From Thermodesulfobacteriota bacterium (GTDB taxonomy: Bacteria > Desulfobacterota > Desulfobulbia > Desulfobulbales > JAGXFP01), in contig JBDLJC010000004.1 in the NCBI GenBank assembly GCA_039714535.1, positions 5,693 to 69,692 on the forward strand: a DNA stretch of 64,000 bases, given 5' to 3'. Position 1 is the first letter of the stretch, and each line of letters opens with the position of its first letter. A program made the position numbers and the translations under genes. Positions 1 through 64,000 of this stretch are shown here, one piece after another. Under the pieces are notes generated by a model. The model was not told where the DNA came from and ran no database searches. It was given only the letters and a program-made list of their open reading frames with translations.

Positions 1-301
1 TGCCGATATCATGGGAACAATTCGGGAGATGGCCCTGGACCAGGGCATCGTTACCGAGCAGGACCTGCTCGACAAGGGCAAGGTGGCTTGGGTCGAACGT
101 GACCGCTGCGTCTCTTGTCTGACCTGTGTGCGGGTCTGTCCCTGGCAAATCCCGGAGATCGACGATCAGGGCGTAGCGGTTATCGATCCCCGCAAATGCC
201 GGGGCTGCGGAATCTGCCCCGCCGAGTGTCCGGCCCAGACCATCAAGATGAATGAATCCGAGGACGAGCGATTGATCGCCGCCTGCGGAACTGGAAATTA
301 A
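1..301 (+). CDS. C-terminal 2x[4Fe-4S] ferredoxin domain of an HdrA-like flavoprotein (5' truncated by window)
   Basis: Two CxxCxxCxxxCP motifs (CVSCLTCVRVCP, CRGCGICPAECP); the frame is open back to the window start; lies directly upstream of mvhD. Confidence 0.7.
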   Translation, partial: ADIMGTIREMALDQGIVTEQDLLDKGKVAWVERDRCVSCLTCVRVCPWQIPEIDDQGVAVIDPRKCRGCGICPAECPAQTIKMNESEDERLIAACGTGN

Positions 302-309
302 TTGGAGAC

Positions 310-416
310 GTAACTATTCATCAGCACCCCATCTGCGCACGATCAGACTGACTCACATATGCATACATAGCTTGTCAGCCTGCTTATACACATCTGGAGC
401 ACTGCTGAACAGTTAC
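310..416. repeat. MITE-like element with imperfect 15-bp terminal inverted repeats
   Basis: gtaactattcatcag (310-324) versus ctgctgaacagttac (402-416), 13/15 complementary; non-coding interior. Confidence 0.55.
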
Positions 417-474
417 ATTTGGGCGTTTCCCCGCTGTTGGGGCATTACGCTAAATAGTTTTACTTGGAGACAAG

Positions 475-975
475 ATGAATTTTACTCCTGATATACAGAT
501 ATTCTGTTGCCATTACACCTCCCAACAGGCCATTGCCGAGGGAGCCGATGGCCTTAAAGAAGACGGTTTCCCGGAGGGGGCGACCATTAACCGCCTATCT
601 TGTTCCGGCAAACTCCAGGTCAGTTCCCTGCTGAAAGCCTTCGAAGACGGAGCTGATGGTGTTTGTGTCGTTGGTTGTCTGGAAGATAAATGCCACAACG
701 TTATGGGCAGCAAGCGCGCCGCCCATCGAGTGCTGGCAGTTCGTAAGGCCCTGGATGGGCTTGGTGTCGAGAGCGAACGGATTGAGATGTTCCATATGGA
801 GCGAGGGTTCCACCCGGAATTTGTCGATGCCGTCGTCATGATGGCTGAAAGGGTTAGGGACCTCGGCCCCAGTCCCTTTCAGAATGATGATAAGCCGGTT
901 AAAAAGACGGCTAAGAAAAAAGTGGTAAAGAAAGCGGCCAAAAAGCCTGCCAAAAAGGGAGGTAAGAAAAAATGA
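475..975 (+). CDS. mvhD: MvhD/FlpD hydrogenase iron-sulfur (delta) subunit with Lys-rich tail
   Basis: FCC, RLSCSGK, AFEDGADGVCVVGC..KCH, GVESERIEM motifs typical of MvhD. Confidence 0.88.
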   Translation: MNFTPDIQIFCCHYTSQQAIAEGADGLKEDGFPEGATINRLSCSGKLQVSSLLKAFEDGADGVCVVGCLEDKCHNVMGSKRAAHRVLAVRKALDGLGVESERIEMFHMERGFHPEFVDAVVMMAERVRDLGPSPFQNDDKPVKKTAKKKVVKKAAKKPAKKGGKKK

Positions 976-1640
976 TAATTGCAGAGCGTAAACCAGTTGC
1001 TGAAATAGTTGAAATGGTTGCCGATGCCAAGCGGGTGTTGGTTCTCGGCTGCCGTGGTTGTGTTTCGGTCTGTTCGGCCGGCGGTGAGCGTGAGGTGGAG
1101 ATCCTTGCCTCTTTGTTGCGCCTTGGTTGCAAGAAGAAGGGCCAGGACCTTGAAACCATTGAGGCCACCATGGTCCGTCAATGCGACCGTGAATATATTG
1201 AGGCCATTGATCAGTGGGATGGTCAATACGATGCCATCGTCTCCATGGCCTGCGGAGTCGGCGTCAACTTTATCGCCAATCTGCGGCCCACAGATATCGT
1301 CTATCCTGCCGTTAACACCGGCTGTAACGGTGGTTCGGCCGAGCAGGGAGTCTGGACCGAGCAATGTGCCGGTTGCGGTGATTGCGTCCTCCATCTCACC
1401 GGTGGCCTCTGTCCCGTGGCCCGCTGCGCCAAAAGCCTGATGAACGGCCCCTGCGGCGGTTCCCAGAAGGGCGTGTGCGAGATCAACAAGGATGTCCCCT
1501 GCATCTGGCAGGCCATCCACGACCGCCTTGAGCGGACCGGACACAAGGCCGACATGGACAGAGTTGCCCCCATCCGTGATTGGAGCACAGCCGGTCACGG
1601 TGGTCCCCGAAAAGTTGTCCGGGATGATCTAACTGTTTAA
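972..1640 (+). CDS. metV: MetV (methylene-THF reductase C-terminal-domain Fe-S/Zn subunit)
   Basis: MIIAERKP start, GCRGCVSVCSAGG, RQCDREY, MACGVG, CAGCGDC..TGGLCPVARCAKSLMNGPCGG; ATGA-type overlap with mvhD. Confidence 0.88.
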   Translation: MIIAERKPVAEIVEMVADAKRVLVLGCRGCVSVCSAGGEREVEILASLLRLGCKKKGQDLETIEATMVRQCDREYIEAIDQWDGQYDAIVSMACGVGVNFIANLRPTDIVYPAVNTGCNGGSAEQGVWTEQCAGCGDCVLHLTGGLCPVARCAKSLMNGPCGGSQKGVCEINKDVPCIWQAIHDRLERTGHKADMDRVAPIRDWSTAGHGGPRKVVRDDLTV

Positions 1641-1665
1641 TCTGCCCCAGAATAAAATGATCCTG

Positions 1666-1700
1666 AAGGGCGATGGTCAGCAAACCATCGCCCTTTTTGT
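1666..1700 (+). terminator. Rho-independent terminator after metV
   Basis: aagggcgatggt / accatcgccctt 12-bp stem followed by a T tract. Confidence 0.8.
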
Positions 1701-1730
1701 GTTTTCAGGCAAATAGCAGGGCAACAACCC

Positions 1731-2120
1731 ATGTTCTCTGAAATGATCGAGATGCTCAAGAGAGGTGAATTGCCCTCTGCCGAAAAGCTCCACATCAGGC
1801 TGAAACCGGCCATGGTCAAAAAAGGCGGGGTTATGCAACAACCTCACCCGTGCTGGAGCAACGATCCAAAGATTAACCCTGATAGCGGCCACATGCTCTG
1901 GGCGGCAATTTTACTGGAAGATCAGGAGTTGATCAGCATGGCGACCGCAATGATGTTTGTTGAACAGGGCAACAAGCTGGACGCCCTGACTCCGCAAAAA
2001 GCAAGGAAGCTCCTTACGGAAAAAGGTTCTGAGCTATTGGCCCTTGCCCCTACCCCCGAGTTTAAGTCTGTTCTGGCTGAAAAAATCAATACGGCGGTCA
2101 CCAGCTTCTGCCTGAAATGA
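1731..2120 (+). CDS. Hypothetical protein
   Basis: 129-aa ORF filling the gap, with plausible composition; no motif recognised. Confidence 0.6.
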   Translation: MFSEMIEMLKRGELPSAEKLHIRLKPAMVKKGGVMQQPHPCWSNDPKINPDSGHMLWAAILLEDQELISMATAMMFVEQGNKLDALTPQKARKLLTEKGSELLALAPTPEFKSVLAEKINTAVTSFCLK

Positions 2121-2381
2121 TTGCCTTGCTGTCAATCAACTCCCAGTATTACCCATTTTCATCATTGCCGAACTTACCCGGTTCTCGATTGAGGCAAAAT
2201 ATCTTTTCCTATCGAAATTCCTTTCGGGTTCGAGATTACAAACTTGCATCATAAGGGTCTTTATTATCTCCCGACAATCTCTTGCCTCTACCTACACCTC
2301 TTGGCCAAAAAGTTACCAATAGTTAATTTACTGGATGAATCGCTAAATTAATAAAAGCGTTTACTTGATTTGTTACATGCC

Positions 2382-3896
2382 TCAAAGGCTATCAACGATA
2401 CTCACGGCCCCGCCTCGGCGTGGATCACCGGCCCCTTCTTTACCGGGAACGACGGCATGGACGCCACCGAAATAGACATCACGGGAGGCCCAGAGATTGA
2501 CTGGCCACCGCTTTGCTAGTGATGTTACGGCGACCTCGTTGAAGCCCGGTTCCAACTGCATAGTTGTCCCATCCCAGTGCACCCTCGGGGCCTCAACCGC
2601 TTCCTGCACGGGAACCCTGAAATCAACCAGCCGGCTTAGGACCTGGGCCAGGGCGGTGCGGATTCTCTTACTGCCACCGCTGCCAATAACCAGTTTCACC
2701 TCATCGTCTCGCAACAGCAGTGAAGGAGACATCATCGATGCCACCCGCTGCCCCGGGGGACTGGCGTGAAAACCCTCGGGATGGAGGTCGTCTTCCCCCA
2801 TCATATTGTTAAGCATGATGCCGGTGTCGGGGGCAAAATAACCTGAGCCTTCGCCATTTGAGCAGGTCATGCTGGCGACATTGCCTTCACAGTCAGCAAT
2901 ACTCATATGGGTGGTGCCGCGGCTGAAGGTCCGGCCTAGCTCAACAGCCTGTTGTAACGATATATCCGTGAGTCCTTCTGCCCGCAACCGTTCGACCTCT
3001 GCCATTATGTCACCCGTTAGTGTCAGGTGCTCTGCCGAATCACAGATCATGTCCGTCATGGCAACACTGTCGAGCAGCTTGAGGGACAAGGCCATGAGGC
3101 TGCCGCCCATCGATGGCGGCGGATTGGTCAGCATGGTGTAGTCCCGGTAACTGGTAACCAGCGGCGCTCTCTCTATAACCTTATAGGCATCAAGATCTTC
3201 TGCGGTAAGCAGTCCCTGCCCCCGGCCCATATCACCACCAATCTTCCCGGCCAGTTCACCATGATAAAAACTGTCGCCCTGATCACTGGGCAATTGTTCG
3301 AGGAAGTCAGCCAGGGCCGGGTTGCTGAGTAGGTCGCCACAGACAAGCAAGGTGTCTTGGGGGGCGTAGAGTCTTTTACCCACCTCGCCAAGGGTCATAA
3401 TCGGCTGCAGCAGAGACAGGAAATATGCCTGGCTCTCACTGACCAGTAACCCGTCCCGGGCCAGGCGAATAGCCGGCTGTAGAATAGTTTCCAGGGGGAG
3501 ACGGCCGAGACGACGATGAACATGGAGAAAGCCCTTCAAGTTACCGGGGACAGCCACCGAGCCCAAGCCGACATTGAAATCCTGATCAGAACCAGGAAAA
3601 TGGACGGTGACCGGGAAAAAATGGGGCTCAAGGTTACCGGTATCCAGCCCCAAACCGGGGGTATCCACGAAGAAATCAAAGAGAACTTCCTGCTTTTCGG
3701 CCATCGGTTCGGCTGTCCTGGCCAAGAGGAAACCGCCGCCACCCAGGCTGGTCAAACACGGTTCCGCCACCGTGCCGGCAAAACCGGCGGCAATTATGGC
3801 GTCAAAGGCATTGCCGCCGCCGTTTAAAATTTCCGCCGCCGCACCACTGACCAGGGGATGGCCGCTGGCCACCACCGCCCGGTTGTAAAGACTCAT
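2382..3896 (-). CDS. ggt: Gamma-glutamyltransferase
   Basis: GGNAFDA, SLGGGGF, VAVPG, GTTHMS (catalytic Thr), SMMSP, GSGGS, GDPRRGG; ATG at 3896 overlaps the upstream TGA (ATGA). Confidence 0.93.
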   Translation of the reverse strand: MSLYNRAVVASGHPLVSGAAAEILNGGGNAFDAIIAAGFAGTVAEPCLTSLGGGGFLLARTAEPMAEKQEVLFDFFVDTPGLGLDTGNLEPHFFPVTVHFPGSDQDFNVGLGSVAVPGNLKGFLHVHRRLGRLPLETILQPAIRLARDGLLVSESQAYFLSLLQPIMTLGEVGKRLYAPQDTLLVCGDLLSNPALADFLEQLPSDQGDSFYHGELAGKIGGDMGRGQGLLTAEDLDAYKVIERAPLVTSYRDYTMLTNPPPSMGGSLMALSLKLLDSVAMTDMICDSAEHLTLTGDIMAEVERLRAEGLTDISLQQAVELGRTFSRGTTHMSIADCEGNVASMTCSNGEGSGYFAPDTGIMLNNMMGEDDLHPEGFHASPPGQRVASMMSPSLLLRDDEVKLVIGSGGSKRIRTALAQVLSRLVDFRVPVQEAVEAPRVHWDGTTMQLEPGFNEVAVTSLAKRWPVNLWASRDVYFGGVHAVVPGKEGAGDPRRGGAVSIVDSL

Positions 3897-5017
3897 CGCC
3901 AAAACTCCTGCCTTAACTGGGCAATAATGGCAGAATGGCTCTGCTCCGCGTCATATATCCGGCGTTGCTGGTCAGTGCTGGTGCCGGTCAATAAAATTCT
4001 CTCCAGAGCAGCGAGATAGGGAGCGCCTCCCAGTTCCCGGGCAAAAGGGGTGACCTGGCTGATCAGGGAGCGGGCCGCCTCCCGCAATGGCTTGTTGCCC
4101 ATGCTGTCGAGATCAACGAACCGGCCTGCCAAGCCATAGCGGGACGCCTGCCATTTATTGTTCCGCAGGACCTGCATATTAGTGGGGATATTTCTCGACG
4201 TAGCGCTGGTGTCCGTCGCCAGCCAGGCCACCAGGGCCTGAATCAGAGCCACCAGGGCCAGAATCTCATCGAAATGCGAGGGCAGATCGCAGATCCGCAC
4301 CTCGATGGTCCCGAAATCAGGGTGAGGCCGGACGTCCCACCAGAGATCGCGAACCTCGTTAATGATTTCGGTCTCAAACAGCAGGGTGGCAATCCGGACG
4401 AAACCGGCCCAGTCGCCAAGTTGATCGGGCATGCCCGCCATGGGCAGGGCCTCGAAAAGTTTGGCCCGGTAAGAATGGAGGCCGCTATCATTGCCCTCAA
4501 AGAATGGCGAGGAGGTGGTCAGGGCCAGCAGAACCGGCAAATACTGCCGGATATTGTCGCAGACCTTTATTGCCGTTTCGCCGTCAGTCAACCCGATGTG
4601 GACATGGAGACCCTGGGTGATAAAGCGCCGGCCTACCAGCTGTAGATCGTCCAGAATCCTCTTATATCGAGGGTCGGGGGTCAGCTCTTGCTCCTGGCTT
4701 TTGGCGAAGGGATGGAGGCTGGCGGCATAGAGCAGGCAATCGCACCGGGCCGCCAGTTTTTCGGCCTCCCGGCACATCGCGGTAAGGTTGTCTTCTACTT
4801 CTGCCAGCGACAGGCAGACATCGGTATTGATCTCGACCATGGAGCGGATAAATTCCGGCTTTATCCGCTCACCAAGGTTGGCTGGGACCAAGTCCAGGAG
4901 TTCAACGGCCTTGGGGGTGAGGTTCAGGTTCTGCTGGTCAAGAAGCTGGAGTTCAAGCTCAACGCCGATGCTATAGGGGGTTGAACGGTGAAATTCTATC
5001 TGGTTTATTGATCTCAT
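3893..5017 (-). CDS. ybdK: YbdK-family carboxylate-amine ligase (glutamate-cysteine ligase family 2)
   Basis: SIGVELELQL, GLHVHIG, SSPFFEG, LWWDVRPHPDFGTIEVRICD, NKWQASRYGL. Confidence 0.92.
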   Translation of the reverse strand: MRSINQIEFHRSTPYSIGVELELQLLDQQNLNLTPKAVELLDLVPANLGERIKPEFIRSMVEINTDVCLSLAEVEDNLTAMCREAEKLAARCDCLLYAASLHPFAKSQEQELTPDPRYKRILDDLQLVGRRFITQGLHVHIGLTDGETAIKVCDNIRQYLPVLLALTTSSPFFEGNDSGLHSYRAKLFEALPMAGMPDQLGDWAGFVRIATLLFETEIINEVRDLWWDVRPHPDFGTIEVRICDLPSHFDEILALVALIQALVAWLATDTSATSRNIPTNMQVLRNNKWQASRYGLAGRFVDLDSMGNKPLREAARSLISQVTPFARELGGAPYLAALERILLTGTSTDQQRRIYDAEQSHSAIIAQLRQEFWR

Positions 5018-5044
5018 CTAAACTCCTTATCTTCTGCCGTTTTA

Positions 5045-6256
5045 TCAGATCAACCTCTCTATTTTATCAAGAGCCGACCAGGCCACCTGGGCCAGAAAGG
5101 CGGCGCCGACCGGCAAGACATCTTCATCAAAATCAAAACGGGGACTGTGGGCCGGGACATCTTCATGGCTGGCCTTTCTGGCTCCGAAACGGACCAGACA
5201 ACCGGGAATTTCATTCAGATAATAGGCGAAATCCTCACCGCCCAGACTGGGATATGACTGGGCAACCAGACCGCTTTCGCCCACCACCAGGCGGGTCGCT
5301 TCCTTGGCCAGATCGGCGGCGGCCGGATGATTGATAACCGGCGGCAGACTCTCCGCAAAGCTGATTTCGGCCCGGGCATTGTAAAGCGACTCCATCGAGC
5401 CCACCATCCGCTCCAGACCGGTAATGATCTGAGCTCGCACTTCGGGATGGGTGGAGCGGATGGTCCCCTCCAGTACCGCCTCTTCAGCGATGACATTGGC
5501 CGCCGTGCCGCCCTGGATACGACCGACGCTGACCACCGTCGGATAGGATGGATTGATTTCCCGTGAAATCAGAGTCTGGATACTCATGACCAGCAGACTG
5601 GCAACAACTATACTGTCGACTGTTTCATGGGGCCGGGCCGCATGACCACCCTGGCCGAAGATTCTGATTTTAAAAGGGTCGGTATAGGCACAGATCAGCC
5701 CCGGTTCCGCCGCAATCTGGCCGACGCTGAAATGCCGATCAATGTGCCCGGCGAAAATTGCCTGGATTCCGGCAAGTCCGCCCTCTTTGATCACCTGTTG
5801 CGCCCCGATGCCTTTTTCTTCAGCTGGTTGAAATATGAGTTTAACCCGGCCGGGCAGTTTTTCCCGCGACAGAAGCGCCGCTGCGCCCAACAGCATCGCC
5901 ACGTGGCCGTCGTGGCCGCAGGCGTGCATAACCCCCTCAGCTGTGGAAGAAAAGGGCAAATCTGTTTTTTCCTCTATCGGCAAGGCGTCCATATCCGCCC
6001 TCAGCGCCACACATGGCGTTGGTTGCCCGCCCGGAAGTTCGACGCCCGGGTCTACTGTCGCCACGAGACCGGTGTGGCCCAACTCTGTCTGTTGGGAGAT
6101 CCCGATTTCAAGAAGCTTTTCGCTTACGAAGCTCCTCGTTTTATGCTCATGGGATGATAGTTCCGGATGGCGGTGAATGGTGCGGCGGATATCTCGCATC
6201 CAGCCAATCAATTCATCATCGGCTGCAAAGGTTGGGCGGGGACTTGCTTCTGGCAT
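5045..6256 (-). CDS. M20D family amidohydrolase
   Basis: RRTIHRHPELS, ALRADMDALP, MHACGHDGH, FQPAEE, GGHAARPH, GEDFAYY, HSPRFDFDE. Confidence 0.93.
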   Translation of the reverse strand: MPEASPRPTFAADDELIGWMRDIRRTIHRHPELSSHEHKTRSFVSEKLLEIGISQQTELGHTGLVATVDPGVELPGGQPTPCVALRADMDALPIEEKTDLPFSSTAEGVMHACGHDGHVAMLLGAAALLSREKLPGRVKLIFQPAEEKGIGAQQVIKEGGLAGIQAIFAGHIDRHFSVGQIAAEPGLICAYTDPFKIRIFGQGGHAARPHETVDSIVVASLLVMSIQTLISREINPSYPTVVSVGRIQGGTAANVIAEEAVLEGTIRSTHPEVRAQIITGLERMVGSMESLYNARAEISFAESLPPVINHPAAADLAKEATRLVVGESGLVAQSYPSLGGEDFAYYLNEIPGCLVRFGARKASHEDVPAHSPRFDFDEDVLPVGAAFLAQVAWSALDKIERLI

Positions 6257-6569
6257 ATTGGTATCCTGTCCACTTGATTAACGTCATCCGGTAAGGTATC
6301 GGCAAATATCCGGCGCGGGAAGAATGGGGCCATGGTTAATTCTATTCTCCGGCCAGTCAATTTTCAAGCTTAATAAGCTGGTCAAGCCAACAGCCCTCCA
6401 TCTGTCTGGTTCCGGCTGGTCTGCCTTCTAACTTTAATTTTTCCATATAATATATAAAAAATGTTTTAAACGGAATCCCATTTAATAACGCTAATTCGGC
6501 GGAATGATATTTAATGATGACCTACAAAATAATTGAATGAGGCGTAAGACACCCTATCGAATTACTGCA

Positions 6570-6598
6570 TTGACAGTGCGGCAATTAACAGTTATAAT
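6570..6598 (+). promoter_or_regulatory. Perfect-consensus sigma70 promoter
   Basis: TTGACA (6570-6575) - 17 nt - TATAAT (6593-6598), about 105 nt before the ATG at 6705. Confidence 0.75.
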
Positions 6599-6704
6599 CT
6601 TCCAAAATAACAGGATATGGAGATGTATCGCAATAAATGCAGTGCGCCACAAACAACTGTTTGAGTTGGTAACTTAAGTAGACCTATTGAAAAAGGAGAA
6701 GAGT

Positions 6705-7572
6705 ATGAAAAATTTCGTGGGTGTGATGATGTTATTTTTGGTGATTACTTTAAACCCGGCCGGAGGGGCCGCACATCCGGTGGACGGCGATGTTTATGTC
6801 GGTTTCACGACTGGTTCTAGCGTCATCGAGACATATGATGGCATAATCGGCTTCCCCAGAATGCCACTTGGCTTCATTTATACTCCTTCGCCCGTGGGTG
6901 GAGTGGCCATGGGGCCAGATGGTAATCTTTATGTAGGTTTTACAGAAACCCACGAAGTCCAAGTCTACGATGCTAACGGTATTTTTATTCGTAATTTCTT
7001 CGTTGGCGGCCCTGTTTCCGGGATGGTTTTTGGCAGCAACGGTCTGCTGCATGTTGCTTACTCCAATTTCCCCGTGATAGAGCTTTATGATGGGACCAGC
7101 GGTAAATTTTGTCGAGCCCTCCAACATCTTTCTTCTCCGCCCAGCTGGGGGGCTGGCAGTTGACCCGATGACCGGCAATCTCTTTGTGGGCTATGATTCA
7201 TTCCCCTATTCTGTAGATGTCTTTGATCGTTATGGTTTTGCGATGTATCCTGCGGTCTTAGACGTCGGTTCCCCGATTATCGGCCTGACTATTAATTCCT
7301 GGGGCGACCTGCTGGTAGGAACCTCCGACAGTACTCAACTTAAAAAATACTGGGCGGGTGGCGACTTCTTGATCGAAACCTTACCTGCAATGTTCGGCAC
7401 TCCAGGGGGGCTGGCAAGTTTTAATGATTACGATTGGGATGGACTGAGTAATGGTTCTGAGATTAATGTCCATAGGACCGATCCCTATAATCCTGACACC
7501 GATTCTGACGGCAAGTTTGATGGTGATGAAATTAACTTATATGGGACCGATCCTCTTAACCCTAATTCATAG
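6705..7572 (+). pseudogene. Secreted NHL/beta-propeller repeat protein with C-terminal Ca-binding (TSP3-like, DxDxDG..DGxE) repeats, split by a +1 frameshift near 7107-7110
   Basis: Signal peptide after RBS AAGGAG; propeller blades (GPDGNLYVG, GSNGLLHVA, DPMTGNLFVG, NSWGDLLVG) continue across two overlapping frames; DYDWDGLSNGSE..TDP and DTDSDGKFDGDE..TDPLNP repeats. Confidence 0.7.
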
Positions 7573-7600
7573 ATAATCAGGTTTTCAATAACTCTGACCT

Positions 7601-7644
7601 TTGACCTGCCACCGATGAAAATATTTTCATCGGTGGCAGGTCAA
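7601..7644. repeat. Perfect 44-bp palindrome (possible bidirectional terminator)
   Basis: ttgacctgccaccgatgaaaat|attttcatcggtggcaggtcaa: exact reverse complements with no spacer. Confidence 0.85.
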
Positions 7645-7983
7645 TATTAATAGCTAGGGTGATTTCACCCCTGACGATTGCAATCTCAATCCACGATTCT
7701 CACAGAACTCTCTCAGAATCCACCGGAAATATCTTATCTCGAAGGAGGAGATATAAAGGGGAAAGGTTGAAGTGCCTTTAAAGTCGCGGAAAAGTTTCAT
7801 CAAACTCCCATTTATCAATTTTCTCAGTTTATCTGCGCATTTTTTTCGGGGGGATTACCAGCCGACCACGGGAACGGTTGCGCTTTTTCGCCCAGCTCAG
7901 TGGCGTGGTCGGCTGGCCTCAATCGTTATCCGTCCGAAAAAAAATGTTCTTAACTGCTTAGACTAGCACAACACTCCTTAAAT

Positions 7984-8012
7984 TTGACAGGACGGAGTTT
8001 TTTGATTATCCT
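7984..8012 (+). promoter_or_regulatory. sigma70 promoter (Pc-like) upstream of cassette
   Basis: TTGACA-17 nt-TATCCT, 37 nt upstream of the GTTAGAT core site. Confidence 0.6.
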
Positions 8013-8083
8013 GTTAATGTAGTAGCCGCCGAATTCCAGTTAACATGCGTTAGATTCTCACAACCAACACAAAGGAGAAAAAA

Positions 8084-8596
8084 ATGGAAACAAAACAGTG
8101 TTGCAAAACAGGAACGATTAAAGGGTTAGGGAGGCAAGTGTTTCGCTTATTACTAGAAATAGCCGCACTTGGCTGTTTGTATAGTTTAAGTATGCATGTG
8201 ATAAACAAGCTGTATTTACTATTCACAGGTAGCTATAAAACTATGACCATGATGCAAGTTGCGGCTGCTACACCTGTCGCTGCGCCCGGACTAACTATTA
8301 CTCTTCCTGATCCAGTAGCCGAGATATTACTGGTGTGTATAATTGGTGGTGTTTTGACCTATGCAATCCTCAAATATGTATGCAGTCAAGAATGGGTTCA
8401 AGAACCTGTTCAAGTTCAAGAATGTTGGACTGAAATACAATGGTATAACCCTTTTAGTTGGGTAGAGGCAATTGTGTGTACCTTTGTTGAGGTGCTCAAG
8501 TGGGTATTAAAACAAATATGTGGATATGTAGAAGTTATAGTCACAATTCTAGTAATAATATGCGTAATAGTCGGCATAATAATTGTTTTTGCCTAA
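8084..8596 (+). CDS. Cys/Trp-rich membrane protein of unknown function (cassette cargo)
   Basis: Strong RBS AAAGGAG; 170 aa with about three hydrophobic segments; AT-rich relative to flanks. Confidence 0.75.
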   Translation: METKQCCKTGTIKGLGRQVFRLLLEIAALGCLYSLSMHVINKLYLLFTGSYKTMTMMQVAAATPVAAPGLTITLPDPVAEILLVCIIGGVLTYAILKYVCSQEWVQEPVQVQECWTEIQWYNPFSWVEAIVCTFVEVLKWVLKQICGYVEVIVTILVIICVIVGIIIVFA

Positions 8597-8623
8597 TATG
8601 TTTCCTTAAGACATTGTACTTTA

Positions 8624-8716
8624 ATCTAACGGCAGGGGTCAACCTGACTGCAAGAACGTCTGCGGCGCTGACGCGGCAAGTTCGGGTGGCGCAGCAGGTT
8701 ACCCCTGCCGTTATCA
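8624..8716 (+). other. attC recombination site (93 bp)
   Basis: aacggcaggggt(c)aacctg(a)ctgc pairs with gcagcaggttacccctgccgtt; the two unpaired top-strand bases C and A correspond to the extrahelical G and T of the attC bottom strand. Confidence 0.82.
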
Positions 8717-8717
8717 C

Positions 8718-8825
8718 TCATGTAAACATCTCCATCTGCCTTTCATCATCCTCCAGAGCACCGAGGATGTTCCAAATCTGGCGATCGCCGAGTTTGTATT
8801 TCCGGGCCAGCTTGATCCCCGTCAT
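8718..8825 (-). pseudogene. C-terminal fragment of a Mor/C-family phage transcription activator
   Basis: Translates MTGIKLARKYKLGDRQIWNILGALEDDERQMEMFT*, matching the LArkY.L..rqI..Il...RQ..lF tail of Mor proteins. Confidence 0.6.
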
Positions 8826-8847
8826 ACCCTGAATCCCTTGCTATCAT

Positions 8848-8893
8848 TGGTGCACCCGACAGGATTCGAACCTGTGGCCTACGGATTAGAAGT
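8848..8893 (-). other. 3' half of tRNA-Arg(TCT): att-site duplication, not an intact tRNA
   Basis: Minus strand ACTTCTAATCCGTAGGCCACAGGTTCGAATCCTGTCGGGTGCACCA contains the anticodon loop, T arm and CCA; the D arm and 5' acceptor strand are absent. Confidence 0.85.
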
Positions 8894-9227
8894 ACTTTGC
8901 AATTTTTCCCCATTACTGCCGAAAAGCCAGTTGGTTAAACAGTTTACAGGCAACCTCCACAACGCATTTCAAATCGGTAGTTACGACTATTAGATCTTTA
9001 TTGTGCTGTAATTATCACTACTTACAAAGCAGACCAACCGACCGGAGCACGACCTGAGAATTTTTTTCAGGTCGTGTTTCTGACTTAATATTTGGATTCA
9101 TAAATCCAGACTGTTCACCATTAACCAATCTGGGTTTATGCCTTCTTGGCAGAAGGCTATTTTTGTTGAAAGGCATCATTAATGTAGATCACGCTCTTGC
9201 TAAAACGTTGCAGATCTGCCCCCCTAA

Positions 9228-10883
9228 TTATGAATCAAGCTCTTGGGGATCCGCTAAAGACAATAATGCCGTCCGCAGATTGACTTTTTTATTTGCTATA
9301 CCGCTTTTCTTCCTGATGTGCTTCCGATGATTGCTGATCGTTTCCAGCGAAAGATTCATGCTCTCGGCGATATCTTTAGAGGTCATCCCGTCCTTGATCA
9401 TATTGGCCACCCGAATCTCAGTCGGAGTGTAGTTAAACTGATGAAGCGAGAGGCGATGCAAAAACGGGGACATAATATTGTTAAGATTTGTTTCAATGGT
9501 GCCCAGGTAGACCTCCTGCTCGCTAGTCATTTTACTTTTTTTCAGCTTCTCCAGATGGGGAGCAATAAGCATCTTGACATTGGCGAGCATCTGCTCTTCA
9601 AGCTCCTTTTTGTCCTGCGTCCTCTTTCTCAAGAGGACCGTCAGAGCAACATTGACCTGTTCGAGATTTTCGGTTTTCAGAGCCAGCTGTTGAGTGCGGC
9701 TTTCAACCAACTCCTCCATGTGTTCCGCAGCCGCAAGCAAACGCAGCTCTGCCTCCTTCTGCTTCGTTATATCGGTGTGGGTCCCCATAAAACGGAGAGG
9801 ATCTCCGTGTTCGTCTCTCTCCACCACCTGCCCCCTGGCCAGGATCCAACGCCACTCCCCCTCTTTGGTCCGCAGCCGGAACTCTGCTATATATCGCTTT
9901 GTCTCGCCCTGAAAATGTTCTTTAATCTGGGCCAGCGTCCTTTCTCGGTCTTCCGGATGCAGAAGATCTATAAATTTGATATTTTCCTGTTTCAGTTCGT
10001 CAAGGGTGTATCCCACAAGCCTGGCCCAGTTTTCACCGTAGACGGATTCCCCGGTCACCACATTGCGGTCCCACACCCCATCCGATGAGATATCCATGGC
10101 CAGATGCAGCCGCTCCTCACTCTTCTGCAAATGCTGCATAACCGCGTTGTATTCCGTCAGGTCTCTCATGGAGAGGACAACGGCTGAGACCCTGCCATCG
10201 GATTCAACAACCGGCGAGTACGAAAAGTGGTAAAATCGGGAGCCACCATCCTGTCTGGCAAATGAATCCTGATGCTGGCTTTTGGCGCCGCTGAAACAAT
10301 CAGTAAACGCCTTTTTCATTGTCCGATTATACAGATCCTTTCCGAAGATGTCGGAAAGCGACACGCTATGGATTTCCCCCGGATCGCACTGCATTACGCG
10401 TTCAAAGGAGCCGTTGATAAACAAAATTTTGCGCCCGGGACTGATTAAGGATACCAGATCGGTGCTCACGGCCAAGACCTCTTCCTGTACCCGCAATAAT
10501 CGCTCATGCCTTTTTTTCTCGAAACAATTGCCGATTCGAACCAAAAGTTTTTTGCTGTCAAACGGTTTCAAAAGATAATCGTCGGCACCGTGCCGTAATG
10601 CTTCAATATAGGTCAACACATCGGCATGACCGGTAATAATGATCACACCGACATGAGGCTGTTCGGCCTTAAACCTATTGAGAAGTTCAAGACCATCAAT
10701 ATCAGGAAGAACCATATCCAGGATGATAATACCAAAATATTGCTCCCGGAATTTCGCGAGCGCCTCCTCGCCATCCGCCGCCATTGTAACCGCATACCCC
10801 TCTGGCTCTATAATCTCTTTGAGTCCTTTGCGGATCACCTCATCATCATCAACCAATAAAACCAGATTATTATTCCTCATCAT
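9228..10883 (-). CDS. Response regulator REC-PAS-PAS-LuxR HTH
   Basis: LLVDDD..D..LPDIDG..IIITG..YLLKP receiver; PAS (LHPEDRER, WRWILARG, GTHTDIT); LuxR HTH (TPTEIRVA..TSKDIA..HRKHIRKK). Start moved to the ATGs after AGGAGG. Confidence 0.9.
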   Translation of the reverse strand: MMRNNNLVLLVDDDEVIRKGLKEIIEPEGYAVTMAADGEEALAKFREQYFGIIILDMVLPDIDGLELLNRFKAEQPHVGVIIITGHADVLTYIEALRHGADDYLLKPFDSKKLLVRIGNCFEKKRHERLLRVQEEVLAVSTDLVSLISPGRKILFINGSFERVMQCDPGEIHSVSLSDIFGKDLYNRTMKKAFTDCFSGAKSQHQDSFARQDGGSRFYHFSYSPVVESDGRVSAVVLSMRDLTEYNAVMQHLQKSEERLHLAMDISSDGVWDRNVVTGESVYGENWARLVGYTLDELKQENIKFIDLLHPEDRERTLAQIKEHFQGETKRYIAEFRLRTKEGEWRWILARGQVVERDEHGDPLRFMGTHTDITKQKEAELRLLAAAEHMEELVESRTQQLALKTENLEQVNVALTVLLRKRTQDKKELEEQMLANVKMLIAPHLEKLKKSKMTSEQEVYLGTIETNLNNIMSPFLHRLSLHQFNYTPTEIRVANMIKDGMTSKDIAESMNLSLETISNHRKHIRKKSGIANKKVNLRTALLSLADPQELDS

Positions 10884-11548
10884 TCCTCCTCGACTCTCTT
10901 CTCCCTGCACAAAAAACAAACTGCAGAAATCTATATATCGAAGTTTTAAAACTCATACCGCTTGGATAATTTTTTCGCCCACCCTGCCCTTTATATCTTA
11001 TAGGGCTCTAGCTCGGGAATAACATTGCCGACGGCTGGTAATCAATTCGGCGGACAGGAACATTCTGTCTTCTGTGTCTCAGGTGTCGGTTATCACTCAC
11101 AATATCAGAAGCATTAGCTCTTTATCCAGTCTTACTTCAAAAAAAATTGCCGGATGCGAAAATTAAGAGACCAGTTTTGGATCGGTATAGTCAATTTCTT
11201 GTTGGCATTCTTTATACCAAAATAGGGCAGTTTGAACAGGCTACTCCGATTGGGGGAAGTGTTTGGAATTGGTCAGTTTCCATGCCGCTTAATGACCATT
11301 AATCCCCCCTTGTGCCAGAAATCTGCAACTATTATATAAAGTGCGTAAGCGAGTACGTACTGGTTCAAAAGAGGTCGCCGCTTCACAACCGCAGCCCTGA
11401 AGCAGAGCAAATTTCAACCTCTATTATCATAAGCACGAAGCACTATGCTGATTCAGTATCTGTTTTTTTAAGGAAACAACAATCCCAGCCGGAAAAGCAG
11501 TTCTTCCGTTCACGCAGACACATAACCACCACCGGAGGAAAAGACAAT

Positions 11549-12118
11549 ATGACAACCACCATCAGGCATTGTCGCAAACAGAGACGAAAGCCATCATCCA
11601 CCCAACAGCCGAGAACCCGCGAAAACGGAAGATCAAAAAGAGTCATTTTCGACCTCTGGGAGTTGATTGCCAAGTTCGAGAAGAGAATCAGTATTCGTGC
11701 TTTGCAAAACGGCTTTTTCTACGATGTCTCAATGGACCAGGCTTCCCCTCGTTTTTGCTGGGGACATCCGAGAATTCTCAGTGACATGATTGGTGCTTTG
11801 GCTGACCACCTTTTTCTTCATATCCTAAAAGGAAGCCTTGTTGTTATCCAGTTGCAAACGGTCCCCTTGGATAAACCAGGGAAATTCATCTTGAAATTTC
11901 TGATTATGGACAATAGCCTTCACCTTTCCAGTGAATCACTGGAGCCTATTTTTAGCCGATTTACGAAAACAGTCCTCTCTATATCCAATGACCCCACACA
12001 GGGAAGACACTGGGTCTGTCGGCTGGCCCCTCCACTGGTCGGCAAATTGTCCATTCAGAACTTCCCTGGTTGGGGGAACAGGTACACAATAGAAACAGAA
12101 CTGACCACCGCCAAATAG
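11549..12118 (+). CDS. Stand-alone degenerate HATPase_c-like domain protein
   Basis: RBS GGAGG; spacing of GHPRILSDMIGAL, LKFLIMDNS, IFSRFTK, GKLSIQNFPGWGNRYTIE follows the kinase N/G1/F/G3 boxes, but key residues are replaced. Confidence 0.55.
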   Translation: MTTTIRHCRKQRRKPSSTQQPRTRENGRSKRVIFDLWELIAKFEKRISIRALQNGFFYDVSMDQASPRFCWGHPRILSDMIGALADHLFLHILKGSLVVIQLQTVPLDKPGKFILKFLIMDNSLHLSSESLEPIFSRFTKTVLSISNDPTQGRHWVCRLAPPLVGKLSIQNFPGWGNRYTIETELTTAK

Positions 12119-12380
12119 TTCGCCTGGGATTAAAAAAAAGGTGCGCCCCTACCTGCTACCGGAAAGAAAAACTCCCAATTGTGTGGAATACTCCTGTTGC
12201 AGAAAAGAAGATTATTTTATACGAAAAGGGCCCCACACAAAGAGAGGTTCCCAAACGAATTGAGCCGAAAACCAACACATGAGAAGAACCATGGCTGAAA
12301 AACAACCAGAGATCGGCGAAAACCACCTCGTATGACTATTGACAGGGGGATGCAGAAAAATGAATGAAGCACAGTAGAAC

Positions 12381-12428
12381 AAAAAGAAAACGGCCTGTCC
12401 GCAAAGAGTTGCTCACAGACAGGCCGTT
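12381..12428 (-). terminator. Rho-independent terminator of adhesin gene
   Basis: aacggcctgtc / gacaggccgtt stem followed on the minus strand by TTTTCTTTTT. Confidence 0.75.
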
Positions 12429-12490
12429 CCTGAAGAGGGAATATCTCCCCGGGTCAGGTTCCAGAAGATTATCCCTCAAGAGCGTAGAAA

Positions 12491-15319
12491 TTAGAAATTT
12501 CTAAAGTATTTGTCCCAAATATTGGAGTCTACTTTTGTTACACATGTGTCCCCACTCAGATCTGCACTTTCAAGATAACCCGTTTCACCAACACAGGTGC
12601 CTAAGGCACTTTCCAGAATTGCCAGGTCCTGCAAATCGAGGTCACCGTCCCCATCCAGATCGCCGACAATAGACGGTTGCAGGGGTAAAACCTCAACAAT
12701 GCAGCTGTCCGTATGCTGCAGACCGCTGAAGTCCGTAATTATCAGTTCAAATACAAGAGTCGCCGACTCCAAGATATCAGCAGGGGTTTCGAACTCGGGC
12801 AGCAGAGTTGTTGGATCGGAGAGTGTTACCGGCATACCCGTTTTCTGTGACCACTGGATCGTGGCAATGCCGTCATCCTCATCATAAGAGAGAGAACCAT
12901 CCAGAGTCACGATATCCCCGACAAGAACGCTCTGGTCCACTCCCGCATCCGCCACTGGAGGTGTGTTCACCCAGGAAACATTGATAATAACAGTGTCCTT
13001 GGTATAGAGCCCACCAAAATCAGTGACCGTCACTTCATAGGTCATGCTTGCTCCTGCCAGGCCGACATCCGGAGCGCTAAAACTCGGCTTCATAGCTGTG
13101 CTATCGGAAAGCCTCATTTCAGGACCGGAAAGCTGGATCCATGAGTAGGAAGCAATTCCGTTATCACTATCCGTTGATCCGGAGGCGTCCAGAGTGACCA
13201 GGTCACCCTCGAAGGCTGTCTGGTCATCACCGGCAACGGCAACCGGGGGCTCGTTCACCCAGACAACGTTGACACTGGAAACATCGGTTGCTTCAAGACC
13301 TTTGGCGTCAGTCACCGTAAGCTGGAAAGTCAGAGTCACACTGTCCATTCCAATATCAATGGCTGCAAACTGGGGATGAATGGCAGCAGGATCAGAGAGG
13401 CTGACGATAGGCCCGTCCAGCTGAGTCCATAAAACGGTCAATAACTCATCGTCAACATCATAGGAGTTTGTCGCATCAAGGGCGACGGTCTCCCCTTCGT
13501 TTACAACCTGATCAGGGCCGGCATTGGCGACGGGAGGATCATTGACCGGTAGGACAGTGATGGTTACGACCGCACTGTTTGAAACATCTTTGCCATCGCT
13601 AACGGAATAGAGGAAAGAATCTTGCCCGGTCACATCAGGATCAGGCATGTAGCGGAATTCACCAGTGGTCATATTAAGCAGTTCCACCAGTCCAGCAGCA
13701 GGCGCGCTCAGAATTGTGTAAGTCAAGGTATCGCCGTCGGCATCAATTCCGGCAAGGGTGTCATTGACCGTGCCATCTTCTCCAACCGAGGTCTCGATAG
13801 CGGAAGCAAACGGCGCCTGATTGATGATGACGACGGGATCCGTCGCAGAACTGGTTGTTGTGCTGTCAGGTTCCGTTGCGACTGGATCGGTAACTACAGA
13901 TTCTGTCGCGGCTGGGTCGGTAACTACAGGTTCTGTCGCGGCTGGGTCGGCAACTACAGGTTCTGTTGCAGAAGTATAAACCGCTGTGACCATGAACCCA
14001 TTTTCCCCTTCGGCCAAGGCCACGGGGCAGGTGATCTCACGCGCAGTGGGGTCAAAAGTTTCACAGAGAGCCACACCATTATGAGAAACCTTGAAAGAGG
14101 CAACTAGCTCTTCCGACACAGGTGCGGACCATGACAGGGTGATATTTTTGACCGTATTGGTCACCTGCGGAATGACATCAACCACACAGCTGTCCGTATG
14201 CTGCAGACCAGCCAGATCTGTAACAGTCAGCTCAAAAGTCAGGTTCAGGGCGGCTGTCATATCGACAGGCACAGTAAATGAAGGCTGCATGGTGGCCGGG
14301 TCGGAGAGATTGACCTGGGTTCCTGCCGTCTGAACCCACAGGACAGAGGCAATACCATCATCCGTATCATAGGACCCGCTTCCATCAAGAGTAACCGTGG
14401 CCCCGGCAAAGATGCTCTGGTCTGCTCCCGCGTCAGCCGTGGGCGCAATGTTCATCCACAGGACGTTGATGGCCACCGTGTCCCGGGCCTGCAGACCTCC
14501 TTGGTCAGTCACAGTCAGTTCATAGGTAAGGACAGCACCGTCTACTCCCACATCCGGGGTCATTACGGTCGGCTGCACGGTGCCGCTGTCGGAAAGGACT
14601 GCGGTTGGGCCGCTTAACTGGGTCCAGGAGTACGATACAATACCATCATCAATATCAGCTGACCCAGCTGCATTCAGGACGGTGTTTTGACCTTCGGAGA
14701 TCGACTGGTCCGGCCCTGCATCGGCGGCAGGAGGGTCGTTAACAGGCTTGATGGTTATACTGACTGCGGCGGAGGCGGAATCCACGCTCCCGTCATTTGC
14801 CAGGTAAGTAAACGCGTCCGTGCCCGAAACATCCTTATCGGGCGTATAATGATACTCCCCGCTCAGAGGATCGGTTAACACGAGCACCCCGGACGTTGGA
14901 CCGGTCACGATCACATAATTCAATGGATCATTTTCCGGGTCACTTGCACTGAGGAAAGAAGCGACCGTTCCGTCCTCGTCCAGGGTCACTGCCAAGTCCT
15001 GGGCGGCAGGTGGGGTATTGACGGGGGAGGGGATCACTTCTCCGCCACCCTCATAAACAGCGGCCACCGTAAAGACGCTGTTTCCCTCAAGCATTGCCGG
15101 GCAGGTTATCGCCCGGGCAGCAGGATCAAGCGTTTCACAGAGCAGTAAACCGTCCTGATACAGCTGATAGGCCGAGACAGGATCTCCCGAAGAGGGATGG
15201 TCCCAGCTAATGGTTACGTTTTGGGCGGCCCCAGCTGAGCCTACAAGACCAAGCAGGGCGATAAGCAGAAAGAAGATGAGTGTTTTGGGTGAACGGTGAG
15301 AAAAAATTGTACCTGACAT
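12491..15319 (-). CDS. Secreted multi-domain surface protein/adhesin: FN3-like, cadherin-like Ig (Big_9), PKD/K319-like repeats, C-terminal dockerin-like domain
   Basis: Signal peptide (..SAGA|AQ); VNDPP.AdAG.DQ...G..V.LDas.S.D.D repeats x5; ED...D.e.D.L.Y Ig modules x2; GDLDGDGDLDLQD..ADLSGD..V...D tail; RBS GGAGG before ATG at 15319. Confidence 0.85.
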   Translation of the reverse strand: MSGTIFSHRSPKTLIFFLLIALLGLVGSAGAAQNVTISWDHPSSGDPVSAYQLYQDGLLLCETLDPAARAITCPAMLEGNSVFTVAAVYEGGGEVIPSPVNTPPAAQDLAVTLDEDGTVASFLSASDPENDPLNYVIVTGPTSGVLVLTDPLSGEYHYTPDKDVSGTDAFTYLANDGSVDSASAAVSITIKPVNDPPAADAGPDQSISEGQNTVLNAAGSADIDDGIVSYSWTQLSGPTAVLSDSGTVQPTVMTPDVGVDGAVLTYELTVTDQGGLQARDTVAINVLWMNIAPTADAGADQSIFAGATVTLDGSGSYDTDDGIASVLWVQTAGTQVNLSDPATMQPSFTVPVDMTAALNLTFELTVTDLAGLQHTDSCVVDVIPQVTNTVKNITLSWSAPVSEELVASFKVSHNGVALCETFDPTAREITCPVALAEGENGFMVTAVYTSATEPVVADPAATEPVVTDPAATESVVTDPVATEPDSTTTSSATDPVVIINQAPFASAIETSVGEDGTVNDTLAGIDADGDTLTYTILSAPAAGLVELLNMTTGEFRYMPDPDVTGQDSFLYSVSDGKDVSNSAVVTITVLPVNDPPVANAGPDQVVNEGETVALDATNSYDVDDELLTVLWTQLDGPIVSLSDPAAIHPQFAAIDIGMDSVTLTFQLTVTDAKGLEATDVSSVNVVWVNEPPVAVAGDDQTAFEGDLVTLDASGSTDSDNGIASYSWIQLSGPEMRLSDSTAMKPSFSAPDVGLAGASMTYEVTVTDFGGLYTKDTVIINVSWVNTPPVADAGVDQSVLVGDIVTLDGSLSYDEDDGIATIQWSQKTGMPVTLSDPTTLLPEFETPADILESATLVFELIITDFSGLQHTDSCIVEVLPLQPSIVGDLDGDGDLDLQDLAILESALGTCVGETGYLESADLSGDTCVTKVDSNIWDKYFRNF
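13869..13970 (-). repeat. 30-bp coding tandem repeat (about 3.5 copies, ATEPVVxDPA linker)
   Basis: Repeated unit taactacaggttctgtcgcggctgggtcgg, in frame within the adhesin. Confidence 0.9.
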
Positions 15320-15370
15320 GTCGGAACCTCCGGACAAAAAATTGAACAATACCGAAGGCTGAAATAACCA

Positions 15371-15462
15371 TTCGGCAACCCCGCCACCGTATCTCCTCAC
15401 CAGGAGACTTAGGCCGGTAGTTTTGCGTCCTCACTTTTCAGTTGAGTTTGCCTTTATCTTTG
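15371..15462 (-). ncRNA. c-di-GMP-I (GEMM-I) riboswitch
   Basis: Minus strand AAAGGCAAAC-TCAACT-GAAA-AGTGAG-GACGCAAAAC-TACCGGCCTAA...GGTGGCGGGGTTGCCGAA: the GGCAAAC/GNRA/GACGCAAA/CCTAA/GGGTTRCCG signature, in the adhesin 5' leader. Confidence 0.92.
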
Positions 15463-15507
15463 ACTACCTATTGTCTCTGACTACTTTTACTCTTGACTTC
15501 ATGTCCC

Positions 15508-15522
15508 GCAAAGCACATGCCA
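15508..15522 (-). promoter_or_regulatory. sigma54 (-24/-12) promoter driving riboswitch + adhesin
   Basis: Minus strand TGGCATGTGCTTTGC with exact GG-N10-GC spacing; predicted start near 15496, just before the riboswitch. Confidence 0.7.
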
Positions 15523-16496
15523 AAGCATGGGGAGCGTCTGCCCCCCACACCACTCTCAGGCAATCAAATCCCAGACTCTTTTTTCCTCCTCTATAAAAAA
15601 CTCTTTTTCTGGAAACCGCGAAATTACGGCACCCGGAAAGGCGGGAGCAAGACAAAAAAATCCATCAAAATCCTTACAAGACAAACCTTTCAAAGAAAAA
15701 TTTGATCTCCTAAGCCCCTGTCTCGGAAGACGAGGGAACGCAGAAAAATATTTAAGAGAGGTAGACATAAAAGTGTAAGAAAATTTAGGGGGGGAAATGA
15801 CCAGAAGTATGAGAAAAGTTAAATAATCATCGACTATGGAAGTCTAAAAATATTAAGTATTGCTATGGGCCATCACAAAACCCAACATATTGCGATGGGT
15901 ACACTACTCGAAACAAAAACACTGGTCAAGAAATAAACCAAAAAAACCCCATTTTTTTACCATTTTCTTTTTTAGCCGTTTCTCCGCAGCTAAAAATATT
16001 ACTGCTGGCGGCGGCGCAAACACACCCAGAGCAGCCTTTTCCAACCAATCCCTTAAATCATGCCAGCCATTATATTCAATGGCAGGCCACCGGTAAAAAC
16101 CTGGAAAAACTTCGCCAAGCAAGTGAGCTGGTGTCTGTCCATCAATTATTATTTCAGTTCTTGACGTCGAGAGTGATAAAAAAGCACATTTATAGACAGA
16201 TGCAAACTGAGGACATTTCTTTCTGCGACAGGCGCTCGACTACCAGTCGCCGGTGCACACAACCCAAGCCCACCTGAATCTCCAACTTTCTCCTCCGGTA
16301 TTGGTCATAAACATTAACCATCTCCTAACCTTTTTTTACCTGTTGATAAACTGTATTTTCCCATCCATCATGGATAGAAAGAAGTTCAAAGTACATTTTG
16401 ACAAACTACAAGAGCAAGCCCTCTCTACCCCATTTTCTTGTTAGCGGCGCGGCCTGCATCGAGAATGGGCAAGATATTCATGATAGGAGGAAAAAA

Positions 16497-17222
16497 ATGA
16501 CCGAGTTGCAAATGTACAAAGAGGAGTACATGGAGAGTGAAAAAAAGACCCGAATCCATATTGTCGGCACACTTCAACTCCAGAACGAACTGTTCTCGCA
16601 AGCTCTTGCAAACGCGACGGGACTTCCCTGCACCTGTACGTCCCATGAACACCTGCCTTATCTGGTGGAAGAGACCAGCGTTAATAATTGTGTCATTCTT
16701 TGGGACTGCGTTGACGCGGAACAGGAAACCATATGGAATAAGATCGACTCAGGTCTTCCCCATGATGACTTCCAGTTCGCCCTCTTTAACGTAAGCCCTG
16801 AACAAAAAATTGAAACCCAGGCGGTCAAACGTGGTATCCGGGGAATTTTTTACCGGATGGACTCTCTGTCCGCATACAAGAAAGGAATCCAGGCAATTTT
16901 AAAAGGGCAACTCTGGGTCTCCCGGGGGATTCTGGAGAAATGTCTCGCGGAGACCGGAAAGTTCAACGAGGTGCTGGATGGAAAACAGATTCTGCTGACT
17001 TTCCGGGAGCGAGAGGTCCTCTTCATGATTGCGGCGGGTCTCAGCAAAGATGATATTGCCTACGATCTCGGCATCAGCCCCCATACCGTCAAGACCCACA
17101 CCCACAATATCTACCAGAAAATCAATGTGACAAGCCGCATCAAAGCTGCGCTCTGGGCAACACGGAACCTCAAATACCCGAAAAAGGTATACCTGGAAAC
17201 GAAAGGAAAGGATATTGGCTGA
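16497..17222 (+). CDS. CsgD/VpsT-like LuxR-family regulator
   Basis: Atypical REC domain, GIRGIFY, GIQAILKGQLWVSR, LTFREREVL..IA..L.ISPHTVKTH..NIY.KI HTH; RBS AGGAGG before ATG at 16497. Confidence 0.88.
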   Translation: MTELQMYKEEYMESEKKTRIHIVGTLQLQNELFSQALANATGLPCTCTSHEHLPYLVEETSVNNCVILWDCVDAEQETIWNKIDSGLPHDDFQFALFNVSPEQKIETQAVKRGIRGIFYRMDSLSAYKKGIQAILKGQLWVSRGILEKCLAETGKFNEVLDGKQILLTFREREVLFMIAAGLSKDDIAYDLGISPHTVKTHTHNIYQKINVTSRIKAALWATRNLKYPKKVYLETKGKDIG

Positions 17223-17465
17223 CCGACCTCTCTGCCGGTGACACTCGTAGGATTACACATCTCCGGCAGGGCTATTCTGATCTCTTTTGCATTACTGCCA
17301 ATACGCGGCGGAAAAGCGTAGAACAAAAAGCACAGTCCAACACCAGAAATGTTCTTACACCTTTTGGGGGAAAATAATCTAAGTAGTACACCAAATATAC
17401 AGCTGAATGGCGATTGATATCACTTGTCAGAATTTGATGTGATACAGGTAAAGGAGGAACAGCAA

Positions 17466-18233
17466 ATGACCACCAAACATCATGTCCTCATCATGAAAAG
17501 GGCTCAGGCCTGTGCGACGCTTTTCTTGCGCTTAGCACTACCGCTTACCTTCCTGCTACAGGCAGCCGCATGTGCATCCACCACCGCCGAATATAACGAG
17601 AAGCTGACCTCATCACTCACGGAACAGAGGGTAGTCCTACGACCAGGGGACGAAATAGAACTCAAATTCCCCTACTGGCAAGAACTCAATGACACCCAGG
17701 TTATCAGACCAGACGGTTTTATCACCCTCCAGCTCATTGATTCGGTCCAGACCAGGGGCCTTACTCCTGAGGAACTGGACGAGAAACTGACTAAGCTCTA
17801 TGAATCGAAAATCAAGGACCCGGTCATTTCCGTAGTGGTCCGCTCTCTGGTTGACCAGAGGATCTATGTCGGCGGTGAAGTCAATAAACCCGGCCTCCTG
17901 ACCCTTCAGGGAGAAGTTGATGTCCTCCAGGCAGTAATCAACGCGGGCGGCTTTAAAGAAACGGCCAAAACTGGCCATGTCATCGTCATCCGCAAGGACA
18001 AAGAGGGCAAGGCCATCCCATATGACGCCAATCTCTCCAGGGCCATATACGACGCAGACATGAAAGAGACTTTTCTCCTGCAGCCCAATGACGTGGTTTA
18101 TGTTCCCAAAACCGCTATCGCCAACATGAACAAGTTTGTGCAGCAGTATATCGCTGATCTGTTCCTGTTCAACGGCTGGGGGGTGGGTTTACACTATGAC
18201 CTGGACGACGCCACCAGAATAAACATAAATTGA
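17466..18233 (+). CDS. wza: Polysaccharide export lipoprotein (Wza/OPX, poly_export + SLBB)
   Basis: Lipobox AAAC, LRPGDEI, IRPDGFITL, YVGGEVNKPG, AGGF, LQPNDVVYVP. Confidence 0.9.
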   Translation: MTTKHHVLIMKRAQACATLFLRLALPLTFLLQAAACASTTAEYNEKLTSSLTEQRVVLRPGDEIELKFPYWQELNDTQVIRPDGFITLQLIDSVQTRGLTPEELDEKLTKLYESKIKDPVISVVVRSLVDQRIYVGGEVNKPGLLTLQGEVDVLQAVINAGGFKETAKTGHVIVIRKDKEGKAIPYDANLSRAIYDADMKETFLLQPNDVVYVPKTAIANMNKFVQQYIADLFLFNGWGVGLHYDLDDATRININ

Positions 18234-18279
18234 CAATCGCCGGCAGGCTTTCTTTTAAACTTAGTGCAAGAAAGAGGAA

Positions 18280-19881
18280 ATGAATATGCAGGCACAAGGC
18301 CCTCAATATTTTCCGGCTCCACATGTCACGGCAGCGAACAGTTCGCTGCGGGATATTCTCATTGTTCTGTTCCGTCGAAAAAAAGAGTTTCTCCTCTTCT
18401 CCGGGGCCATCTTTCTGAGCGTGCTCTTCTTCACGCACCTCTCCCCCGAAATCTACCAATCGGAAGCAAAGGTGCTCATCAGGGTAGGCCGCGAGAGCCT
18501 TTCCCTTGACCCCACCATTGACGGACCGACCATACCGCTTTCCCAAAGCAGGGAGAGCGAAGTCAATTCCGAGTTGGCAATAATCAAAAGCAGACTCCTG
18601 GCGGAACAGGTTGTCGACAGCATCACGCCGGCAGCCTTTCTGGCTGGAGGAGAGCCTGAGTCAGACAGCGACGCAAGCCCAAACTTTCTCCGCACAGCGG
18701 TAGCCATCGTTAAGAAAGCCTTAAAGAGCGGGGGTTACATTTCCGGAAAAGACGAGGACCAACTTTTTGATCCCCTGAGGGAAAAAGCGATCGCCAAAAT
18801 GATCAACAACCTCAAGGTGGCAGCGGGACAGAAGAGCAACGTCATCATAGTCTCTTTCGAGGCCCCGACCCCACAGTTTGGCCGGGAAGTGCTCAACACC
18901 TTTCTGACTCTCTATCAGGACCACCACATCCAGGTTCACAGCGCCCATGCCCCGCCCCAGTTTTTCCAGGATCAGGTCGACAACCTTTTCGTGAAACTGC
19001 AGGAAAAAGAGAATGCTCTTGAAACGTTCCGGACCACCCACAACATCGCGTCTATCGCTATCCAAAAGGAAACGCTCTTTGCCCAGATCAGCCGGGTCAA
19101 GAGCGAAATCGCAGAAATAAACAGCCAGATAGCCGCCTCCAAGGCCCACAATGACTCCCTGGAGCAAGGACTACAGAGCCGGTCCCGGGAAGTTGAACTG
19201 GGACGGGTTGCCGGCAAAAAGAGCAGTACCTCCGATACAATTGAAGCACGCCTGTTTGATTTCCGCATAAAAGAGGCGGATCTCTCAGCCCGCTACCCGG
19301 ACAACCACAGAGAGCTCATGGAAGTGCGCGAACAGATCAGATTGGCGGAGTCGGCACTGAGCAGCGAAAAACAGAGCGATGAAGTCAGAACCGGAATTGA
19401 CCCGACCTACCAGGCAATGCAGCTCGCCCTGGAGACGGGGCGCGCCCAGCTCCAGGCCCAAATCGCCCGCCGGAAAAAGCTTGAGGAAGGCCTCAAGACC
19501 CCGAAAACGGAACTTGCCGCCCTGATCAAGAACGAGCCGACCGAAGCGAGAATGAATCGTGATGTCAGCCTGCTGGAAGAGGAATATCTGCGGTACCGCC
19601 AGGACGTGCAGCGCACCAATATCTCCAGAGCCCTGGATCTCGGCAAGATATCCAACCTGAGCATCATTCAGCCGCCAACCATGCCTCTGAAACCGATAAA
19701 ACCGAAAAAGGCCCTCAACCTCGGTCTCGGCTTTTTCCTGGCCCTCTTTGGCGGAATCACCCTTGCATTTTTTCTTGAGTATCACGATGACTCGCTGAAA
19801 ACAAACGAGGACGTGGCAAAACATCTTGGTCTTCCCGTGCTGGCCTCAGTCCCCTTTGAGGAGTCCCGCCTATGTATGTAA
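18280..19881 (+). CDS. Polysaccharide co-polymerase / chain-length determinant (GumC/Wzc membrane part)
   Basis: Two TM helices flanking a coiled-coil periplasmic region; YPDNH, PIKPKK, LGLPVLASVP. Confidence 0.88.
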   Translation: MNMQAQGPQYFPAPHVTAANSSLRDILIVLFRRKKEFLLFSGAIFLSVLFFTHLSPEIYQSEAKVLIRVGRESLSLDPTIDGPTIPLSQSRESEVNSELAIIKSRLLAEQVVDSITPAAFLAGGEPESDSDASPNFLRTAVAIVKKALKSGGYISGKDEDQLFDPLREKAIAKMINNLKVAAGQKSNVIIVSFEAPTPQFGREVLNTFLTLYQDHHIQVHSAHAPPQFFQDQVDNLFVKLQEKENALETFRTTHNIASIAIQKETLFAQISRVKSEIAEINSQIAASKAHNDSLEQGLQSRSREVELGRVAGKKSSTSDTIEARLFDFRIKEADLSARYPDNHRELMEVREQIRLAESALSSEKQSDEVRTGIDPTYQAMQLALETGRAQLQAQIARRKKLEEGLKTPKTELAALIKNEPTEARMNRDVSLLEEEYLRYRQDVQRTNISRALDLGKISNLSIIQPPTMPLKPIKPKKALNLGLGFFLALFGGITLAFFLEYHDDSLKTNEDVAKHLGLPVLASVPFEESRLCM

Positions 19882-21179
19882 ACTTTTACAATATGAAAAA
19901 AGCCCCTTTCCACATCACGCCGGACCCGGAGTTTCTCTATCTGAGTCCGAGCCATAAAGAGGCATTAGGGGCAATCATATACTGCATCGAAAAGAGAAAG
20001 GGCTTTGTCTCCGTTTTTGGCGAGGTGGGGACCGGCAAAACCACCATTGTCCGGTCGTATCTGGCCAAAAGTGACAGAAACAGAATAAAGCCGATCTATT
20101 TGTTCAACCCATCCGTAACGTTTGCGGAACTCCTGAAGACTGTTTTTCAGGAACTGGGGGTAGAACCGCATAATGACAGTGTATACGACATGGTGCGGCA
20201 GTTGCACACACTTCTGATCAAGCAGTACAGACAAGGCCGTAACATCGTGCTGATCATTGACGAAGCACAGAACATGCCGGTCGCCACTTTTGAACAGTTG
20301 CGTATTTTATCGAACCTGGAGACACCAAAGGCAAAGCTTCTGCAGATCATTCTGGTCGGCCAGCCTGAGCTAGCCGAAAAGCTGGCCGGAAAAGAACTGA
20401 GGCAGCTCAATCAGCGCCTTGCCATTCGAGCAACATTATTACCCCTTTCAGCCAAGGAAAGTCTAGATTACGTCCTCTTTCGCCTGTCAAAAGTCACACC
20501 ATCGCCCCGCGACATTTTCACCACTGGAGCGCTCAAAAAAATCATAAAAGCGGCACAAGGGTTACCACGAATGCTCAACATCCTGTGCGACAATGCGCTC
20601 ATTGCGGGATTTGGCTACAAGGAAAAACGGATCACCGGCTCAATTGTCAAGCAGGTCATCGCTGATTTTGAAGGGAAAGGCCGCACGTCGTTTCTCACCT
20701 GGAAGTATGCCTCCCTATTTGGGGCTTTTCTGCTTTCTGTAACTGCCTTGCACGAGATGCATGCATTCCTTCCCTCTACCCAATACAGTTTAGGTCTAAT
20801 TGAACAACGACCTGCAACCAGCAGGCTGGCCCAGATTGAAACAAAAGCCTTGCGGGAGCAATTGCTTCCTGCCCCAGAGATAGACCGTTCGGAAAACGTG
20901 GTAGAGATATCGTCTGTGCCAGAGAAGGACCATGATAACTTCGTCGTCTCCCCCCACTCCCCGATAGAGATTAAACCCGGATCAATAACACGAACAGTCA
21001 AAAGAGGAGAATATCTCTCCCAGATTTGCCTTGACATGTACGGTTTTGTCAATGGCCAGATCATTCAAGCAGTCAAGGAGAAAAACCCCCGCATCTTTGA
21101 TGCCGATCTAATCTTTATCGGTGACACGATTTTTTTCCCCGAACTCTTAATAGCAGGAAGAAGACAGACGGATTCCTAA
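19872..21179 (+). CDS. ExeA/GspA-like AAA ATPase with TM helix and C-terminal LysM
   Basis: PFHITPDPEF, GEVGTGKTT, IIDEAQN, LSNLET, LVGQPEL; TVKRGEYLSQI...NP.I.D.DLI..G LysM. Confidence 0.88.
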   Translation: MYVNFYNMKKAPFHITPDPEFLYLSPSHKEALGAIIYCIEKRKGFVSVFGEVGTGKTTIVRSYLAKSDRNRIKPIYLFNPSVTFAELLKTVFQELGVEPHNDSVYDMVRQLHTLLIKQYRQGRNIVLIIDEAQNMPVATFEQLRILSNLETPKAKLLQIILVGQPELAEKLAGKELRQLNQRLAIRATLLPLSAKESLDYVLFRLSKVTPSPRDIFTTGALKKIIKAAQGLPRMLNILCDNALIAGFGYKEKRITGSIVKQVIADFEGKGRTSFLTWKYASLFGAFLLSVTALHEMHAFLPSTQYSLGLIEQRPATSRLAQIETKALREQLLPAPEIDRSENVVEISSVPEKDHDNFVVSPHSPIEIKPGSITRTVKRGEYLSQICLDMYGFVNGQIIQAVKEKNPRIFDADLIFIGDTIFFPELLIAGRRQTDS

Positions 21180-21193
21180 GGAAGGTAACAACG

Positions 21194-21973
21194 ATGACCA
21201 AAATTTTTGAAGCATTAGAGTCTGCTGGCCTTGAACAGTACAACCTGCGAAAAACAGAGGAAAGGGTTGTGCCCGTTGTGCCCTATCAGCAACGGGCTGC
21301 ATTAACCCCGGCACGGTACGCCGAAACAACTGTCACGCCTTCTACAGGGAAAGACGTAAGCACCGCAAGCAGCCTCTATCAGAGTATGGTTATGCTTCTT
21401 CCCGACAGGGAGAGCAGAATTGTGCAGTTCCAGGGAACCCAGCAAGGAGAAGGAACAAGCACTCTGGTACGTGAACTTGCCTGTCTTGCCGCCATAAAAC
21501 TGAAAAAAAAGGTTCTGCTGCTGGACATGAACCAGATGACGCCGAACCAATGCAGTTTCTTTCATGTCCAGTCCGAGTTGCCCCCGCTTGACGTATCACA
21601 CCAGGCAAGACTGACAAAGAAGGACTTTGCCAGAATTGACAAATCATCCCTCTATGTAACTCAACTGCCCGCCCGCGGCATTCCGGCCAGCATCATTTGC
21701 GAAATGCCCCAGATCGGTCCGCTGCTTGATGGTCTCAAAGAGGAATTTGAACTGGTCCTTATCGACTCGCCAGCAGCAATCAGCTGCTCCGAATATCTTC
21801 TGCTCTCCCCGAAAGTTGATGGGGTTGTTCTGGTGGTGCAGGCGGAGAAGACCCGCTGGCAGACGGTGGACAAGGTAAAAGAGCGCATTTTGGCCCAGGA
21901 TGGCAACATTCTGGGGGTTGTTCTAAATAAACGACGCTATCCGATACCCAACTTCATATACAAAAGGATCTAA
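21194..21973 (+). CDS. CpsD/CapB-type BY-kinase domain protein (degenerate Walker A)
   Basis: MTKIFEALE, GEGTST, VLLLD, VLIDSP, VDGVVLVV, LGVVLN. Confidence 0.85.
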   Translation: MTKIFEALESAGLEQYNLRKTEERVVPVVPYQQRAALTPARYAETTVTPSTGKDVSTASSLYQSMVMLLPDRESRIVQFQGTQQGEGTSTLVRELACLAAIKLKKKVLLLDMNQMTPNQCSFFHVQSELPPLDVSHQARLTKKDFARIDKSSLYVTQLPARGIPASIICEMPQIGPLLDGLKEEFELVLIDSPAAISCSEYLLLSPKVDGVVLVVQAEKTRWQTVDKVKERILAQDGNILGVVLNKRRYPIPNFIYKRI

Positions 21974-21988
21974 GAACGGAGGCCGCGT

Positions 21989-23179
21989 ATGTCTCTCTCC
22001 AGCATGTTCAAATGGTTTTATGCACCTGCAGCGCACGGACAAGAGAAGCGTACCGACAACATTTGCGGAGAAAAAGAATTTCTGCGCGTACTGGCACGGG
22101 AACGCGCCCGGGCAGAACGGAGCGCCCACCAGTTTTCCCTGATCGTCTTTGAAACCAGGTGCGGGAAACAGAGCAGCAATGTCCAAACCCATCTTCTGGA
22201 TGAGTTGTGCTCACGCATGCGGACAACGGACGAAGCCGGGTGGCTCCGGCAAAACCGGATCGGGGCCATCCTGCACAATGCCACTGCCCATAACGCCTGG
22301 AGTTTCGCCAAAGACATCCAGATGTCTTTGCTTTCCGACGACACCCAACTTCTCTGCAAAGTATACAGTTACCCGCCGCCGCAAAAAAACGATACCAAGA
22401 GTGATGGGAAAGCACCTGAAAAACAGGTGGCGGAGGCCAACGCTGGGCAGCAGTTCAACCGCGACTGTTCCATAGAAGAGTTGCAGCCGCACTACACCAA
22501 AAAAATAACCCGAAAGAAACGGTGCCTTGATCTTTTTGGCTCGCTGCTTGGCCTGATCATCCTTTCCCCGCTCTTTATGATTTTATGGTGTGTGATCAAA
22601 TCTGTCTCTCCGGGGCCGGCCATTTACAGGCAGACCAGAATCGGATTGGGAGGGAGACCATTTACCTTCCTGAAGTTCCGAACCATGGCAATCGACGCCG
22701 ACACTACCGATCATCGCAAGTATCTGTCCTCCTTGATCCAAGGGGAAGAAGGTCAGCAGAACTGCTCCCAGGCCATGATCAAGCTCGATGACAACAACTG
22801 CAACATAATATTATTCGGGAAATTGATTCGAAAAACCTATCTCGATGAGCTTCCCCAGTTGTTTAACGTGCTGCTGGGCGACATGAGTCTCATCGGCCCG
22901 CGGCCACCGATACCGTACGAAGTTGAAGAATACCAGCTCTGGCACACTAACCGTTTTGATACGACACCAGGAATGACCGGTCTGTGGCAGGTCAGCGGCA
23001 AAAACAGGCTTACTTTCGACCAGATGGTCCGATTGGACATCCAGTACATCCGCAAGCAGTCCTTCTGGATGGACCTCAAAATCTTGCTCATGACCCCCAT
23101 GGTCATAGCATCAGAACTCAAAAGAAGTCTGAACAAGATAGAACAACTAGGGATCGGGGCGAAAGAAATAAAGCTCTAG
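21989..23179 (+). CDS. Priming phosphoglycosyl transferase (Bac_transf) with N-terminal degenerate GGDEF domain
   Basis: KRCLD, SPGPAIYRQ.RIG, KFRTM, RKTYLDELPQLFNVLLGDMSLIGPRP, PGMTGLWQVSG; N-terminus FLRVLARERARAER..FSLIVF..RTTDEAGW. Confidence 0.9.
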   Translation: MSLSSMFKWFYAPAAHGQEKRTDNICGEKEFLRVLARERARAERSAHQFSLIVFETRCGKQSSNVQTHLLDELCSRMRTTDEAGWLRQNRIGAILHNATAHNAWSFAKDIQMSLLSDDTQLLCKVYSYPPPQKNDTKSDGKAPEKQVAEANAGQQFNRDCSIEELQPHYTKKITRKKRCLDLFGSLLGLIILSPLFMILWCVIKSVSPGPAIYRQTRIGLGGRPFTFLKFRTMAIDADTTDHRKYLSSLIQGEEGQQNCSQAMIKLDDNNCNIILFGKLIRKTYLDELPQLFNVLLGDMSLIGPRPPIPYEVEEYQLWHTNRFDTTPGMTGLWQVSGKNRLTFDQMVRLDIQYIRKQSFWMDLKILLMTPMVIASELKRSLNKIEQLGIGAKEIKL

Positions 23180-23287
23180 TCGAGGATGATACAAACCTAA
23201 ACCAGACGGATTTTTCCAGAAGACATTGTCTGGAAACGGCCACAAATTTTGGAATAGATTGTCGCAAACAAAGGGGAGCTTAAAAAT

Positions 23288-24313
23288 ATGACGGCACAAA
23301 AGATCAATATCGCTGTTGCAGGTTGCGGCTACTGGGGACCGAATATTATCCGCAGCTTTCATTCTCTGCCAAATTGTCATGTAAAAACGGTCTGCGACAT
23401 GGCAACAGAACGCCTAACCCACATCGGAAAACTATACCCGGGAACCAAAACAACATGCAGCTATGAAGAGTTATTGAAAGACAAGGACTTAGATGCCATC
23501 GCCATCGCCACACCGGTACGTTTTCACTATAAAATGGCCAAGGAAAGCCTGTTGGCCGGCAAACACACCTTCGTGGAAAAACCGATGGCCACAAGTGCAA
23601 AAGAGTGCGAAGAACTCATCCGGATTGCCAGAGAAAAGAAACTATCCCTCATGGTCGGCCATACCTTCGTCTACTCCGCGTCAGTCATGAAGATCAAGGA
23701 GATCGTAGAAGCCAGAGACCTTGGCGACGTTCTCTACATCAGCTCCCGCCGTTGCAACCTCGGCCTCTATCAGACGGACATCAATGTTGCCTGGGACCTG
23801 GCCCCCCACGACATCTCCATTATCCTCTACATCCTCAATCAGATGCCGATAAGTGTCAACTGCCAGGGCAAGGCCCATGTGAACAAAAAAATTGAAGATG
23901 TCACCAACATGACTTTGAACTACAGCAACGGCGGCTTCGCCACCATTCAAAGCAGCTGGCTTGACCCCAACAAGGTCAGGGAGATGACCTTTGTGGGCAG
24001 CAAGAGAATGCTTGTCTACAACGATCTCGAAGCCATGGAAAAAATAAAAATATATGACAAACGGGTCGAAACGCCGCCCCATTATGACACCTTTGCGGAT
24101 TTCCAGTACTCCTATCACTACGGTGATTCATACTGCCCTTATGTCAAACAGAAAGAACCCCTGCTCGTGGAAACAGCACACTTCCTCGACTGCATAAGCA
24201 ACGGCCACAAACCTTGTTCCTCGGGGAAAGAGGCCTTGGATGTTATTCAAATTCTCGAAGCTGCGTCCAAATCCCTTAAAAACGGGGGGGGGCAGATTTC
24301 TGTCGCTTCCTAG
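23288..24313 (+). CDS. Gfo/Idh/MocA oxidoreductase (WbpB/WlbA-like sugar 3-dehydrogenase)
   Basis: GCGYWG, ATP..H, VEKPM, WDLAPHD. Confidence 0.88.
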   Translation: MTAQKINIAVAGCGYWGPNIIRSFHSLPNCHVKTVCDMATERLTHIGKLYPGTKTTCSYEELLKDKDLDAIAIATPVRFHYKMAKESLLAGKHTFVEKPMATSAKECEELIRIAREKKLSLMVGHTFVYSASVMKIKEIVEARDLGDVLYISSRRCNLGLYQTDINVAWDLAPHDISIILYILNQMPISVNCQGKAHVNKKIEDVTNMTLNYSNGGFATIQSSWLDPNKVREMTFVGSKRMLVYNDLEAMEKIKIYDKRVETPPHYDTFADFQYSYHYGDSYCPYVKQKEPLLVETAHFLDCISNGHKPCSSGKEALDVIQILEAASKSLKNGGGQISVAS

Positions 24314-24325
24314 AGACACGATACC

Positions 24326-24820
24326 ATGCAAATAATATCATCTGATGTCCGCCTCGGCCATGACGTGAAAATCTCTGAGTTTGTCAATCTGTACGGCTGT
24401 GTGGTCGGCGACAAGACCAAAATCGGCCCATTTGTTGAGATTCAAAAAGGGGCGCGCATAGGCGCATCCTGCAAAATTTCGAGCCACACCTTTATTTGTG
24501 AAGGTGTGGCAATTGAAGACCGGGTCTGCGTCGGCCACAGCGTCACTTTCATTAACGACAAATACCCCCGTGCGACCACCAGGGATGGCCAGCTGCAAAC
24601 AGAAGCCGACTGGGTCTGCGAGACCATTCAGGTACAACAGGGGGCCTCCATCGGTTCCGGGGCGGTCCTGCTGGGAGGGATTACCATAGGAGAAAACGCG
24701 ATCGTCGGCGCGGGCAGCGTTGTCACAAAAGATGTGCCGAAAAACACTATTGTGGCCGGCAATCCAGCTCGAATTTTACAACAGGCAAAGGACAATGACG
24801 ATGAAAGTACCTCTTCTTGA
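24326..24820 (+). CDS. Hexapeptide-repeat N-acetyltransferase (WbpD/WlbB-like)
   Basis: EIQKGARIG..CKISSHTFICEGV, FINDKYPRA, VGAGSVVTKDVP..VAGNPAR. Confidence 0.88.
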   Translation: MQIISSDVRLGHDVKISEFVNLYGCVVGDKTKIGPFVEIQKGARIGASCKISSHTFICEGVAIEDRVCVGHSVTFINDKYPRATTRDGQLQTEADWVCETIQVQQGASIGSGAVLLGGITIGENAIVGAGSVVTKDVPKNTIVAGNPARILQQAKDNDDESTSS

Positions 24821-25904
24821 TCTGAAACACCAATACGAAATCATCCAAAAGGAAGCCCTCGCTGCGATTGCCAAAGTGCTGGACTCAACATCATTTGCAG
24901 GCGGCCCCTTTGTGGAACAGTTTGAAAAACATTTCGCCGAGTTTTGTCAATGCCGGTATGCCGTCGGGGTCGGCAGCGGCACCGACGCCCTCTGGATCGC
25001 CCTGCGTGGGCTTGGGGTCGGAAAGGGAGATGAGGTTATTACCGTGCCAAACTCCTTTATTGCCACCGCAGAGGCAATCAGCCAATGCGGGGCCGTCCCC
25101 GTTTTCGTGGACATCGATGAAAAAACATACACCTTGAACCCGGCCCTGCTGGAAGCCGCCATCACCTCTCGAACCAAGGCAATCATCCCGGTCCACCTGT
25201 ATGGTCAGATGGCCGATATGGATCCCATTATGAGCATTGCCGCAAAGCACGGCCTGCAGGTTATAGAAGATGCAGCCCAGGCGCATGGGGCCGAATATAA
25301 AGGCCGGAGGGCCGGGTCCCTGGGCCGGGCCGGGTGCTTCAGCTTCTATCCCGGTAAAAATCTCGGGGCATACGGCGAGGCCGGGGCGGTAGTCACCAAC
25401 GATGAGAAACTGGCCGAACAGATGCGAATCTTTCGCGACCACGGCCAGCAACACAAATACCATCACACCGTCATCGGCTGGAATTCCCGCATGGACGGCA
25501 TCCAGGGGGCCATTCTGGATGTCAAACTGAAACATCTGCCGCTCTGGAATGAGGCGCGCCGAAAAAATGCCGAACTCTACACTACTCTGCTCGCGGATAT
25601 GAAGGGGGCGGTCCTGCCCCATGAAGCGGAATATGCCAGACATGTCTATCACATCTACCCGGTCCGCCTGAAAAACCGGGACCAGGTCCTCTCCCAATTA
25701 GCTGAAAAGAGCATCTCCTGCGGAATCCATTATCCGGTGCCCATCCATTTGCAACAAGCATATTCCGGTATGGGCCAGGACAAAGGGCTATTTCCAGTGA
25801 CGGAAAAATATGCCCGAGAGCAGCTCTCACTCCCTATGTTCCCGGAGTTGACCGAGCAACAGATCAGCTACGTGGTAGAGGAGATGAAACAAGTTATCAA
25901 ATAA
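24801..25904 (+). CDS. DegT/DnrJ/EryC1/StrS aminotransferase (WbpE/WlbC-like)
   Basis: VPLLDL, SGTDAL, PVHLYGQ, EDAAQAHG, FSFYPGKNLGAYGE, NSRMD, IHYPVP. Confidence 0.92.
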   Translation: MKVPLLDLKHQYEIIQKEALAAIAKVLDSTSFAGGPFVEQFEKHFAEFCQCRYAVGVGSGTDALWIALRGLGVGKGDEVITVPNSFIATAEAISQCGAVPVFVDIDEKTYTLNPALLEAAITSRTKAIIPVHLYGQMADMDPIMSIAAKHGLQVIEDAAQAHGAEYKGRRAGSLGRAGCFSFYPGKNLGAYGEAGAVVTNDEKLAEQMRIFRDHGQQHKYHHTVIGWNSRMDGIQGAILDVKLKHLPLWNEARRKNAELYTTLLADMKGAVLPHEAEYARHVYHIYPVRLKNRDQVLSQLAEKSISCGIHYPVPIHLQQAYSGMGQDKGLFPVTEKYAREQLSLPMFPELTEQQISYVVEEMKQVIK

Positions 25905-25974
25905 CCGGACGGCAATAGAAGGCAATAACGGCCATGCAGGCCGCAACCAAAAGAGAGACAAAATAGTAGACCCC

Positions 25975-27018
25975 ATGCCAAACCAGGTACAGATCATAAA
26001 CCCCGGCGACTCGCCCCGGTGGGACCAGCAGATGCTCGCCACCGGCAAGGCCTCTTTTTTTCATTCAGCCGCATGGGTAGCCACGCTTTCAGAAACATAC
26101 GGGTATGCGCCTTGTTACTTCGTATTAAGAACAGATGACAATAAGGTAAGAGCACTGGTGCCGCTGATGGAAGTACAGAGTTTCATTACCGGCAAGCGAG
26201 GAGTCTCCCTCCCCTTTTCAGACTACTGCGAACCTATCTGGGAGACAGCTGAAGATGCAGCCCAGCTCCTGACCTGCATCCTCAGCTATGGCAAAAAGCA
26301 GGGGTGGAAATACCTGGAGCTGCGGTCGGGCAAAAGAATGCCTGCCGGCCAGCCTGCGTCAAACACATTTTTGGGCCATACCCTGAATCTTTCCCTCGGA
26401 GAGAACGAGCTCTTTGCCTCTTTCCGGGAGAGCACCAGAAGAAATATAAAAAAAGCCGCGGCCTCCGAGGTCGTCTGCAAGACCAGCAAGAGCCTTCAAG
26501 CCATAGAGCAATTTTATGCCTTAAACTGTTTAACCAGAAAACGGCATGGTATTCCACCCCAACCCTTTTCCTTCTTCAAGAACGTCTATAAACACATCAT
26601 TTCCCAGGACAAAGGCGTCGTTGTCCTGGCCTCACACAAAAACAAAGTCATCGCCGGGGCTGTCTACCTTCATTTCGGCAGGCAGGCAATGTACAAATAT
26701 GGTGCCTCAAACGGTGATTACCAGCAACTGCGGGCCAATTATCTGGTCATGTGGCAGGCAATCCAGCTCTATTGCCAAAAAGGGTTTGAATCCCTGGACA
26801 TGGGAAGAACGGACCCGAAAAACAAAGGGTTGAACCAGTTTAAAAACGGCTGGAGCCCCCGAACCCAAGAGCTGGTTTATTATAAATATTCGCTCAAAAA
26901 ACCTCTTCCCCGCCAGGAGGAAAAGAACTTTCCATCCCTGAGAGAAAGGACTATGCAGCATCTGCCTGTTCCGCTCCTAAGGATGATTGGCGCCGTCGCA
27001 TACAGGCATGTTGCATAA
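25975..27018 (+). CDS. FemAB-like GNAT acyl/aminoacyl transferase
   Basis: SLPFSDYC, RRNIKKA, HGIPPQP, YKYGAS, DMGRT..GL.QFK.GW. Confidence 0.82.
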   Translation: MPNQVQIINPGDSPRWDQQMLATGKASFFHSAAWVATLSETYGYAPCYFVLRTDDNKVRALVPLMEVQSFITGKRGVSLPFSDYCEPIWETAEDAAQLLTCILSYGKKQGWKYLELRSGKRMPAGQPASNTFLGHTLNLSLGENELFASFRESTRRNIKKAAASEVVCKTSKSLQAIEQFYALNCLTRKRHGIPPQPFSFFKNVYKHIISQDKGVVVLASHKNKVIAGAVYLHFGRQAMYKYGASNGDYQQLRANYLVMWQAIQLYCQKGFESLDMGRTDPKNKGLNQFKNGWSPRTQELVYYKYSLKKPLPRQEEKNFPSLRERTMQHLPVPLLRMIGAVAYRHVA

Positions 27019-27035
27019 AACAGAGGTAAATAATC

Positions 27036-28001
27036 ATGGCCGTCCATACCCTCTACTACAATCTCAAAAAGTATATTCCCCGAACAATGCAGCTCTTTCT
27101 GCGCCGGCAGGCGGTGCTAGGCCAACGGCACTTGTGTGGCAAGGTCTGGCCCATTGATGAATCGGCCAAAACCAAACCAGCTTTCTGGCAAGGTTGGCCG
27201 GAACAGAAAAAATTCGCCCTGATCTTGACCCACGACGTGGATACGGCAAAAGGGGTTGAAAACTGCAAAGAGCTTATGACACTGGAGTTACTAATGGGGT
27301 TCCGCTCCTCTTTCAATTTTGTACCGGAACGCTACACCGTTCCAGCACAGCTTCGGCATAAACTGACCTCCAACGGTTTTGAGGTCGGCGTGCACGGTCT
27401 AAACCATGACGGCATGCTGTATCGCTCCAGAGAAATATTCCGGGCCCGGGCCAGGCGCATCAACCAATACATTGGAGAGTGGCAGGCGGCAGGCTTTCGT
27501 TCGCCATCGATGCACCATGAACTCGACTGGATCCATGATTTGAACATCGAGTACGATGCCTCCACCTTCGACACAGATCCCTTTGAGCCGCAATCCACCG
27601 GGGTCCGCACCATATTTCCCTTCTGGGTCCGGAACGGTTCACCAGAGAATGGCTATGTTGAATTGCCCTACACCCTGCCTCAGGATTTCACTCTCTTCGT
27701 GCTCATGGGCCAGAAAAATGTCGAAATATGGCAGAAAAAGCTGGACTGGATCGTGGCCAATCGCGGGATGGTCTTGCTGAATGTGCATCCGGATTATATG
27801 AATTTCTCCAAGGAAAAGAACGTGCTGGAAGAGTATCCAGCACGGTACTACCAACAGTTTCTCGAATACATCAAGGAACGATACGAAGGAGATTACTGGC
27901 ATGTTCTACCAAAGGATATAGCCAAATTGTTCAAACCCAAAAAGGTCAAAGGACCAAGAGCGTCTCTGGAAAACAGCTGGGGTAGACCCTGTCAAATGTG
28001 A
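27036..28001 (+). CDS. Polysaccharide deacetylase family (NodB-like) protein
   Basis: WPEQKKFALILTHDVD, EVGVHG..H, GFRSP, YDAS, ELPYT, HPDY. Confidence 0.8.
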   Translation: MAVHTLYYNLKKYIPRTMQLFLRRQAVLGQRHLCGKVWPIDESAKTKPAFWQGWPEQKKFALILTHDVDTAKGVENCKELMTLELLMGFRSSFNFVPERYTVPAQLRHKLTSNGFEVGVHGLNHDGMLYRSREIFRARARRINQYIGEWQAAGFRSPSMHHELDWIHDLNIEYDASTFDTDPFEPQSTGVRTIFPFWVRNGSPENGYVELPYTLPQDFTLFVLMGQKNVEIWQKKLDWIVANRGMVLLNVHPDYMNFSKEKNVLEEYPARYYQQFLEYIKERYEGDYWHVLPKDIAKLFKPKKVKGPRASLENSWGRPCQM

Positions 28002-28299
28002 AGGAGGGAGGGAAATATGTTCAGTAAAAATGAGAAACTCATGCTCCGGCAACAAAAAAGGGACCAACTGCTTCACAGCTTAAACAATGGTCCAAATTTA
28101 GAACCGCCAGCACTTGGACATCTTAAAACGGCCGACTACGTCCGGTGTGGTCATATCTCACAAGAATTGTGAGATTCCTGTTGCAAGTTTGCCTTTGTGC
28201 CAAAGCCATGGGCAAGAATATGAGGTAATAGGTTTGAATGGCCTCGCTAATCTAACCAATAGCAAATTACACGTTATTATTTATCGAATGGGTGCGCAC

Positions 28300-29079
28300 A
28301 TGAATATATTCAAAAACAAAAAATCAACCCAGGAGCCTGAGCATATTCTCTTTAAGAAAGTGAAGATAAGCAATATCAATTTCACTGAAGCTTACACAAC
28401 GATAAAAAACAATATTGCCGCCAAAGGTTACGTCTGCCTGACAGATGTTGGAGTTACTATTATGGCGACCAAGGATGAAGAGCTAAGGCGGGCCATTGGA
28501 AAATCGCTCATAAGTATTCCTGATGGCATGCCGCTGGCATGGTATGCCAAGCTATTGGGATGCAAAAAAGTTGAAAGAATTGCGGGGGGCGAGCTGTTAA
28601 AGCGCTTATTAGAGGAAAACAACGATCTTACCCATTTTCTCCTTGGTGACACAGATCAGACCATTACACGGGTTATTCAGAAAGCGAAGAATGCCAACAA
28701 AAAAATCAGGATAACCGGCTACAGTCCACCGTTCAGAAAAAATTTCACCCCAGAAGATACCAGGCAGATTTTCGATAAAATAAATAAAGCCGCCCCTGAC
28801 ATAATATGGGTCAGTTTTGGTGGCGGCAAGCAGGATAAATGGATGAACCTGAACATGGATCTGCTTGATCGAGGAGTCATGATCGGGGTCGGGGCGGCGT
28901 TTCGATTCTACATCGGCGGACTTAAGATCCCGCCCCAGATAATCCAGAATCTCGGTTTGCAATGGTTCTATAGAATGATGGGGGATCCAATAAGGTGGTT
29001 AAAACGACCATTCCCTCTGCGTCTTAAATTTTTAATGCATTTTCCAGTAGAAGTCATATACAACCGGCGTCTCAAATAA
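28300..29079 (+). CDS. WecB/TagA/CpsF (GT26) glycosyltransferase
   Basis: PDGMPL, ERIAG, SPPF, PDIIWV.FG..KQD, GVGAAF, GLQWFYR. Confidence 0.9.
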   Translation: MNIFKNKKSTQEPEHILFKKVKISNINFTEAYTTIKNNIAAKGYVCLTDVGVTIMATKDEELRRAIGKSLISIPDGMPLAWYAKLLGCKKVERIAGGELLKRLLEENNDLTHFLLGDTDQTITRVIQKAKNANKKIRITGYSPPFRKNFTPEDTRQIFDKINKAAPDIIWVSFGGGKQDKWMNLNMDLLDRGVMIGVGAAFRFYIGGLKIPPQIIQNLGLQWFYRMMGDPIRWLKRPFPLRLKFLMHFPVEVIYNRRLK

Positions 29080-29363
29080 ATATACAGGAGCTTAAGGTCG
29101 GAAAAGAATCGGTATCGTTATGCGAAAAAAGGCTAGTTCATAAACTCTAAGGTCTACACCTTGTTCTTGAATAAAGTTCCAACAAAATACGGCGGAAATA
29201 AGCCTTTCCGTTGATAGACATGATGATTCTTTTTATGTGAGCATGTCTTATATGAGTCTTTTGTGAATGAGGTTGGCTAACCCAAACGACTGCTTTCAAC
29301 ATTACTGATAAAAATTATAACAATGACGTTTTAACCACGAAACAGTGGAGAGAGGGGTACATT

Positions 29364-30605
29364 GTGAAGATTTATATCGAAACAGATGGATGTTCACGAA
29401 GAATTAACGAGTTAACTTCTTTACACAAGTACTTTGAAGCTAATAATCACACCTTTGTAACTCGTCCCGAAAAGGCTGACTTTATTATTGTGGGCACATG
29501 CGCCTTTAAGAAAAAGGAGGAATCCGATTCCATTAAACGTGTCAGGTTTTTGAAAAGAATTAAGGCTAAACTCTTAGTTTATGGCTGCTTACCAGACATA
29601 GCCCCCACAAGATTTCATGAAGAGTTTAATGGTCTTGATTTCTTGGCCCCTAAGGATATTGAACGAATTGATTCATATTTTGAAGATAGTTTGATTAAAT
29701 TTCAAGATATTCAAAACCAAAATATTATTCCTGAAAGCATGAAATCAAACTCCCTTCAATCCGCTATCGGAAAATTTAAAGAAGAGTTTGAATTCTCTAA
29801 CAAATTCCTGGTAAAGGCGAAGGATTATGCGGGTAAAAAAATAAAGAGTTCCCTGAAGAGAAACGAAGAGAATTTTTATTTATTTATATGCAGAGGATGC
29901 CTTGGGAAATGTACCTACTGCGCTATAAAACGTGCAATTGGACCGCTAAAAAGCACTGATATTGGTGAAATTGTAGATCAATTTAATGAAGGAATTACTT
30001 TAGGGCACAAAACATTTACGATTCTTGGTGACGATGTGGGCGCCTACGGCAGGGAGCGGAATGACACGTTTCCCAATCTTTTGAGCCGTTTACTAGAGGA
30101 GTCAAATGGCCATAACAAATCATTAAAACCGCATAAAAATGGCATGATCGGTTTTCATATCGAAGAAATTCATCCGAAGTGGATGACACTCTATAAAAGG
30201 GAATTACACGAACTTATTTCTACACAAAGAATTAAAAGTATCCTCTGCCCCATTCAATCAGGAAACAACAGGATTCTGGAATTAATGAAAAGGGAACATG
30301 ACGCTGAAAGTATTTTTGAGGTTATGTCCAAAATTCGCTCCTCGCACCCTCAAATTAAACTTAGGACTCAGATTATTGTTGGCTTTCCTTCCGAAACGGA
30401 AAATGAGTTCTATGACACTTTGCACCAGGTTAACAATAATCTATTCGATGAGGTGACGGTTTTTCCATATGACCCTAAAGAAAAAACTCCAGCGAATTAT
30501 ATAGAGCCACACCTTGCAGACCAAGTGATATCCGAACGGGTTAATAAAGCCTTGAAATTTTTTAAGACCCATAAAATCAGTGCACATTTAAGCTGCCAGA
30601 ACTAA
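29364..30605 (+). CDS. Methylthiotransferase-like radical SAM enzyme (UPF0004 + radical SAM, no TRAM domain)
   Basis: N-terminal TDGC / GTCAF / YGCL Cys triad, CLGKCTYC radical-SAM motif, PIQSG..ILELMKR, IIVGFPSET; ends shortly after the barrel. Confidence 0.85.
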   Translation: MKIYIETDGCSRRINELTSLHKYFEANNHTFVTRPEKADFIIVGTCAFKKKEESDSIKRVRFLKRIKAKLLVYGCLPDIAPTRFHEEFNGLDFLAPKDIERIDSYFEDSLIKFQDIQNQNIIPESMKSNSLQSAIGKFKEEFEFSNKFLVKAKDYAGKKIKSSLKRNEENFYLFICRGCLGKCTYCAIKRAIGPLKSTDIGEIVDQFNEGITLGHKTFTILGDDVGAYGRERNDTFPNLLSRLLEESNGHNKSLKPHKNGMIGFHIEEIHPKWMTLYKRELHELISTQRIKSILCPIQSGNNRILELMKREHDAESIFEVMSKIRSSHPQIKLRTQIIVGFPSETENEFYDTLHQVNNNLFDEVTVFPYDPKEKTPANYIEPHLADQVISERVNKALKFFKTHKISAHLSCQN

Positions 30606-30693
30606 GCAAAAGGACGAAACTTACAAAGATTACAAGTTGCGCATAACACCATTCAAGCTCCATGTTGATATAGTGAGCGGGGTATATTGTCTC

Positions 30694-31581
30694 ATGTCAA
30701 TCAAAGAAAATATAAATAACCAGTTTGAGCACAAAGAAGGTATTGCTGCTTACTTTTCAACGCAGAAAGATGCCTGGCGGAAAAATTATGAATCGGATGT
30801 TTCCGGCAAAGTTAGCCTTTATAAAAGAGACATAATCAATAGAAAAAACACGGTACTGCATCTGCTCGATAAATATACTTATAAGGATTCTCTGGATATC
30901 CTAGATATCGGGTGCGGTGCCGGGATTCTAATGGAAGACATGTTGCAGAGAGGCCACAATGTTGTTGGTTCTGACATATCTGAAGAAATGATAGAGGAAG
31001 CCAAAAAGAATACGGCTGCTTTTTCCTCCGATAGAAAAAAAATTATGCCGGGAGATCTTGAGAATATTTCTTTTGGGAATAATACCTTTGATTTCGTCAC
31101 TTGCGTTGGTGTGTTGGAGTACCAAAAGAGCGACAAAACAAGTATTTGCGAAATAAGCAGAGTCCTTAACAATGGAGGTTTTGCTATTGTTACCGTCCCC
31201 AACCTATTAAGATTTAAAAATATTCTTGATCCGTATTACTACATTAAGCTAATTCCCAGGATTCTCAGGAAGACACGCTGGAGGGCCAAACCCAAGCATT
31301 CTGATCTGGTTAAGTCGTTTGAACACAATGAATATTTCACCAATAGAAAATTTTATTATGGACAGCTCAATCAGCTTTTTCGTTCATATAACCTGGAGAT
31401 AGTTGATTACGTGAGCATTGGCTACAGTCCACTATTAACGATATGGCGCAAAAGTATTCTGCCCAAGGCAATGGCCATCAAGGTTGGTAATTACCTGGAG
31501 AATAAATCTTCCTCTCAGCGTTCTTTCTTAAAATGGGTTCCTAACAGGTGGGTAATTTGCTTGAAAAAGACAACCGGTTGA
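30694..31581 (+). CDS. Class I SAM-dependent methyltransferase
   Basis: ILDIGCGAG, GSDISEEM, FDFV, EISRVL..GG. Confidence 0.9.
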   Translation: MSIKENINNQFEHKEGIAAYFSTQKDAWRKNYESDVSGKVSLYKRDIINRKNTVLHLLDKYTYKDSLDILDIGCGAGILMEDMLQRGHNVVGSDISEEMIEEAKKNTAAFSSDRKKIMPGDLENISFGNNTFDFVTCVGVLEYQKSDKTSICEISRVLNNGGFAIVTVPNLLRFKNILDPYYYIKLIPRILRKTRWRAKPKHSDLVKSFEHNEYFTNRKFYYGQLNQLFRSYNLEIVDYVSIGYSPLLTIWRKSILPKAMAIKVGNYLENKSSSQRSFLKWVPNRWVICLKKTTG

Positions 31582-32762
31582 TGCCGGCAATTATACTTAC
31601 AAGTCATACGATGGGGCTTGGGGTTATACGCTCTCTTGGAATCATGGGCGTACCTCTGTATGTCTTCTATTATGACAAGATAGACATGGGATATGTATCG
31701 AAATATGTAAAGGAAGCTATCCATTGCCCTCACCCGGAAAAGAATGAGAGTGAGTTTATAAAAGTTATTGTTGAATATGCGGAACAGTTGACGGGATCTC
31801 TGTTAATACCTGCTGATGATGCAACATTGTCGGTAGTTTCAAAAAACAAACCTACATTCGAAAAACATTATAAAGTTGCATGTCCTGGTTGGGAAACAAC
31901 CATCAAGTATATTGACAAAAAATACACATATGAGCTTGCCGATAAAATTGGAGTGCCATGCCCAAGAACCATTGTTCCCCAAAACATTGACGAAGTACAT
32001 AGTTACTCAAGAGATATTCAATACCCCTGTATTGTTAAACCTTGTGAAAGCCATAAATACTATGAGGTTTTCAAGAAAAAAATGACGATTGTTCATAATC
32101 AGGAAGAAATGGTCAGCGCTTATCAGGAAGCGACGCATGAAGGGATTGAAGTTATGATCCAGGAATATATTCCTGGCGGTGATTCAAACGGGGTTAATTA
32201 CAATTCACATATACATGAAGAAAAAACAGTAGTTGATTTTACGGCTGAAAAAGTTCGCTACTCTCCACCTGGGATCGGAGTACCACGTGTGGTTGTCTCA
32301 AAATATATACCTGAGGTCATTGATTCAGGCCGCAAGATTCTCAGAGCTATGGGCTACCATGGTTATTCTTGTACTGAATTTAAAAAGGATCCCCGGGACG
32401 GTATTTATAAATTAATGGAGATAAATGGACGTCATAATCGCTCGACTCTTCTTGCCGTCCGGTGCGGGATTAACTTTCCCTGGATTGAATATGCTCATTT
32501 CTTCGATAAGGAGATTAAATTTAACCATGACTGCAAGGATGGTATTTATTGGGTAGACGAGCTTCGGGACATTATTCACAGTATCAAATATTTCAAGGAA
32601 GAACGTTATAGTTTCAAACAGTACATTCGTCCATATATAAACCCCAATATATTTGCCATATTGGATGTAAAAGATATGAGACCTTTTTTTAAAAGAATAT
32701 GCGATTTAATTAAGATGGCAGTGAGTGTTGTTGCCCTCCGATCATCAAATATTAAGGAGTGA
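31581..32762 (+). CDS. ATP-grasp carboxylate-amine ligase (D-aspartate-ligase-like)
   Basis: GLGVIRSLG, LLIPADD, DK, PCIVKP, IQEYIPG, EFKKDPRDG..LMEINGR; TGATG coupling to the upstream gene. Confidence 0.85.
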   Translation: MPAIILTSHTMGLGVIRSLGIMGVPLYVFYYDKIDMGYVSKYVKEAIHCPHPEKNESEFIKVIVEYAEQLTGSLLIPADDATLSVVSKNKPTFEKHYKVACPGWETTIKYIDKKYTYELADKIGVPCPRTIVPQNIDEVHSYSRDIQYPCIVKPCESHKYYEVFKKKMTIVHNQEEMVSAYQEATHEGIEVMIQEYIPGGDSNGVNYNSHIHEEKTVVDFTAEKVRYSPPGIGVPRVVVSKYIPEVIDSGRKILRAMGYHGYSCTEFKKDPRDGIYKLMEINGRHNRSTLLAVRCGINFPWIEYAHFFDKEIKFNHDCKDGIYWVDELRDIIHSIKYFKEERYSFKQYIRPYINPNIFAILDVKDMRPFFKRICDLIKMAVSVVALRSSNIKE

Positions 32763-32766
32763 AGTC

Positions 32767-33552
32767 ATGAGAACTGATGCTATAGCGTTGGAGGAAAAGA
32801 GACTTGAAGAAGTGTCGACAGTCGACGATTACCAAGCTTTTCATGAGCGGCACCGCATTTTCCCTGAAATATTTGAGAATAGAAACCATAACAACATTTT
32901 AGACACATCTGCAGGGGTGGGCGTCCTAGGCAACAGAATAAAGCAAGCTTATGACGCAGAACTCTTATGCAATGATATCTGTCCAAAATGTTTAAAAACA
33001 ATGGAAAAGAGCGGTCTTAGCACACTATCATTTGATATAGATGATAAGGATAAACCGTTCCCTCTTGAAGACAAAAGTTTTGATGCCGTAATATCCTTGG
33101 CCACCATAGAGCATGTGATTCAGATTGATAATTACATGGAACAAATACACCGTATATTAAAAGATGACGGATATTTATACATATCCGCACCGAACTATAA
33201 CGGTCTAGCGTACTTAATTCCCATGTTGTTAACAGGGAAGACCTTTCATGATCCATTATCCGAACCGGACAGATATGAATTTTATGCTCATGTCCGCTAT
33301 TTTACACATCGGACACTTCTTGATTATGTCACTACATTCGGGTTTTCTCCCGAAGCAGTTTACCTTGCCCTACCCCAGGATAGTTCCCGTTATAAGAAAT
33401 TAAAGGGAAAATCGAAAGTTAAAGCAGCAATGTTCAGACACAGCATGAGACTGCTATATAGCGTTTCTCCAAGATGGGCGTCAGAACCGGTAATTTGTTT
33501 TAAAAAAGCCTCTGTATCATCAAGTGGCAAGCCCAGGAATATTATTCTGTAA
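32767..33552 (+). CDS. Class I SAM-dependent methyltransferase
   Basis: ILDTSAGVG, SFDAVISLATIEHV, RILK..G.L...PN, HVRYFT. Confidence 0.85.
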   Translation: MRTDAIALEEKRLEEVSTVDDYQAFHERHRIFPEIFENRNHNNILDTSAGVGVLGNRIKQAYDAELLCNDICPKCLKTMEKSGLSTLSFDIDDKDKPFPLEDKSFDAVISLATIEHVIQIDNYMEQIHRILKDDGYLYISAPNYNGLAYLIPMLLTGKTFHDPLSEPDRYEFYAHVRYFTHRTLLDYVTTFGFSPEAVYLALPQDSSRYKKLKGKSKVKAAMFRHSMRLLYSVSPRWASEPVICFKKASVSSSGKPRNIIL

Positions 33553-33676
33553 CGACACGAGATATCGCTAAAAGCAATATAAATTCCGCCATCTAGTATA
33601 CATATGAAATAAAGTCTGCATTCCTCGATAACCTAAGTAACGCTCTGCTAAATACTGTAGGTAAAAAGGAGGACAA

Positions 33677-35107
33677 ATGATTACTCCAATAATCCTTGCT
33701 GGGGGTTCCGGAACGCGCCTTTGGCCGCTTTCCCGGAAACTTTATCCAAAGCAGCTTTTGCCACTTCTGGGTGATCAATCACTTCTGCAGCAAACTATTA
33801 GCCGGCTGGCGAATTTTGAAGGCATTGATGCGCCACTTGTTATCTGCAATGATGAACATAGGTTCCTGGTGGCAGAACAGTTGCGTAATGTGTCGATAAC
33901 ACCTTCAGCAATTCTGCTTGAACCACTCGGTCGCAACACCGCGCCAGCCACTGCTGTGGCGGCAATTCATGCACTTTCCTCCAAGGATGCCCCGCTCCTT
34001 CTAGTCCTGCCGGCTGACCACCTTATTAGGAACACCGAGGCCTTTCGCGGTGCGGTTCTCTCCGGGGTGTCAGCCGCCAAAGAGGGTAAACTAGTCACCT
34101 TTGGCATCATACCGGATAAGGCTGAAACAGGATATGGCTATATAAAACAGGGAGAGATTGCAAGAAACCTTTCGGATGGGGAGTCCGAGTGTTTTATTGT
34201 TGAGAACTTTATTGAAAAGCCGAATCTGAACCTGGCCATGGAATATGTCGAAAATGGCAATTATCTCTGGAATTCCGGCATGTTCCTCTTTCGCGCCGAC
34301 TCTTTTCTGGAAGAACTGCAACAGTTCGCTCCGAAAATGGTGAAATTGTGCCACAAAGCCCATGCGACCTTAACCAGCGATCTTGATTTTCAAAGATTGG
34401 ACAAAGAGGCATTTACCGCCTGCCCAGCTGATTCCATCGACTACGCAGTCATGGAAAAGACCGGTAAAGCAGTGGTTGTGCCAGTGGCCCCTGGCTGGAG
34501 CGACATAGGTTCCTGGTCAGCATTATGGGAAGTTGGTGACAAGGACCCTGAAAATAACGTCACCCAGGGCGATGTCCTTACCCATGACACCCATAATTCG
34601 TATCTCTATGCTCATCACCGACTGCTGACTACCGTGGGAGTAAAAGACCATGTGGTAATTGAAACTGCTGACGCCGTGCTGGTCGCCCATAAAAACCAGG
34701 TTCAAGATGTAAAAAAAATTGTCACACAGCTAATCGCCGAAAAAAGAACTGAGGCCGACCTCCACAGCCAGGTATTTCGCCCTTGGGGATCGTATGAAAG
34801 CATTACGACCGGTGATCGCTTCCAGGTCAAGAGGATTATAGTCAAACCAAATGCCATTCTTTCCCTGCAGAAGCATCACCATCGCGCAGAACATTGGATC
34901 GTGGTAAAGGGGACTGCGAAAATAACCCGCAACAAAGAAACATTTATACTAAGTGAAAACGAATCTACTTTTATCCCGCTCGGCATCCAACATCGTCTCG
35001 AGAACCCCGGTGTTATTCCCTTGGAGCTGATTGAGGTACAGAGTGGCTCCTATCTGGGCGAGGACGATATTGTTCGTTTTACTGACAATTATGGTCGCGC
35101 AAACTAA
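33677..35107 (+). CDS. manC: Mannose-1-phosphate guanylyltransferase / mannose-6-phosphate isomerase
   Basis: ILAGGSGTRLWPLSR..PKQ, GRNTAPA, ETGYGYI, WNSGMF, SIDYAVME, RPWG, QKHHHRAEHW. Confidence 0.96.
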   Translation: MITPIILAGGSGTRLWPLSRKLYPKQLLPLLGDQSLLQQTISRLANFEGIDAPLVICNDEHRFLVAEQLRNVSITPSAILLEPLGRNTAPATAVAAIHALSSKDAPLLLVLPADHLIRNTEAFRGAVLSGVSAAKEGKLVTFGIIPDKAETGYGYIKQGEIARNLSDGESECFIVENFIEKPNLNLAMEYVENGNYLWNSGMFLFRADSFLEELQQFAPKMVKLCHKAHATLTSDLDFQRLDKEAFTACPADSIDYAVMEKTGKAVVVPVAPGWSDIGSWSALWEVGDKDPENNVTQGDVLTHDTHNSYLYAHHRLLTTVGVKDHVVIETADAVLVAHKNQVQDVKKIVTQLIAEKRTEADLHSQVFRPWGSYESITTGDRFQVKRIIVKPNAILSLQKHHHRAEHWIVVKGTAKITRNKETFILSENESTFIPLGIQHRLENPGVIPLELIEVQSGSYLGEDDIVRFTDNYGRAN

Positions 35108-35361
35108 TTACCAGATAAAACCCCACTGACTCCAGCTGCTAGTGTGCGGTCCACTTCATCCCAATACTCCAAAACAATTAATTCGTAATTCATAAAGCTA
35201 ATCATCGTCTTTTGAAAGTAGATCAACGAATACGACAAAAATAATCCTTTTAGTTGATTGACCTGGCTATTCGTTTTTGAAAAAATATACACAAGATTTA
35301 CTTTTGCATGCCGTTGGCGGGCAAAATGATCGTTTTCTCTTGAAATCAAAATCAGAAGGAA

Positions 35362-36534
35362 ATGTATAAGATGATAACAGGACATAATATCATATGTTTT
35401 GGTTCCTCCTCCTGGCAATATCCAGGTTTACAGCAAACAACCATGAGATTACTGGCGGACCAAAATAGAATCTTATATATCAACGCCCTCGGCAGCCGCA
35501 ATATTTCTTTGAAATTATCTCAGTGCAGCTTTTATTTAAGAAGAATTCAAAGACAGTTCCAACAAAATCAAACCATGTCAGAAAAAACCGTGGTTTGCAA
35601 TCCCCTGATCATCCCTTTTGTCTACCACTCTCTAACAACCAAATTTAACCGTTTACTACTCCGTGCTCAATTTCACCGTTTGCTGCCCAAGATAAATTTT
35701 CGCAAATACATATTATGGGTAGGCACACCAACGGCAGCCCCATTTCTCGATTTATTCGATCCTTCTTTAACTATTTATAATCCTGTTGATCGTTACCATG
35801 CCTTCTCGTTTGTCAATGGTGACAAAATTCGTGCTTACGAAAAGCGGATAGGGGCAAGGGCGGATGCAGTTATCTGTACATCTGATGCGATAAAAAATGA
35901 CATGTCTGCGTTCAACCAGCATGCCTTTGCTGTTACCCATGGCGTGGATGTAAATCATTTCCATTCCGCGCTGAACCAGGAGAACAAGATAGAGGATATA
36001 GACGATCTGCCTAAGCCTATAATCGGCTTTTTCGGTGGTCTTTCGGAAAGGGTCAACTATCAACTGATCCGAAAAATCGCATGCCGATATCCAACGGCAA
36101 GCATCGTACTGATTGGCAAGCAACTTTCCAGCCTGGCAGAATTGGAAGGCCTGCAGAATGTTCATGTCCTCGGATTTCGGGATTTCAGTTTGCTGCCCCA
36201 TTATATGAAACGCTTTTCAGTGTGCCTGATTCCCTATCACGTGAATAAACTTATGGAGGCGGTAGACCCTATAAAACTACGCGAATACCTTTGTCAGGGA
36301 AAACCGGTGGTCAGTGTCGATCTGCCGGAAGTCAGAAAACTTAAAGACCTGGTTTACATCGGCAGAGATGAGGAGGAGTTTGTCGAAATGGTGGGAAAAG
36401 CAATGGCTGAAAAAAGTCTCTCGCTTGCAGAGACCCGTATCAAGGCTGCCCGTCAAAGTGAATGGCCAGTGAAGATGGCAGAAATGGCAGAGATTGTTAA
36501 CGACGCTTTTATGCGAAAAAATCAGGAAAATTAG
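35362..36534 (+). CDS. GT4-type glycosyltransferase (TuaH-like)
   Basis: HGVD..HF, PIIGFFG, CLIPY, DPIKLREYL..GKPVVS. Confidence 0.85.
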   Translation: MYKMITGHNIICFGSSSWQYPGLQQTTMRLLADQNRILYINALGSRNISLKLSQCSFYLRRIQRQFQQNQTMSEKTVVCNPLIIPFVYHSLTTKFNRLLLRAQFHRLLPKINFRKYILWVGTPTAAPFLDLFDPSLTIYNPVDRYHAFSFVNGDKIRAYEKRIGARADAVICTSDAIKNDMSAFNQHAFAVTHGVDVNHFHSALNQENKIEDIDDLPKPIIGFFGGLSERVNYQLIRKIACRYPTASIVLIGKQLSSLAELEGLQNVHVLGFRDFSLLPHYMKRFSVCLIPYHVNKLMEAVDPIKLREYLCQGKPVVSVDLPEVRKLKDLVYIGRDEEEFVEMVGKAMAEKSLSLAETRIKAARQSEWPVKMAEMAEIVNDAFMRKNQEN

Positions 36535-36535
36535 A

Positions 36536-37882
36536 ATGTTGGAGAACATTATCATTGTACTTCTTATCCCCTTAGGCCTGCTTTGCCTGGTCAAACCTTT
36601 TCTCCTTCTGTACCTGCTGACAACCGTAATGGTCTTTAAATTTGCCCCGTCAGTAAGTTATTACGAAACTACTCCAATAATAAAAATCGGATCCATTAAT
36701 CTTTTTTCCACCGATTACCTGATCTTAATATTATTTTTTCTCTTGATGATTTTTATGGCAAAAAATTTGATATCTAAACGCCCCCTTCTGGGAAAATTAA
36801 TGGAGGGCCAGGTAAGCAAATTAGTTTCCGTTTTATTTCTCTGGTCTATTTTTATTGGTATCCTTTCCTATGGCAAAGGCTTCGCGTTACAGAATGTATT
36901 GCGGAATATTTCCACGGAAGCACTGATGTTCATCGCCATCCTTCTACCAACCATCCCCGAGGTGGACAAAAAAAAGGAACGATTCTTCAAATACAGCGTA
37001 TTGCTAGGGCTACTACTAGTCGGCTTTTCTTTATGGAAATACTTTATTTCGCATGACGTTGAATTAACCAGTAGCGGCACAATGCGAACCCTGTTAGGCA
37101 ACACCGTAATTATTTTCATGCTACCCATATGCTACTTGCTCTTTTACAGCAGATACTACCGCCAACATAAGTTACTTTCTTGCACCATAATTGCCCTGTT
37201 GACCATCGGCATTACTTTGACCGGCCATCGTTCCGGGTTGATTACTCTGGCTTTTGTAATACTTTTGTACTTCACGACAAAGGACTTCAATATTGTAGAT
37301 TATTTATGGATTCCAACTGCCGGTATAACAATGGTCCTTCTGGTTGTCTTGATTTCCTCGATGTTAAGTATAACCCCCGGCAAAACTCTTTTAGGAGATA
37401 TGGTGCTGCGTGCTGGCGACACCCTCAATCTGGAAAACAAAACAACTATGGAAAGGCTGTCAAAGTGGGACGATTCCCTTGAAATAACCAAGAGATATCC
37501 GCTCCTTGGCTTGGGGCGATTCCCTGTGCATACCGACTCTATAGCCGATGACTCTAACCAGAACCTAAAGGATTCGTTTACAGACTTCAACAGAGCGACC
37601 CATAACATGTTCGCGGAACAACTTGCCAACACAGGTCTGTTGGGGTTGTCAGTAATGGCCTTTTTCATTTACGGAGTCCTCATGCAATTTAAAAAAATTT
37701 CCGCTATGGATCATAGATATGCCGATTTTTTAAAAGTCTATTTCTTATCTTTCCTGGTTTTCAGTCAGTTCAACACTTCTTTTTCTGACCCGCTGGGCAA
37801 GATATTTCTCTTCATTATGCTAGGTTTTTTAAACGTACAGCAGATGAAGGAATCAGGCTCGCTTCCGGCCTTTTCATCGTGA
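36536..37882 (+). CDS. Wzy polymerase / O-antigen ligase family membrane protein
   Basis: About 10+ TM helices; LTGHRSG, R..W, PLLGLG, HN.F..L..TGLLG (Wzy_C). Confidence 0.85.
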   Translation: MLENIIIVLLIPLGLLCLVKPFLLLYLLTTVMVFKFAPSVSYYETTPIIKIGSINLFSTDYLILILFFLLMIFMAKNLISKRPLLGKLMEGQVSKLVSVLFLWSIFIGILSYGKGFALQNVLRNISTEALMFIAILLPTIPEVDKKKERFFKYSVLLGLLLVGFSLWKYFISHDVELTSSGTMRTLLGNTVIIFMLPICYLLFYSRYYRQHKLLSCTIIALLTIGITLTGHRSGLITLAFVILLYFTTKDFNIVDYLWIPTAGITMVLLVVLISSMLSITPGKTLLGDMVLRAGDTLNLENKTTMERLSKWDDSLEITKRYPLLGLGRFPVHTDSIADDSNQNLKDSFTDFNRATHNMFAEQLANTGLLGLSVMAFFIYGVLMQFKKISAMDHRYADFLKVYFLSFLVFSQFNTSFSDPLGKIFLFIMLGFLNVQQMKESGSLPAFSS

Positions 37883-37980
37883 TTCAAGTTTCTGCTGAAG
37901 ATTTTTGGTGACCAGTTTACCACCCTGGCACCGCCAGACAACCGGCATAAGCATCACATATTGCAAGGTTAGACACCCAA

Positions 37981-39387
37981 ATGGATAATTCAATCAAACA
38001 GAAACTGTATTCAGGTGGGTTGTGGGTTGTGGGGCTTAAAATACTGGCATTGCCGGTTGGTCTTATTCTTGTCGCATTGTTGACCAGGATGCTCTCGGCT
38101 GAAGAGATGGGAGTATATTTTCTCTTTTTTAGCCTTGTCGATTTTCTCGTGATCTTTTCCTTGCTAGGGATGGAAAAACCAATCGTTCGCATTGTGTCCC
38201 AATCATTGGCCCTTAAATTGCCGGGGCGTGCCTGGCAAGCGGTTCGTAAGGCGTTGCGCATGGGCGTACTGTCAGCCTCGACAGTTGCGGCATTGCTTGT
38301 TTTAGGAGTTGGCCAATTTGTGTCCGAAAAGATATTTGACTCTGCTCTGATGAGTGAGCTTATTTTCTTACCGGCAATATGGTTGTTCCTGCTCACCCTT
38401 CAGAGGTTGGTTGCCGAGTCTTTCAGAGGCCTTCATGATATCAGGTTTGCGACGTTGTTTAATGGGTTGATTCCAAATTTTCTCTGCGTCATAGTGCTGG
38501 CATTGCTTTTCTGGACGAATGTGAAAATAAATCTCTCAACAATCTTATTTATCGTAATCGGTGCTTATGCATTAAATCTTCTCTTGGGGTATGTGACATT
38601 ATCTAGAAGTACTTCTGAATTGAGTGGTGATGGCTCGGTTTTTGTCTCTGAAATATTGAAGACTTCATGGCCGTTTTGCATTTCAGCCATTTTTTTAACA
38701 GGCCTGCAACAAGGCCATCTTTGGTTACTTGGGTTTTGCAGTACTACAGAAAGTGTAGCCATATATGGAGCGGCCTGGCGGGTTGTGATTTTGTTAACAA
38801 CAACACTCCAAATCGTTAGACTGGTAATTCCTGCCATGGTCGCCAAGCTTTACGCCCAAAAAAAGTATAAGGATCTTGAAAAGGTTCTTAGAAGCACCGC
38901 AACAATTGCCGGTGTTCCGTCCATCATTGGTTTGTTATTAATTCTAATTTTCGGAAAAACAATACTTCTTCATCTCTATGGAGAAAGTTATGCCAGTGGT
39001 TATTCAATATTAACCATTTTGGCAATTGCACACATAATAAATATTTTCACTGGAGTGCCAGGTGTGCTCTTAATGATGTCTTCAAACGAAAAAGTACTAT
39101 TGGCAATCTCTATATTCAGCGGTTCTTTGAGTATTTTGGTTAGTTTTATCCTGGTGAACCAATTGGATTATGTCGGTGTTGCTATAGGGGCTGGAGTCGG
39201 AATAGCTATCCAGAATTTACTTATGGCAGGCTATTGCCTAACAAAAATGGATATAAATACTTTCATTAGCTTAAGAGAAATATATCTTTTCAAAGAAACT
39301 TTTTTGTCAATTATTGCTGCTTACAAGCAGAGATTAATCCTTAAAACAAATAACTTTGGGCACAATACTGATACAGAAAAAATTTGA
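37981..39387 (+). CDS. wzx: Wzx flippase
   Basis: Multi-pass membrane protein; LTRML..E.G.Y, VAIYGAA.R, LYGESY motifs. Confidence 0.88.
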   Translation: MDNSIKQKLYSGGLWVVGLKILALPVGLILVALLTRMLSAEEMGVYFLFFSLVDFLVIFSLLGMEKPIVRIVSQSLALKLPGRAWQAVRKALRMGVLSASTVAALLVLGVGQFVSEKIFDSALMSELIFLPAIWLFLLTLQRLVAESFRGLHDIRFATLFNGLIPNFLCVIVLALLFWTNVKINLSTILFIVIGAYALNLLLGYVTLSRSTSELSGDGSVFVSEILKTSWPFCISAIFLTGLQQGHLWLLGFCSTTESVAIYGAAWRVVILLTTTLQIVRLVIPAMVAKLYAQKKYKDLEKVLRSTATIAGVPSIIGLLLILIFGKTILLHLYGESYASGYSILTILAIAHIINIFTGVPGVLLMMSSNEKVLLAISIFSGSLSILVSFILVNQLDYVGVAIGAGVGIAIQNLLMAGYCLTKMDINTFISLREIYLFKETFLSIIAAYKQRLILKTNNFGHNTDTEKI

Positions 39388-39420
39388 TAAATATCATAAT
39401 TGCAAGAGCAGGTTGAAAAA

Positions 39421-40374
39421 ATGAAACCGATATTCATATTTAGTTTACCACGCGCAGGCTCTACACTTCTGCAACGTATGCTGGCAACATCAGATCAGAT
39501 ATCTACGGTATCAGAACCTTGGATATTATTACCTTTTGTTTATACCTTGAAATCTGATGGAATTAAATCGGAATACGGACATAGTTTATCTGTGCAGGCT
39601 ATCCAGGATTTTTATAAACAGTTCCCAAATGGTCGCCAGGATTATCTCAATGACTTACGAGAATTTATTTTAAAGCTTTATAAAAACAATTCGCAGCCCA
39701 ATAGCACATATTTTCTTGATAAAACGCCAAGATATCATTTGATAATCAATGAGATACTTGAGATTTTCCCAGAAGGTAAGTTTATTTTCCTGTGGAGGAA
39801 CCCGTTGGCCGTAGTTGCCTCAATTTTAAATAGTTGGTGCAACGGAAAATGGAAAATACGGTTATGGGAGTTAGATCTGTACGATGGAGTAGACAATCTC
39901 CTTAGTGCTTTTACAGAGAATTCTTCTCATGTTCATTCATTACAATATGAGAACCTTGTTCAATCCCCTTCCACGGAAATGAAAAAAATATGCGACTATC
40001 TATTGCTCGATTACGATGATCAAATGATAGGGTCATTTCAAAACATTAGCTTCGAGGGCAAGTGGGGAGATCAGTACGGAATCAAGAAATACGATTCTTT
40101 AAGCAAAAACTCCTTACATAACTGGCAAAAGACTTTCAATAATCCGATGCGGCGGTATTGGGCAATTAAATATTTAGATTGGCTTGGTGAAGAAAATCTC
40201 AAACTCATGGGCTATAGCTATCGAGATTTAATAGCACTAGTGTCAAATGGGAAAAACATGAATTTGAATGGCATGTTTTCTGATCTAATCAGATCTGTTC
40301 TTTATCCACCAGCAAATCTTCTATCAACACGAGGAGGAAATACCAATAAGCGCATAAAACACCTATATTACTAA
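39421..40374 (+). CDS. PAPS-dependent sulfotransferase
   Basis: PIFIFSLPRAGSTLL (5'-PSB), DKTP, FIFLWRNP..VVAS (3'-PB), YENLV..P. Confidence 0.9.
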   Translation: MKPIFIFSLPRAGSTLLQRMLATSDQISTVSEPWILLPFVYTLKSDGIKSEYGHSLSVQAIQDFYKQFPNGRQDYLNDLREFILKLYKNNSQPNSTYFLDKTPRYHLIINEILEIFPEGKFIFLWRNPLAVVASILNSWCNGKWKIRLWELDLYDGVDNLLSAFTENSSHVHSLQYENLVQSPSTEMKKICDYLLLDYDDQMIGSFQNISFEGKWGDQYGIKKYDSLSKNSLHNWQKTFNNPMRRYWAIKYLDWLGEENLKLMGYSYRDLIALVSNGKNMNLNGMFSDLIRSVLYPPANLLSTRGGNTNKRIKHLYY

Positions 40375-40459
40375 CTCGTGTCTGTCCAAAACTTAGAATT
40401 TTTCTTCGAAATCAAGGAACTGTGAAATTGAAACATTCAAACAATTTCAGGCGAAAAAA

Positions 40460-41422
40460 ATGAATAATCCGATTTTCATAATAGGCCTTCCCAGGTCAGG
40501 AAGCACATTATGGCACAATATTATAGCAAGAAACGAGGAAATCTGCCGGATAGGGGAAATGCATTTTTTAACGCCATGGCGCAAGGATTTCCGCCACTTT
40601 TGCAAAAAGCATGTTGGCGACTTGCAAAACAATAACAATGTTAAAAAAATGGTAGACTTAATTTTTTCACAGGAGACCACCCCAGGCCTAAATGCTTGGT
40701 TTTGGAATGCCGAGCTACAAAGAGTTAACAACAATGACCTAAAAGAAAAAATATATTCCGGCATCCTGGTATCTGACAGGTCGTTGGGCAGTATCTTCAA
40801 AATATTTATCGAAAACATTACCGTTTATAGTGGTTTGAAAAGATGTTGTGTAAAGTTTCCTGTTTATCCCAGTCATATACCCCAATTACTTCAATGGTAT
40901 CCGCGATGTAAGATTGTCCATATTACGAGAGATCCAAGAGCAACCTCTATATCAAGAACAAATGATCCGGGAGGGACGCAACAATTAAAAAGGAAGTATC
41001 CTCTCATTACTTTTCTCATACAAAAGATCATGATTTATTTTAATGTTGCCCAATATTGTTGGACTTCACGGCTACACAGCAAATATAAAGCCATAGATAA
41101 TTATGCTCTTTTTCGTTACGAAGATTTATTAGCATATCCTGAGAAGACCATAAGAAAGCTATGTCATTTTATCGAAATAGATTTTGATGAAAAAATGTTG
41201 ACCCCAAAGGCAGCGCAAAAATCCAGTGTCACAGGTAAAAGAGCAAAAGGTTTTGACAAAAAAGCAGGAACTCGCTGGGAAAAGGTAATTTCTCCTTTTG
41301 ATAAGTTGTTAATCACAATGCTAACGAAAAGAAGTATGACAAAATTTGGCTATGCTCCAAATGTTCATCCCATTTTTTCTACTGTAAAGCTCGATTCCGA
41401 AAGGATTTCTACATTAGAGTGA
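40460..41422 (+). CDS. PAPS-dependent sulfotransferase
   Basis: PIFIIGLPRSGSTL, KFP, IVHITRDPRA...S, RYEDLL..P. Confidence 0.9.
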   Translation: MNNPIFIIGLPRSGSTLWHNIIARNEEICRIGEMHFLTPWRKDFRHFCKKHVGDLQNNNNVKKMVDLIFSQETTPGLNAWFWNAELQRVNNNDLKEKIYSGILVSDRSLGSIFKIFIENITVYSGLKRCCVKFPVYPSHIPQLLQWYPRCKIVHITRDPRATSISRTNDPGGTQQLKRKYPLITFLIQKIMIYFNVAQYCWTSRLHSKYKAIDNYALFRYEDLLAYPEKTIRKLCHFIEIDFDEKMLTPKAAQKSSVTGKRAKGFDKKAGTRWEKVISPFDKLLITMLTKRSMTKFGYAPNVHPIFSTVKLDSERISTLE

Positions 41423-41487
41423 AAATTAAAGAATCTGGCAACACGATAGTTTGCCGCACGAAACTAAACTGTTAGGGATAATCCATC

Positions 41488-42366
41488 TTGAATTCAATTA
41501 ACATCGCAGTTTTAATGACCTGCCACAACCGAAAAGAATCCACTCTTTCATGCATTCGCAAATTAATATCCCAGGAAAATATTACGGACATCAATCTAAA
41601 AATATATTTGGTTGAAGATGGCTGCACCGATGGTACTGGAGATGCCGCCAGAAATCTTTTACCCGATATAATTTTGCTGCGAGGTAACGGAGAACTCTAT
41701 TGGGGAGGCGGGATGAGGCTGGCCTTTGGAGAAGCGTTGAAAGAAAACTACGACTTCTACCTATGGCTCAACGACGACACCATGCTTTATCCGCATGCTG
41801 TTCGGACGATGTTGGACACATCACATTACCTGAAAAAAGAAATTGGCAGAGACGCCATTCTAGCCGGAGCAATGCGTGACTCTGTAACTGGCGTTTTGAC
41901 CTATGGAGGAAGTATAAGGCGTAGATCCTGGAGTCCTAGGTCATATATATTTGTTACTCCCACAAATAAACCGGAACCATGTGATGTCATTAACGGCAAC
42001 TGCGTTTTAATACCTCACAACATAGCGACATCAGTTGGAAATATCAGTAAAGACTTCACCCACAGACTAGGTGATTGTGACTATAGCCTTCGCGCCAAAT
42101 CAAAAGGTTTTTCCAGCTGGATCGCACCTGGATATCTTGGTACCTGTTCGAGGAATTCTTTAACAGGCACATTTAAAGATAAGAACCTATCCTTAAAGAA
42201 CCGCGTTGGCTTTTTAGAAAATCCAACAGCGGCGACACCCGCCAAGGAGTGGATGCTCTTTGTAAAGCGGCATGGAGGGATTTTTTGGCCAATTTTTTGG
42301 TCCAGGGCTTTCGTTCGAATGAAGTTTCCGCGGATATGGGTTTGGCTACGCTCTAGCAGGGTTTAA
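41488..42366 (+). CDS. GT2 glycosyltransferase
   Basis: TCHNRK, EDGCTDGT, LYWGGGM, WLNDD, NGNCVLIP, GDCDY. Confidence 0.9.
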   Translation: MNSINIAVLMTCHNRKESTLSCIRKLISQENITDINLKIYLVEDGCTDGTGDAARNLLPDIILLRGNGELYWGGGMRLAFGEALKENYDFYLWLNDDTMLYPHAVRTMLDTSHYLKKEIGRDAILAGAMRDSVTGVLTYGGSIRRRSWSPRSYIFVTPTNKPEPCDVINGNCVLIPHNIATSVGNISKDFTHRLGDCDYSLRAKSKGFSSWIAPGYLGTCSRNSLTGTFKDKNLSLKNRVGFLENPTAATPAKEWMLFVKRHGGIFWPIFWSRAFVRMKFPRIWVWLRSSRV

Positions 42367-42518
42367 TTGCATTATGGAATTGACCTGACCCATTATCAAT
42401 ATTGGCGGCGGAATACCCTCTTAGTCTGCTGTCCTGCCCGAAGCCCTTAATGTAGCAACTTTGAATTGAAAACGGGTAGCCCGCCTGCACAATAATCAAG
42501 TGTCAGGGTTACCTTATG

Positions 42519-43607
42519 TTACTTACCACCTCGAACATACCACCAGTGACCACCTTGGCTCTTGTCATAACTACCGTAAGAGTAGTACGGTTCCTCTCCG
42601 CCCCAACACTGCTCACATTGAAAAGAAACGGCTCTCGCCATTGAAGGATCAGGTTCGTAAGTAGTACTTGTCCAAAATAACCAAGGCCGACATGAAGGAT
42701 CTTGATCCCAATCGCATTGGACCCTGTAGTCGACATCGAAAGGGTGTCCCAATGGCAGGGCCACACCTGTCGGGTTCATTGTCCAAAGTGTTCCCAGCTC
42801 CTCTGCGCCTGGCAGGCGCCATCCTGCCACTCCGTTAGTCGAATACCCGCCAATGACGCTGCCCGCGCAATTTAATGCTTTCTCCCAACTCCCCCCATCA
42901 TAAGGATTGCAAAAATCGCTTCCGGTTGCTGACGGTACCTGCCTTGTCCAAACCAGCCCGGTTGCTTTGTCTAAAACAAGGTCATTCCACTCGTGTTCAG
43001 CATGGTAAATGGCAAAGCGGGGGTTGGGGGCATGATCTACCCAATCTATTGATTTGTCAGTTCCATCTTGCGTTATCTCCCAAGAGGGTCTCTTATTCAC
43101 AGTCTCTCCTGCTAATGGTGGAGGAGCGTCACTACAGACAAATTTCACCCCGTCAGTATTAGTTTGACAACCTCCAGGAGAAGCAAAAGTCACCTTTCCT
43201 ATGCCCGAAGAAAAATTATAGGGACCAGTACCCAATTTGATCCATTGAAAATGATTTACCTGTTGGTTCACAGAGTTACTACGAAGGGGCACGCCATTGT
43301 CCGATATAACAATTGGAACATCTGTACATCTATTGTCCCCTGCCGACCATTGAGTAAACACCTCGCAATATCCACTTACTTCAGCCTCAAAGGTGTATAT
43401 CGCTGTCCCCGTACCATTCCCAGTATTATTGCCAGCCCAATTTCCTCCATAGGCATTACGACTTGAGACAGTAAACCAAGTCCCTGTCGATGATGTGCCA
43501 GCACCTCCATTGTCAACAATTAATTCAGCGGTATGGGCAAGTGAGGAAAATACTAACCAGAAAATCATTGGTAATAACAAAAACAATTTTAAGCCTTTTG
43601 TCTTCAT
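42519..43607 (-). CDS. Secreted protein: golvesin-like CBM + DUF1566 (Lcl C-terminal) domain
   Basis: Signal peptide; IVDN..G.W, VNQQ..W..LG, DGVKF; V.DKATGLVW, SWEKA..C, GWRLP..EEL, FWTST. Confidence 0.75.
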   Translation of the reverse strand: MKTKGLKLFLLLPMIFWLVFSSLAHTAELIVDNGGAGTSSTGTWFTVSSRNAYGGNWAGNNTGNGTGTAIYTFEAEVSGYCEVFTQWSAGDNRCTDVPIVISDNGVPLRSNSVNQQVNHFQWIKLGTGPYNFSSGIGKVTFASPGGCQTNTDGVKFVCSDAPPPLAGETVNKRPSWEITQDGTDKSIDWVDHAPNPRFAIYHAEHEWNDLVLDKATGLVWTRQVPSATGSDFCNPYDGGSWEKALNCAGSVIGGYSTNGVAGWRLPGAEELGTLWTMNPTGVALPLGHPFDVDYRVQCDWDQDPSCRPWLFWTSTTYEPDPSMARAVSFQCEQCWGGEEPYYSYGSYDKSQGGHWWYVRGGK

Positions 43608-43806
43608 CCCTTATCTCCTTTTCTTTTTGATTTATGCTACTTGCCTGTTTGATGAACTATTACCTAATCGTCCATTCAATCAGAAGGGTCCACAAGTAAT
43701 CAATAGTAGAAAAATGGGTAGGTAACAGGTGGTAGAACATACCACTCATAAGGCAAAACATAATTAAAGCTGGCATAACAAGTGGAGGGGGTAGAGCGGC
43801 GCCTTG

Positions 43807-45315
43807 CTATGCGTTATTTCTGAGGACTTGCTTGTAGAATCTTCTTGCTCCATCATACATTCCTATGCTTCTCAAAATATTCATCAACCGCTGCTTTGCT
43901 GTTGCAGGATTAACGGGCTGCCCCATGGCTTCCGGCCAGAGGATTTCGAGCATCATTTTGTACACTAAGTAATCAGGAGCGCTTCTTAACTTGGCAGGAA
44001 CAGCAAGAATTAATTCGAGAAGGCCTCGGTGATTGAATGGCGTAAACGCCTCTTGGACTATATCCCATTCAAGCTGGCTCTGCGCCTGCCAACTTCCCAT
44101 TCGATGTTCCCAGTAGAATAGATCGAGAATATCCATATTTGCTCCAGTAACCACTTCGCCAACTCGATCGTACCAGATGGAAATTTGCTCGCGTACAAAC
44201 GGTATCGTATGCCAACCATCTTCAAGCGCAATGATTTGGTCCGGGGAAGTAATAGGTCGATGCGTGCCATACTTATAGTAAAAGCACCTTGCAATTTCAG
44301 AACAGTTGCCTTTCAAGCATATCCTATCTTGCGGATATGTATCTATCATTCCGCATGCTATCTTCCCCCAGTCGTCCATATGCGCAAGCGATGCATTGTG
44401 CTCATATATTTCACGAAATGATTCGGGAACCGTTCTGCGGCAATCGATAAGGTTATGACTTAAGCCAAGGGCTTTTAATAGCGCCGCCGGAATCTTGATG
44501 TCGTTTGAGTTGGGATCTAAGTTGCGATATTGTAAGGTGTAAAAATAGATTTCATCAGAAATACTCTTTGCCGCACCAAAAAGCATTCTTGAGTCCCATC
44601 CAGCTGTTAATGGCAAAGCCAACTTAAATCTATTATTCGCTGCAATCATTAACCTCTTAAGGAGATCGGCGGCTTCAGCTACGATCTCATTCACTTGCCT
44701 CTGTGGCAATGCCCGTTTCGGCCAATACCTTATCTGCTCAACCGTTGAAAAGCGCAGGTAGTGATTAGGCACAAGGTGGCTTACTTCTTCAAAAAGGGAA
44801 CATCCGCTGGGTATCCAATGCTCAATATTAGTCTTTGCGTAGGATGATTTGACATAAGATGAGAGACGCTCGCCATCCTTTAGAGGCAGTATTTGTTTGA
44901 AGATTAATGGTTGTGATCCAACAAATACCTGACCTTTATATTTTGTGTAGTATACGCTTCGTAGTCCACATGGATCATGAAACAGCAATGTTTCTGTTGG
45001 TGTGTTTATTATTAAGACAAACCGACCAGAAACAGAACCTAGGTAGTCACTAATGCTTTCAACCGAATCAGTGAAATTGCGTATCGTGTTTAATATATCG
45101 GTATTAGATCTCTCCGGGAAACTTGGGTCAATGATGTACCCCAAAAGCGTGACAGTCACATTTGCATCGGTTGATGTTACGGTGGAAAGCTGTAAGTCCG
45201 GATGAGCATATAAATGGTGATGGCCAAAACGTATATGTTGCCAATGACGAAGAGACGCACAGGTGTCAGGCGCAATTAAGAACTGCCGGCGAAACCAAAG
45301 ATTGCTAACTGTCAT
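43807..45315 (-). CDS. Asparagine-synthetase-like adenylating enzyme (polysaccharide-associated)
   Basis: GRFVLI..HDPCGLRSVYY, LPLTAGWDSR PP-loop variant, FYWEHRMG.W, PFN.R; no N-terminal catalytic Cys. Confidence 0.7.
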   Translation of the reverse strand: MTVSNLWFRRQFLIAPDTCASLRHWQHIRFGHHHLYAHPDLQLSTVTSTDANVTVTLLGYIIDPSFPERSNTDILNTIRNFTDSVESISDYLGSVSGRFVLIINTPTETLLFHDPCGLRSVYYTKYKGQVFVGSQPLIFKQILPLKDGERLSSYVKSSYAKTNIEHWIPSGCSLFEEVSHLVPNHYLRFSTVEQIRYWPKRALPQRQVNEIVAEAADLLKRLMIAANNRFKLALPLTAGWDSRMLFGAAKSISDEIYFYTLQYRNLDPNSNDIKIPAALLKALGLSHNLIDCRRTVPESFREIYEHNASLAHMDDWGKIACGMIDTYPQDRICLKGNCSEIARCFYYKYGTHRPITSPDQIIALEDGWHTIPFVREQISIWYDRVGEVVTGANMDILDLFYWEHRMGSWQAQSQLEWDIVQEAFTPFNHRGLLELILAVPAKLRSAPDYLVYKMMLEILWPEAMGQPVNPATAKQRLMNILRSIGMYDGARRFYKQVLRNNA

Positions 45316-45491
45316 CTTTGTTCCTCGCATAACAAATTGTGGTTCCGTTTGAAACCTTTGACGTTGATTTGAATAGAGTCGCCTAGCGCTTTGACTCTAT
45401 TCACCATCTGCCGAAGAAAAAGTTACAATATCAAGCGGCTACCAACGGAACTACTGTACAGTTACAAAGTAATTTCTTTATACAATCTATC

Positions 45492-45541
45492 ATGTAGGGG
45501 TTGTCCTAGATAATGAAAATTATTTAGGACAACCCCTACAT
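45492..45541. terminator. Long hairpin after beta-helix gene
   Basis: atgtaggggttgtccta / taggacaacccctacat 17-bp perfect stem, extended to a GAAA loop. Confidence 0.7.
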
Positions 45542-45551
45542 TTATGCTGGA

Positions 45552-48056
45552 TTATTCAGTAATTTCTAATTTGAAAAGCTCAAGTGCTGCAGATAATTTC
45601 TTCAAATAGAAATTATCCAATCTCGCATTATTCTCTCGGCCCTTGAATGAGATAGTGTGAGGCCCTGCCTCCAATTGTACGATCAATGGATCAAATTGCG
45701 GAGCATCCATAGTGCCAGTGCCGCGAGCAGTAACTTCATCTTCCATCCAGACATTATACAGAGCAGGATCCTCGTTTGGATTGAAGTCCCAAACGTCTTG
45801 CGAACCATTGTCTATTATGACCTGAAATGAATCAGCCAATCGATCTGAACCATAGACATTGGCGATAATTTTATAAGTACCGGGTTCAACAATATTGAAG
45901 TTATAATCAACATATCCAACATAATTGGTAGGCGTTGCAACATAAGCGCCTCCAGATGCCTCCGCAGATAATACAATCTCCATCGGTGCCGTAAGGACTC
46001 CGGATTCAGCTTCGATAAGCCCGGTGCCTCCAGGGACCCTTAAAATATAAAAATAAGCCAATCTAGCATTATTCTCCCGGCCCTTAAATGAGATAGTGTG
46101 AGGACCTGCCTCCAATGGTAGTGTCAATGGATCAAACTGCGGAGCATCCATTGTTCCAGTGCCTCGTCTGGTAACTTCATCTTGCCTCCAGACATTGTAG
46201 AGAGCAGGATCCTCTTTTGGATTGAAGTCCCAAACGTCTTGCGGACCATTATCTATTATGACCTGAAATGAATCAGCCAATCGATCTGAACCATAAACCT
46301 CACCGACAATTTTATAAGCACCCGGTTCAACGATATTGAAGCTATAATCAGCGTATCCAACGTAATTGGTGGGTGTTGTGATATAAGAACCTCCTGGAGC
46401 ATCAGGGGAAGAGACAATCTGCATCGGTGCCGTTAATGCCCCTGATTCAGCTTTGAAAAACAGAACAGTGCTTGGAAGAACTTCTACTGGTGGCTGCTCA
46501 ACTGGTGGCTGCTCAACTGGCTGCTCAACTGTTGATACTGGTACACCATATTCGTAAGCACCTACATCCCATTTAGCACCAACAGGCCTAACAATACTAT
46601 TAATACTACCATTGTAAACACTACCTAAAGAGCCCCCCATGTCTTTCGCTGGCGAAGCCGTGGTGATATTTAATCCGTCGGTATTTGGGGTGATATTAAC
46701 TCCGTAAGTTCCTGCGAAACCATTAGGTAGGCTGGAAACGCTTTTCAGCAGGGGATTAGAGGCTAAAGCTGTTGACTCCCACGAACTAAGATTAGATGAT
46801 TGATAGATATTACCATCTGTAACAAGAGTCCCTCCATCCGGTCGATATAGAATATTATTAGAATGTGCTGTTACTCGATCTGGTGAATTATTAACAAGAG
46901 GGGTTTTGCTGGAAAGCGAATATAATATATTATTTTTGATTTCAAACGTTGTAAATCTTGCTGCACTACTGACTAATATTCCCCCATTAGCGTTTTCAAA
47001 AAGGGTATTATTATATATTTTGATATCTAAACTTTCCCGTAAATTGCTCTCGAAGTATATTCCACTTCCACCACTGCCAGTATTTCTATTTTTAAAAATT
47101 AAATTTCCATATATATCAACGCTCATACTGGCAGGCTGGGCAATTCCTATTCCTCCCGTAGCATTATTTGTTACAATATTATATCTTAATTCTATGTTAT
47201 TAGGCCCTGGTCTGCTTGGATCGCTTTCAACAAAAATACCTCTTCCATCATTATTGTAAGTAGTACTGTATTCAACTATTGCATTTGTAATTTTATCTTT
47301 TAGATGTATTCCGTTGCCACGTATGCTGGGACTGTTCCCTCCATTATGTACTTCACATCCTCGCACGAGCACATTTCTGATTTCATGAGTCCCAGTAGTT
47401 ACTGCATCATATATAGAAAGTGCACTCCGTGGTGTATTGAATACAACAGTATTAATAATTTCTACATTTTCTACTGAGGTATCTTTTGTTGCCCCAACTT
47501 TGAGTCCATAGATACCATAACTAGTCCCTCCGGGATCACCAAAATCATGAATAATGCAATTTTCTATTCTTTTAGTTGCCCCAATCATAGACCCGGCCGA
47601 TACTGGCCAATTAACTGTAATCCCACTTATTAATTTATTATTGCCATCAATATCGAAACCTCTGACAACAGTTTCTATAGTCGGATTATCATCATAAAAC
47701 ACAATTATTCCAGGGCGATTAGCAGAACCATTATTCCCCAGCATTCTAAAGGTAGCTCGTTGTCCTCCCCCCCAGGAACTTCCATCATAAGTCACACCGC
47801 CTTTAACTGAAAGAAGAGCAGAGCTGCCAGCTTGTGTCCATGTGCCTGAACTATTGAAATATACAACGTCTCCTGCCCGAAGCGTTGCGCTCCCCGACCA
47901 TCCTGACAATCCTGGGCAGTTCCTCCAGGGAGCTTGCTGTGTACCAGCATTGCTATCGCTGCCGGCATTATCCACATAATAAGTTGCAGCCCAGAGAGGT
48001 GATATAAGAGTTGAGTACATGAAAAAAACAAAAATCAGAATCCGTTTTGCATTCAT
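45552..48056 (-). CDS. Secreted right-handed beta-helix protein (polysaccharide lyase-like) with two tandem CBM-like modules
   Basis: Signal peptide, ATYYVD..GSD.N.GT..PW, many N..I.NN rungs, DVGAYEY, PVEQ linker, two xAESG.LTAPM modules. Confidence 0.8.
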   Translation of the reverse strand: MNAKRILIFVFFMYSTLISPLWAATYYVDNAGSDSNAGTQQAPWRNCPGLSGWSGSATLRAGDVVYFNSSGTWTQAGSSALLSVKGGVTYDGSSWGGGQRATFRMLGNNGSANRPGIIVFYDDNPTIETVVRGFDIDGNNKLISGITVNWPVSAGSMIGATKRIENCIIHDFGDPGGTSYGIYGLKVGATKDTSVENVEIINTVVFNTPRSALSIYDAVTTGTHEIRNVLVRGCEVHNGGNSPSIRGNGIHLKDKITNAIVEYSTTYNNDGRGIFVESDPSRPGPNNIELRYNIVTNNATGGIGIAQPASMSVDIYGNLIFKNRNTGSGGSGIYFESNLRESLDIKIYNNTLFENANGGILVSSAARFTTFEIKNNILYSLSSKTPLVNNSPDRVTAHSNNILYRPDGGTLVTDGNIYQSSNLSSWESTALASNPLLKSVSSLPNGFAGTYGVNITPNTDGLNITTASPAKDMGGSLGSVYNGSINSIVRPVGAKWDVGAYEYGVPVSTVEQPVEQPPVEQPPVEVLPSTVLFFKAESGALTAPMQIVSSPDAPGGSYITTPTNYVGYADYSFNIVEPGAYKIVGEVYGSDRLADSFQVIIDNGPQDVWDFNPKEDPALYNVWRQDEVTRRGTGTMDAPQFDPLTLPLEAGPHTISFKGRENNARLAYFYILRVPGGTGLIEAESGVLTAPMEIVLSAEASGGAYVATPTNYVGYVDYNFNIVEPGTYKIIANVYGSDRLADSFQVIIDNGSQDVWDFNPNEDPALYNVWMEDEVTARGTGTMDAPQFDPLIVQLEAGPHTISFKGRENNARLDNFYLKKLSAALELFKLEITE

Positions 48057-48255
48057 AACCACTCTCCTCATAATCATTACAGGTTACAGGCGCCATTCGC
48101 GGCAATGTATTACTCTTTTATCCCAAAATAAGTTGGGCCAAATCAATCGGCGCAAGGCTGTATTTTTTTCGTATCATGAACAAATCTGATTATTTATATG
48201 GCTTACCCTCTTTGGGCTATTTAGAGCCCAGGAGCCCGCCCGAGCATATCTTTCT

Positions 48256-48460
48256 GCTTAGAACTCGTCGGCAAATCAGAAAAAGAGTTCCAAGCCGATT
48301 CGGCAGGTGGCGGAAGTACTTCGGAGTATCAAAGAGCAACCTTGACAATTGGCGAAAGCAGTTCATGGTGAAAGCGAGAATGCTTTTTCTAATCAGCCTC
48401 GCCTGGACGATAAGGATTTAGAGATTCGACGACATTATTCCTTAAAAAACCCGACCTCTC
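48256..48460 (+). mobile_element. Decayed IS3-family orfA remnant
   Basis: Frameshifted KPIRQVA..GVSKSNLDNWRKQF..GESENAF..KDLEIRR..LKK, typical of the IS3 OrfA HTH and zipper. Confidence 0.6.
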
Positions 48461-48553
48461 CGAAGCCCGGTCACGAAACGAGGAGGGTTGGCCACTCCTC
48501 GTTTCGTCTGAATAGCCGAAGCTTTTTTTGATGGTCTTTTAGCACGAATTTTA

Positions 48554-50299
48554 TCAATTCCCAGCATGAACGTTATCAAAGAAAGCCCGAATAAATGCTT
48601 CTTCTCCAAATGTGTCAGTTCCTTGGGTAGCCGTACTTAATCTCACCGCAGAGAATTCTGTTGAAGCAAATTCTGTAATGGTTGACAAATCTACTGAAAG
48701 TGTCTCTGTGCCATCCAGAGTTATGTCAAACACTCCGTTGCCCCGGTACTCGATTTTCATGTGATACGCCTGGTCCTTTACAACGGGCGAGGTGAAGCTC
48801 AGATTATCATTCGCTATAGTGTACTTTGAAGTGCAGGAAGAATCTTGGCATCCCGCCGCGAGCATTTCAGCTGTAACCCCCAGAGAGTCCTCTTTCAACG
48901 AGGCTCGAATCACAAAGAAATTCGTGTAATCATTTTCATTCACACCGGGAGGCCGGAATTCCATATCGAGTAGCGCGTAAACTTGCGCGGGGTTGCCGCC
49001 GGAGTCAACAACAAACGTCGCCGGATCTAATGTGATATCAGCTTCGACAACTTCGGCGCCGTTGAGGATTATGCCATAATTGGAACGAAGGTCTGTGGTG
49101 TTGTTAAATCGGTTATCGGCGCTAAGATCATCCACAAACCCCTGGCCACTCTCCAGAACAAGCCTGCCGTTTTCTACCTGCCGTCTTCCGTTGGTCTTTT
49201 TCCAGAAAGAACCGTCCAGGTAGTTGCCGCTGTCGAAATTATCAGACAGGAGCCCATCTATTACATTGTCAACGGTCACAATCATTTCGGCCTGATCATC
49301 CGGGTTTGACAAGGCTATCTGTACACCAAGGTATTTTTCGGGCTTGGTGGGGACAGCGGCAGCGATAGTTGCACCCGCCGCCACCGGATCAAAGTACATA
49401 GGAGGGTCGTTGTTCAACTGGAAGGTGAACTGCCCGGGACCGGGGGCCAAGATGCTGTTCCAATCAATCAAAAGAGTTGCGGTAGAGTTTAGCGAAGCTG
49501 TCCCCAGTGGGACGCCTCCGCTGTCGCCAACTGTGAGGTATTCGACAGAGTCCGCCGTATTGCAGTCATCGTTTAAACACCGGAAGACCATATAAGAAGC
49601 CTGGGTACCGCTCCAGATTATCGCGGCGTTAACGTCACCGGTACGGTTGCCAGGCGCCTCACCATCCGTGGCCGTATGATAACCGCAACTCTGTAGCCGC
49701 GTACGGAAAACCCCATTACCCGTGCCGGTTAAAACAGTGTCCATGATCGTGAAATCAGCGGAAAGCTTTCCACAGCCAGTATCCATTAACGGCAGGTGAT
49801 TGAAAGCGTATTCACCAGCAGATGCCAGGTTGAATTGCAGCTGGCCGCCGACAAGTTTTCGGTCATGCGCTCCGCTCGAGTGCCAATAACCTGAATTCAG
49901 CGCCACACTGTCAAATGTCTCGTTAATTGTGGTAAGGCAGCTCACCTGCACATCTGTTATGTCTCCCCCGTTTACCATTCTGTTGCCACCGTTGACTACT
50001 TCACAAGTCTGCGCCGGAGAGGTGGGCTGGGACAGGATGGTTATGTCACAGGAGGTTCCATCCTTGACACGTGTAGGAAACCTGAACGTTCCGTTCGCAG
50101 TAACTACAAGATCATCTGTTCCGTTGTTTTGCAAAACCACCGTGCCAAGCAAACCGGTTGTCGTCCCCTTTATACTGGAGCTGGAGGTAGATGCCGGGGA
50201 AGCCCCCGAAGAACCACCGCCAGAACACCCAGTATATGCTACCAATGCCAGGGTAAGCAGCAGTCCAGTGCAAATCAAATGTTCTTGTTTTTTTTTCAT
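48554..50299 (-). CDS. Beta-rich lipoprotein of unknown function
   Basis: MKKK..LVAYTGC-SGGGSS lipobox; VVLQNNG.DDL..NG.F.F..QP..P.QTC.V Ig-like module; two similar lectin-like halves. Confidence 0.75.
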   Translation of the reverse strand: MKKKQEHLICTGLLLTLALVAYTGCSGGGSSGASPASTSSSSIKGTTTGLLGTVVLQNNGTDDLVVTANGTFRFPTRVKDGTSCDITILSQPTSPAQTCEVVNGGNRMVNGGDITDVQVSCLTTINETFDSVALNSGYWHSSGAHDRKLVGGQLQFNLASAGEYAFNHLPLMDTGCGKLSADFTIMDTVLTGTGNGVFRTRLQSCGYHTATDGEAPGNRTGDVNAAIIWSGTQASYMVFRCLNDDCNTADSVEYLTVGDSGGVPLGTASLNSTATLLIDWNSILAPGPGQFTFQLNNDPPMYFDPVAAGATIAAAVPTKPEKYLGVQIALSNPDDQAEMIVTVDNVIDGLLSDNFDSGNYLDGSFWKKTNGRRQVENGRLVLESGQGFVDDLSADNRFNNTTDLRSNYGIILNGAEVVEADITLDPATFVVDSGGNPAQVYALLDMEFRPPGVNENDYTNFFVIRASLKEDSLGVTAEMLAAGCQDSSCTSKYTIANDNLSFTSPVVKDQAYHMKIEYRGNGVFDITLDGTETLSVDLSTITEFASTEFSAVRLSTATQGTDTFGEEAFIRAFFDNVHAGN

Positions 50300-50786
50300 G
50301 TCTCCCTCCCTTCCTTTTTTTTGAATAATCCCCTTGCTCATTCCAAATCACCTTTTATAGTACGTGAATCATCATCTTCAACAAGCTGTGCATCATCACC
50401 TCATCCTCCTTTATACAAGAGCTACCCCACCGCGCCGACTATGCACTCCACCGAGCTTCTTACACCGTGATGACACGCCCGCTCCGAACACAGCGCCGGT
50501 AGAGGCCGATCGACTACTACTGTTGACATTCTGCCCTAGTATCATCTTCTTCCTTCATTTCCTTCTGATGTTGATTCCAAGAAAAAACGGTCATTTCTGT
50601 CCGCCAACTACACTCAGAAGCGCCTCTTATGTCTATGCTCACAAAAAAAGAGTCGCTCGGTCAATCAGCTAAAAGGTGTATTTTTTTCGTATTTGTGGAT
50701 CTGGTTTCAAGAAAAAATGTAAGCTTTCTAGCCTAAGAACTAATCTTTGGGGAGCACTGGGATGATTATCATCCTGCCTCGCATCG

Positions 50787-51030
50787 TTGGACACCCTGTT
50801 TATCGGTTATAATGCCGAAACAAGATGAACGACATGCGGGGGAAAAATGATACCAGAGAGTTTAAAATCAGAGCAATTCAGCTAATGAAAGAAAGTGCCA
50901 AGCCAATTCGGCAGTTGGCGGAGGAATTCTGGGGTATCAGAGAACAACCTTTACAATCGACGGAAGGATAATCCTCCCATTTTCAACAGGTGTTAAAAGT
51001 TGAGAACTAAGGAACGAGTGGAGATCATAA
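50787..51030 (+). mobile_element. Decayed IS3-family left end/orfA remnant
   Basis: TREFKIRAIQLMKESAKPIRQLAEE; shares ccaagcc.attcggcag.tggcgga with the 48.3-kb remnant. Confidence 0.6.
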
Positions 51031-51379
51031 TCGCATGAAATTCCAGTTAGATTAATGGTAACACCGCGCATCCTAGAATTTCTATGCCATAGCCGTGCCT
51101 GCCCCTGCATGGCAGATAGCCGATTTACGGTTGCAAATTATCGAGACAGCTTTAACTGCGGATACAAATCCGGTTTCCAGATGGCCAACATCACCTTTTT
51201 CCCTGGAAAGACCGGAATAAACGCAAAGTTTATGCCCTTTTTGCTTTCTAATCCCCTTTTTTTGTTATAGCCTTTTTAATAGTCAAAAAAGACATATACA
51301 AGCCAGACGTACCTAACAGAATCAACGGCGAAAAAGTTATTTCAAGGTCAGACCTCACTCCATATAAAACGGTTCTATT

Positions 51380-52387
51380 ATGAAAAAAATACTCATCACT
51401 GGCGGAGCGGGCTTTATCGGCTCTTTTCTGAGCAAGAAATTGCTTTCTTCGGGCTTTGAAGTTGTCGGGATTGATAATCTGAACGACTATTATGACCCTG
51501 CCTTGAAACAATCAAGATTGGACCAGTTATGCCCGGAACCAAATTACACTTTCATAAAAATGGATCTGGCGGATCGCACGGCCATGGAGCAGTTGTTTAC
51601 CGATCATCATTTTAATGGCGTAGTGAATATGGCGGCTCAGGCAGGAGTCCGGTATTCCTTAACAAACCCCCATGCCTATACTGATTCTAATCTTCTTGGT
51701 TTTGTCAATGTCCTGGAAGGTTGTCGTCATAGCAAGGTGGAACACCTGGTCTTTGCCTCATCAAGTTCTGTTTATGGCGGCAACACATCTATGCCTTTTT
51801 CAGTTCATGACAATGTAGACCACCCTCTTTCCCTTTATGCCGCCACCAAGAAATCAAACGAACTGATGGCCCATGCCTACAGCCACCTCTACGGCCTGCC
51901 AACAACCGGGTTACGCTTCTTTACAGTGTATGGCCCCTGGGGACGACCGGACATGGCCTATTTTCTCTTTACCAAGGCTATTCTGGCCGGAAAACCAATC
52001 AATATCTTCAATAATGGTGAGATGAAAAGAGATTTTACCTATATTGACGATATTGTTGAAGGTGTTGCCCGGATCATCCAGCAACCACCTGCCGCCAACC
52101 CATTATGGAACAAAGCTGATCCAGACTCTGCTACCAGCTGGGCTCCGTATCATATTTACAATATCGGCAATAACCAGGTGGAGACTCTCATGCATTTCAT
52201 TGAGGTTCTGGAGGATTGCTTAGGGAAAAAGGCAACCAAAAACTTCCTGCCCATGCAAGATGGCGATGTTGCAGCGACCTATGCAAATATTGATGAACTG
52301 GTTCGTGATTTTAAATTCAAACCAGCGACCAGAATAGAATCAGGTCTGGGAAATTTTGTTAAGTGGTATCGGGGGTATTACGGATGA
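51380..52387 (+). CDS. UDP-glucuronate 4-epimerase (NAD-dependent)
   Basis: [50 protein letters not shown]. Confidence 0.93.
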
Positions 52388-53691
52388 ATATTACAATGAT
52401 CGGCACAGGCTATGTCGGCCTGGTCAGCGGCGCCTGTTTTGCGGAGTTAGGCCACAACGTCACCTGCATGGACAAGGATGGCGCCAAGATCAACCGACTG
52501 CTGGCTGGCGAAATCCCTATCTATGAACCGGGGCTCGACACCCTGGTCAAAACAAACATCGAAGGCCAGCGGCTACATTTCACCACCGATCTGGAGGCCG
52601 CAATAGCCGAGACCCAGGCGGTCTTTATCGCCGTCGGCACCCCATCCTCCCGGCGCGGTGACGGCTATGCCGATCTTAGTTACATCTATGCTGCGGCCAA
52701 AGAACTGGCCTGCTGCCTCAAGGATTACACGGTTATCGTGGACAAAAGTACTGTGCCGGTCGGCACTGCCCGGCAGATCCACCGGATCATTACCGAAACT
52801 AACCCTGATGCCGATTTTGACGTGGCCTCGAATCCGGAGTTCCTCCGGGAGGGTGCCGCCATCAATGATTTCATGCGACCAGACCGGATCATCCTAGGTA
52901 CAGATTCTGACCGGGCCCTGGAAATCCTCAAGGAGATTTACGACCCTCTCTACCTATTCTCCACCCCGTTTGTCACCACCAACCTGGAAACAGCAGAACT
53001 GACCAAGTATGCCGCAAATGCATTCCTGGCGGTGAAGATCAGCTTCATTAACGAGATGGCCAACCTCTGTGAGTCTGTTAATGCCAATGTCATTGACCTC
53101 GCCAAAGGTATGGGGCTGGATGGCCGAATCAGCAGTAAGTTTCTCCATCCCGGCCCCGGTTACGGAGGGTCATGCTTTCCCAAAGATACTCTGGCCCTGC
53201 TTCGCACCGCGCAAGAACACGGGGTCGCCTCCCGACTGGTGGAAGCCGGGGTAGAGGCAAACAACTCCCAGAAGGCCAGAATGGTCAAGAAGATCAGGGA
53301 TGCCCTGGGCGGCAGCGAGGCCGGCAAGACCATCGGCGTACTGGGCCTGACCTTCAAACCGGAAACCGACGATCTCCGCGATTCCCCAGCCTTATCTATT
53401 CTGCCGCCACTGTTTGAGAAAGGGGCAAAGATCCAAGCCCACGATCCGCAGGGAATGGAAGAAGCCGAGAAGTTATTCCCTGATTTCACCTATGTTGCCA
53501 ACAGTTACGAAGCGGCTACCGGAGCCGATGCCTTGGTGCTGATGACCGAGTGGAACCAGTACCGGGCCTTAGACCTCGGTCGGATCAAAACAGCAATGAA
53601 TAAACCGATCTTCATCGATCTTAGAAATGTGTATGACCCAAATAAAATGAAAGACGCTGGTTTTCAATATTTCGGCGTGGGCAGAAATTGA
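52384..53691 (+). CDS. ugd: UDP-glucose 6-dehydrogenase
   Basis: [49 protein letters not shown]. Confidence 0.95.
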
Positions 53692-53986
53692 TGGTCATAT
53701 TGTTCTTGTCATCAGACCGTGTTTGATCTGGGCTTTAATGCCTTTCCTTCTGATTAATGTGAATTTTCACTCATAAATTCCCTGAGTATATATGCAAGAC
53801 TTTCTGAGTTCATGTAGGGGGGTGTGGGGGATGGAACCAAACAGGATAAGGAAAGAAAGTTTGAAAGGTTGTGATTTTGTTGAATAAAATTAAGTTTTGG
53901 TTGAAAAATAGTTGCTTGGAACCAAAACTGTTTAAATGGGTTTAAAATTATAAAAATGACGCGAGGTTTGAAACCATCCTCTGTGT

Positions 53987-54553
53987 TTATTTAGAAACCG
54001 TAAAAACGCCATCTTTTTTAGTCCAATCTGGATGATCATCATCGAACGCTGTCTGCACAAATGGAAGTGTCGTGTTGCTATCCTGCAAAACCTCGAAAGT
54101 CACAGTCGCTAAAACCCCGCTTGATCCCTGGGGGAGATATATAGTGCTATCGAGTGTGTAAAATTCAAGTTCGATGGCAGACCAACCGGAACCAGACAGA
54201 TTGAGGGTTTTTAAGTCAAAACCGTAACTGCTCATAAATTGATCATCTGCCAATACAGTATAACGCTCGACCACCGCCGGATCATATTCAAATCTAACAA
54301 TCAGATTTGAGATATCATCAGGGGTGTTATTAAGCTCAATAGTAGTAGAGGCGAAGCGGTCGGCGACGTTGCCGGAAAAGTCGCAAATCACGATATTCTC
54401 ACTAGCCCCACAGGTTGTCGTATCCCCTGTTGTGTCTCCAGCGGTAGCCCCTGTCGTATCTCCTGTTGTTGTACCCCCTTCAACCGGCCCACCGCAGGCT
54501 TGCAGCGAGGCTAATAAAAAAATGGCCAACAAAATGCTGGATATGGTTTTCAT
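53987..54553 (-). CDS. Prophage accessory lipoprotein with cohesin-like domain
   Basis: LQAC lipobox, TTGD repeats, then TIELNN..DISNL..FEYDPAVVE...GSSGVLATVTFEVL cohesin-like pattern. Confidence 0.65.
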   Translation of the reverse strand: MKTISSILLAIFLLASLQACGGPVEGGTTTGDTTGATAGDTTGDTTTCGASENIVICDFSGNVADRFASTTIELNNTPDDISNLIVRFEYDPAVVERYTVLADDQFMSSYGFDLKTLNLSGSGWSAIELEFYTLDSTIYLPQGSSGVLATVTFEVLQDSNTTLPFVQTAFDDDHPDWTKKDGVFTVSK

Positions 54554-54897
54554 GGGCATCTCCTTATGGTTGTAGCGGTTAAATTAAGATAGGCTAAAAA
54601 AGGACGTTAGTCGAGGCATTTAACAGTTTGGTTCTGCCGCGCCACAGCTAAAGCCGCTTGTGGACAGGGTTTGTAGATAGTGAGAAAAAAATATTTTTCC
54701 GACAATCGGCGTAGCGAGAGCGAAAAAGGGTGTGCATGGTATATGGAACTCCTGCGATAGTTTGTTTGGCTCTAAGTATATTGTTTGTTGGTGTCGTTTT
54801 GCGGGGGTACTAACTTATATATAGGCAAACGGGTAAATGATTTTCCCGTCGGGACTCCTAGCCCGTTGTTCTGGGGCCAACTTAACGACTATCCGCT

Positions 54898-55422
54898 TCA
54901 GGCGGAGGCCGCTGTCTTGCCATCCCCTTCCGATTCCATCTTCGCCAGTTTCTCTTCCAAAGAAAGCATCCTCTTGTTCATCTCCTCCATCATACCAACT
55001 GTCTTCATAGCTAGGGCTTTGTTGTCGACCGCTTCGCTGAAGGCGTGGAGGTTGGCGGCTATGGCCCGGACCAGCACCTGGTTGCCAGAGTTGTAGATCT
55101 TGGCCAACAGCTCCACGCTCTCGCCCAGGCCGATATCGTCATCAGGGATATCCCCGGCGGCGACAGAGGTTTCTGAGGGAGTCGGTTGTTGCGCTGGCGA
55201 GCTGGTAGACTCCTGGATAAGCATTGGCACGTTGTCATTAAAAAACCAGCCGACATTAAAACCAAGGTTGGTAAATGCCGTCCAGACCTTAGTATCGATA
55301 TTACCGCCTTCTTGCTCATACTTTTGGTATGTCCGGTAGCCAATATTCAGAGACCGGGCCATCACCTTTTGATTTTTCCCCAGAGATTCTCGCGCTGTTT
55401 TGAGCTTGTCTTTGATTTCCAT
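54898..55422 (-). CDS. Phage repressor, XRE HTH
   Basis: LKTARESLG.NQ..MA..L.I..RTYQKYE; divergent from the early operon. Confidence 0.85.
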   Translation of the reverse strand: MEIKDKLKTARESLGKNQKVMARSLNIGYRTYQKYEQEGGNIDTKVWTAFTNLGFNVGWFFNDNVPMLIQESTSSPAQQPTPSETSVAAGDIPDDDIGLGESVELLAKIYNSGNQVLVRAIAANLHAFSEAVDNKALAMKTVGMMEEMNKRMLSLEEKLAKMESEGDGKTAASA

Positions 55423-55584
55423 GGATCGCCGTTATGAGCGTCCATACTGAAACCCTTAAGTAGGGACGCAGGTATGGACGCGATGTTAATATTTTATGCA
55501 ATAATTTTCTACACGGAATAACAATGCGTTAAGCGAATAAACGCCCAGATATTCATATTTTTTAGTTCGGACGCCGATTTGTGC

Positions 55585-55614
55585 TTTACAAAAGCAGATA
55601 TCGGCGTTTATAAT
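55585..55614 (+). promoter_or_regulatory. Early promoter (Pe-like)
   Basis: TTTACA-18 nt-TATAAT, flanked by ACGCCGAT-like repeats. Confidence 0.6.
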
Positions 55615-55746
55615 GCTCATCAACTAGGAACGCCGGTTCCTAGTTTATATGCGCATAATCGTACCCGATTTGCGCATGTACGGTCAATGTCCAACTTAAT
55701 GAAACGTTTGGACTGAATCCGGCAGATTTGTGGACGGAGAAAAACA

Positions 55747-56175
55747 GTGACACCCAACCAATTAGATCTATTTAATCGACCCTCTTTTAATCGCCTGAAC
55801 CACGATATCAAAGCCGCCATGAATGAGGCGGTCAAAAAATCGGGCTTGTCCCGCGATCAGGTGCTGGACAGGATTAATGAACTGGCCCTGCGCTTCGGGG
55901 TACGGCTGGTGGGAGGCAGCGGCAAAGCCCTGACCATGGATACCCTGGCCAAATGGCTGAACGTGGAAGAGGAAAGCCGGGTGCCGTCATTTAACGGTCT
56001 GGCTGTATTCTGCGCCGCCATCGAATGTAACGAACCGCTGGCCGTGATGGCCCGGCTGCTGGGCGGCAAGCTGATAAGCGATCAGGATGTCAACCTGCTG
56101 GACTGGGCCAGGGCCTACCATAAGGCCAAGAATTTGAAGAAGGAAATGCGGGAGCTAGAGGCGGGAATTTTATGA
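55747..56175 (+). CDS. Phage regulatory protein (CII-like HTH)
   Basis: SGLSRDQV, L.KWL..E..R.P; GTG start with GGAG RBS. Confidence 0.65.
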   Translation: MTPNQLDLFNRPSFNRLNHDIKAAMNEAVKKSGLSRDQVLDRINELALRFGVRLVGGSGKALTMDTLAKWLNVEEESRVPSFNGLAVFCAAIECNEPLAVMARLLGGKLISDQDVNLLDWARAYHKAKNLKKEMRELEAGIL

Positions 56176-56396
56176 GTAAGAGAGGAAGAAACTGGTTCAA
56201 GATTGATGACTGGATGCGGCACCATGGTTTGTCGGTGACCAAGATCCAGCGGGAAATTGGTTTTAAGAACCATGGGGTGGTCAGCAATACCATTGCCGGG
56301 CGGAAGAATAACCGCAAGGTATTGCGGCTGCTGGTGGCGAAAGGTTGCCCGGTGCGGTACCTGGCCTTGCCGGATGATATGAGGGAGGCGGCATGA
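56172..56396 (+). CDS. Ner/Cro-like small DNA-binding protein
   Basis: 74-aa HTH-like protein (VVSNTIAGR..N.KVL..L...GCP); early-operon position. Confidence 0.65.
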   Translation: MSKRGRNWFKIDDWMRHHGLSVTKIQREIGFKNHGVVSNTIAGRKNNRKVLRLLVAKGCPVRYLALPDDMREAA

Positions 56397-56665
56397 GCTA
56401 TATGATCAACAGAGCGGCGCAGGCTGTGGAAAGGGTATTAGGTTGTCGGTTCCTGTGTCTGCCGGAGGTGGAGTTTACCAGTCGGATACCTAAAGGAAAA
56501 CTTGGATATTGCTGCGATACGCATATTGCCATCAGACCGAGCCTGCTCCGTTTCCAACAAGAAAGGGTTTTGTGTCACGAATTAATTCACTGGGCAGGAA
56601 TTGAATGTGAAAAGAAAACTGACCAGCTTGAAATATCAGCATGGGTCAGGATGGAGGCGGCATAA
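56393..56665 (+). CDS. Small HExxH (ImmA/IrrE-like) metallopeptidase-fold protein
   Basis: IAI..SL...QERVLCHELIHW...E; ATGA coupling; strong RBS. Confidence 0.6.
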   Translation: MSYMINRAAQAVERVLGCRFLCLPEVEFTSRIPKGKLGYCCDTHIAIRPSLLRFQQERVLCHELIHWAGIECEKKTDQLEISAWVRMEAA

Positions 56666-56913
56666 TGGCTGAGAACAGCGTGAAAAAAGACTGTAGGTTG
56701 TGCGCCTGCTGGTTCCTTGGTTGTCTCAATGGGCGTGAAAAATGGGAGGACAAGGCCATAACACCAAACATGGTGGTAGTCGGCCAATCTGGAAAGGTGT
56801 ATCCAGACAAAAATTACCCCACAACAGAAACAGAATACCCATTAACTGCAATGTTTTGCAATGCGTTTATAGCAGACCCGCGACCAGAGAGACGTGGCCG
56901 TGTTGTTGGGTGA
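56665..56913 (+). CDS. Cys-rich phage hypothetical protein
   Basis: TAATG coupling, GGAGG RBS; CRLCAC..GC. Confidence 0.6.
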   Translation: MAENSVKKDCRLCACWFLGCLNGREKWEDKAITPNMVVVGQSGKVYPDKNYPTTETEYPLTAMFCNAFIADPRPERRGRVVG

Positions 56914-56942
56914 AATATAACCATTCAATAAGGGGAGAAAAT

Positions 56943-57581
56943 ATGAGTTTAGTTTTGGAGGAGCAAGTCAAGCCGTTATCGGCCAAGGAGAGGCAGCGGC
57001 TTAAGAAACTGGAGGGAGTTATCAGCAAGAATCTGGAGGGGTTCGTGGCGGTCTGCATGGCCTTCGCCGAGATTCAGGAAAAGATGCTGTATCGAGACGC
57101 CGCCCTGACGATTGCGGAATACGCCAGAGAGCGCTTTGACCTTTCCCGTAGTCGTTTTTTCCAGTTTGCCGATGGCGGACGCCTACTCCAGTTTATCGAA
57201 GAGTCCACAACTGTGGACTCCCCTTGGCAGCCAAAAAACGAGGCGCAATTACGGCCCCTGATCCCGGTCTTTAATAAGACTCCGGATAAACTGGCCGAGA
57301 TCATCGAGATGGCGGTCGAAACCGCGCCGGAAGGCAAGGTCACCGCTGCTCATTTGAGCAAAACAGTCAAGGACAAGGCCGGGCAAGTCGTCAAGAAGGC
57401 GGTCAAGAAGGCCAAAAAGACCGTCGTTAAATCTGAGCATGTCAGCGAGGAATTTACCAAGACATACGACGCGCTGATGAAGGTAGTGCAGCAGGAGTAC
57501 GATAGCGACTGGGCCACCACCGACAAAGAAGTGGTGATCCGGTCCCTTAAAGGTCTGTTGGCAGTTATCGAGGTTGGCTAA
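56943..57581 (+). CDS. Phage protein preceding transposase (DUF3102-like)
   Basis: L.KLE.VI..F..EI....LYR..EY..ERF, P.NE.QLRPL, VTAAH; GGGGAG RBS. Confidence 0.65.
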   Translation: MSLVLEEQVKPLSAKERQRLKKLEGVISKNLEGFVAVCMAFAEIQEKMLYRDAALTIAEYARERFDLSRSRFFQFADGGRLLQFIEESTTVDSPWQPKNEAQLRPLIPVFNKTPDKLAEIIEMAVETAPEGKVTAAHLSKTVKDKAGQVVKKAVKKAKKTVVKSEHVSEEFTKTYDALMKVVQQEYDSDWATTDKEVVIRSLKGLLAVIEVG

Positions 57582-57583
57582 CG

Positions 57584-59845
57584 ATGCAGACCGAATATTC
57601 GGCAATAGAACTGGCCCCGATCCTCGGTAAAACGAGTCGAACCGTCTCCCGCCAAGCCATTAATGAAGGCTGGCGTTATGTCACTCGAAAATGTAAAGGA
57701 CCAGCCTACAAGTCTTTTATAGCCGTATTATTACCGGAACCAATCAGAATAAAAGTTGCCCGCCATACGGCCATTAACGGCAGCGGAGTTACCTCTCCTT
57801 TCTCTGCTGCCGCAGTGAGCGCCACCGCCGCCCCCCTCGGCGTTGGCGCTCAGGCCGGGGCATTGCTGGGCCAAACCAGAGTGGCGGACACGGCCGAATC
57901 GGCCGAGCAGGCCAGGATCAACCGGGAACGTGGTCTGGCCGCATTCAATCAACTGCCCGAACAGCGACAACGCGAGGCCGAGGCCCGCCTGGAAATTCTC
58001 CAGGCCCGCGACGCCTTTATCGAAGCCGCCTGCCTGCCGATGAAACGGGGCAGCCAGGCCTTTGCCCTTGAGTATTGCGAGGGCAACCTAAACCTGCCCG
58101 GTGCGATCACCAGGATCATCGGCGCAACCCTGTCCTGGTCAACCCTCAACCGCTGGCAGCAATCATATAAAGATGCGGGCCTGGCCGGACTGGCCAGCGG
58201 CTACAAGAGCCCGAACAAGGGTAAAACCACCCTGAGCCCACCCCAGCGGGAACTGATCAAAGGGCTGCTGACCGCCCATCCCCATATAAGCCTGGTCAAG
58301 ATCATGTCCTCTCTGGAGGCGCGTTTCGACGGATCAGTGCCGCATATCAGTTCGGTCCGCCGCTATGTGAAAAGATGGACCAAAAAACACCAGAGCCTGC
58401 TCCTTTATATCGCCAACCCCGACGTCTGGAAAAACAAACATCAGACCGCCCAGGGCGACGCCTCGGCCCAGGTCTCACGCCTCAACCAGGTGTGGGAGTT
58501 CGACTCGACCCCGACCGATGTGATGCTCAAAGACGGGCGCTATAACCTGATCGGGGTAATCGACGTCTATTCCCGCCGCCCAAAACTGTTGGTCAGCCCC
58601 ACCTCCAAAGCATCGGCGGTCGCCGCCCTGACCCGGCGGGCCATCCTCGACTGGGGCATCCCGGAGATCGCCAAAACCGATAACGGCGCGGATTACGTAT
58701 CGAAACATCTGGTCCGGGTCTTCGAGGGTCTGGAGATCAAGCAGGTCCTCTGCCCACCCTTTACCCCGGAATCAAAACCGCATATCGAGCGGTTCTTCAA
58801 GACCTTCTCCCACGACATTATGGAGCTGTTGCCCGGCTATATCGGCCACAGCGTCGCCGACCGCAAGGCCATTGAGGCCCGGCGCTCCTTTGCCGACCGG
58901 CTGATGAAAAAGGGCGGCGACCCGGTGGAGCTCAACAAGATGACCTCCGCTGAATTACAGGACATCTGCGACCGCTGGTGCCAGGCGATCTACGAGCAGA
59001 ACCAGCATGGCGGCCTAAACGGAGAAACCCCGGCAGCGATGGCCAGGGATTGGACCGAGCCTGTTAAACGGATCACCAACGCGCGGGCCTTAGATTTATT
59101 GTTATCGGAAGCGCCGGGCGGCGACGGGATCAGGACCGTGGCCAAGAAAGGGGTCAAGGTCGACAACACCTATTTTATCGCCGCCGAACTGCCCGAGCCC
59201 GGCACTCAGGTGCGGGTGCTGCTGGACGCCACCGACTACGGGACCATCTATATCTTTGACGGTGAGAGCCGTGACTATATCTGCACGGCGGTTGATCCGA
59301 TCAGGACCGGTCATGACCGGGTTGAGATCGCGGCCAAGAGCAAGGCCATCCAGAAGACGATCATGCGCGAGGGCAGCAAGGAGTTGAAGAAAATCGCCCG
59401 CCAGACCGCCGCCAAGGACATCCATATGGAGATCCTGGAGCACCGTGAGGGCCAGATCGCCGGGATCGTTGATTTCCCGCAGGTGGCTGAAGACTACACC
59501 ACCCCGGCCCTGGACCAGGCCGCCAAGGCGGTGATCGGCCATGACCAGGCCAGCCGTGAGCAGGAGGAGATGGACGAGCTGCTTGATGATCTTGCAACCG
59601 AGAGGCAAGAGGAGACAGTGGTTTACGAGGAGAAAAAGGCGAGCGGGATCGTGCCGTTATTTACTTGTTCGACCGAGCGGTATCAGTGGCTCCGGGACCA
59701 GATTGTTGGCGGCAGAAAGTTGACTGCGGAGGAGACCGCTTTCCTTGACGAATTTTATCAGACCAAAGCGGGTGGGATGTTTATGGATCTGGAAGGTGAC
59801 CTGCGGCCACCGGTTGGGCCTGATGAATTGAGAATGGAGAATTAA
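57584..59845 (+). CDS. Mu-like DDE transposase (A protein)
   Basis: N-terminal HTH, WEFDST, IDVYSR, TDNGADY, KPHIERFF, Mu-transposase C-terminal region. Confidence 0.93.
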   Translation: MQTEYSAIELAPILGKTSRTVSRQAINEGWRYVTRKCKGPAYKSFIAVLLPEPIRIKVARHTAINGSGVTSPFSAAAVSATAAPLGVGAQAGALLGQTRVADTAESAEQARINRERGLAAFNQLPEQRQREAEARLEILQARDAFIEAACLPMKRGSQAFALEYCEGNLNLPGAITRIIGATLSWSTLNRWQQSYKDAGLAGLASGYKSPNKGKTTLSPPQRELIKGLLTAHPHISLVKIMSSLEARFDGSVPHISSVRRYVKRWTKKHQSLLLYIANPDVWKNKHQTAQGDASAQVSRLNQVWEFDSTPTDVMLKDGRYNLIGVIDVYSRRPKLLVSPTSKASAVAALTRRAILDWGIPEIAKTDNGADYVSKHLVRVFEGLEIKQVLCPPFTPESKPHIERFFKTFSHDIMELLPGYIGHSVADRKAIEARRSFADRLMKKGGDPVELNKMTSAELQDICDRWCQAIYEQNQHGGLNGETPAAMARDWTEPVKRITNARALDLLLSEAPGGDGIRTVAKKGVKVDNTYFIAAELPEPGTQVRVLLDATDYGTIYIFDGESRDYICTAVDPIRTGHDRVEIAAKSKAIQKTIMREGSKELKKIARQTAAKDIHMEILEHREGQIAGIVDFPQVAEDYTTPALDQAAKAVIGHDQASREQEEMDELLDDLATERQEETVVYEEKKASGIVPLFTCSTERYQWLRDQIVGGRKLTAEETAFLDEFYQTKAGGMFMDLEGDLRPPVGPDELRMEN

Positions 59846-59850
59846 GGGTT

Positions 59851-60213
59851 ATGCCAGCACTTAACTTCCAAAAGCGCTTTGCTCCTCTTATTGAGTCGGG
59901 CCAGAAGAAACAGACCATTCGGGCATGTCGAAAAGATGGCAGAAATCCGAGAGTCGGCCAGAAGCTTTTTATCTATACGGGAATGAGGACAAAGGGATGC
60001 CGTAAGCTTGGAGAAGAAATCTGCCGTCAGGCTTTGCCAGTGTATATGGACAAACACGAGGACGGGAGGATTGATGTCTTCGTCAGCGGCGACATCTTGA
60101 AGGATGATGCGGTAGAGAAGTTGGCCGCTGATGATGGTTTTGAGGGGGTAGATTGCTTCTTCAAGTTCTTTGCAGATCGGATGCCATTTCAGGGATACCT
60201 AATTAAATGGTGA
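59851..60213 (+). CDS. ASCH-domain protein
   Basis: LNF..RF...IESG.KKQTIR, YTGMRTK.C..LG, A..DGF....F..FF, I.W. Confidence 0.8.
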   Translation: MPALNFQKRFAPLIESGQKKQTIRACRKDGRNPRVGQKLFIYTGMRTKGCRKLGEEICRQALPVYMDKHEDGRIDVFVSGDILKDDAVEKLAADDGFEGVDCFFKFFADRMPFQGYLIKW

Positions 60214-60310
60214 TCCTCTAAACCAAGTTTAAAACAAAGGCGGGCCGGGACTGCTGGCAACAGTCCCGACCTTTACAACAATGAAACAAAGCTAAAAAGG
60301 AGAATACAGA

Positions 60311-61009
60311 ATGCGGAAGATGTTTGCAAGCACCAACAATGTGGTCCGGTTTTATGGTGGCATGGAGGCGGTCGAAAACCCGGCCCAGGGGCGGATCGGC
60401 ATGGTCCTCCTGGAGGGCGACCCCGGCACCGGCAAAACCGAAGTGGCCCAGAAATACGCCGCCGACAATGAGAGCTGCATCTATGTCCGGGCCACGGATA
60501 TCATGACCCGGCGCAGCCTGCTGTCGGCGATTGTCGGCGAACTTGGCGAGGCCCCGGCCTTCCGCTCAGACGATCTCTTTGCCCAGATCCTCGATCAACT
60601 CCTGGAACGGCCCCGGACCATAATCGTCGATGAGGTTGATTACCTGGTCAAGGACGGCATGGTCGAGGTCCTGCGGGACATCAACGATATGACCAACTGC
60701 CCGGTGGTGATGGTCGGCATGCATATGATCAGCAAGAAACTGCAACGGTTCCGCCATCTATACGACCGGTTCACCTCGGTGATCCGCTTCAAACTTTTCG
60801 ACCGGGCCGATATTGAGCAAATCGCCAAGCAGATCTGCGAGACCCCGATCAGCGATACCGGGCTGCAATTTATCCTGGAGCGGGGCCAGGGCAAGTTTCG
60901 GCGGACCATGGTCTGGTTTGCCAGGGCCGAAAGATTAGCCAAGCACAACAGCCTGAAAGAGGTCGGGATCGAGCATCTGCGCACGGTCAAGCAAGGTGGC
61001 GCAAGATGA
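60311..61009 (+). CDS. MuB-like AAA transposition ATPase
   Basis: GDPGTGKT, IIVDEVD, EVLRDI.D, PVVMVGM. Confidence 0.9.
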   Translation: MRKMFASTNNVVRFYGGMEAVENPAQGRIGMVLLEGDPGTGKTEVAQKYAADNESCIYVRATDIMTRRSLLSAIVGELGEAPAFRSDDLFAQILDQLLERPRTIIVDEVDYLVKDGMVEVLRDINDMTNCPVVMVGMHMISKKLQRFRHLYDRFTSVIRFKLFDRADIEQIAKQICETPISDTGLQFILERGQGKFRRTMVWFARAERLAKHNSLKEVGIEHLRTVKQGGAR

Positions 61010-61506
61010 CGATCCTGGAGCCGATCAGGGCTTTTCTGGCCGGATATAAGGGCCGAAAAATCACCCTGAAACAGATGCTGGCCGCCATCGACCGGCCCCG
61101 GCGCCCGGTGCTGCGGATGCTGGACCAACTGGCTAAGGAGGGCTATCTGGCAGAGATCGCCGATAACCCCACCGCCCCCGGCCAAGGTGAATGCGGGCGG
61201 TTCCGGCGCAACCCAACCTGGCGGATTAACTCTAAAAAGAACATCAGCGACCGGCCTACTTTCAAGAGTCGCCCCCACAACCTCCGCGACAAGATGTGGA
61301 CGGTGATCCGGGCCAGGCGACGCTTCACCCGGACCAATCTGGTAATTTTGGCGGGCTGCGGGGTAGGCAGCGCCGAAACTTACACGCTCCTCCTGGAGCG
61401 GGACAAGATCATCCGGCGGATCGGTAAAGACGGCCAAGAGGTCCTCTGGATGCTGGTTAAAGACACCGGGCCGAAGCGGCCCAAGGTCAAGGAGGCGGCA
61501 TCATGA
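61006..61506 (+). CDS. Phage winged-helix protein
   Basis: R.KMW.VIR..RRFT..L, LVKDTGPKRP, as seen after B genes of B3-like phages. Confidence 0.7.
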   Translation: MTILEPIRAFLAGYKGRKITLKQMLAAIDRPRRPVLRMLDQLAKEGYLAEIADNPTAPGQGECGRFRRNPTWRINSKKNISDRPTFKSRPHNLRDKMWTVIRARRRFTRTNLVILAGCGVGSAETYTLLLERDKIIRRIGKDGQEVLWMLVKDTGPKRPKVKEAAS

Positions 61507-61829
61507 ACGCTGCCTGGTTGAAGATCCTTAAACAGCAGGTCGAGGCCAAGGGCGCTGCCACGGTGGCCCGTGAGGTCGGGATCTCACCGACCTCTCTGTC
61601 ACTGATCTTGGCCGGGAAGTACCCGGCCAAAACCGCCAACGTCGAGCGCAAGGTTCTGGCGGTTTACGGTACTGAATCGGGTCTGGTGGCCTGTCCGGCC
61701 CTGGGCGAGATTGAGCCAGCCCTTTGCGCCCAAAACTTTAACCTGGCCAAAAAGATCGGGGTTCGATGCGGCAATCCGGCCACTTTAAAGCTCTATAAAA
61801 CCTGCATTAAATGTGCGGTTCGGAACTAG
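61503..61829 (+). CDS. Phage HTH regulator with Cys cluster
   Basis: VAREVGIS.TSLS..L.GKYP, CPALGEI..C, NP..LY..C.KC. Confidence 0.75.
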   Translation: MNAAWLKILKQQVEAKGAATVAREVGISPTSLSLILAGKYPAKTANVERKVLAVYGTESGLVACPALGEIEPALCAQNFNLAKKIGVRCGNPATLKLYKTCIKCAVRN

Positions 61830-61838
61830 GAGGCAATT

Positions 61839-62282
61839 ATGGAAAATACTGCGAAAAAAACCAACAACACCCTGGTAGCACTGGATGAGAGATTGGCAGA
61901 GGCCTTTAGCCTGGCATGCGATCTCGCGGAACCACTCCTGGAGAACGGTAACAGTGAGGCCCTGGGTAAATTACGGCGGCTAAAGGCTCTGCTGGCTACG
62001 GCTCTGAGGCCGGTTGGCGCCAAACAGGAGCGCGGCGCGCAGGATAGCCCGGAAGGCCCGGTTGCAGACTATCGGCGGGAGGCGTTGGCGCTTCTTAGGG
62101 AACTGGGGTCCAAGTTGCTGCGCCGGGATGCCGATGCAGTGATGGACGATGTTGAACTGGAAGCGATCTCCCTCCAGGCCGAAACGGCGGTCGACAGGAT
62201 CAACTGCTATTTCAACGCCAAGATCAGAGGCTCGCTGCAGGACATCGTGGCAGGAGGTATCCATGGCCAGCAAGGAACATGA
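61839..62282 (+). CDS. Phage hypothetical protein
   Basis: AGGAGG RBS; operon-coupled. Confidence 0.65.
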   Translation: MENTAKKTNNTLVALDERLAEAFSLACDLAEPLLENGNSEALGKLRRLKALLATALRPVGAKQERGAQDSPEGPVADYRREALALLRELGSKLLRRDADAVMDDVELEAISLQAETAVDRINCYFNAKIRGSLQDIVAGGIHGQQGT

Positions 62283-62541
62283 TAAATGGCTGGCCGCTAA
62301 CACCTTTGAATGTAAGCGGCTTAATGCCCGGATAACCAAGACTGTTTGCGCCGAGTATCAGGCCGAGAACCAGGACAGGACTCTTAGAATTGGTCTCGTC
62401 GCCTCTGCCCGAACAATACGGCTCCCCGGTTGTTGCCAGGGTTGTCCCCAGGCCCCGGCCGGGGATGCAACGATTAAGCGCCGGGCTTGTTTCGGTTGGA
62501 GAAAACGCCGAAAAACGCGGCAAAAAGCAGGGAGGATGTAA
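62263..62541 (+). CDS. Phage hypothetical protein (Cys-containing, basic tail)
   Basis: AGGAGG RBS; F.C.RLNARI...C, C.GC. Confidence 0.6.
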   Translation: MASKEHDKWLAANTFECKRLNARITKTVCAEYQAENQDRTLRIGLVASARTIRLPGCCQGCPQAPAGDATIKRRACFGWRKRRKTRQKAGRM

Positions 62542-62544
62542 GTA

Positions 62545-63174
62545 ATGGCTGATAAAAAACAAAATGGCGACTGGATCGATTCAATGGGCGACGCAGTGCC
62601 TGCCCGACACGTCCAAAAGACTGATAAGAAGCGCGACGCAATGGTCGAGCGCTTGTTCAAAAAGGCCCAGACCGTCCATCAACAGTTAGCCGCTCTCCGG
62701 TCGTTGATAGACCGGCAGGTCGATTATTTCCTGACCGCCTCCGCCGCCGAGGCCGGGATGGAGCTTAACAACCCCGGCGGCAACTATACCTTCCCCAACT
62801 TCTCCGGCAATCGGCGGCTGATTATCAAGACCAATGCCTGTATCGATTTCGATGAGCGGCTCCAGTTCGCCAAGACCAAGATTGACTCCTGTCTGGACCG
62901 CTGGAGTAAAGGCGGCGATTCAAACCTGCGAGCGGTGGTGTTCGACGCCTTTCAGGTCGATCTTAAGGGCCGGGTTGATATCAAGCGGATCCTGCGTCTC
63001 CGCAAGCTGCAGATCAAGGACCGGGAATGGCGGGAGGCCATGGATCTGATCACCGTAGCGATCACCATCACCGGGCGTAAGACCTACTGCCATTTTCAGG
63101 TACGGAAAAACCGGGACAGCGAATGGGAGACGATCAGGTTGGATCTGGCCGGGGTGTCGGGAGAGGGATCGTGA
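62545..63174 (+). CDS. DUF3164 family phage protein
   Basis: D.KRD..V, GN.T..NF.G, FDERLQ.AK.KID.CL..W, AFQVD..G, W..AM..I. Confidence 0.85.
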   Translation: MADKKQNGDWIDSMGDAVPARHVQKTDKKRDAMVERLFKKAQTVHQQLAALRSLIDRQVDYFLTASAAEAGMELNNPGGNYTFPNFSGNRRLIIKTNACIDFDERLQFAKTKIDSCLDRWSKGGDSNLRAVVFDAFQVDLKGRVDIKRILRLRKLQIKDREWREAMDLITVAITITGRKTYCHFQVRKNRDSEWETIRLDLAGVSGEGS

Positions 63175-63407
63175 GTCCGGCCCAGCAGAAACAACTTGAT
63201 TGGGTCGAACAGCAGATGGCTATTGGCAACGAGCTAGTTGATTACGCCTGCCCGGATTGCGGTGAGCCTAATTTTTGTCTGGTGCCAGCCAGTGGAGACA
63301 GCTTCACCTCTCAAGTCTACTGCCCCCACTGTCAAGATCTGCATTACCGGGAGGTGACGGTTGACGGCAAGGTTAAAGCGGTCAGCCAGCCGTGGTTAGC
63401 AAACTGA
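63171..63407 (+). CDS. Zn-ribbon phage protein
   Basis: CPDC...CPHC; GTGA coupling. Confidence 0.65.
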   Translation: MSPAQQKQLDWVEQQMAIGNELVDYACPDCGEPNFCLVPASGDSFTSQVYCPHCQDLHYREVTVDGKVKAVSQPWLAN

Positions 63408-63428
63408 ACCGCAATTAAGAATTGAAAA

Positions 63429-63656
63429 ATGCCCTCCAAATGGATCCCAAAAGCCCCCGTCAAGCGAGGACTGAACAGAGCATACCCGACCAAAAGAGCC
63501 GCCGAGCCACGCAAGATCGGCTGCCCGGCCTGGCCGACGACCGGCAGCGGGGCCGGGGCGACTCTGGAGTGGTGCCGGGAGGCGCGAGGGACAATGGCAG
63601 CCTGCGAAACCTGCTCGTGGGGTGTCCGGGCGGATACTGCGAATTGTGTCCGGTAG
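63429..63656 (+). CDS. Small Cys-containing phage hypothetical protein
   Basis: 75-aa ORF, CP..C..C..C; an alternative overlapping frame exists. Confidence 0.4.
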   Translation: MPSKWIPKAPVKRGLNRAYPTKRAAEPRKIGCPAWPTTGSGAGATLEWCREARGTMAACETCSWGVRADTANCVR

Positions 63657-63716
63657 CTATGCAGATTGAATGTGAAAAGGACATTTCATAATGAGATTAA
63701 TTAGGGGCCCGGAATT

Positions 63717-64000
63717 ATGAACGGGATGTGTCAAACATGCGGTACCGTAGCGCCGGTTGAATGGTTCCTGAACGAGCCGATCAGACGGCAGTTTGAGGCG
63801 GTGCTGATTGGATTGCCCAAACCGGTGACAGAGCAGGCCTTTTTTTACCTGTCGCTATTCCGTCCGGCCAGCGGTCGGAGCCTGACCCCTAAAAAAGCGC
63901 TGCGAGTCTTGACCGAGCTGCGCGATCTGGTGGCAAAGGGCTATGTCACGGTGCGAGGCCGGGTTGATCGTAGCTGTCCGTCCCTGATCTGGGCAACGGC
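63717..64000 (+). CDS. Conserved Mu-like phage protein (3' truncated)
   Basis: MNGMCQTCG...YLSLFRP...L..KKA.R.L.EL; open to the window end. Confidence 0.65.
   Translation, partial: MNGMCQTCGTVAPVEWFLNEPIRRQFEAVLIGLPKPVTEQAFFYLSLFRPASGRSLTPKKALRVLTELRDLVAKGYVTVRGRVDRSCPSLIWAT

Follow-up and report, generated by a model that had tools for sequence, protein, structure and literature searches.

In the window, by which we mean the whole analysed stretch of 64,000 nucleotides, we found that the gene at 21989..23179 (+ strand, as are all of the features given below) encodes a protein of 396 aa in which a small monotopic phosphoglycosyl transferase (PGT) is preceded by a linker and an N-terminal domain of GGDEF descent. 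This N-terminal domain, hereafter referred to as the mini-GGDEF domain, is shortened and catalytically dead, retains the RxxD motif of the I-site, and is a candidate c-di-GMP sensor at the priming step of an exopolysaccharide pathway. The three-part layout was established from the ORF list, the sequence and the homologues. The reading frame opens with an ATG that has GGAGG 7-11 nt upstream, and it begins 16 nt past the stop codon of the gene before. Residues 1-23 (21989..22057) contain a short predicted helix (3-10) of low confidence (pLDDT 53-57), and a start of the form 'M-S/x-L-x-x-hydrophobic-x-K' is recurrent among the stand-alone members of the mini-GGDEF family in an alignment of 64 sequences. 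The mini-GGDEF domain itself covers residues ~24-130 (~105 aa; 22058..22378) according to profile, hhalign, AF2, Foldseek and VIA results. It is followed by a linker at residues ~131-170 (22379..22498), which is predicted to be disordered (pLDDT 25-40) and is poorly conserved among 16 homologues, and then by the catalytic domain (Bac_transf; 22499..23128), which was recognised from PF02397, invariant columns and a predicted helix. A full-length AF2 model based on 16 sequences was poor (pLDDT 58.9, pTM 0.42) and was used for secondary structure only, the placement of the N-terminal domain relative to the catalytic domain being beyond its reach.

The sole Pfam domain in the protein is Bac_transf (PF02397), which was matched at residues 177-373 with an E-value of 3.6e-59 and a score of 199.7 bits, the cut-off being 27. 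D286 and E287, encoded at 22844-22849, and P194 are invariant in 16/16 close homologues. We take D286-E287 to be the Asp-Glu catalytic dyad and P194 to be the proline of the re-entrant helix in PGTs; a long membrane-associated helix is predicted at residues 175-206. Judged by its sequence, the product belongs to the small monotopic PGTs (PglC type). Named PGT models (WbaP, WcaJ, EpsZ and TIGR03013, the XrtA/PEP-CTERM PGT) did not extend this assignment, as all 10 NCBIfam matches were below their curated cut-offs, and these matches were confined to the catalytic C-terminal part (for example, TIGR03025 scored 241.5 against a cut-off of 295.55).

To reveal the origin of the N-terminal domain, we relied on comparisons at the levels of profile and fold. 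In the query alone, PF00990 was absent from the Pfam results even at E<=10, residues 1-176 had no Pfam match of any kind at E<=10, and a phmmer search of the single N terminus against the PDB returned zero matches at E<=10. The GGDEF resemblance is therefore visible at the profile or fold level only, and the absence of any Pfam or PDB match for the lone query would favour the view that the likeness is due to chance and that the N terminus is an unrelated extension. A family profile was built from 64 sequences, comprising the query N terminus and 63 stand-alone members. When it was compared with solved GGDEF domains in the PDB using HMMER, 3ign was matched with an E-value of 7e-12, 5euh with 3.1e-9, WspR with ~1e-8 and PleD with 0.07. 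The hhalign comparison of the family with seven GGDEF domains of the query's own genome gave a probability of 97.3% and an E-value of 1.9e-11 over 112 columns. In both alignments, the RxxD of the family falls on the I-site RxxD, and the pentapeptide that follows after five residues falls on GG[D/E]EF. About one RxxD would be expected by chance in a protein of such size, as estimated from composition; it is the register relative to the I-site RxxD and GG[D/E]EF in the profile alignments that places RTTD beyond chance.

The first-pass annotation had reported RTTD at 22220-22231, followed by EAGWL and RQNRI, and had proposed that this arrangement reproduces the RxxD-x5-GGDEF spacing. The codons agree with that description (R78-T79-T80-D81, then EAGWL, then R87-Q88-N89-R90-I91), and the same register was recovered in the HMMER alignments with 3ign, 5euh and WspR and in the hhalign alignment. 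Its further claim of a typical helix before the motif was right as to the helix, which is present (L35-A-R37-E38-R-A-R41-A-E-R44-SAHQ-F49-S50-L51), and slightly wrong as to the pattern, since four residues and not three separate R44 from F49.

An AF2 model of the N-terminal domain alone, computed with the 64 sequences, was of good quality (pLDDT 86.1, pTM 0.78) and showed the topology alpha0(28-45)-beta(49-56)-alpha(62-76)-beta(82-86)-beta(90-96)-alpha(100-117)-beta(121-128). In a Foldseek search with this model, 29 matches reached the threshold of E<=0.001 and those listed were all GGDEF domains, with 6khu first (TM 0.70/0.75). VIA gave Z-scores of 14.3 for 6khu, 13.0 for 3ign and at least 10.2 throughout, and GGDEF-domain entries were found throughout the 50 matches listed. 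The GGDEF fold that had been anticipated for the N terminus was thus recovered by each of these comparisons. In addition, 21 of 150 family representatives matched PF00990 directly at E<=0.01, the best with an E-value of 1.1e-9, and an HMM made from the own-genome GGDEF domains matched family proteins always on the mini-GGDEF module itself. The profile E-values of 7e-12 and 1.9e-11, the direct PF00990 matches and the fold match (Z 14.3) refute a chance resemblance, the probability of which we regard as close to nil. We conclude that the N-terminal domain descends from diguanylate-cyclase GGDEF domains. The PF02397 match together with the profile, hhalign and fold matches therefore bears out the initial description of a priming glycosyltransferase with an N-terminal GGDEF-like domain.

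The elements on which the cyclase reaction depends have been lost from the domain. The GG[D/E]EF motif is not present, and R87-Q-N-R-I91 (22247..22261) stands in its place in the alignments; across 161 domain copies, the equivalent columns vary, with D in 96 at the first position, R in 60 at the fourth and I in 96 at the fifth, while no residue exceeds 30 at the second and third. A gap of 9-10 residues lies opposite the GTP-binding alpha1-alpha2 segment FKxxNDxxGHxxGD in the HMMER alignments, and in the hhalign alignment 9 columns face 'DSFGHPFGD'. Furthermore, hhalign spans template columns 5-134 of 158, and the C-terminal third (the alpha4-beta5 part) is missing. Because GG[D/E]EF, the alpha1-alpha2 GTP segment and the C-terminal third are all lost, the mini-GGDEF domain cannot make c-di-GMP. 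The term "degenerate GGDEF domain" used at first was accurate with regard to GGDEF derivation and the loss of GG[D/E]EF, but the domain is a shortened one and not a full one.

We then examined the spread of the family. A word-indexed search with residues 1-175 retrieved 16 full-length homologues of 377-427 aa, with PF02397 in all of them; NCBI lists two under the name sugar transferase, from MAGs of Desulfurivibrionaceae or 'Proteobacteria'. When residues 1-140 were compared exhaustively by HMMER with 1.84 billion 50%-identity cluster representatives, 842 matched at E<=1e-3, of which 130 reached E<=1e-10. The query and 149 of the 150 best of these 842 matches were taken as 150 family representatives. 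Among them, the module is joined to Bac_transf in 47, to PilZ in 4 and to a receiver in 1, and local HMM analysis placed it always N-terminal to the transferase. Tandem arrays of 2-3 mini-GGDEF copies were found in 10 proteins, and stand-alone proteins of 106-175 aa accounted for 63 of the 149 matches. The four PilZ fusions have the order module-PilZ or receiver-module-PilZ, and since PilZ is a c-di-GMP-binding domain, these 4 of 150 proteins place the module in c-di-GMP signalling architectures; they can also be read as cases in which PilZ, and not the mini-GGDEF module, senses the messenger. In their sources, family members go by the name 'sugar transferase' or 'hypothetical protein'. The latter name is also given to the nearest clusters of the protein atlas, in which the most frequent phyla are Fibrobacterota, Thermodesulfobacteriota, Planctomycetota and Bacillota.

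Within its own genome, the profile found one module copy only, the PGT itself, together with weak cross-matches on two true GGDEF proteins. At E<=1e-8, 227 of 301 genomes of the phylum were matched, mostly via ordinary GGDEF domains, so this tally is uninformative on the mini-GGDEF module. Whole-domain matches at E<1e-22 occurred in 8 of 300 other genomes of the phylum (G202, G068, G232, G197, G141, G167, G029 and G289).

The surroundings of the gene reveal the pathway in which the PGT probably works. A LuxR-family regulator resembling CsgD/VpsT lies at 16398..17222 (GerE, E 2.9e-19); its translation contains W-V-S-R, and its matches to VpsT-like_REC (7e-5) and to a CsgD model (3.9e-26) are each below cut-off. 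According to Pfam, the region 17424..21973, immediately upstream of the PGT, encodes a Wza-like exporter, a Wzz/GNVR chain-length protein, an AAA ATPase and a BY-kinase-like protein. Downstream, at 23288..25904, a predicted sugar-nucleotide modification cassette consists of a Gfo/Idh/MocA oxidoreductase, a hexapeptide acetyltransferase and a DegT aminotransferase, as indicated by Pfam and by synteny in L048-L051. From this cassette, the candidate donor of the PGT would be a UDP-diacetamido sugar. A Wzy_C-type polymerase/ligase and a Polysacc_synt (Wzx-type flippase) protein are encoded at 36494..39387, and other genes downstream of the PGT include a FemAB-like protein, glycosyltransferases and a sulfotransferase. 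By gene content, the locus is a Wzx/Wzy exopolysaccharide locus with the PGT as its predicted priming (initiating) enzyme. The Wzx/Wzy pathway named in the first-pass annotation is accordingly represented at the locus by Wzy_C, Polysacc_synt, Wza and Wzz/GNVR. The XrtA/PEP-CTERM NCBIfam models (exporter, chain-length, ATPase, Tyr-kinase and FemAB) were the best matches for several neighbours, all of them below their cut-offs.

The order exporter, chain-length/kinase, mini-GGDEF-PGT, oxidoreductase, acetyltransferase and aminotransferase was also observed in four of six fused loci examined in other genomes of the phylum (G068, G232, G141 and G029, the last without a Wzz match). The locus in G202 shows the PGT alone, and the sixth fused locus (L053, in G167) has its match at a contig end, with the N-terminal domain and PGT not recovered among the ORFs. 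In G197, the module and the transferase occupy two overlapping frames beside an exporter gene, which represents a split or frameshifted form. Three of the copies examined are truly stand-alone. One of these has a Wzz/BY-kinase gene, a receiver protein and a Crp-type regulator in its vicinity, and around the other two no polysaccharide genes occur within ~8 kb. In the genome of the query, GGDEF domains that score above the Pfam cut-off are encoded by ~9 ORFs, and c-di-GMP is therefore presumably made in this organism.

To evaluate which face of the domain is constrained, residues were counted over 161 domain copies from 150 proteins, from which 15 close homologues (P0002-P0016) had been omitted against redundancy. 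E38 and D81 are conserved in all 161 copies, R78 and G84 in 160, R44 in 157, A103 in 156, L95 in 155, R41 in 154, W85 in 151, R76 and Y128 in 150 each, and P129 in 145. In the alignment of 64 domain sequences, four columns are invariant, namely E38, R41, R78 and D81. The conserved stretch R76-M-R78-T-T-D81 (22214..22231) consists of the RxxD I-site motif, as aligned with 3ign, 5euh and WspR, and a family-specific arginine two residues upstream of it; R76, R78 and D81 are invariant among the 16 close homologues. The conservation of RxxD, on which the first interpretation depended, was thus observed both in close homologues (16/16) and throughout the family, where few features are conserved as well, whether the module is fused to the PGT, repeated in tandem, stand-alone or linked to PilZ. 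Since RxxD is nearly invariant while the columns equivalent to GGDEF vary, very strong selection acts on the face with the I-site rather than on the former active site. The charged residues of alpha0 (E38, R41 and R44; 22100..22120) stood out both in these counts and in alignment with canonical domains, in which R41 and R44 have arginine counterparts in WspR and the own-genome GGDEF domains. The alpha0 arginines of canonical GGDEF domains include the secondary I-site arginine, and we take R41 to occupy the position of R313 in PleD.

The I-site had been called intact, and this is correct for RxxD and incorrect for the third arginine. At the position of the latter, 18 residues past the GGDEF position, the query has D109, where 3ign has Arg and WspR has Lys; over the 161 copies, this column holds D in 72, N in 16, S in 13, E in 11, R in only 10 and K in 9. 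We take this column to correspond to the third primary I-site arginine (R390 in PleD, R402 in PelD). It is a matter of speculation that R76, two residues ahead of R78, might make up for the missing arginine. Separately, the tyrosines of Y126-x-Y128-P were considered as a target of the BY-kinase and set aside, because their position in the last beta strand and their alignment with '..A.FP' of canonical GGDEF domains make a structural role more likely.

The missing third arginine also speaks for another explanation, in which the mini-GGDEF domain serves interaction or oligomerisation and needs no ligand. It would be a cyclase fossil through which the PGT forms dimers or is docked to the machinery of the Wzz/BY-kinase or the ATPase, its conserved Arg, Asp and Glu residues forming salt bridges or a contact surface. 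The family-specific invariant residues E38, G84 and W85 lie outside the known I-site, the occurrence of 2-3 copies in tandem suggests that packing between the domains is important, and a BY-kinase-like gene lies immediately upstream in conserved synteny, all of which would suit such a module. A precedent for PGT control by protein contact and dimerisation is provided by EpsW~P-EpsZ, as far as the excerpted text of PMC12802240 describes it. However, one small ligand shared by all contexts accounts more easily than different partners do for the near-absolute conservation of R and D of RxxD in every one of them. We also counted against this explanation that RxxD is usually lost from degenerate GGDEF domains once they have ceased to bind c-di-GMP, and on balance we consider it rather unlikely. 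A third explanation holds that the domain senses some other ligand (another cyclic dinucleotide, (p)ppGpp, GTP or a nucleotide sugar) via R41, R44, R76, R78, D81 and W85. The pocket is indeed unlike the canonical I-site, with the extra R76 and an acidic residue at the position of R390, and the conserved G84-W85 is located toward the former active-site end of beta2. Yet the GTP-binding elements of GGDEF have been deleted, the co-occurrence with PilZ points to c-di-GMP networks, and there are zero pointers to a specific alternative ligand; we regard this explanation as improbable.

The reading that we prefer is that the mini-GGDEF domain is a built-in c-di-GMP sensor that gates the priming PGT, and from the sequence evidence we would put its chances only a little short of even. 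Because the domain keeps the feedback-binding motif, c-di-GMP may act directly on the first step of the pathway. In the mechanism we propose, R78 and D81, helped by R76 and/or R41 and R44, would form the site for c-di-GMP, which would probably be bound as an intercalated dimer. Binding would alter the association of the N-terminal domains with one another or with the catalytic domain, and the altered association would switch the transfer of sugar-1-phosphate to undecaprenyl phosphate. The disordered linker of ~40 residues would serve as the tether between the cytoplasmic mini-GGDEF domain and the monotopic PGT. The identity of the ligand, its binding and its effect on PGT activity are what we infer here. 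Since the fold is shortened, the geometry of the pocket may differ from that of the canonical I-site. In addition, E38, G84, W85 and Y128-P129 are not known I-site residues, and the conserved charges could therefore form structural salt bridges or a protein interface. A complex prediction with two N-terminal domains (residues 22-134) and two c-di-GMP molecules gave a score of 0.36, with the mark at 0.42 and the best control at 0.29, and so weighs on neither side as regards dimerisation or binding.

In weighing the possibility of a sensor, we counted in its favour the GGDEF homology and fold, the conservation of RxxD, the aligned alpha0 arginines, the GGDEF proteins of the genome, the CsgD/VpsT-like upstream regulator, the conserved cassette, the PilZ fusions and the recurrence with Bac_transf. 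Counted against it were D109 in place of the third arginine, the lack of any Pfam GGDEF score for the lone query and the two stand-alone copies that lack polysaccharide genes nearby. More broadly, and still tentatively, the mini-GGDEF module might be a dedicated second-messenger receptor in hundreds of clusters, in which 1-3 copies let c-di-GMP switch Wzx/Wzy pathways directly at the PGT, while stand-alone and PilZ-linked forms would act in trans.

Direct control of polysaccharide enzymes by c-di-GMP is well established for synthase-dependent systems, and a c-di-GMP sensor on the PGT would, if true, extend it to Wzx/Wzy pathways. If true, a sensor on the initiating PGT would also be a simple answer to the rationing of undecaprenyl phosphate and nucleotide sugars between pathways. 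Even if c-di-GMP is not bound, the protein clearly illustrates how a cyclase domain can be cut to a core of ~105 residues and put to a new use as an accessory domain. Many polysaccharide loci would be better annotated if this common but unannotated module were defined.

Among known proteins, the best sequence and structure relatives are the product-inhibited diguanylate cyclases PleD, WspR and the Marinobacter GGDEF domain 3ign, with c-di-GMP at the I-site. They share with the mini-GGDEF domain the register of RxxD, and their alpha0 arginines align with those of the family. Unlike it, they are active cyclases of ~160 aa with GG[D/E]EF and the alpha1-alpha2 GTP site. The closest structure among the matches listed is 6khu, a 131-residue 'DGC protein' of Thermotoga maritima (Z 14.3, rmsd 2.4 over 113 residues). 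It is similarly short, with profile positions 23-131 aligned to chain positions 4-115 nearly without a length difference, but its sequence identity to the mini-GGDEF domain is only 14-16%. No paper on 6khu was found in the literature searched.

PelD, in turn, serves a synthase-dependent pathway and is a membrane protein in its own right that contains a GAF domain. The PelD of Pseudomonas aeruginosa Pel (PDB 4dmz/4etz) is like the protein described here in having a dead GGDEF-type domain with RxxD kept and in belonging to polysaccharide biosynthesis, and PelD chains ranked 33 and 44 among the Foldseek matches of our model (E 1.5e-3 and 2.2e-3). The mini-GGDEF domain is shorter, lacks the third I-site arginine, is fused directly to an enzyme and lies in a Wzx/Wzy locus. 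Binding of c-di-GMP is proven for PelD and proposed for the mini-GGDEF domain. As the latter lacks the third arginine and has neither the GAF/TM context nor the synthase pathway, we place it outside the PelD group, though the two may be alike in working.

Small monotopic PGTs and their fusions were reportedly surveyed by O'Toole, Imperiali and Allen (PNAS, 2021). A survey based on Pfam would probably leave the mini-GGDEF domain unannotated, since this domain has no Pfam match. In the literature searched by title and abstract, neither a GGDEF-type domain on a PGT nor an action of c-di-GMP on a PGT was described; the 2021 survey of PGTs may list it. That small monotopic PGTs can carry regulatory domains such as receivers is stated, with reference to a 2021 survey, in the excerpted part of PMC12802240.

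The same paper, published in mBio in 2025, states that it is not fully understood how Wzx/Wzy pathways are regulated post-translationally (PMC12802240). The first-pass annotation had supposed that direct control of the first step of such a pathway was undescribed. This does not hold for control at the PGT step as such, because PMC12802240 describes both EpsW~P acting on EpsZ and the Tyr phosphorylation of CapM, another known control at this step; only a route through c-di-GMP and a GGDEF domain is possibly new. The EpsW~P-EpsZ system of Myxococcus xanthus is like the one proposed here in that a Wzx/Wzy pathway is controlled post-translationally at its initiating PGT (PMC12802240, in the text excerpted). 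In that system, as the excerpt presents it, EpsW~P is a separate phosphorylated receiver that promotes the dimerisation of EpsZ, a large monoPGT (PMC12802240). In contrast, the protein described here combines a small monoPGT with a fused GGDEF-derived domain, and its input is presumed to be a nucleotide.

Tandem copies of the mini-GGDEF module, a truncated and catalytically dead GGDEF-like domain carrying RxxD, were found in 10 proteins of the family (P0017-P0021, P0023, P0026, P0033, P0037 and P0056), each of which possesses two or three modules, and the RxxD motif is kept in every copy. P0021, which has three modules, originates from Desulfobulbaceae MAGs, and its recorded name is 'sugar transferase'. 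Among the N-termini of fused and stand-alone members, one type of start is seen repeatedly, M-S/x-L-x-x-hydrophobic-x-K (positions 21989-22018 of the window; alignment A3 of the query N-terminus with 63 stand-alone members), at which a short helix was predicted with low confidence.

The module was also observed in two other genomes of the phylum sample. At locus L044 of genome G197 (8683-9952), the module ORF (8683-9192) overlaps a transferase ORF (9062-9952) in a different frame of the same strand, and a Wza-like gene adjoins them. Such a two-frame arrangement means that the gene is split or frameshifted, or that the assembly is wrong here. Genome G202 yielded at least 6 module matches at E<1e-24, spread over several contigs, and for 3 of these the surrounding open frame contains in-frame stop codons.

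All of the further genes of the polysaccharide locus described here lie on the forward strand. A homologue of the XrtA/PEP-CTERM-type ATPase (19872-21179) scored 253 bits against TIGR03015, short of that model's cut-off (324.5); its C terminus has approximately 165 additional residues outside all Pfam and NCBIfam matches. The interval 29364-33552 encodes a radical SAM/UPF0004 (MiaB-like) protein, two methyltransferases and an ATP-grasp protein; the phosphoglycosyl transferase (PGT) of genome G029 (locus L051) is likewise accompanied by ATP-grasp and FemAB homologues. A sulfotransferase (39400-40374; Sulfotransfer_3, 3.7e-30) adjoins the Wzx-like flippase at the locus end. The polymer may carry sulfate groups.

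Directly 3' of the mini-GGDEF PGT lies a cassette of oxidoreductase, hexapeptide acetyltransferase and DegT aminotransferase genes (23288-25904), which also immediately follows the PGT in 4 other genomes (L048-L051). This cassette resembles the WbpB/WbpD/WbpE pathway, which yields 2,3-diacetamido sugars, and the donor of the PGT is probably a sugar of this type. The locus is headed by a LuxR-family regulator (16398-17222), the top matches of which were the CsgD model (3.9e-26, below the cut-off) and, weakly, a VpsT-like receiver domain. These matches, together with W-V-S-R in its translation, suggest that the locus is possibly under transcriptional c-di-GMP control; W-V-S-R differs by one residue from the c-di-GMP motif of VpsT, W[F/L/M][T/S]R.

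Follow-up and report, generated by a model that had tools for sequence, protein, structure and literature searches.

The gene at positions 29364–30605 of the window (the whole stretch of 64,000 nucleotides of Thermodesulfobacteriota DNA that was analyzed) is predicted from its sequence to encode a radical SAM enzyme of the MiaB/RimO/MtaB family that falls in a fifth clade, one lacking TRAM, beside the four already described. The enzyme probably decorates a sugar polymer rather than the translation machinery. Its fuller assignment as an accessory of a Wzx/Wzy-type exopolysaccharide locus and not a modifier of tRNA or the ribosome, taken together with the chemistry proposed below, is tentative and stands a little short of an even chance.

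Domains, residues and predicted fold of the TRAM-less protein

The four open reading frames that occupy positions 29364–33552 share the same orientation. The first begins with a GTG codon preceded by a GGAG-rich stretch, and no small open reading frame that could encode a TRAM or a carrier protein lies in the 285-nt gap upstream of it. In the 413-aa product, Pfam identifies a UPF0004 domain (PF00919, residues 2–93, 57.2 bits) and a radical SAM domain (PF04055, residues 175–355, 59.8 bits); neither TRAM (PF01938) nor TRAM_2 (PF18693) is matched at E ≤ 0.01. The protein stops about 18 residues past the radical SAM core and therefore has no TRAM domain. Against NCBIfam TIGR00089 it scores 222.6 bits, below the cut-off of 251, and the match stops at profile position 354 of 429. 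Matches to the MiaB, RimO, and MtaB models reach only positions 356–361 of 416–437. The scores against TIGR01578 (183.8 bits, cut-off 314.7) and the models of RimO (162.9 bits, cut-off 356.95), MtaB (161.9 bits, cut-off 357.05), and MiaB (151.2 bits, cut-off 355.3) are all below their thresholds.

The cluster cysteines are C10, C46, and C75, from which an auxiliary [4Fe-4S] cluster site is predicted, and C179, C183, and C186 in the CxxxCxxC motif of the radical SAM core. In a 20-member alignment all are invariant except C10, which is nearly so; among 82 family members the same five cysteines are present in every one and C10 in 80, the remaining two having gaps. The core motifs of the methylthiotransferases (MTTases) are also retained in these 82 members: P296 (77/82), Q298 (72/82), S299 (81/82), G300 (81/82), M308 (82/82), R310 (82/82), G340 (82/82), P342 (81/82), and E344 (82/82). 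Other positions depart from the canonical enzymes. Cys295, immediately N-terminal of the PxQSG SAM motif, is present in 78/82 family members, whereas none of ten canonical enzymes has a cysteine there (L, I, M, or V instead). Arg13 occupies a position that is Asn in 10/10 canonical enzymes, GDD stands in place of the canonical GQ(N/D), and Cys411, near the C-terminus, is found in 38 of 42 close members. Since Cys295, GDD, and Arg13 lie near the active site and are unlike the canonical residues, the chemistry may differ.

An AlphaFold2 model (pLDDT = 87.1) superimposes best on MtaB (model 9a6d, Z = 35.4), RimO (Z = 34.1), and MiaB (7mjw, Z = 33.9), the Z range being 32–35 and the next class of structures lying about 7 Z units behind. 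Model residues 1–406 align with residues 18–389 of the 441-residue MiaB chain; the superposition ends at residue 389 and the TRAM part of MiaB therefore has no counterpart. A helical insert of about 75 residues (95–170) was modeled with low pLDDT; both the insert and a family-specific C-terminus are conserved among relatives. The first-pass annotation had reported both sets of iron-sulfur cysteines and the loss of TRAM, and on these points Pfam, NCBIfam, the alignments, and the structure superposition agree.

Among solved structures the top sequence match is RimO (4jc0, E = 1.9e-49), which is the β-methylthiotransferase of Asp88 in ribosomal protein S12. The two proteins share the UPF0004 domain with its three-cysteine site for an auxiliary cluster and the radical SAM core. 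RimO, however, has a C-terminal TRAM domain and lacks the helical insert, and the 413-aa protein differs further in Cys295, GDD, Arg13, a separate clade, and a glycan-locus context. The tRNA A37 methylthiotransferases MiaB, MtaB, and e-MtaB resemble it in fold and cluster motifs and share its PxQSG and GFPxET sequences. It is unlike them in having neither a TRAM domain nor an RNA-type context, and in NCBIfam scores of 151–184 bits against cut-offs of 315–357.

A separate clade and its distribution

The same genome encodes, at other loci, full-length MiaB (497 bits), RimO (497 bits, L002), and MtaB (418 bits), all above their cut-offs, so that the housekeeping copies whose presence had been left for confirmation are accounted for. 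At least three full-length canonical MTTases above cut-off are found in 4/5 other carrier genomes; three were typed in each of G001 and G002, while the archaeal carrier G003 has one, typed as e-MtaB. In addition to a quick tree, a careful IQ-TREE analysis separated 38 TRAM-less sequences from 15 canonical sequences (MiaB, RimO, MtaB, and a single e-MtaB) with UFBoot and SH-aLRT support of 100 and 99, respectively. The phylogeny that the first-pass annotation called for thus places the 413-aa protein in none of the four described clades. Scored against a profile of the TRAM-less family, members of that family reach at least 604 bits, whereas canonical MTTases do not exceed 172 bits.

Database searches returned 643 relatives (E ≤ 0.001), of which the best 120 measure 311–434 aa and have 40–100% identity and 75–100% coverage; 119 of the 120 contain PF00919 and PF04055, and none contains a TRAM family domain. 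Since its relatives are equally short and TRAM-less, the 413-aa protein is not a truncation artefact. The family is large and spans many bacterial and archaeal phyla, and its occurrence around the host is that of an accessory gene (1/60 relatives, 0/7 genomes of the same genus). Genome G015 carries a syntenic ortholog with 77% identity. In several sources members are automatically annotated as MiaB or CDKAL1, and a literature search found no paper on the TRAM-less family. According to a 2023 account (PMC10702137), MTTases form four clades, all with TRAM, their known substrates are tRNA and S12 only, and RimO is the sole known member with a non-RNA substrate.

The polysaccharide locus and its conserved cassette

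The genes of the locus are collected in Table 1. A priming transferase, a flippase, a polymerase, and chain-length and export genes lie in a single cluster, as in a Wzx/Wzy-dependent locus. It does not classify as an XrtA/PEP-CTERM-type locus: matches to the export, chain-length, ATPase, FemAB, and deacetylase models are all below the NCBIfam cut-offs. A search of the host genome (95.9% complete) for exosortase (PF09721) gave no match. The genes from 35362 to 42366 make up the rest of the variable part of the locus.

Table 1. Predicted genes of the polysaccharide locus and their positions in the window.
Feature	Coordinates	Strand	Evidence
Outer-membrane export protein, chain-length determinant, ATPase, tyrosine-kinase-like protein	17424..21973	+	NCBIfam XrtA/PEP-CTERM-type models, all below cut-offs
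Polyprenyl-phosphate sugar-phosphate (priming) transferase	21989..23179	+	TIGR03025, 241.5 bits, below cut-off 295.55
Gfo/Idh/MocA oxidoreductase, UDP-GlcNAc 3-dehydrogenase-like	23288..24313	+	NF040723, 179.6 bits, below cut-off 450
Hexapeptide-repeat sugar N-acetyltransferase	24326..24820	+	NCBIfam; solved relatives WxcM-like 4mzu, 7s43, WlbB-type 3mqg, QdtC 3fs8
DegT-type sugar aminotransferase, nearest 3-aminotransferases	24720..25904	+	NCBIfam; solved relatives 7b0d (1e-117), 2oga, QdtB 3frk (1.9e-107), WbpE 3nyu (1.4e-86)
FemAB-family transferase	25975..27018	+	FemAB and Acetyltransf_6 (Pfam); TIGR03019, 132.9 bits, below cut-off 260
NodB/CE4-like putative de-N-acetylase	27036..28001	+	TIGR03006, E 4e-5; profile against PDB, polysaccharide deacetylase 3rxz, E 6.4e-5
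GT26 WecG/TagA/CpsF glycosyltransferase	28114..29079	+	PF03808, 149.3 bits
TRAM-less MiaB/RimO-like two-cluster radical SAM protein, 413 aa	29364..30605	+	Pfam, NCBIfam, cysteines, fold
Class-I SAM methyltransferase MT1	30637..31581	+	Methyltransf_11, 78.6 bits
Stand-alone ATP-grasp ligase	31548..32762	+	CPSase_L_D2, 36.7 bits; ATPgrasp_Ter
Class-I SAM methyltransferase MT2	32725..33552	+	Methyltransf_23, 53.3 bits
ManC, mannose-1-phosphate guanylyltransferase/mannose-6-phosphate isomerase	33677..35107	+	TIGR01479, 725.8 bits
GT1/4	35362..36534	+	Pfam
Wzy-type polymerase	36494..37882	+	Wzy_C, 60.5 bits
Wzx-type flippase	37981..39387	+	Polysacc_synt, 40.1 bits
Two sulfotransferases	39400..40374, 40460..41422	+	Pfam
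GT2	41488..42366	+	Pfam

Several assignments can be refined. An N-terminal alignment of homologs suggests that MT1 starts at ATG 30694, and a similar alignment places the likely start of MT2 at ATG 32767. In other phyla MT1 homologs adjoin the radical SAM gene, and MT2 homologs there are 50–62% identical. The ATP-grasp protein is PRK12767-like (61.4 bits, below cut-off) with 2pn1 as its top solved structure by profile. The solved relatives of the product of 23288..24313 are only generic Gfo/Idh/MocA proteins, and those of the FemAB-like protein are FemX and the Lipid II:glycine glycyltransferase; members of the FemAB family are aminoacyl-tRNA dependent. The NodB-like protein matched no Pfam family; its atlas neighbors carry Polysacc_deac_1, synteny also supports the assignment, and it is the best-conserved cassette member in close loci, with 51–64% identity to 12/13 homologs. 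The GT26 gene, located between the deacetylase-like and radical SAM genes, likely starts at ATG 28300, given a Pfam match that begins at residue 134 and an internal Met at residue 63.

The order of methyltransferase, ATP-grasp, and methyltransferase genes after the radical SAM gene, all between GT26 and manC, was described correctly by the first-pass annotation according to Pfam and NCBIfam. While these four genes do form a unit within a polysaccharide cluster, they are not a complete module as had been supposed. They are the tail of a longer cassette that starts at 21989 and runs from the priming transferase through the 3-dehydrogenase-like, N-acetyltransferase, 3-aminotransferase-like, FemAB-like, and NodB-like genes to the radical SAM, MT1, ATP-grasp, and MT2 genes. 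Nitrospirota, Geobacteraceae, a Nanobdellati archaeon, and unassigned MAGs have it in an identical order. The cassette is probably horizontally mobile.

In sequence, the upstream part of the cassette resembles the sugar 3-dehydrogenase, 3-aminotransferases, and 3-N-acetyltransferases of WbpB/WbpE/WbpD- and QdtB/QdtC-type pathways of 3-amino-sugar synthesis. The described pathways of these types are not known to continue with FemAB-like, NodB-like, ATP-grasp, or radical SAM genes. The cassette also matches the fold family of FemX/FemAB and the XrtA/PEP-CTERM-associated FemAB (TIGR03019); judging from NCBIfam model names, the latter likewise co-occurs with a deacetylase-like gene in exopolysaccharide loci. 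It is unlike TIGR03019 in its score (Table 1) and in its host, where no exosortase was found.

A neighbor census covered 34 non-redundant loci with a homolog of the 413-aa protein at 38% identity or more. A class-I methylase is present in 21, an ATP-grasp gene in 17, a DegT sugar aminotransferase in 15, a NodB-like deacetylase gene in 12, FemAB in 11, and a priming transferase in nine; many of the 13 loci with no methylase and the 17 with no ATP-grasp gene in the sequence available are short. One metagenomic record (P0121) is a natural fusion of an ATP-grasp domain to the TRAM-less enzyme. Elsewhere, ATP-grasp homologs are fused to Wzx-type flippase or GT1/4 domains (P0123, P0126, P0127), and distant MTT-like domains occur in fusions with MTase, GT1, and WsaF-like domains (L047) or with a sulfotransferase (L043, L045). 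The third auxiliary cysteine has been lost from these distant fusion proteins, and distant family members adjoin B12-radical SAM enzymes. The recurrent glycan-gene neighbors and the fusions of ATP-grasp and glycan enzymes together give good support to a role in glycan decoration. The recurrence of the four-gene module in glycan loci of many phyla, with one natural fusion backing the link between the radical SAM enzyme and the ATP-grasp protein, answers the earlier proposal of a neighborhood analysis, and the first-pass interpretation as a whole is partly supported. The methylthio product, and still more a sulfonium, the substrate, and ligation to the polymer by the ATP-grasp enzyme, as then envisaged, are conjectural.

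A possible pathway and its alternatives

A pathway may be suggested in which every chemical step is inferred. The 3-dehydrogenase-like, 3-aminotransferase-like, and N-acetyltransferase proteins would produce a 3-acetamido (2,3-diamino-type) sugar that the priming transferase would place on a lipid carrier. The NodB-like enzyme would then expose a free amine, on which the FemAB-like transferase, the ATP-grasp ligase, or both might form an amide with an amino acid or some other carboxylate. By analogy with RimO, which acts at the β-carbon of Asp in S12, the radical SAM cluster of the TRAM-less enzyme would abstract hydrogen at an unactivated carbon of the sugar-borne substituent; the three-cysteine auxiliary cluster would deliver a sulfur group, most likely methylthio, and MT1 and MT2 could add further methyl groups. 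Both methylthiolation and the identity of the substrate are conjectural here. It is conceivable, if rather unlikely, that the clade is the first carbohydrate-directed MTTase branch and adds methylthio, or thiol, to the amino-acyl or acyl substituent that ATP-grasp or FemAB has attached to a 2,3-diamino exopolysaccharide sugar, with Cys295 and Cys411 participating in sulfur delivery or radical quenching. If so, this sulfur-bearing glycan decoration would be new to described polysaccharides. We know of no polysaccharide with a radical-SAM-derived methylthio group and a literature search turned up none.

The same role and two-cluster fold could instead serve another reaction: insertion of sulfur to give a thiol or thioether for the neighboring class-I methylase to S-methylate, radical epimerization or dehydrogenation with Cys295 as hydrogen donor, or C-methylation. 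This is a genuine possibility, to which we would give about a third of our confidence. It draws on Cys295 (78/82 members, 0/10 canonical enzymes) directly N-terminal of PxQSG, on the retention of Cys411 (38/42), on the substitution of both the canonical Asn13 and GQ(N/D), and on the B12-radical SAM enzymes beside distant members. A class-I methylase is also a neighbor in 21/34 close loci. Two separate methylases nearby could mean that the radical enzyme performs sulfur insertion only, or something unrelated. The distant fused relatives persist without the third auxiliary cysteine, and the scaffold therefore tolerates changed chemistry. All three auxiliary cysteines are retained, however, in the clade of the 413-aa protein; the open three-cysteine site of such a fold serves methylthiolation in known enzymes, and MtaB, RimO, and MiaB are the nearest structures by about 7 Z units.

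A tRNA or ribosomal-protein methylthiotransferase minus its TRAM domain, acting in trans with an RNA-binding partner or redundantly with the housekeeping copies, and with only an incidental place in the polysaccharide locus, is very improbable. The automatic MiaB and CDKAL1 annotations point that way, as do the best equivalog-level NCBIfam matches, to tRNA t6A (183.8 against 314.7 bits) and S12 (162.9 against 356.95 bits) models, all below cut-off. Against it, MiaB, RimO, and MtaB are already in the genome, the clade stands apart with 100/99 support, only 1/60 relatives carry the family, synteny with glycan genes is repeated across phyla, and there are fusions to ATP-grasp, GT, and sulfotransferase domains; the 285-nt upstream gap offers no small open reading frame for a partner. 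A protein shorter than the canonical enzymes and below the TIGR00089 cut-off could also point to a gene-calling artefact or to a miaB-like pseudogene that is truncated or decaying. This candidate is refuted by the conservation data, namely the 643 relatives, the best 120 of which are of similar size, the conserved C-terminus and 95–170 insert, and the G015 ortholog, along with the pLDDT of the model.

Architecture and placement of the TRAM-less enzyme

Four co-oriented ORFs are tightly packed between positions 29364 and 33552 of the window. The first-pass annotation had described them as a methylthiotransferase-like gene with both Fe-S cysteine sets and no TRAM domain, followed by methyltransferase, ATP-grasp and methyltransferase genes, between GT26 and manC. 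This observation is confirmed as a whole. By Pfam, the 413-aa product of the first gene, here called the TRAM-less enzyme, is composed of a UPF0004 N-terminal domain and a radical SAM core with no match to a TRAM domain. The nearest NCBIfam model is TIGR00089 (MiaB/RimO subfamily), which scores 222.6 bits against a cut-off of 251 and is aligned only to profile position 354 of 429. The four equivalog models (e-MtaB type, RimO, MtaB and MiaB) score 151–184 bits against cut-offs of 315–357. Both cysteine triads, C10/C46/C75 and C179/C183/C186, are present in the protein and kept in its relatives.

An AlphaFold2 model built on 20 relatives (pLDDT = 87.1) matches MtaB (Z = 35.4), RimO (Z = 34.1) and MiaB (Z = 33.9) best, with MgmA as the next structural class (Z = 25.6). 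Since MiaB residues 18–389 of 441 align with residues 1–406 of the model, nothing in the model corresponds to the TRAM part of the solved chains. Between the two domains, about 75 residues (95–170) form a helical insert of low confidence that is absent from the canonical, TRAM-bearing enzymes. The gap at 29080–29363 contains no small ORF that could encode a TRAM or carrier protein.

A residue comparison was made among 42 close members, 40 distant members and 10 canonical sequences. The cluster cysteines are retained, as are the PxQSG, GFPxET and MxR motifs; a reading of the gene as a pseudogene, to which practically no probability attaches, was rejected. Cys295, which immediately precedes the PxQSG SAM motif, is a cysteine in 40 of the 42 close and 38 of the 40 distant members (78/82 in total) and in none of the canonical sequences. 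Asp223-Asp224 of a GDDxGxYG motif occurs throughout the 42 close members in place of a canonical Q or I, and Arg13 in 41 of them in place of the Asn found in all ten canonical sequences. Cys411, three residues from the C-terminus, is found in 38/42 close members and is absent from distant ones. These family-specific changes are compatible with a different substrate and would also allow a different chemistry.

A word-seeded search of 5.8 billion proteins identified 643 relatives at E ≤ 0.001. The best 120 of these are 311–434 aa in length; 119 combine PF00919 with PF04055 and none has a TRAM domain. Sources name Pseudomonadota, DPANN archaea, Geobacteraceae, Verrucomicrobia, Negativicutes, Latescibacteria and Desulfuromonadales, and some automatically label these TRAM-less proteins 'MiaB' or 'CDKAL1', which the present analysis corrects. 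Of the 30 nearest ESM Atlas clusters, 21 share this two-domain composition. A 20-member family profile gives its own members at least 604 bits and canonical enzymes at most 172.

A tree was calculated from 53 rows: 20 of the 120 listed relatives picked for spread, 18 distant ORFs (loci L021–L040) and 15 canonical sequences from six genomes. Fragments (L069, L074) and duplicate loci (L066–L068) were left out. In a careful IQ-TREE run, the 38 TRAM-less rows split from the 15 canonical rows in the unrooted tree (UFBoot 100 / SH-aLRT 99). Since a 30% fill filter had removed the TRAM columns, TRAM is not the driver of this split. A quick tree placed MiaB, RimO and MtaB as supported groups on the canonical side; e-MtaB is represented by a single row on a long branch. 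Thus, the clustering with canonical miaB, rimO or mtaB that would have spoken against the original proposal was not found. In some loci (L021, L034, L039, L125) there are two paralogues of the TRAM-less gene, lying side by side or within a few kb.

The housekeeping copies that the first-pass annotation had asked to see were located in the same genome (3.35 Mb, 79 contigs, 95.9% complete), where full-length MiaB (497 bits), RimO (497 bits) and MtaB (418 bits) are all encoded on other contigs. Five other genomes with a close homologue were searched as well. In each of four, three or more full-length canonical matches exceeded the cut-off, with two (G001, G002) having three typed as MiaB, MtaB and RimO; an archaeal carrier (G003) has one, typed as e-MtaB. 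The TRAM-less enzyme thus shares its fold and both cluster motifs with MiaB, RimO and MtaB but lacks TRAM, scores under the curated cut-offs and belongs to a separate clade. It descends from the methylthiotransferase family and would resemble it in its working, but it is not to be filed as MiaB, RimO or MtaB.

The exopolysaccharide locus and its recurring cassette

Features of the window and, for cassette partners, the number of 34 close loci with a counterpart. Likely starts are from homologue alignments and lie later than those of the called ORFs.
Feature	Position	Strand	Close loci	Remark
Metallopeptidase (M36-like)/tandem-95-repeat ORF	12491-15400	-		969 aa
c-di-GMP-I riboswitch	15371-15462	-		RF01051
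CsgD/LuxR-type regulator, export protein, chain-length determinant, ATPase, tyrosine-kinase-like protein	16398-21973
Priming transferase	from 21989		9
Gfo/Idh/MocA oxidoreductase	from 23288		7	nearest UDP-GlcNAc 3-dehydrogenase
Hexapeptide N-acetyltransferase	from 24326		8
DegT aminotransferase	from 24720		15
FemAB-like protein	from 25975		11
Deacetylase-like protein	27036-28001	+	12	321 aa; no Pfam family; weakly NodB-like
GT26	28114-29079
TRAM-less enzyme	29364-30605	+		Cys295 at 30246-30248; Cys411 at 30594-30596
Class-I methylase MT1	30637-31581	+	21 (like MT1 or MT2)	likely start 30694
Stand-alone ATP-grasp	31548-32762	+	17
Class-I methylase MT2	32725-33552	+	21 (like MT1 or MT2)	likely start 32767
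ManC	33677-35107
GT1/4, Wzy, Wzx				after ManC
Two adjacent sulfotransferases	39400-41422	+		Sulfotransfer_3, 106 and 89 bits
GT2				after sulfotransferases
Golvesin_C/Lcl_C-domain protein	42519-43607	-
Three large ORFs	43807-50341	-		507, 841, 595 aa
NAD-dependent epimerase/dehydratase; UDP-glucose/GDP-mannose dehydrogenase-family gene	51380-53691	+
ORF without family	56742-57581	+		279 aa
Mu-type transposase	57584-59845	+		rve, HTH_32, Mu-transpos_C

The four genes lie in a Wzx/Wzy-type exopolysaccharide locus. All matches of the locus to XrtA/PEP-CTERM-type models fall under the respective cut-offs, and a search of the genome for an exosortase returned none. The nearest solved relatives of the aminotransferase are 3-aminotransferases (7b0d, 2oga, QdtB, WbpE) and those of the acetyltransferase are of 3-N-acetyltransferase type (4mzu, 7s43, 3mqg, QdtC), which points to a putative 3-acetamido sugar. 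Across 13 loci from distant phyla, homologues of the deacetylase-like protein are 51–64% identical to it in 12 and 38% in the remaining one; it is more conserved than the radical SAM enzyme. With weak NodB/CE4 likeness and invariant H66-D67, H120 and H124, it appears to represent an uncharacterised deacetylase family of exopolysaccharide loci. By profile search, its only solved match is 3rxz, and that of the ATP-grasp is 2pn1, an ATP-grasp entry titled 'carbamoylphosphate synthase large subunit'; single-sequence PDB searches with the two proteins were uninformative. Between 27800 and 35500, 11 promoter-like sites were predicted where shuffled sequence would give 20.0, and terminator-like sites numbered 16 against an expectation of 7.1; no site of either kind lies at an obvious operon boundary.

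The two adjacent sulfotransferase genes suggest that the polysaccharide is sulfated. They belong to the same Pfam family as the domain fused to distant MTT-like domains in loci L043 and L045. The epimerase/dehydratase and dehydrogenase-family genes could be a source of a uronic acid precursor for the locus.

Among the 60 relatives searched, a family member was found only in one genome of the same family and another genus (G015), and in none of the seven genomes of the same genus (56–98% complete). The G015 locus (L157, G015:C66:33000-52900) is syntenic, and between the priming transferase and Wzx its proteins are 68–84% identical to those of the window. It has 52–61% GC, whereas in the window a stretch of 39–44% (28000-42000, GT26 through GT2) is set inside a background of 50–58%, with the break between the deacetylase-like gene and GT26. 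Given this sparse distribution, the synteny and GC contrast with G015, and the GC break, the module is an accessory, probably exchanged part of a variable polysaccharide locus. The base composition suggests that the low-GC half was recently replaced from a low-GC donor. A mobile element with the Mu-type transposase lies about 15 kb from the variable part.

The analysis covered 127 related loci, 47 of them from species-representative genomes and 80 from metagenomes. In 96, an ORF spanned 80% or more of the query; 81 were left after merging ORFs at least 90% identical, and 17 with fewer than four ORFs were dropped. Neighbours were counted in 34 loci with a homologue at least 38% identical, using DNA up to 8 kb on each side. 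The recommended neighbourhood analysis bore out the association, with a methylase and an ATP-grasp as the most frequent of the partners tabulated and a gene order that recurs across phyla: priming transferase, oxidoreductase, acetyltransferase, aminotransferase, FemAB, deacetylase-like protein, in some cases a second FemAB, radical SAM enzyme, MT1, ATP-grasp and MT2. This order was found in Nitrospirota (L013), a Nanobdellati archaeon (L014), Geobacteraceae (L019/L020), unassigned MAGs (L016) and metagenome contigs (L075, L093/L094, L100); L009-L011 and L124 have shuffled versions. The partners are rare in 30 loci with more distant homologues (aminotransferase 8, FemAB 4, methylase 3, ATP-grasp 2). 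A Pfam-family scan of 108 neighbours, drawn from 21 loci of which 15 have a distant and 6 a close homologue, returned Radical_SAM (14), class-I methylases (9), SPASM (6), DegT (5) and GT1 (4) as the commonest, with polysaccharide deacetylase and PIG-L at 3 each. Examples are B12-radical SAM enzymes, PIG-L plus GT2, and MMPL or FtsX transport proteins.

The linkage extends to gene fusion. P0121, an 813-aa protein from a single ENA record, is 49% identical to the window ATP-grasp over residues 1–373 and 44% identical to the TRAM-less enzyme over residues 401–811; it is the one such natural fusion among the longer proteins searched. In a survey of 26 longer relatives of the ATP-grasp, homologues of 42–52% identity were fused to a Wzx-type flippase domain (P0123), GT1/GT4 domains (P0126, P0127) or a second ATP-grasp (P0122). 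More distant MTT-like domains (187–222 bits to the family profile) end a 1442-aa ORF that also has methylase, GT1 and WsaF-like parts (L047:4791-9119), and precede a sulfotransferase domain in 754-aa proteins, where they are N-terminal (L043:8001-10265, L045:8001-10265). There is also a 695-aa form with an unannotated N-terminal part (L041:7059-9146). All four have lost the third auxiliary-cluster cysteine and Cys295. Through these fusions, the ATP-grasp and the radical SAM scaffold are each connected with glycan assembly. A predicted complex of the TRAM-less enzyme and the ATP-grasp scored 0.00 in a calculation run without controls, which weighs neither for nor against a contact.

Candidate functions of the module

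Uncharacterised radical SAM subfamilies are generally abundant. According to a 2023 study, methylthiotransferases fall into four major clades and have three domains including TRAM; their known substrates are limited to tRNA, modified at A37, and ribosomal protein S12, modified at a single aspartate (PMC10702137). A review of radical SAM enzymes in lipids mentions methylthiolation in a generic list only (PMC13459092). A full-text literature search, whose scope stopped short of subscription journals and supplementary files, found no description of a TRAM-less, glycan-directed or glycan-linked methylthiotransferase.

The first-pass annotation had proposed a module that builds a methylthio substituent on a sugar or amino acid and ligates it to the polymer. 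This proposal is supported in part: the separate clade, the glycan context, the linkage and the one ATP-grasp fusion argue for a sugar-polymer decoration module, with methylthio chemistry and ligation to the polymer being predictions. Taken as a whole, the preferred reading, held tentatively and at somewhat less than an even chance, is that the TRAM-less enzyme functionalises a glycan-borne substituent, most likely with SCH3. The amino-sugar genes would supply a 3-acetamido sugar of the 2,3-diamino type, from which the NodB-like enzyme may release a free amine. An amino acid or other carboxylate could then be attached by the FemAB-like and/or ATP-grasp enzymes. An unactivated C-H of this substituent would be functionalised by the TRAM-less enzyme, by analogy with RimO at the Asp Cβ, and the two methylases may add O- or N-methyl groups.

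The same glycan role may be served by another chemistry, either thiolation with a separate S-methylation or a radical reaction dependent on Cys295. This reading is given a smaller, still substantial share of the probability; the cysteine is nearly universal in the family and missing from canonical enzymes, and the cluster motifs and fold are those of methylthiotransferases. A role related to translation is very improbable beside the glycan-building neighbours and the housekeeping paralogues elsewhere in the genome. What weight remains falls to possibilities beyond these.

In any event, synteny and gene fusion tie glycan-building enzymes to a TRAM-less clade that is rich in members and present in many phyla of bacteria and archaea, and a defined cassette of four to ten genes is at hand for enzymologists to reconstitute. 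If the preferred reading holds and the enzyme is a true methylthiotransferase, the family would be extended to a third substrate class and an undescribed sulfur-containing sugar decoration would be predicted in environmental anaerobes.

Features flanking the locus

Just downstream of the polysaccharide locus, three large ORFs have no Pfam match at E ≤ 1e-5; the Golvesin_C/Lcl_C-domain protein adjoins them. On the other side, the c-di-GMP-I riboswitch (77.8 bits against a gathering score of 35) is located at the 5' end of the metallopeptidase/tandem-95-repeat ORF. Since the listed GTG start of this ORF overlaps the aptamer, the true start is probably further downstream.
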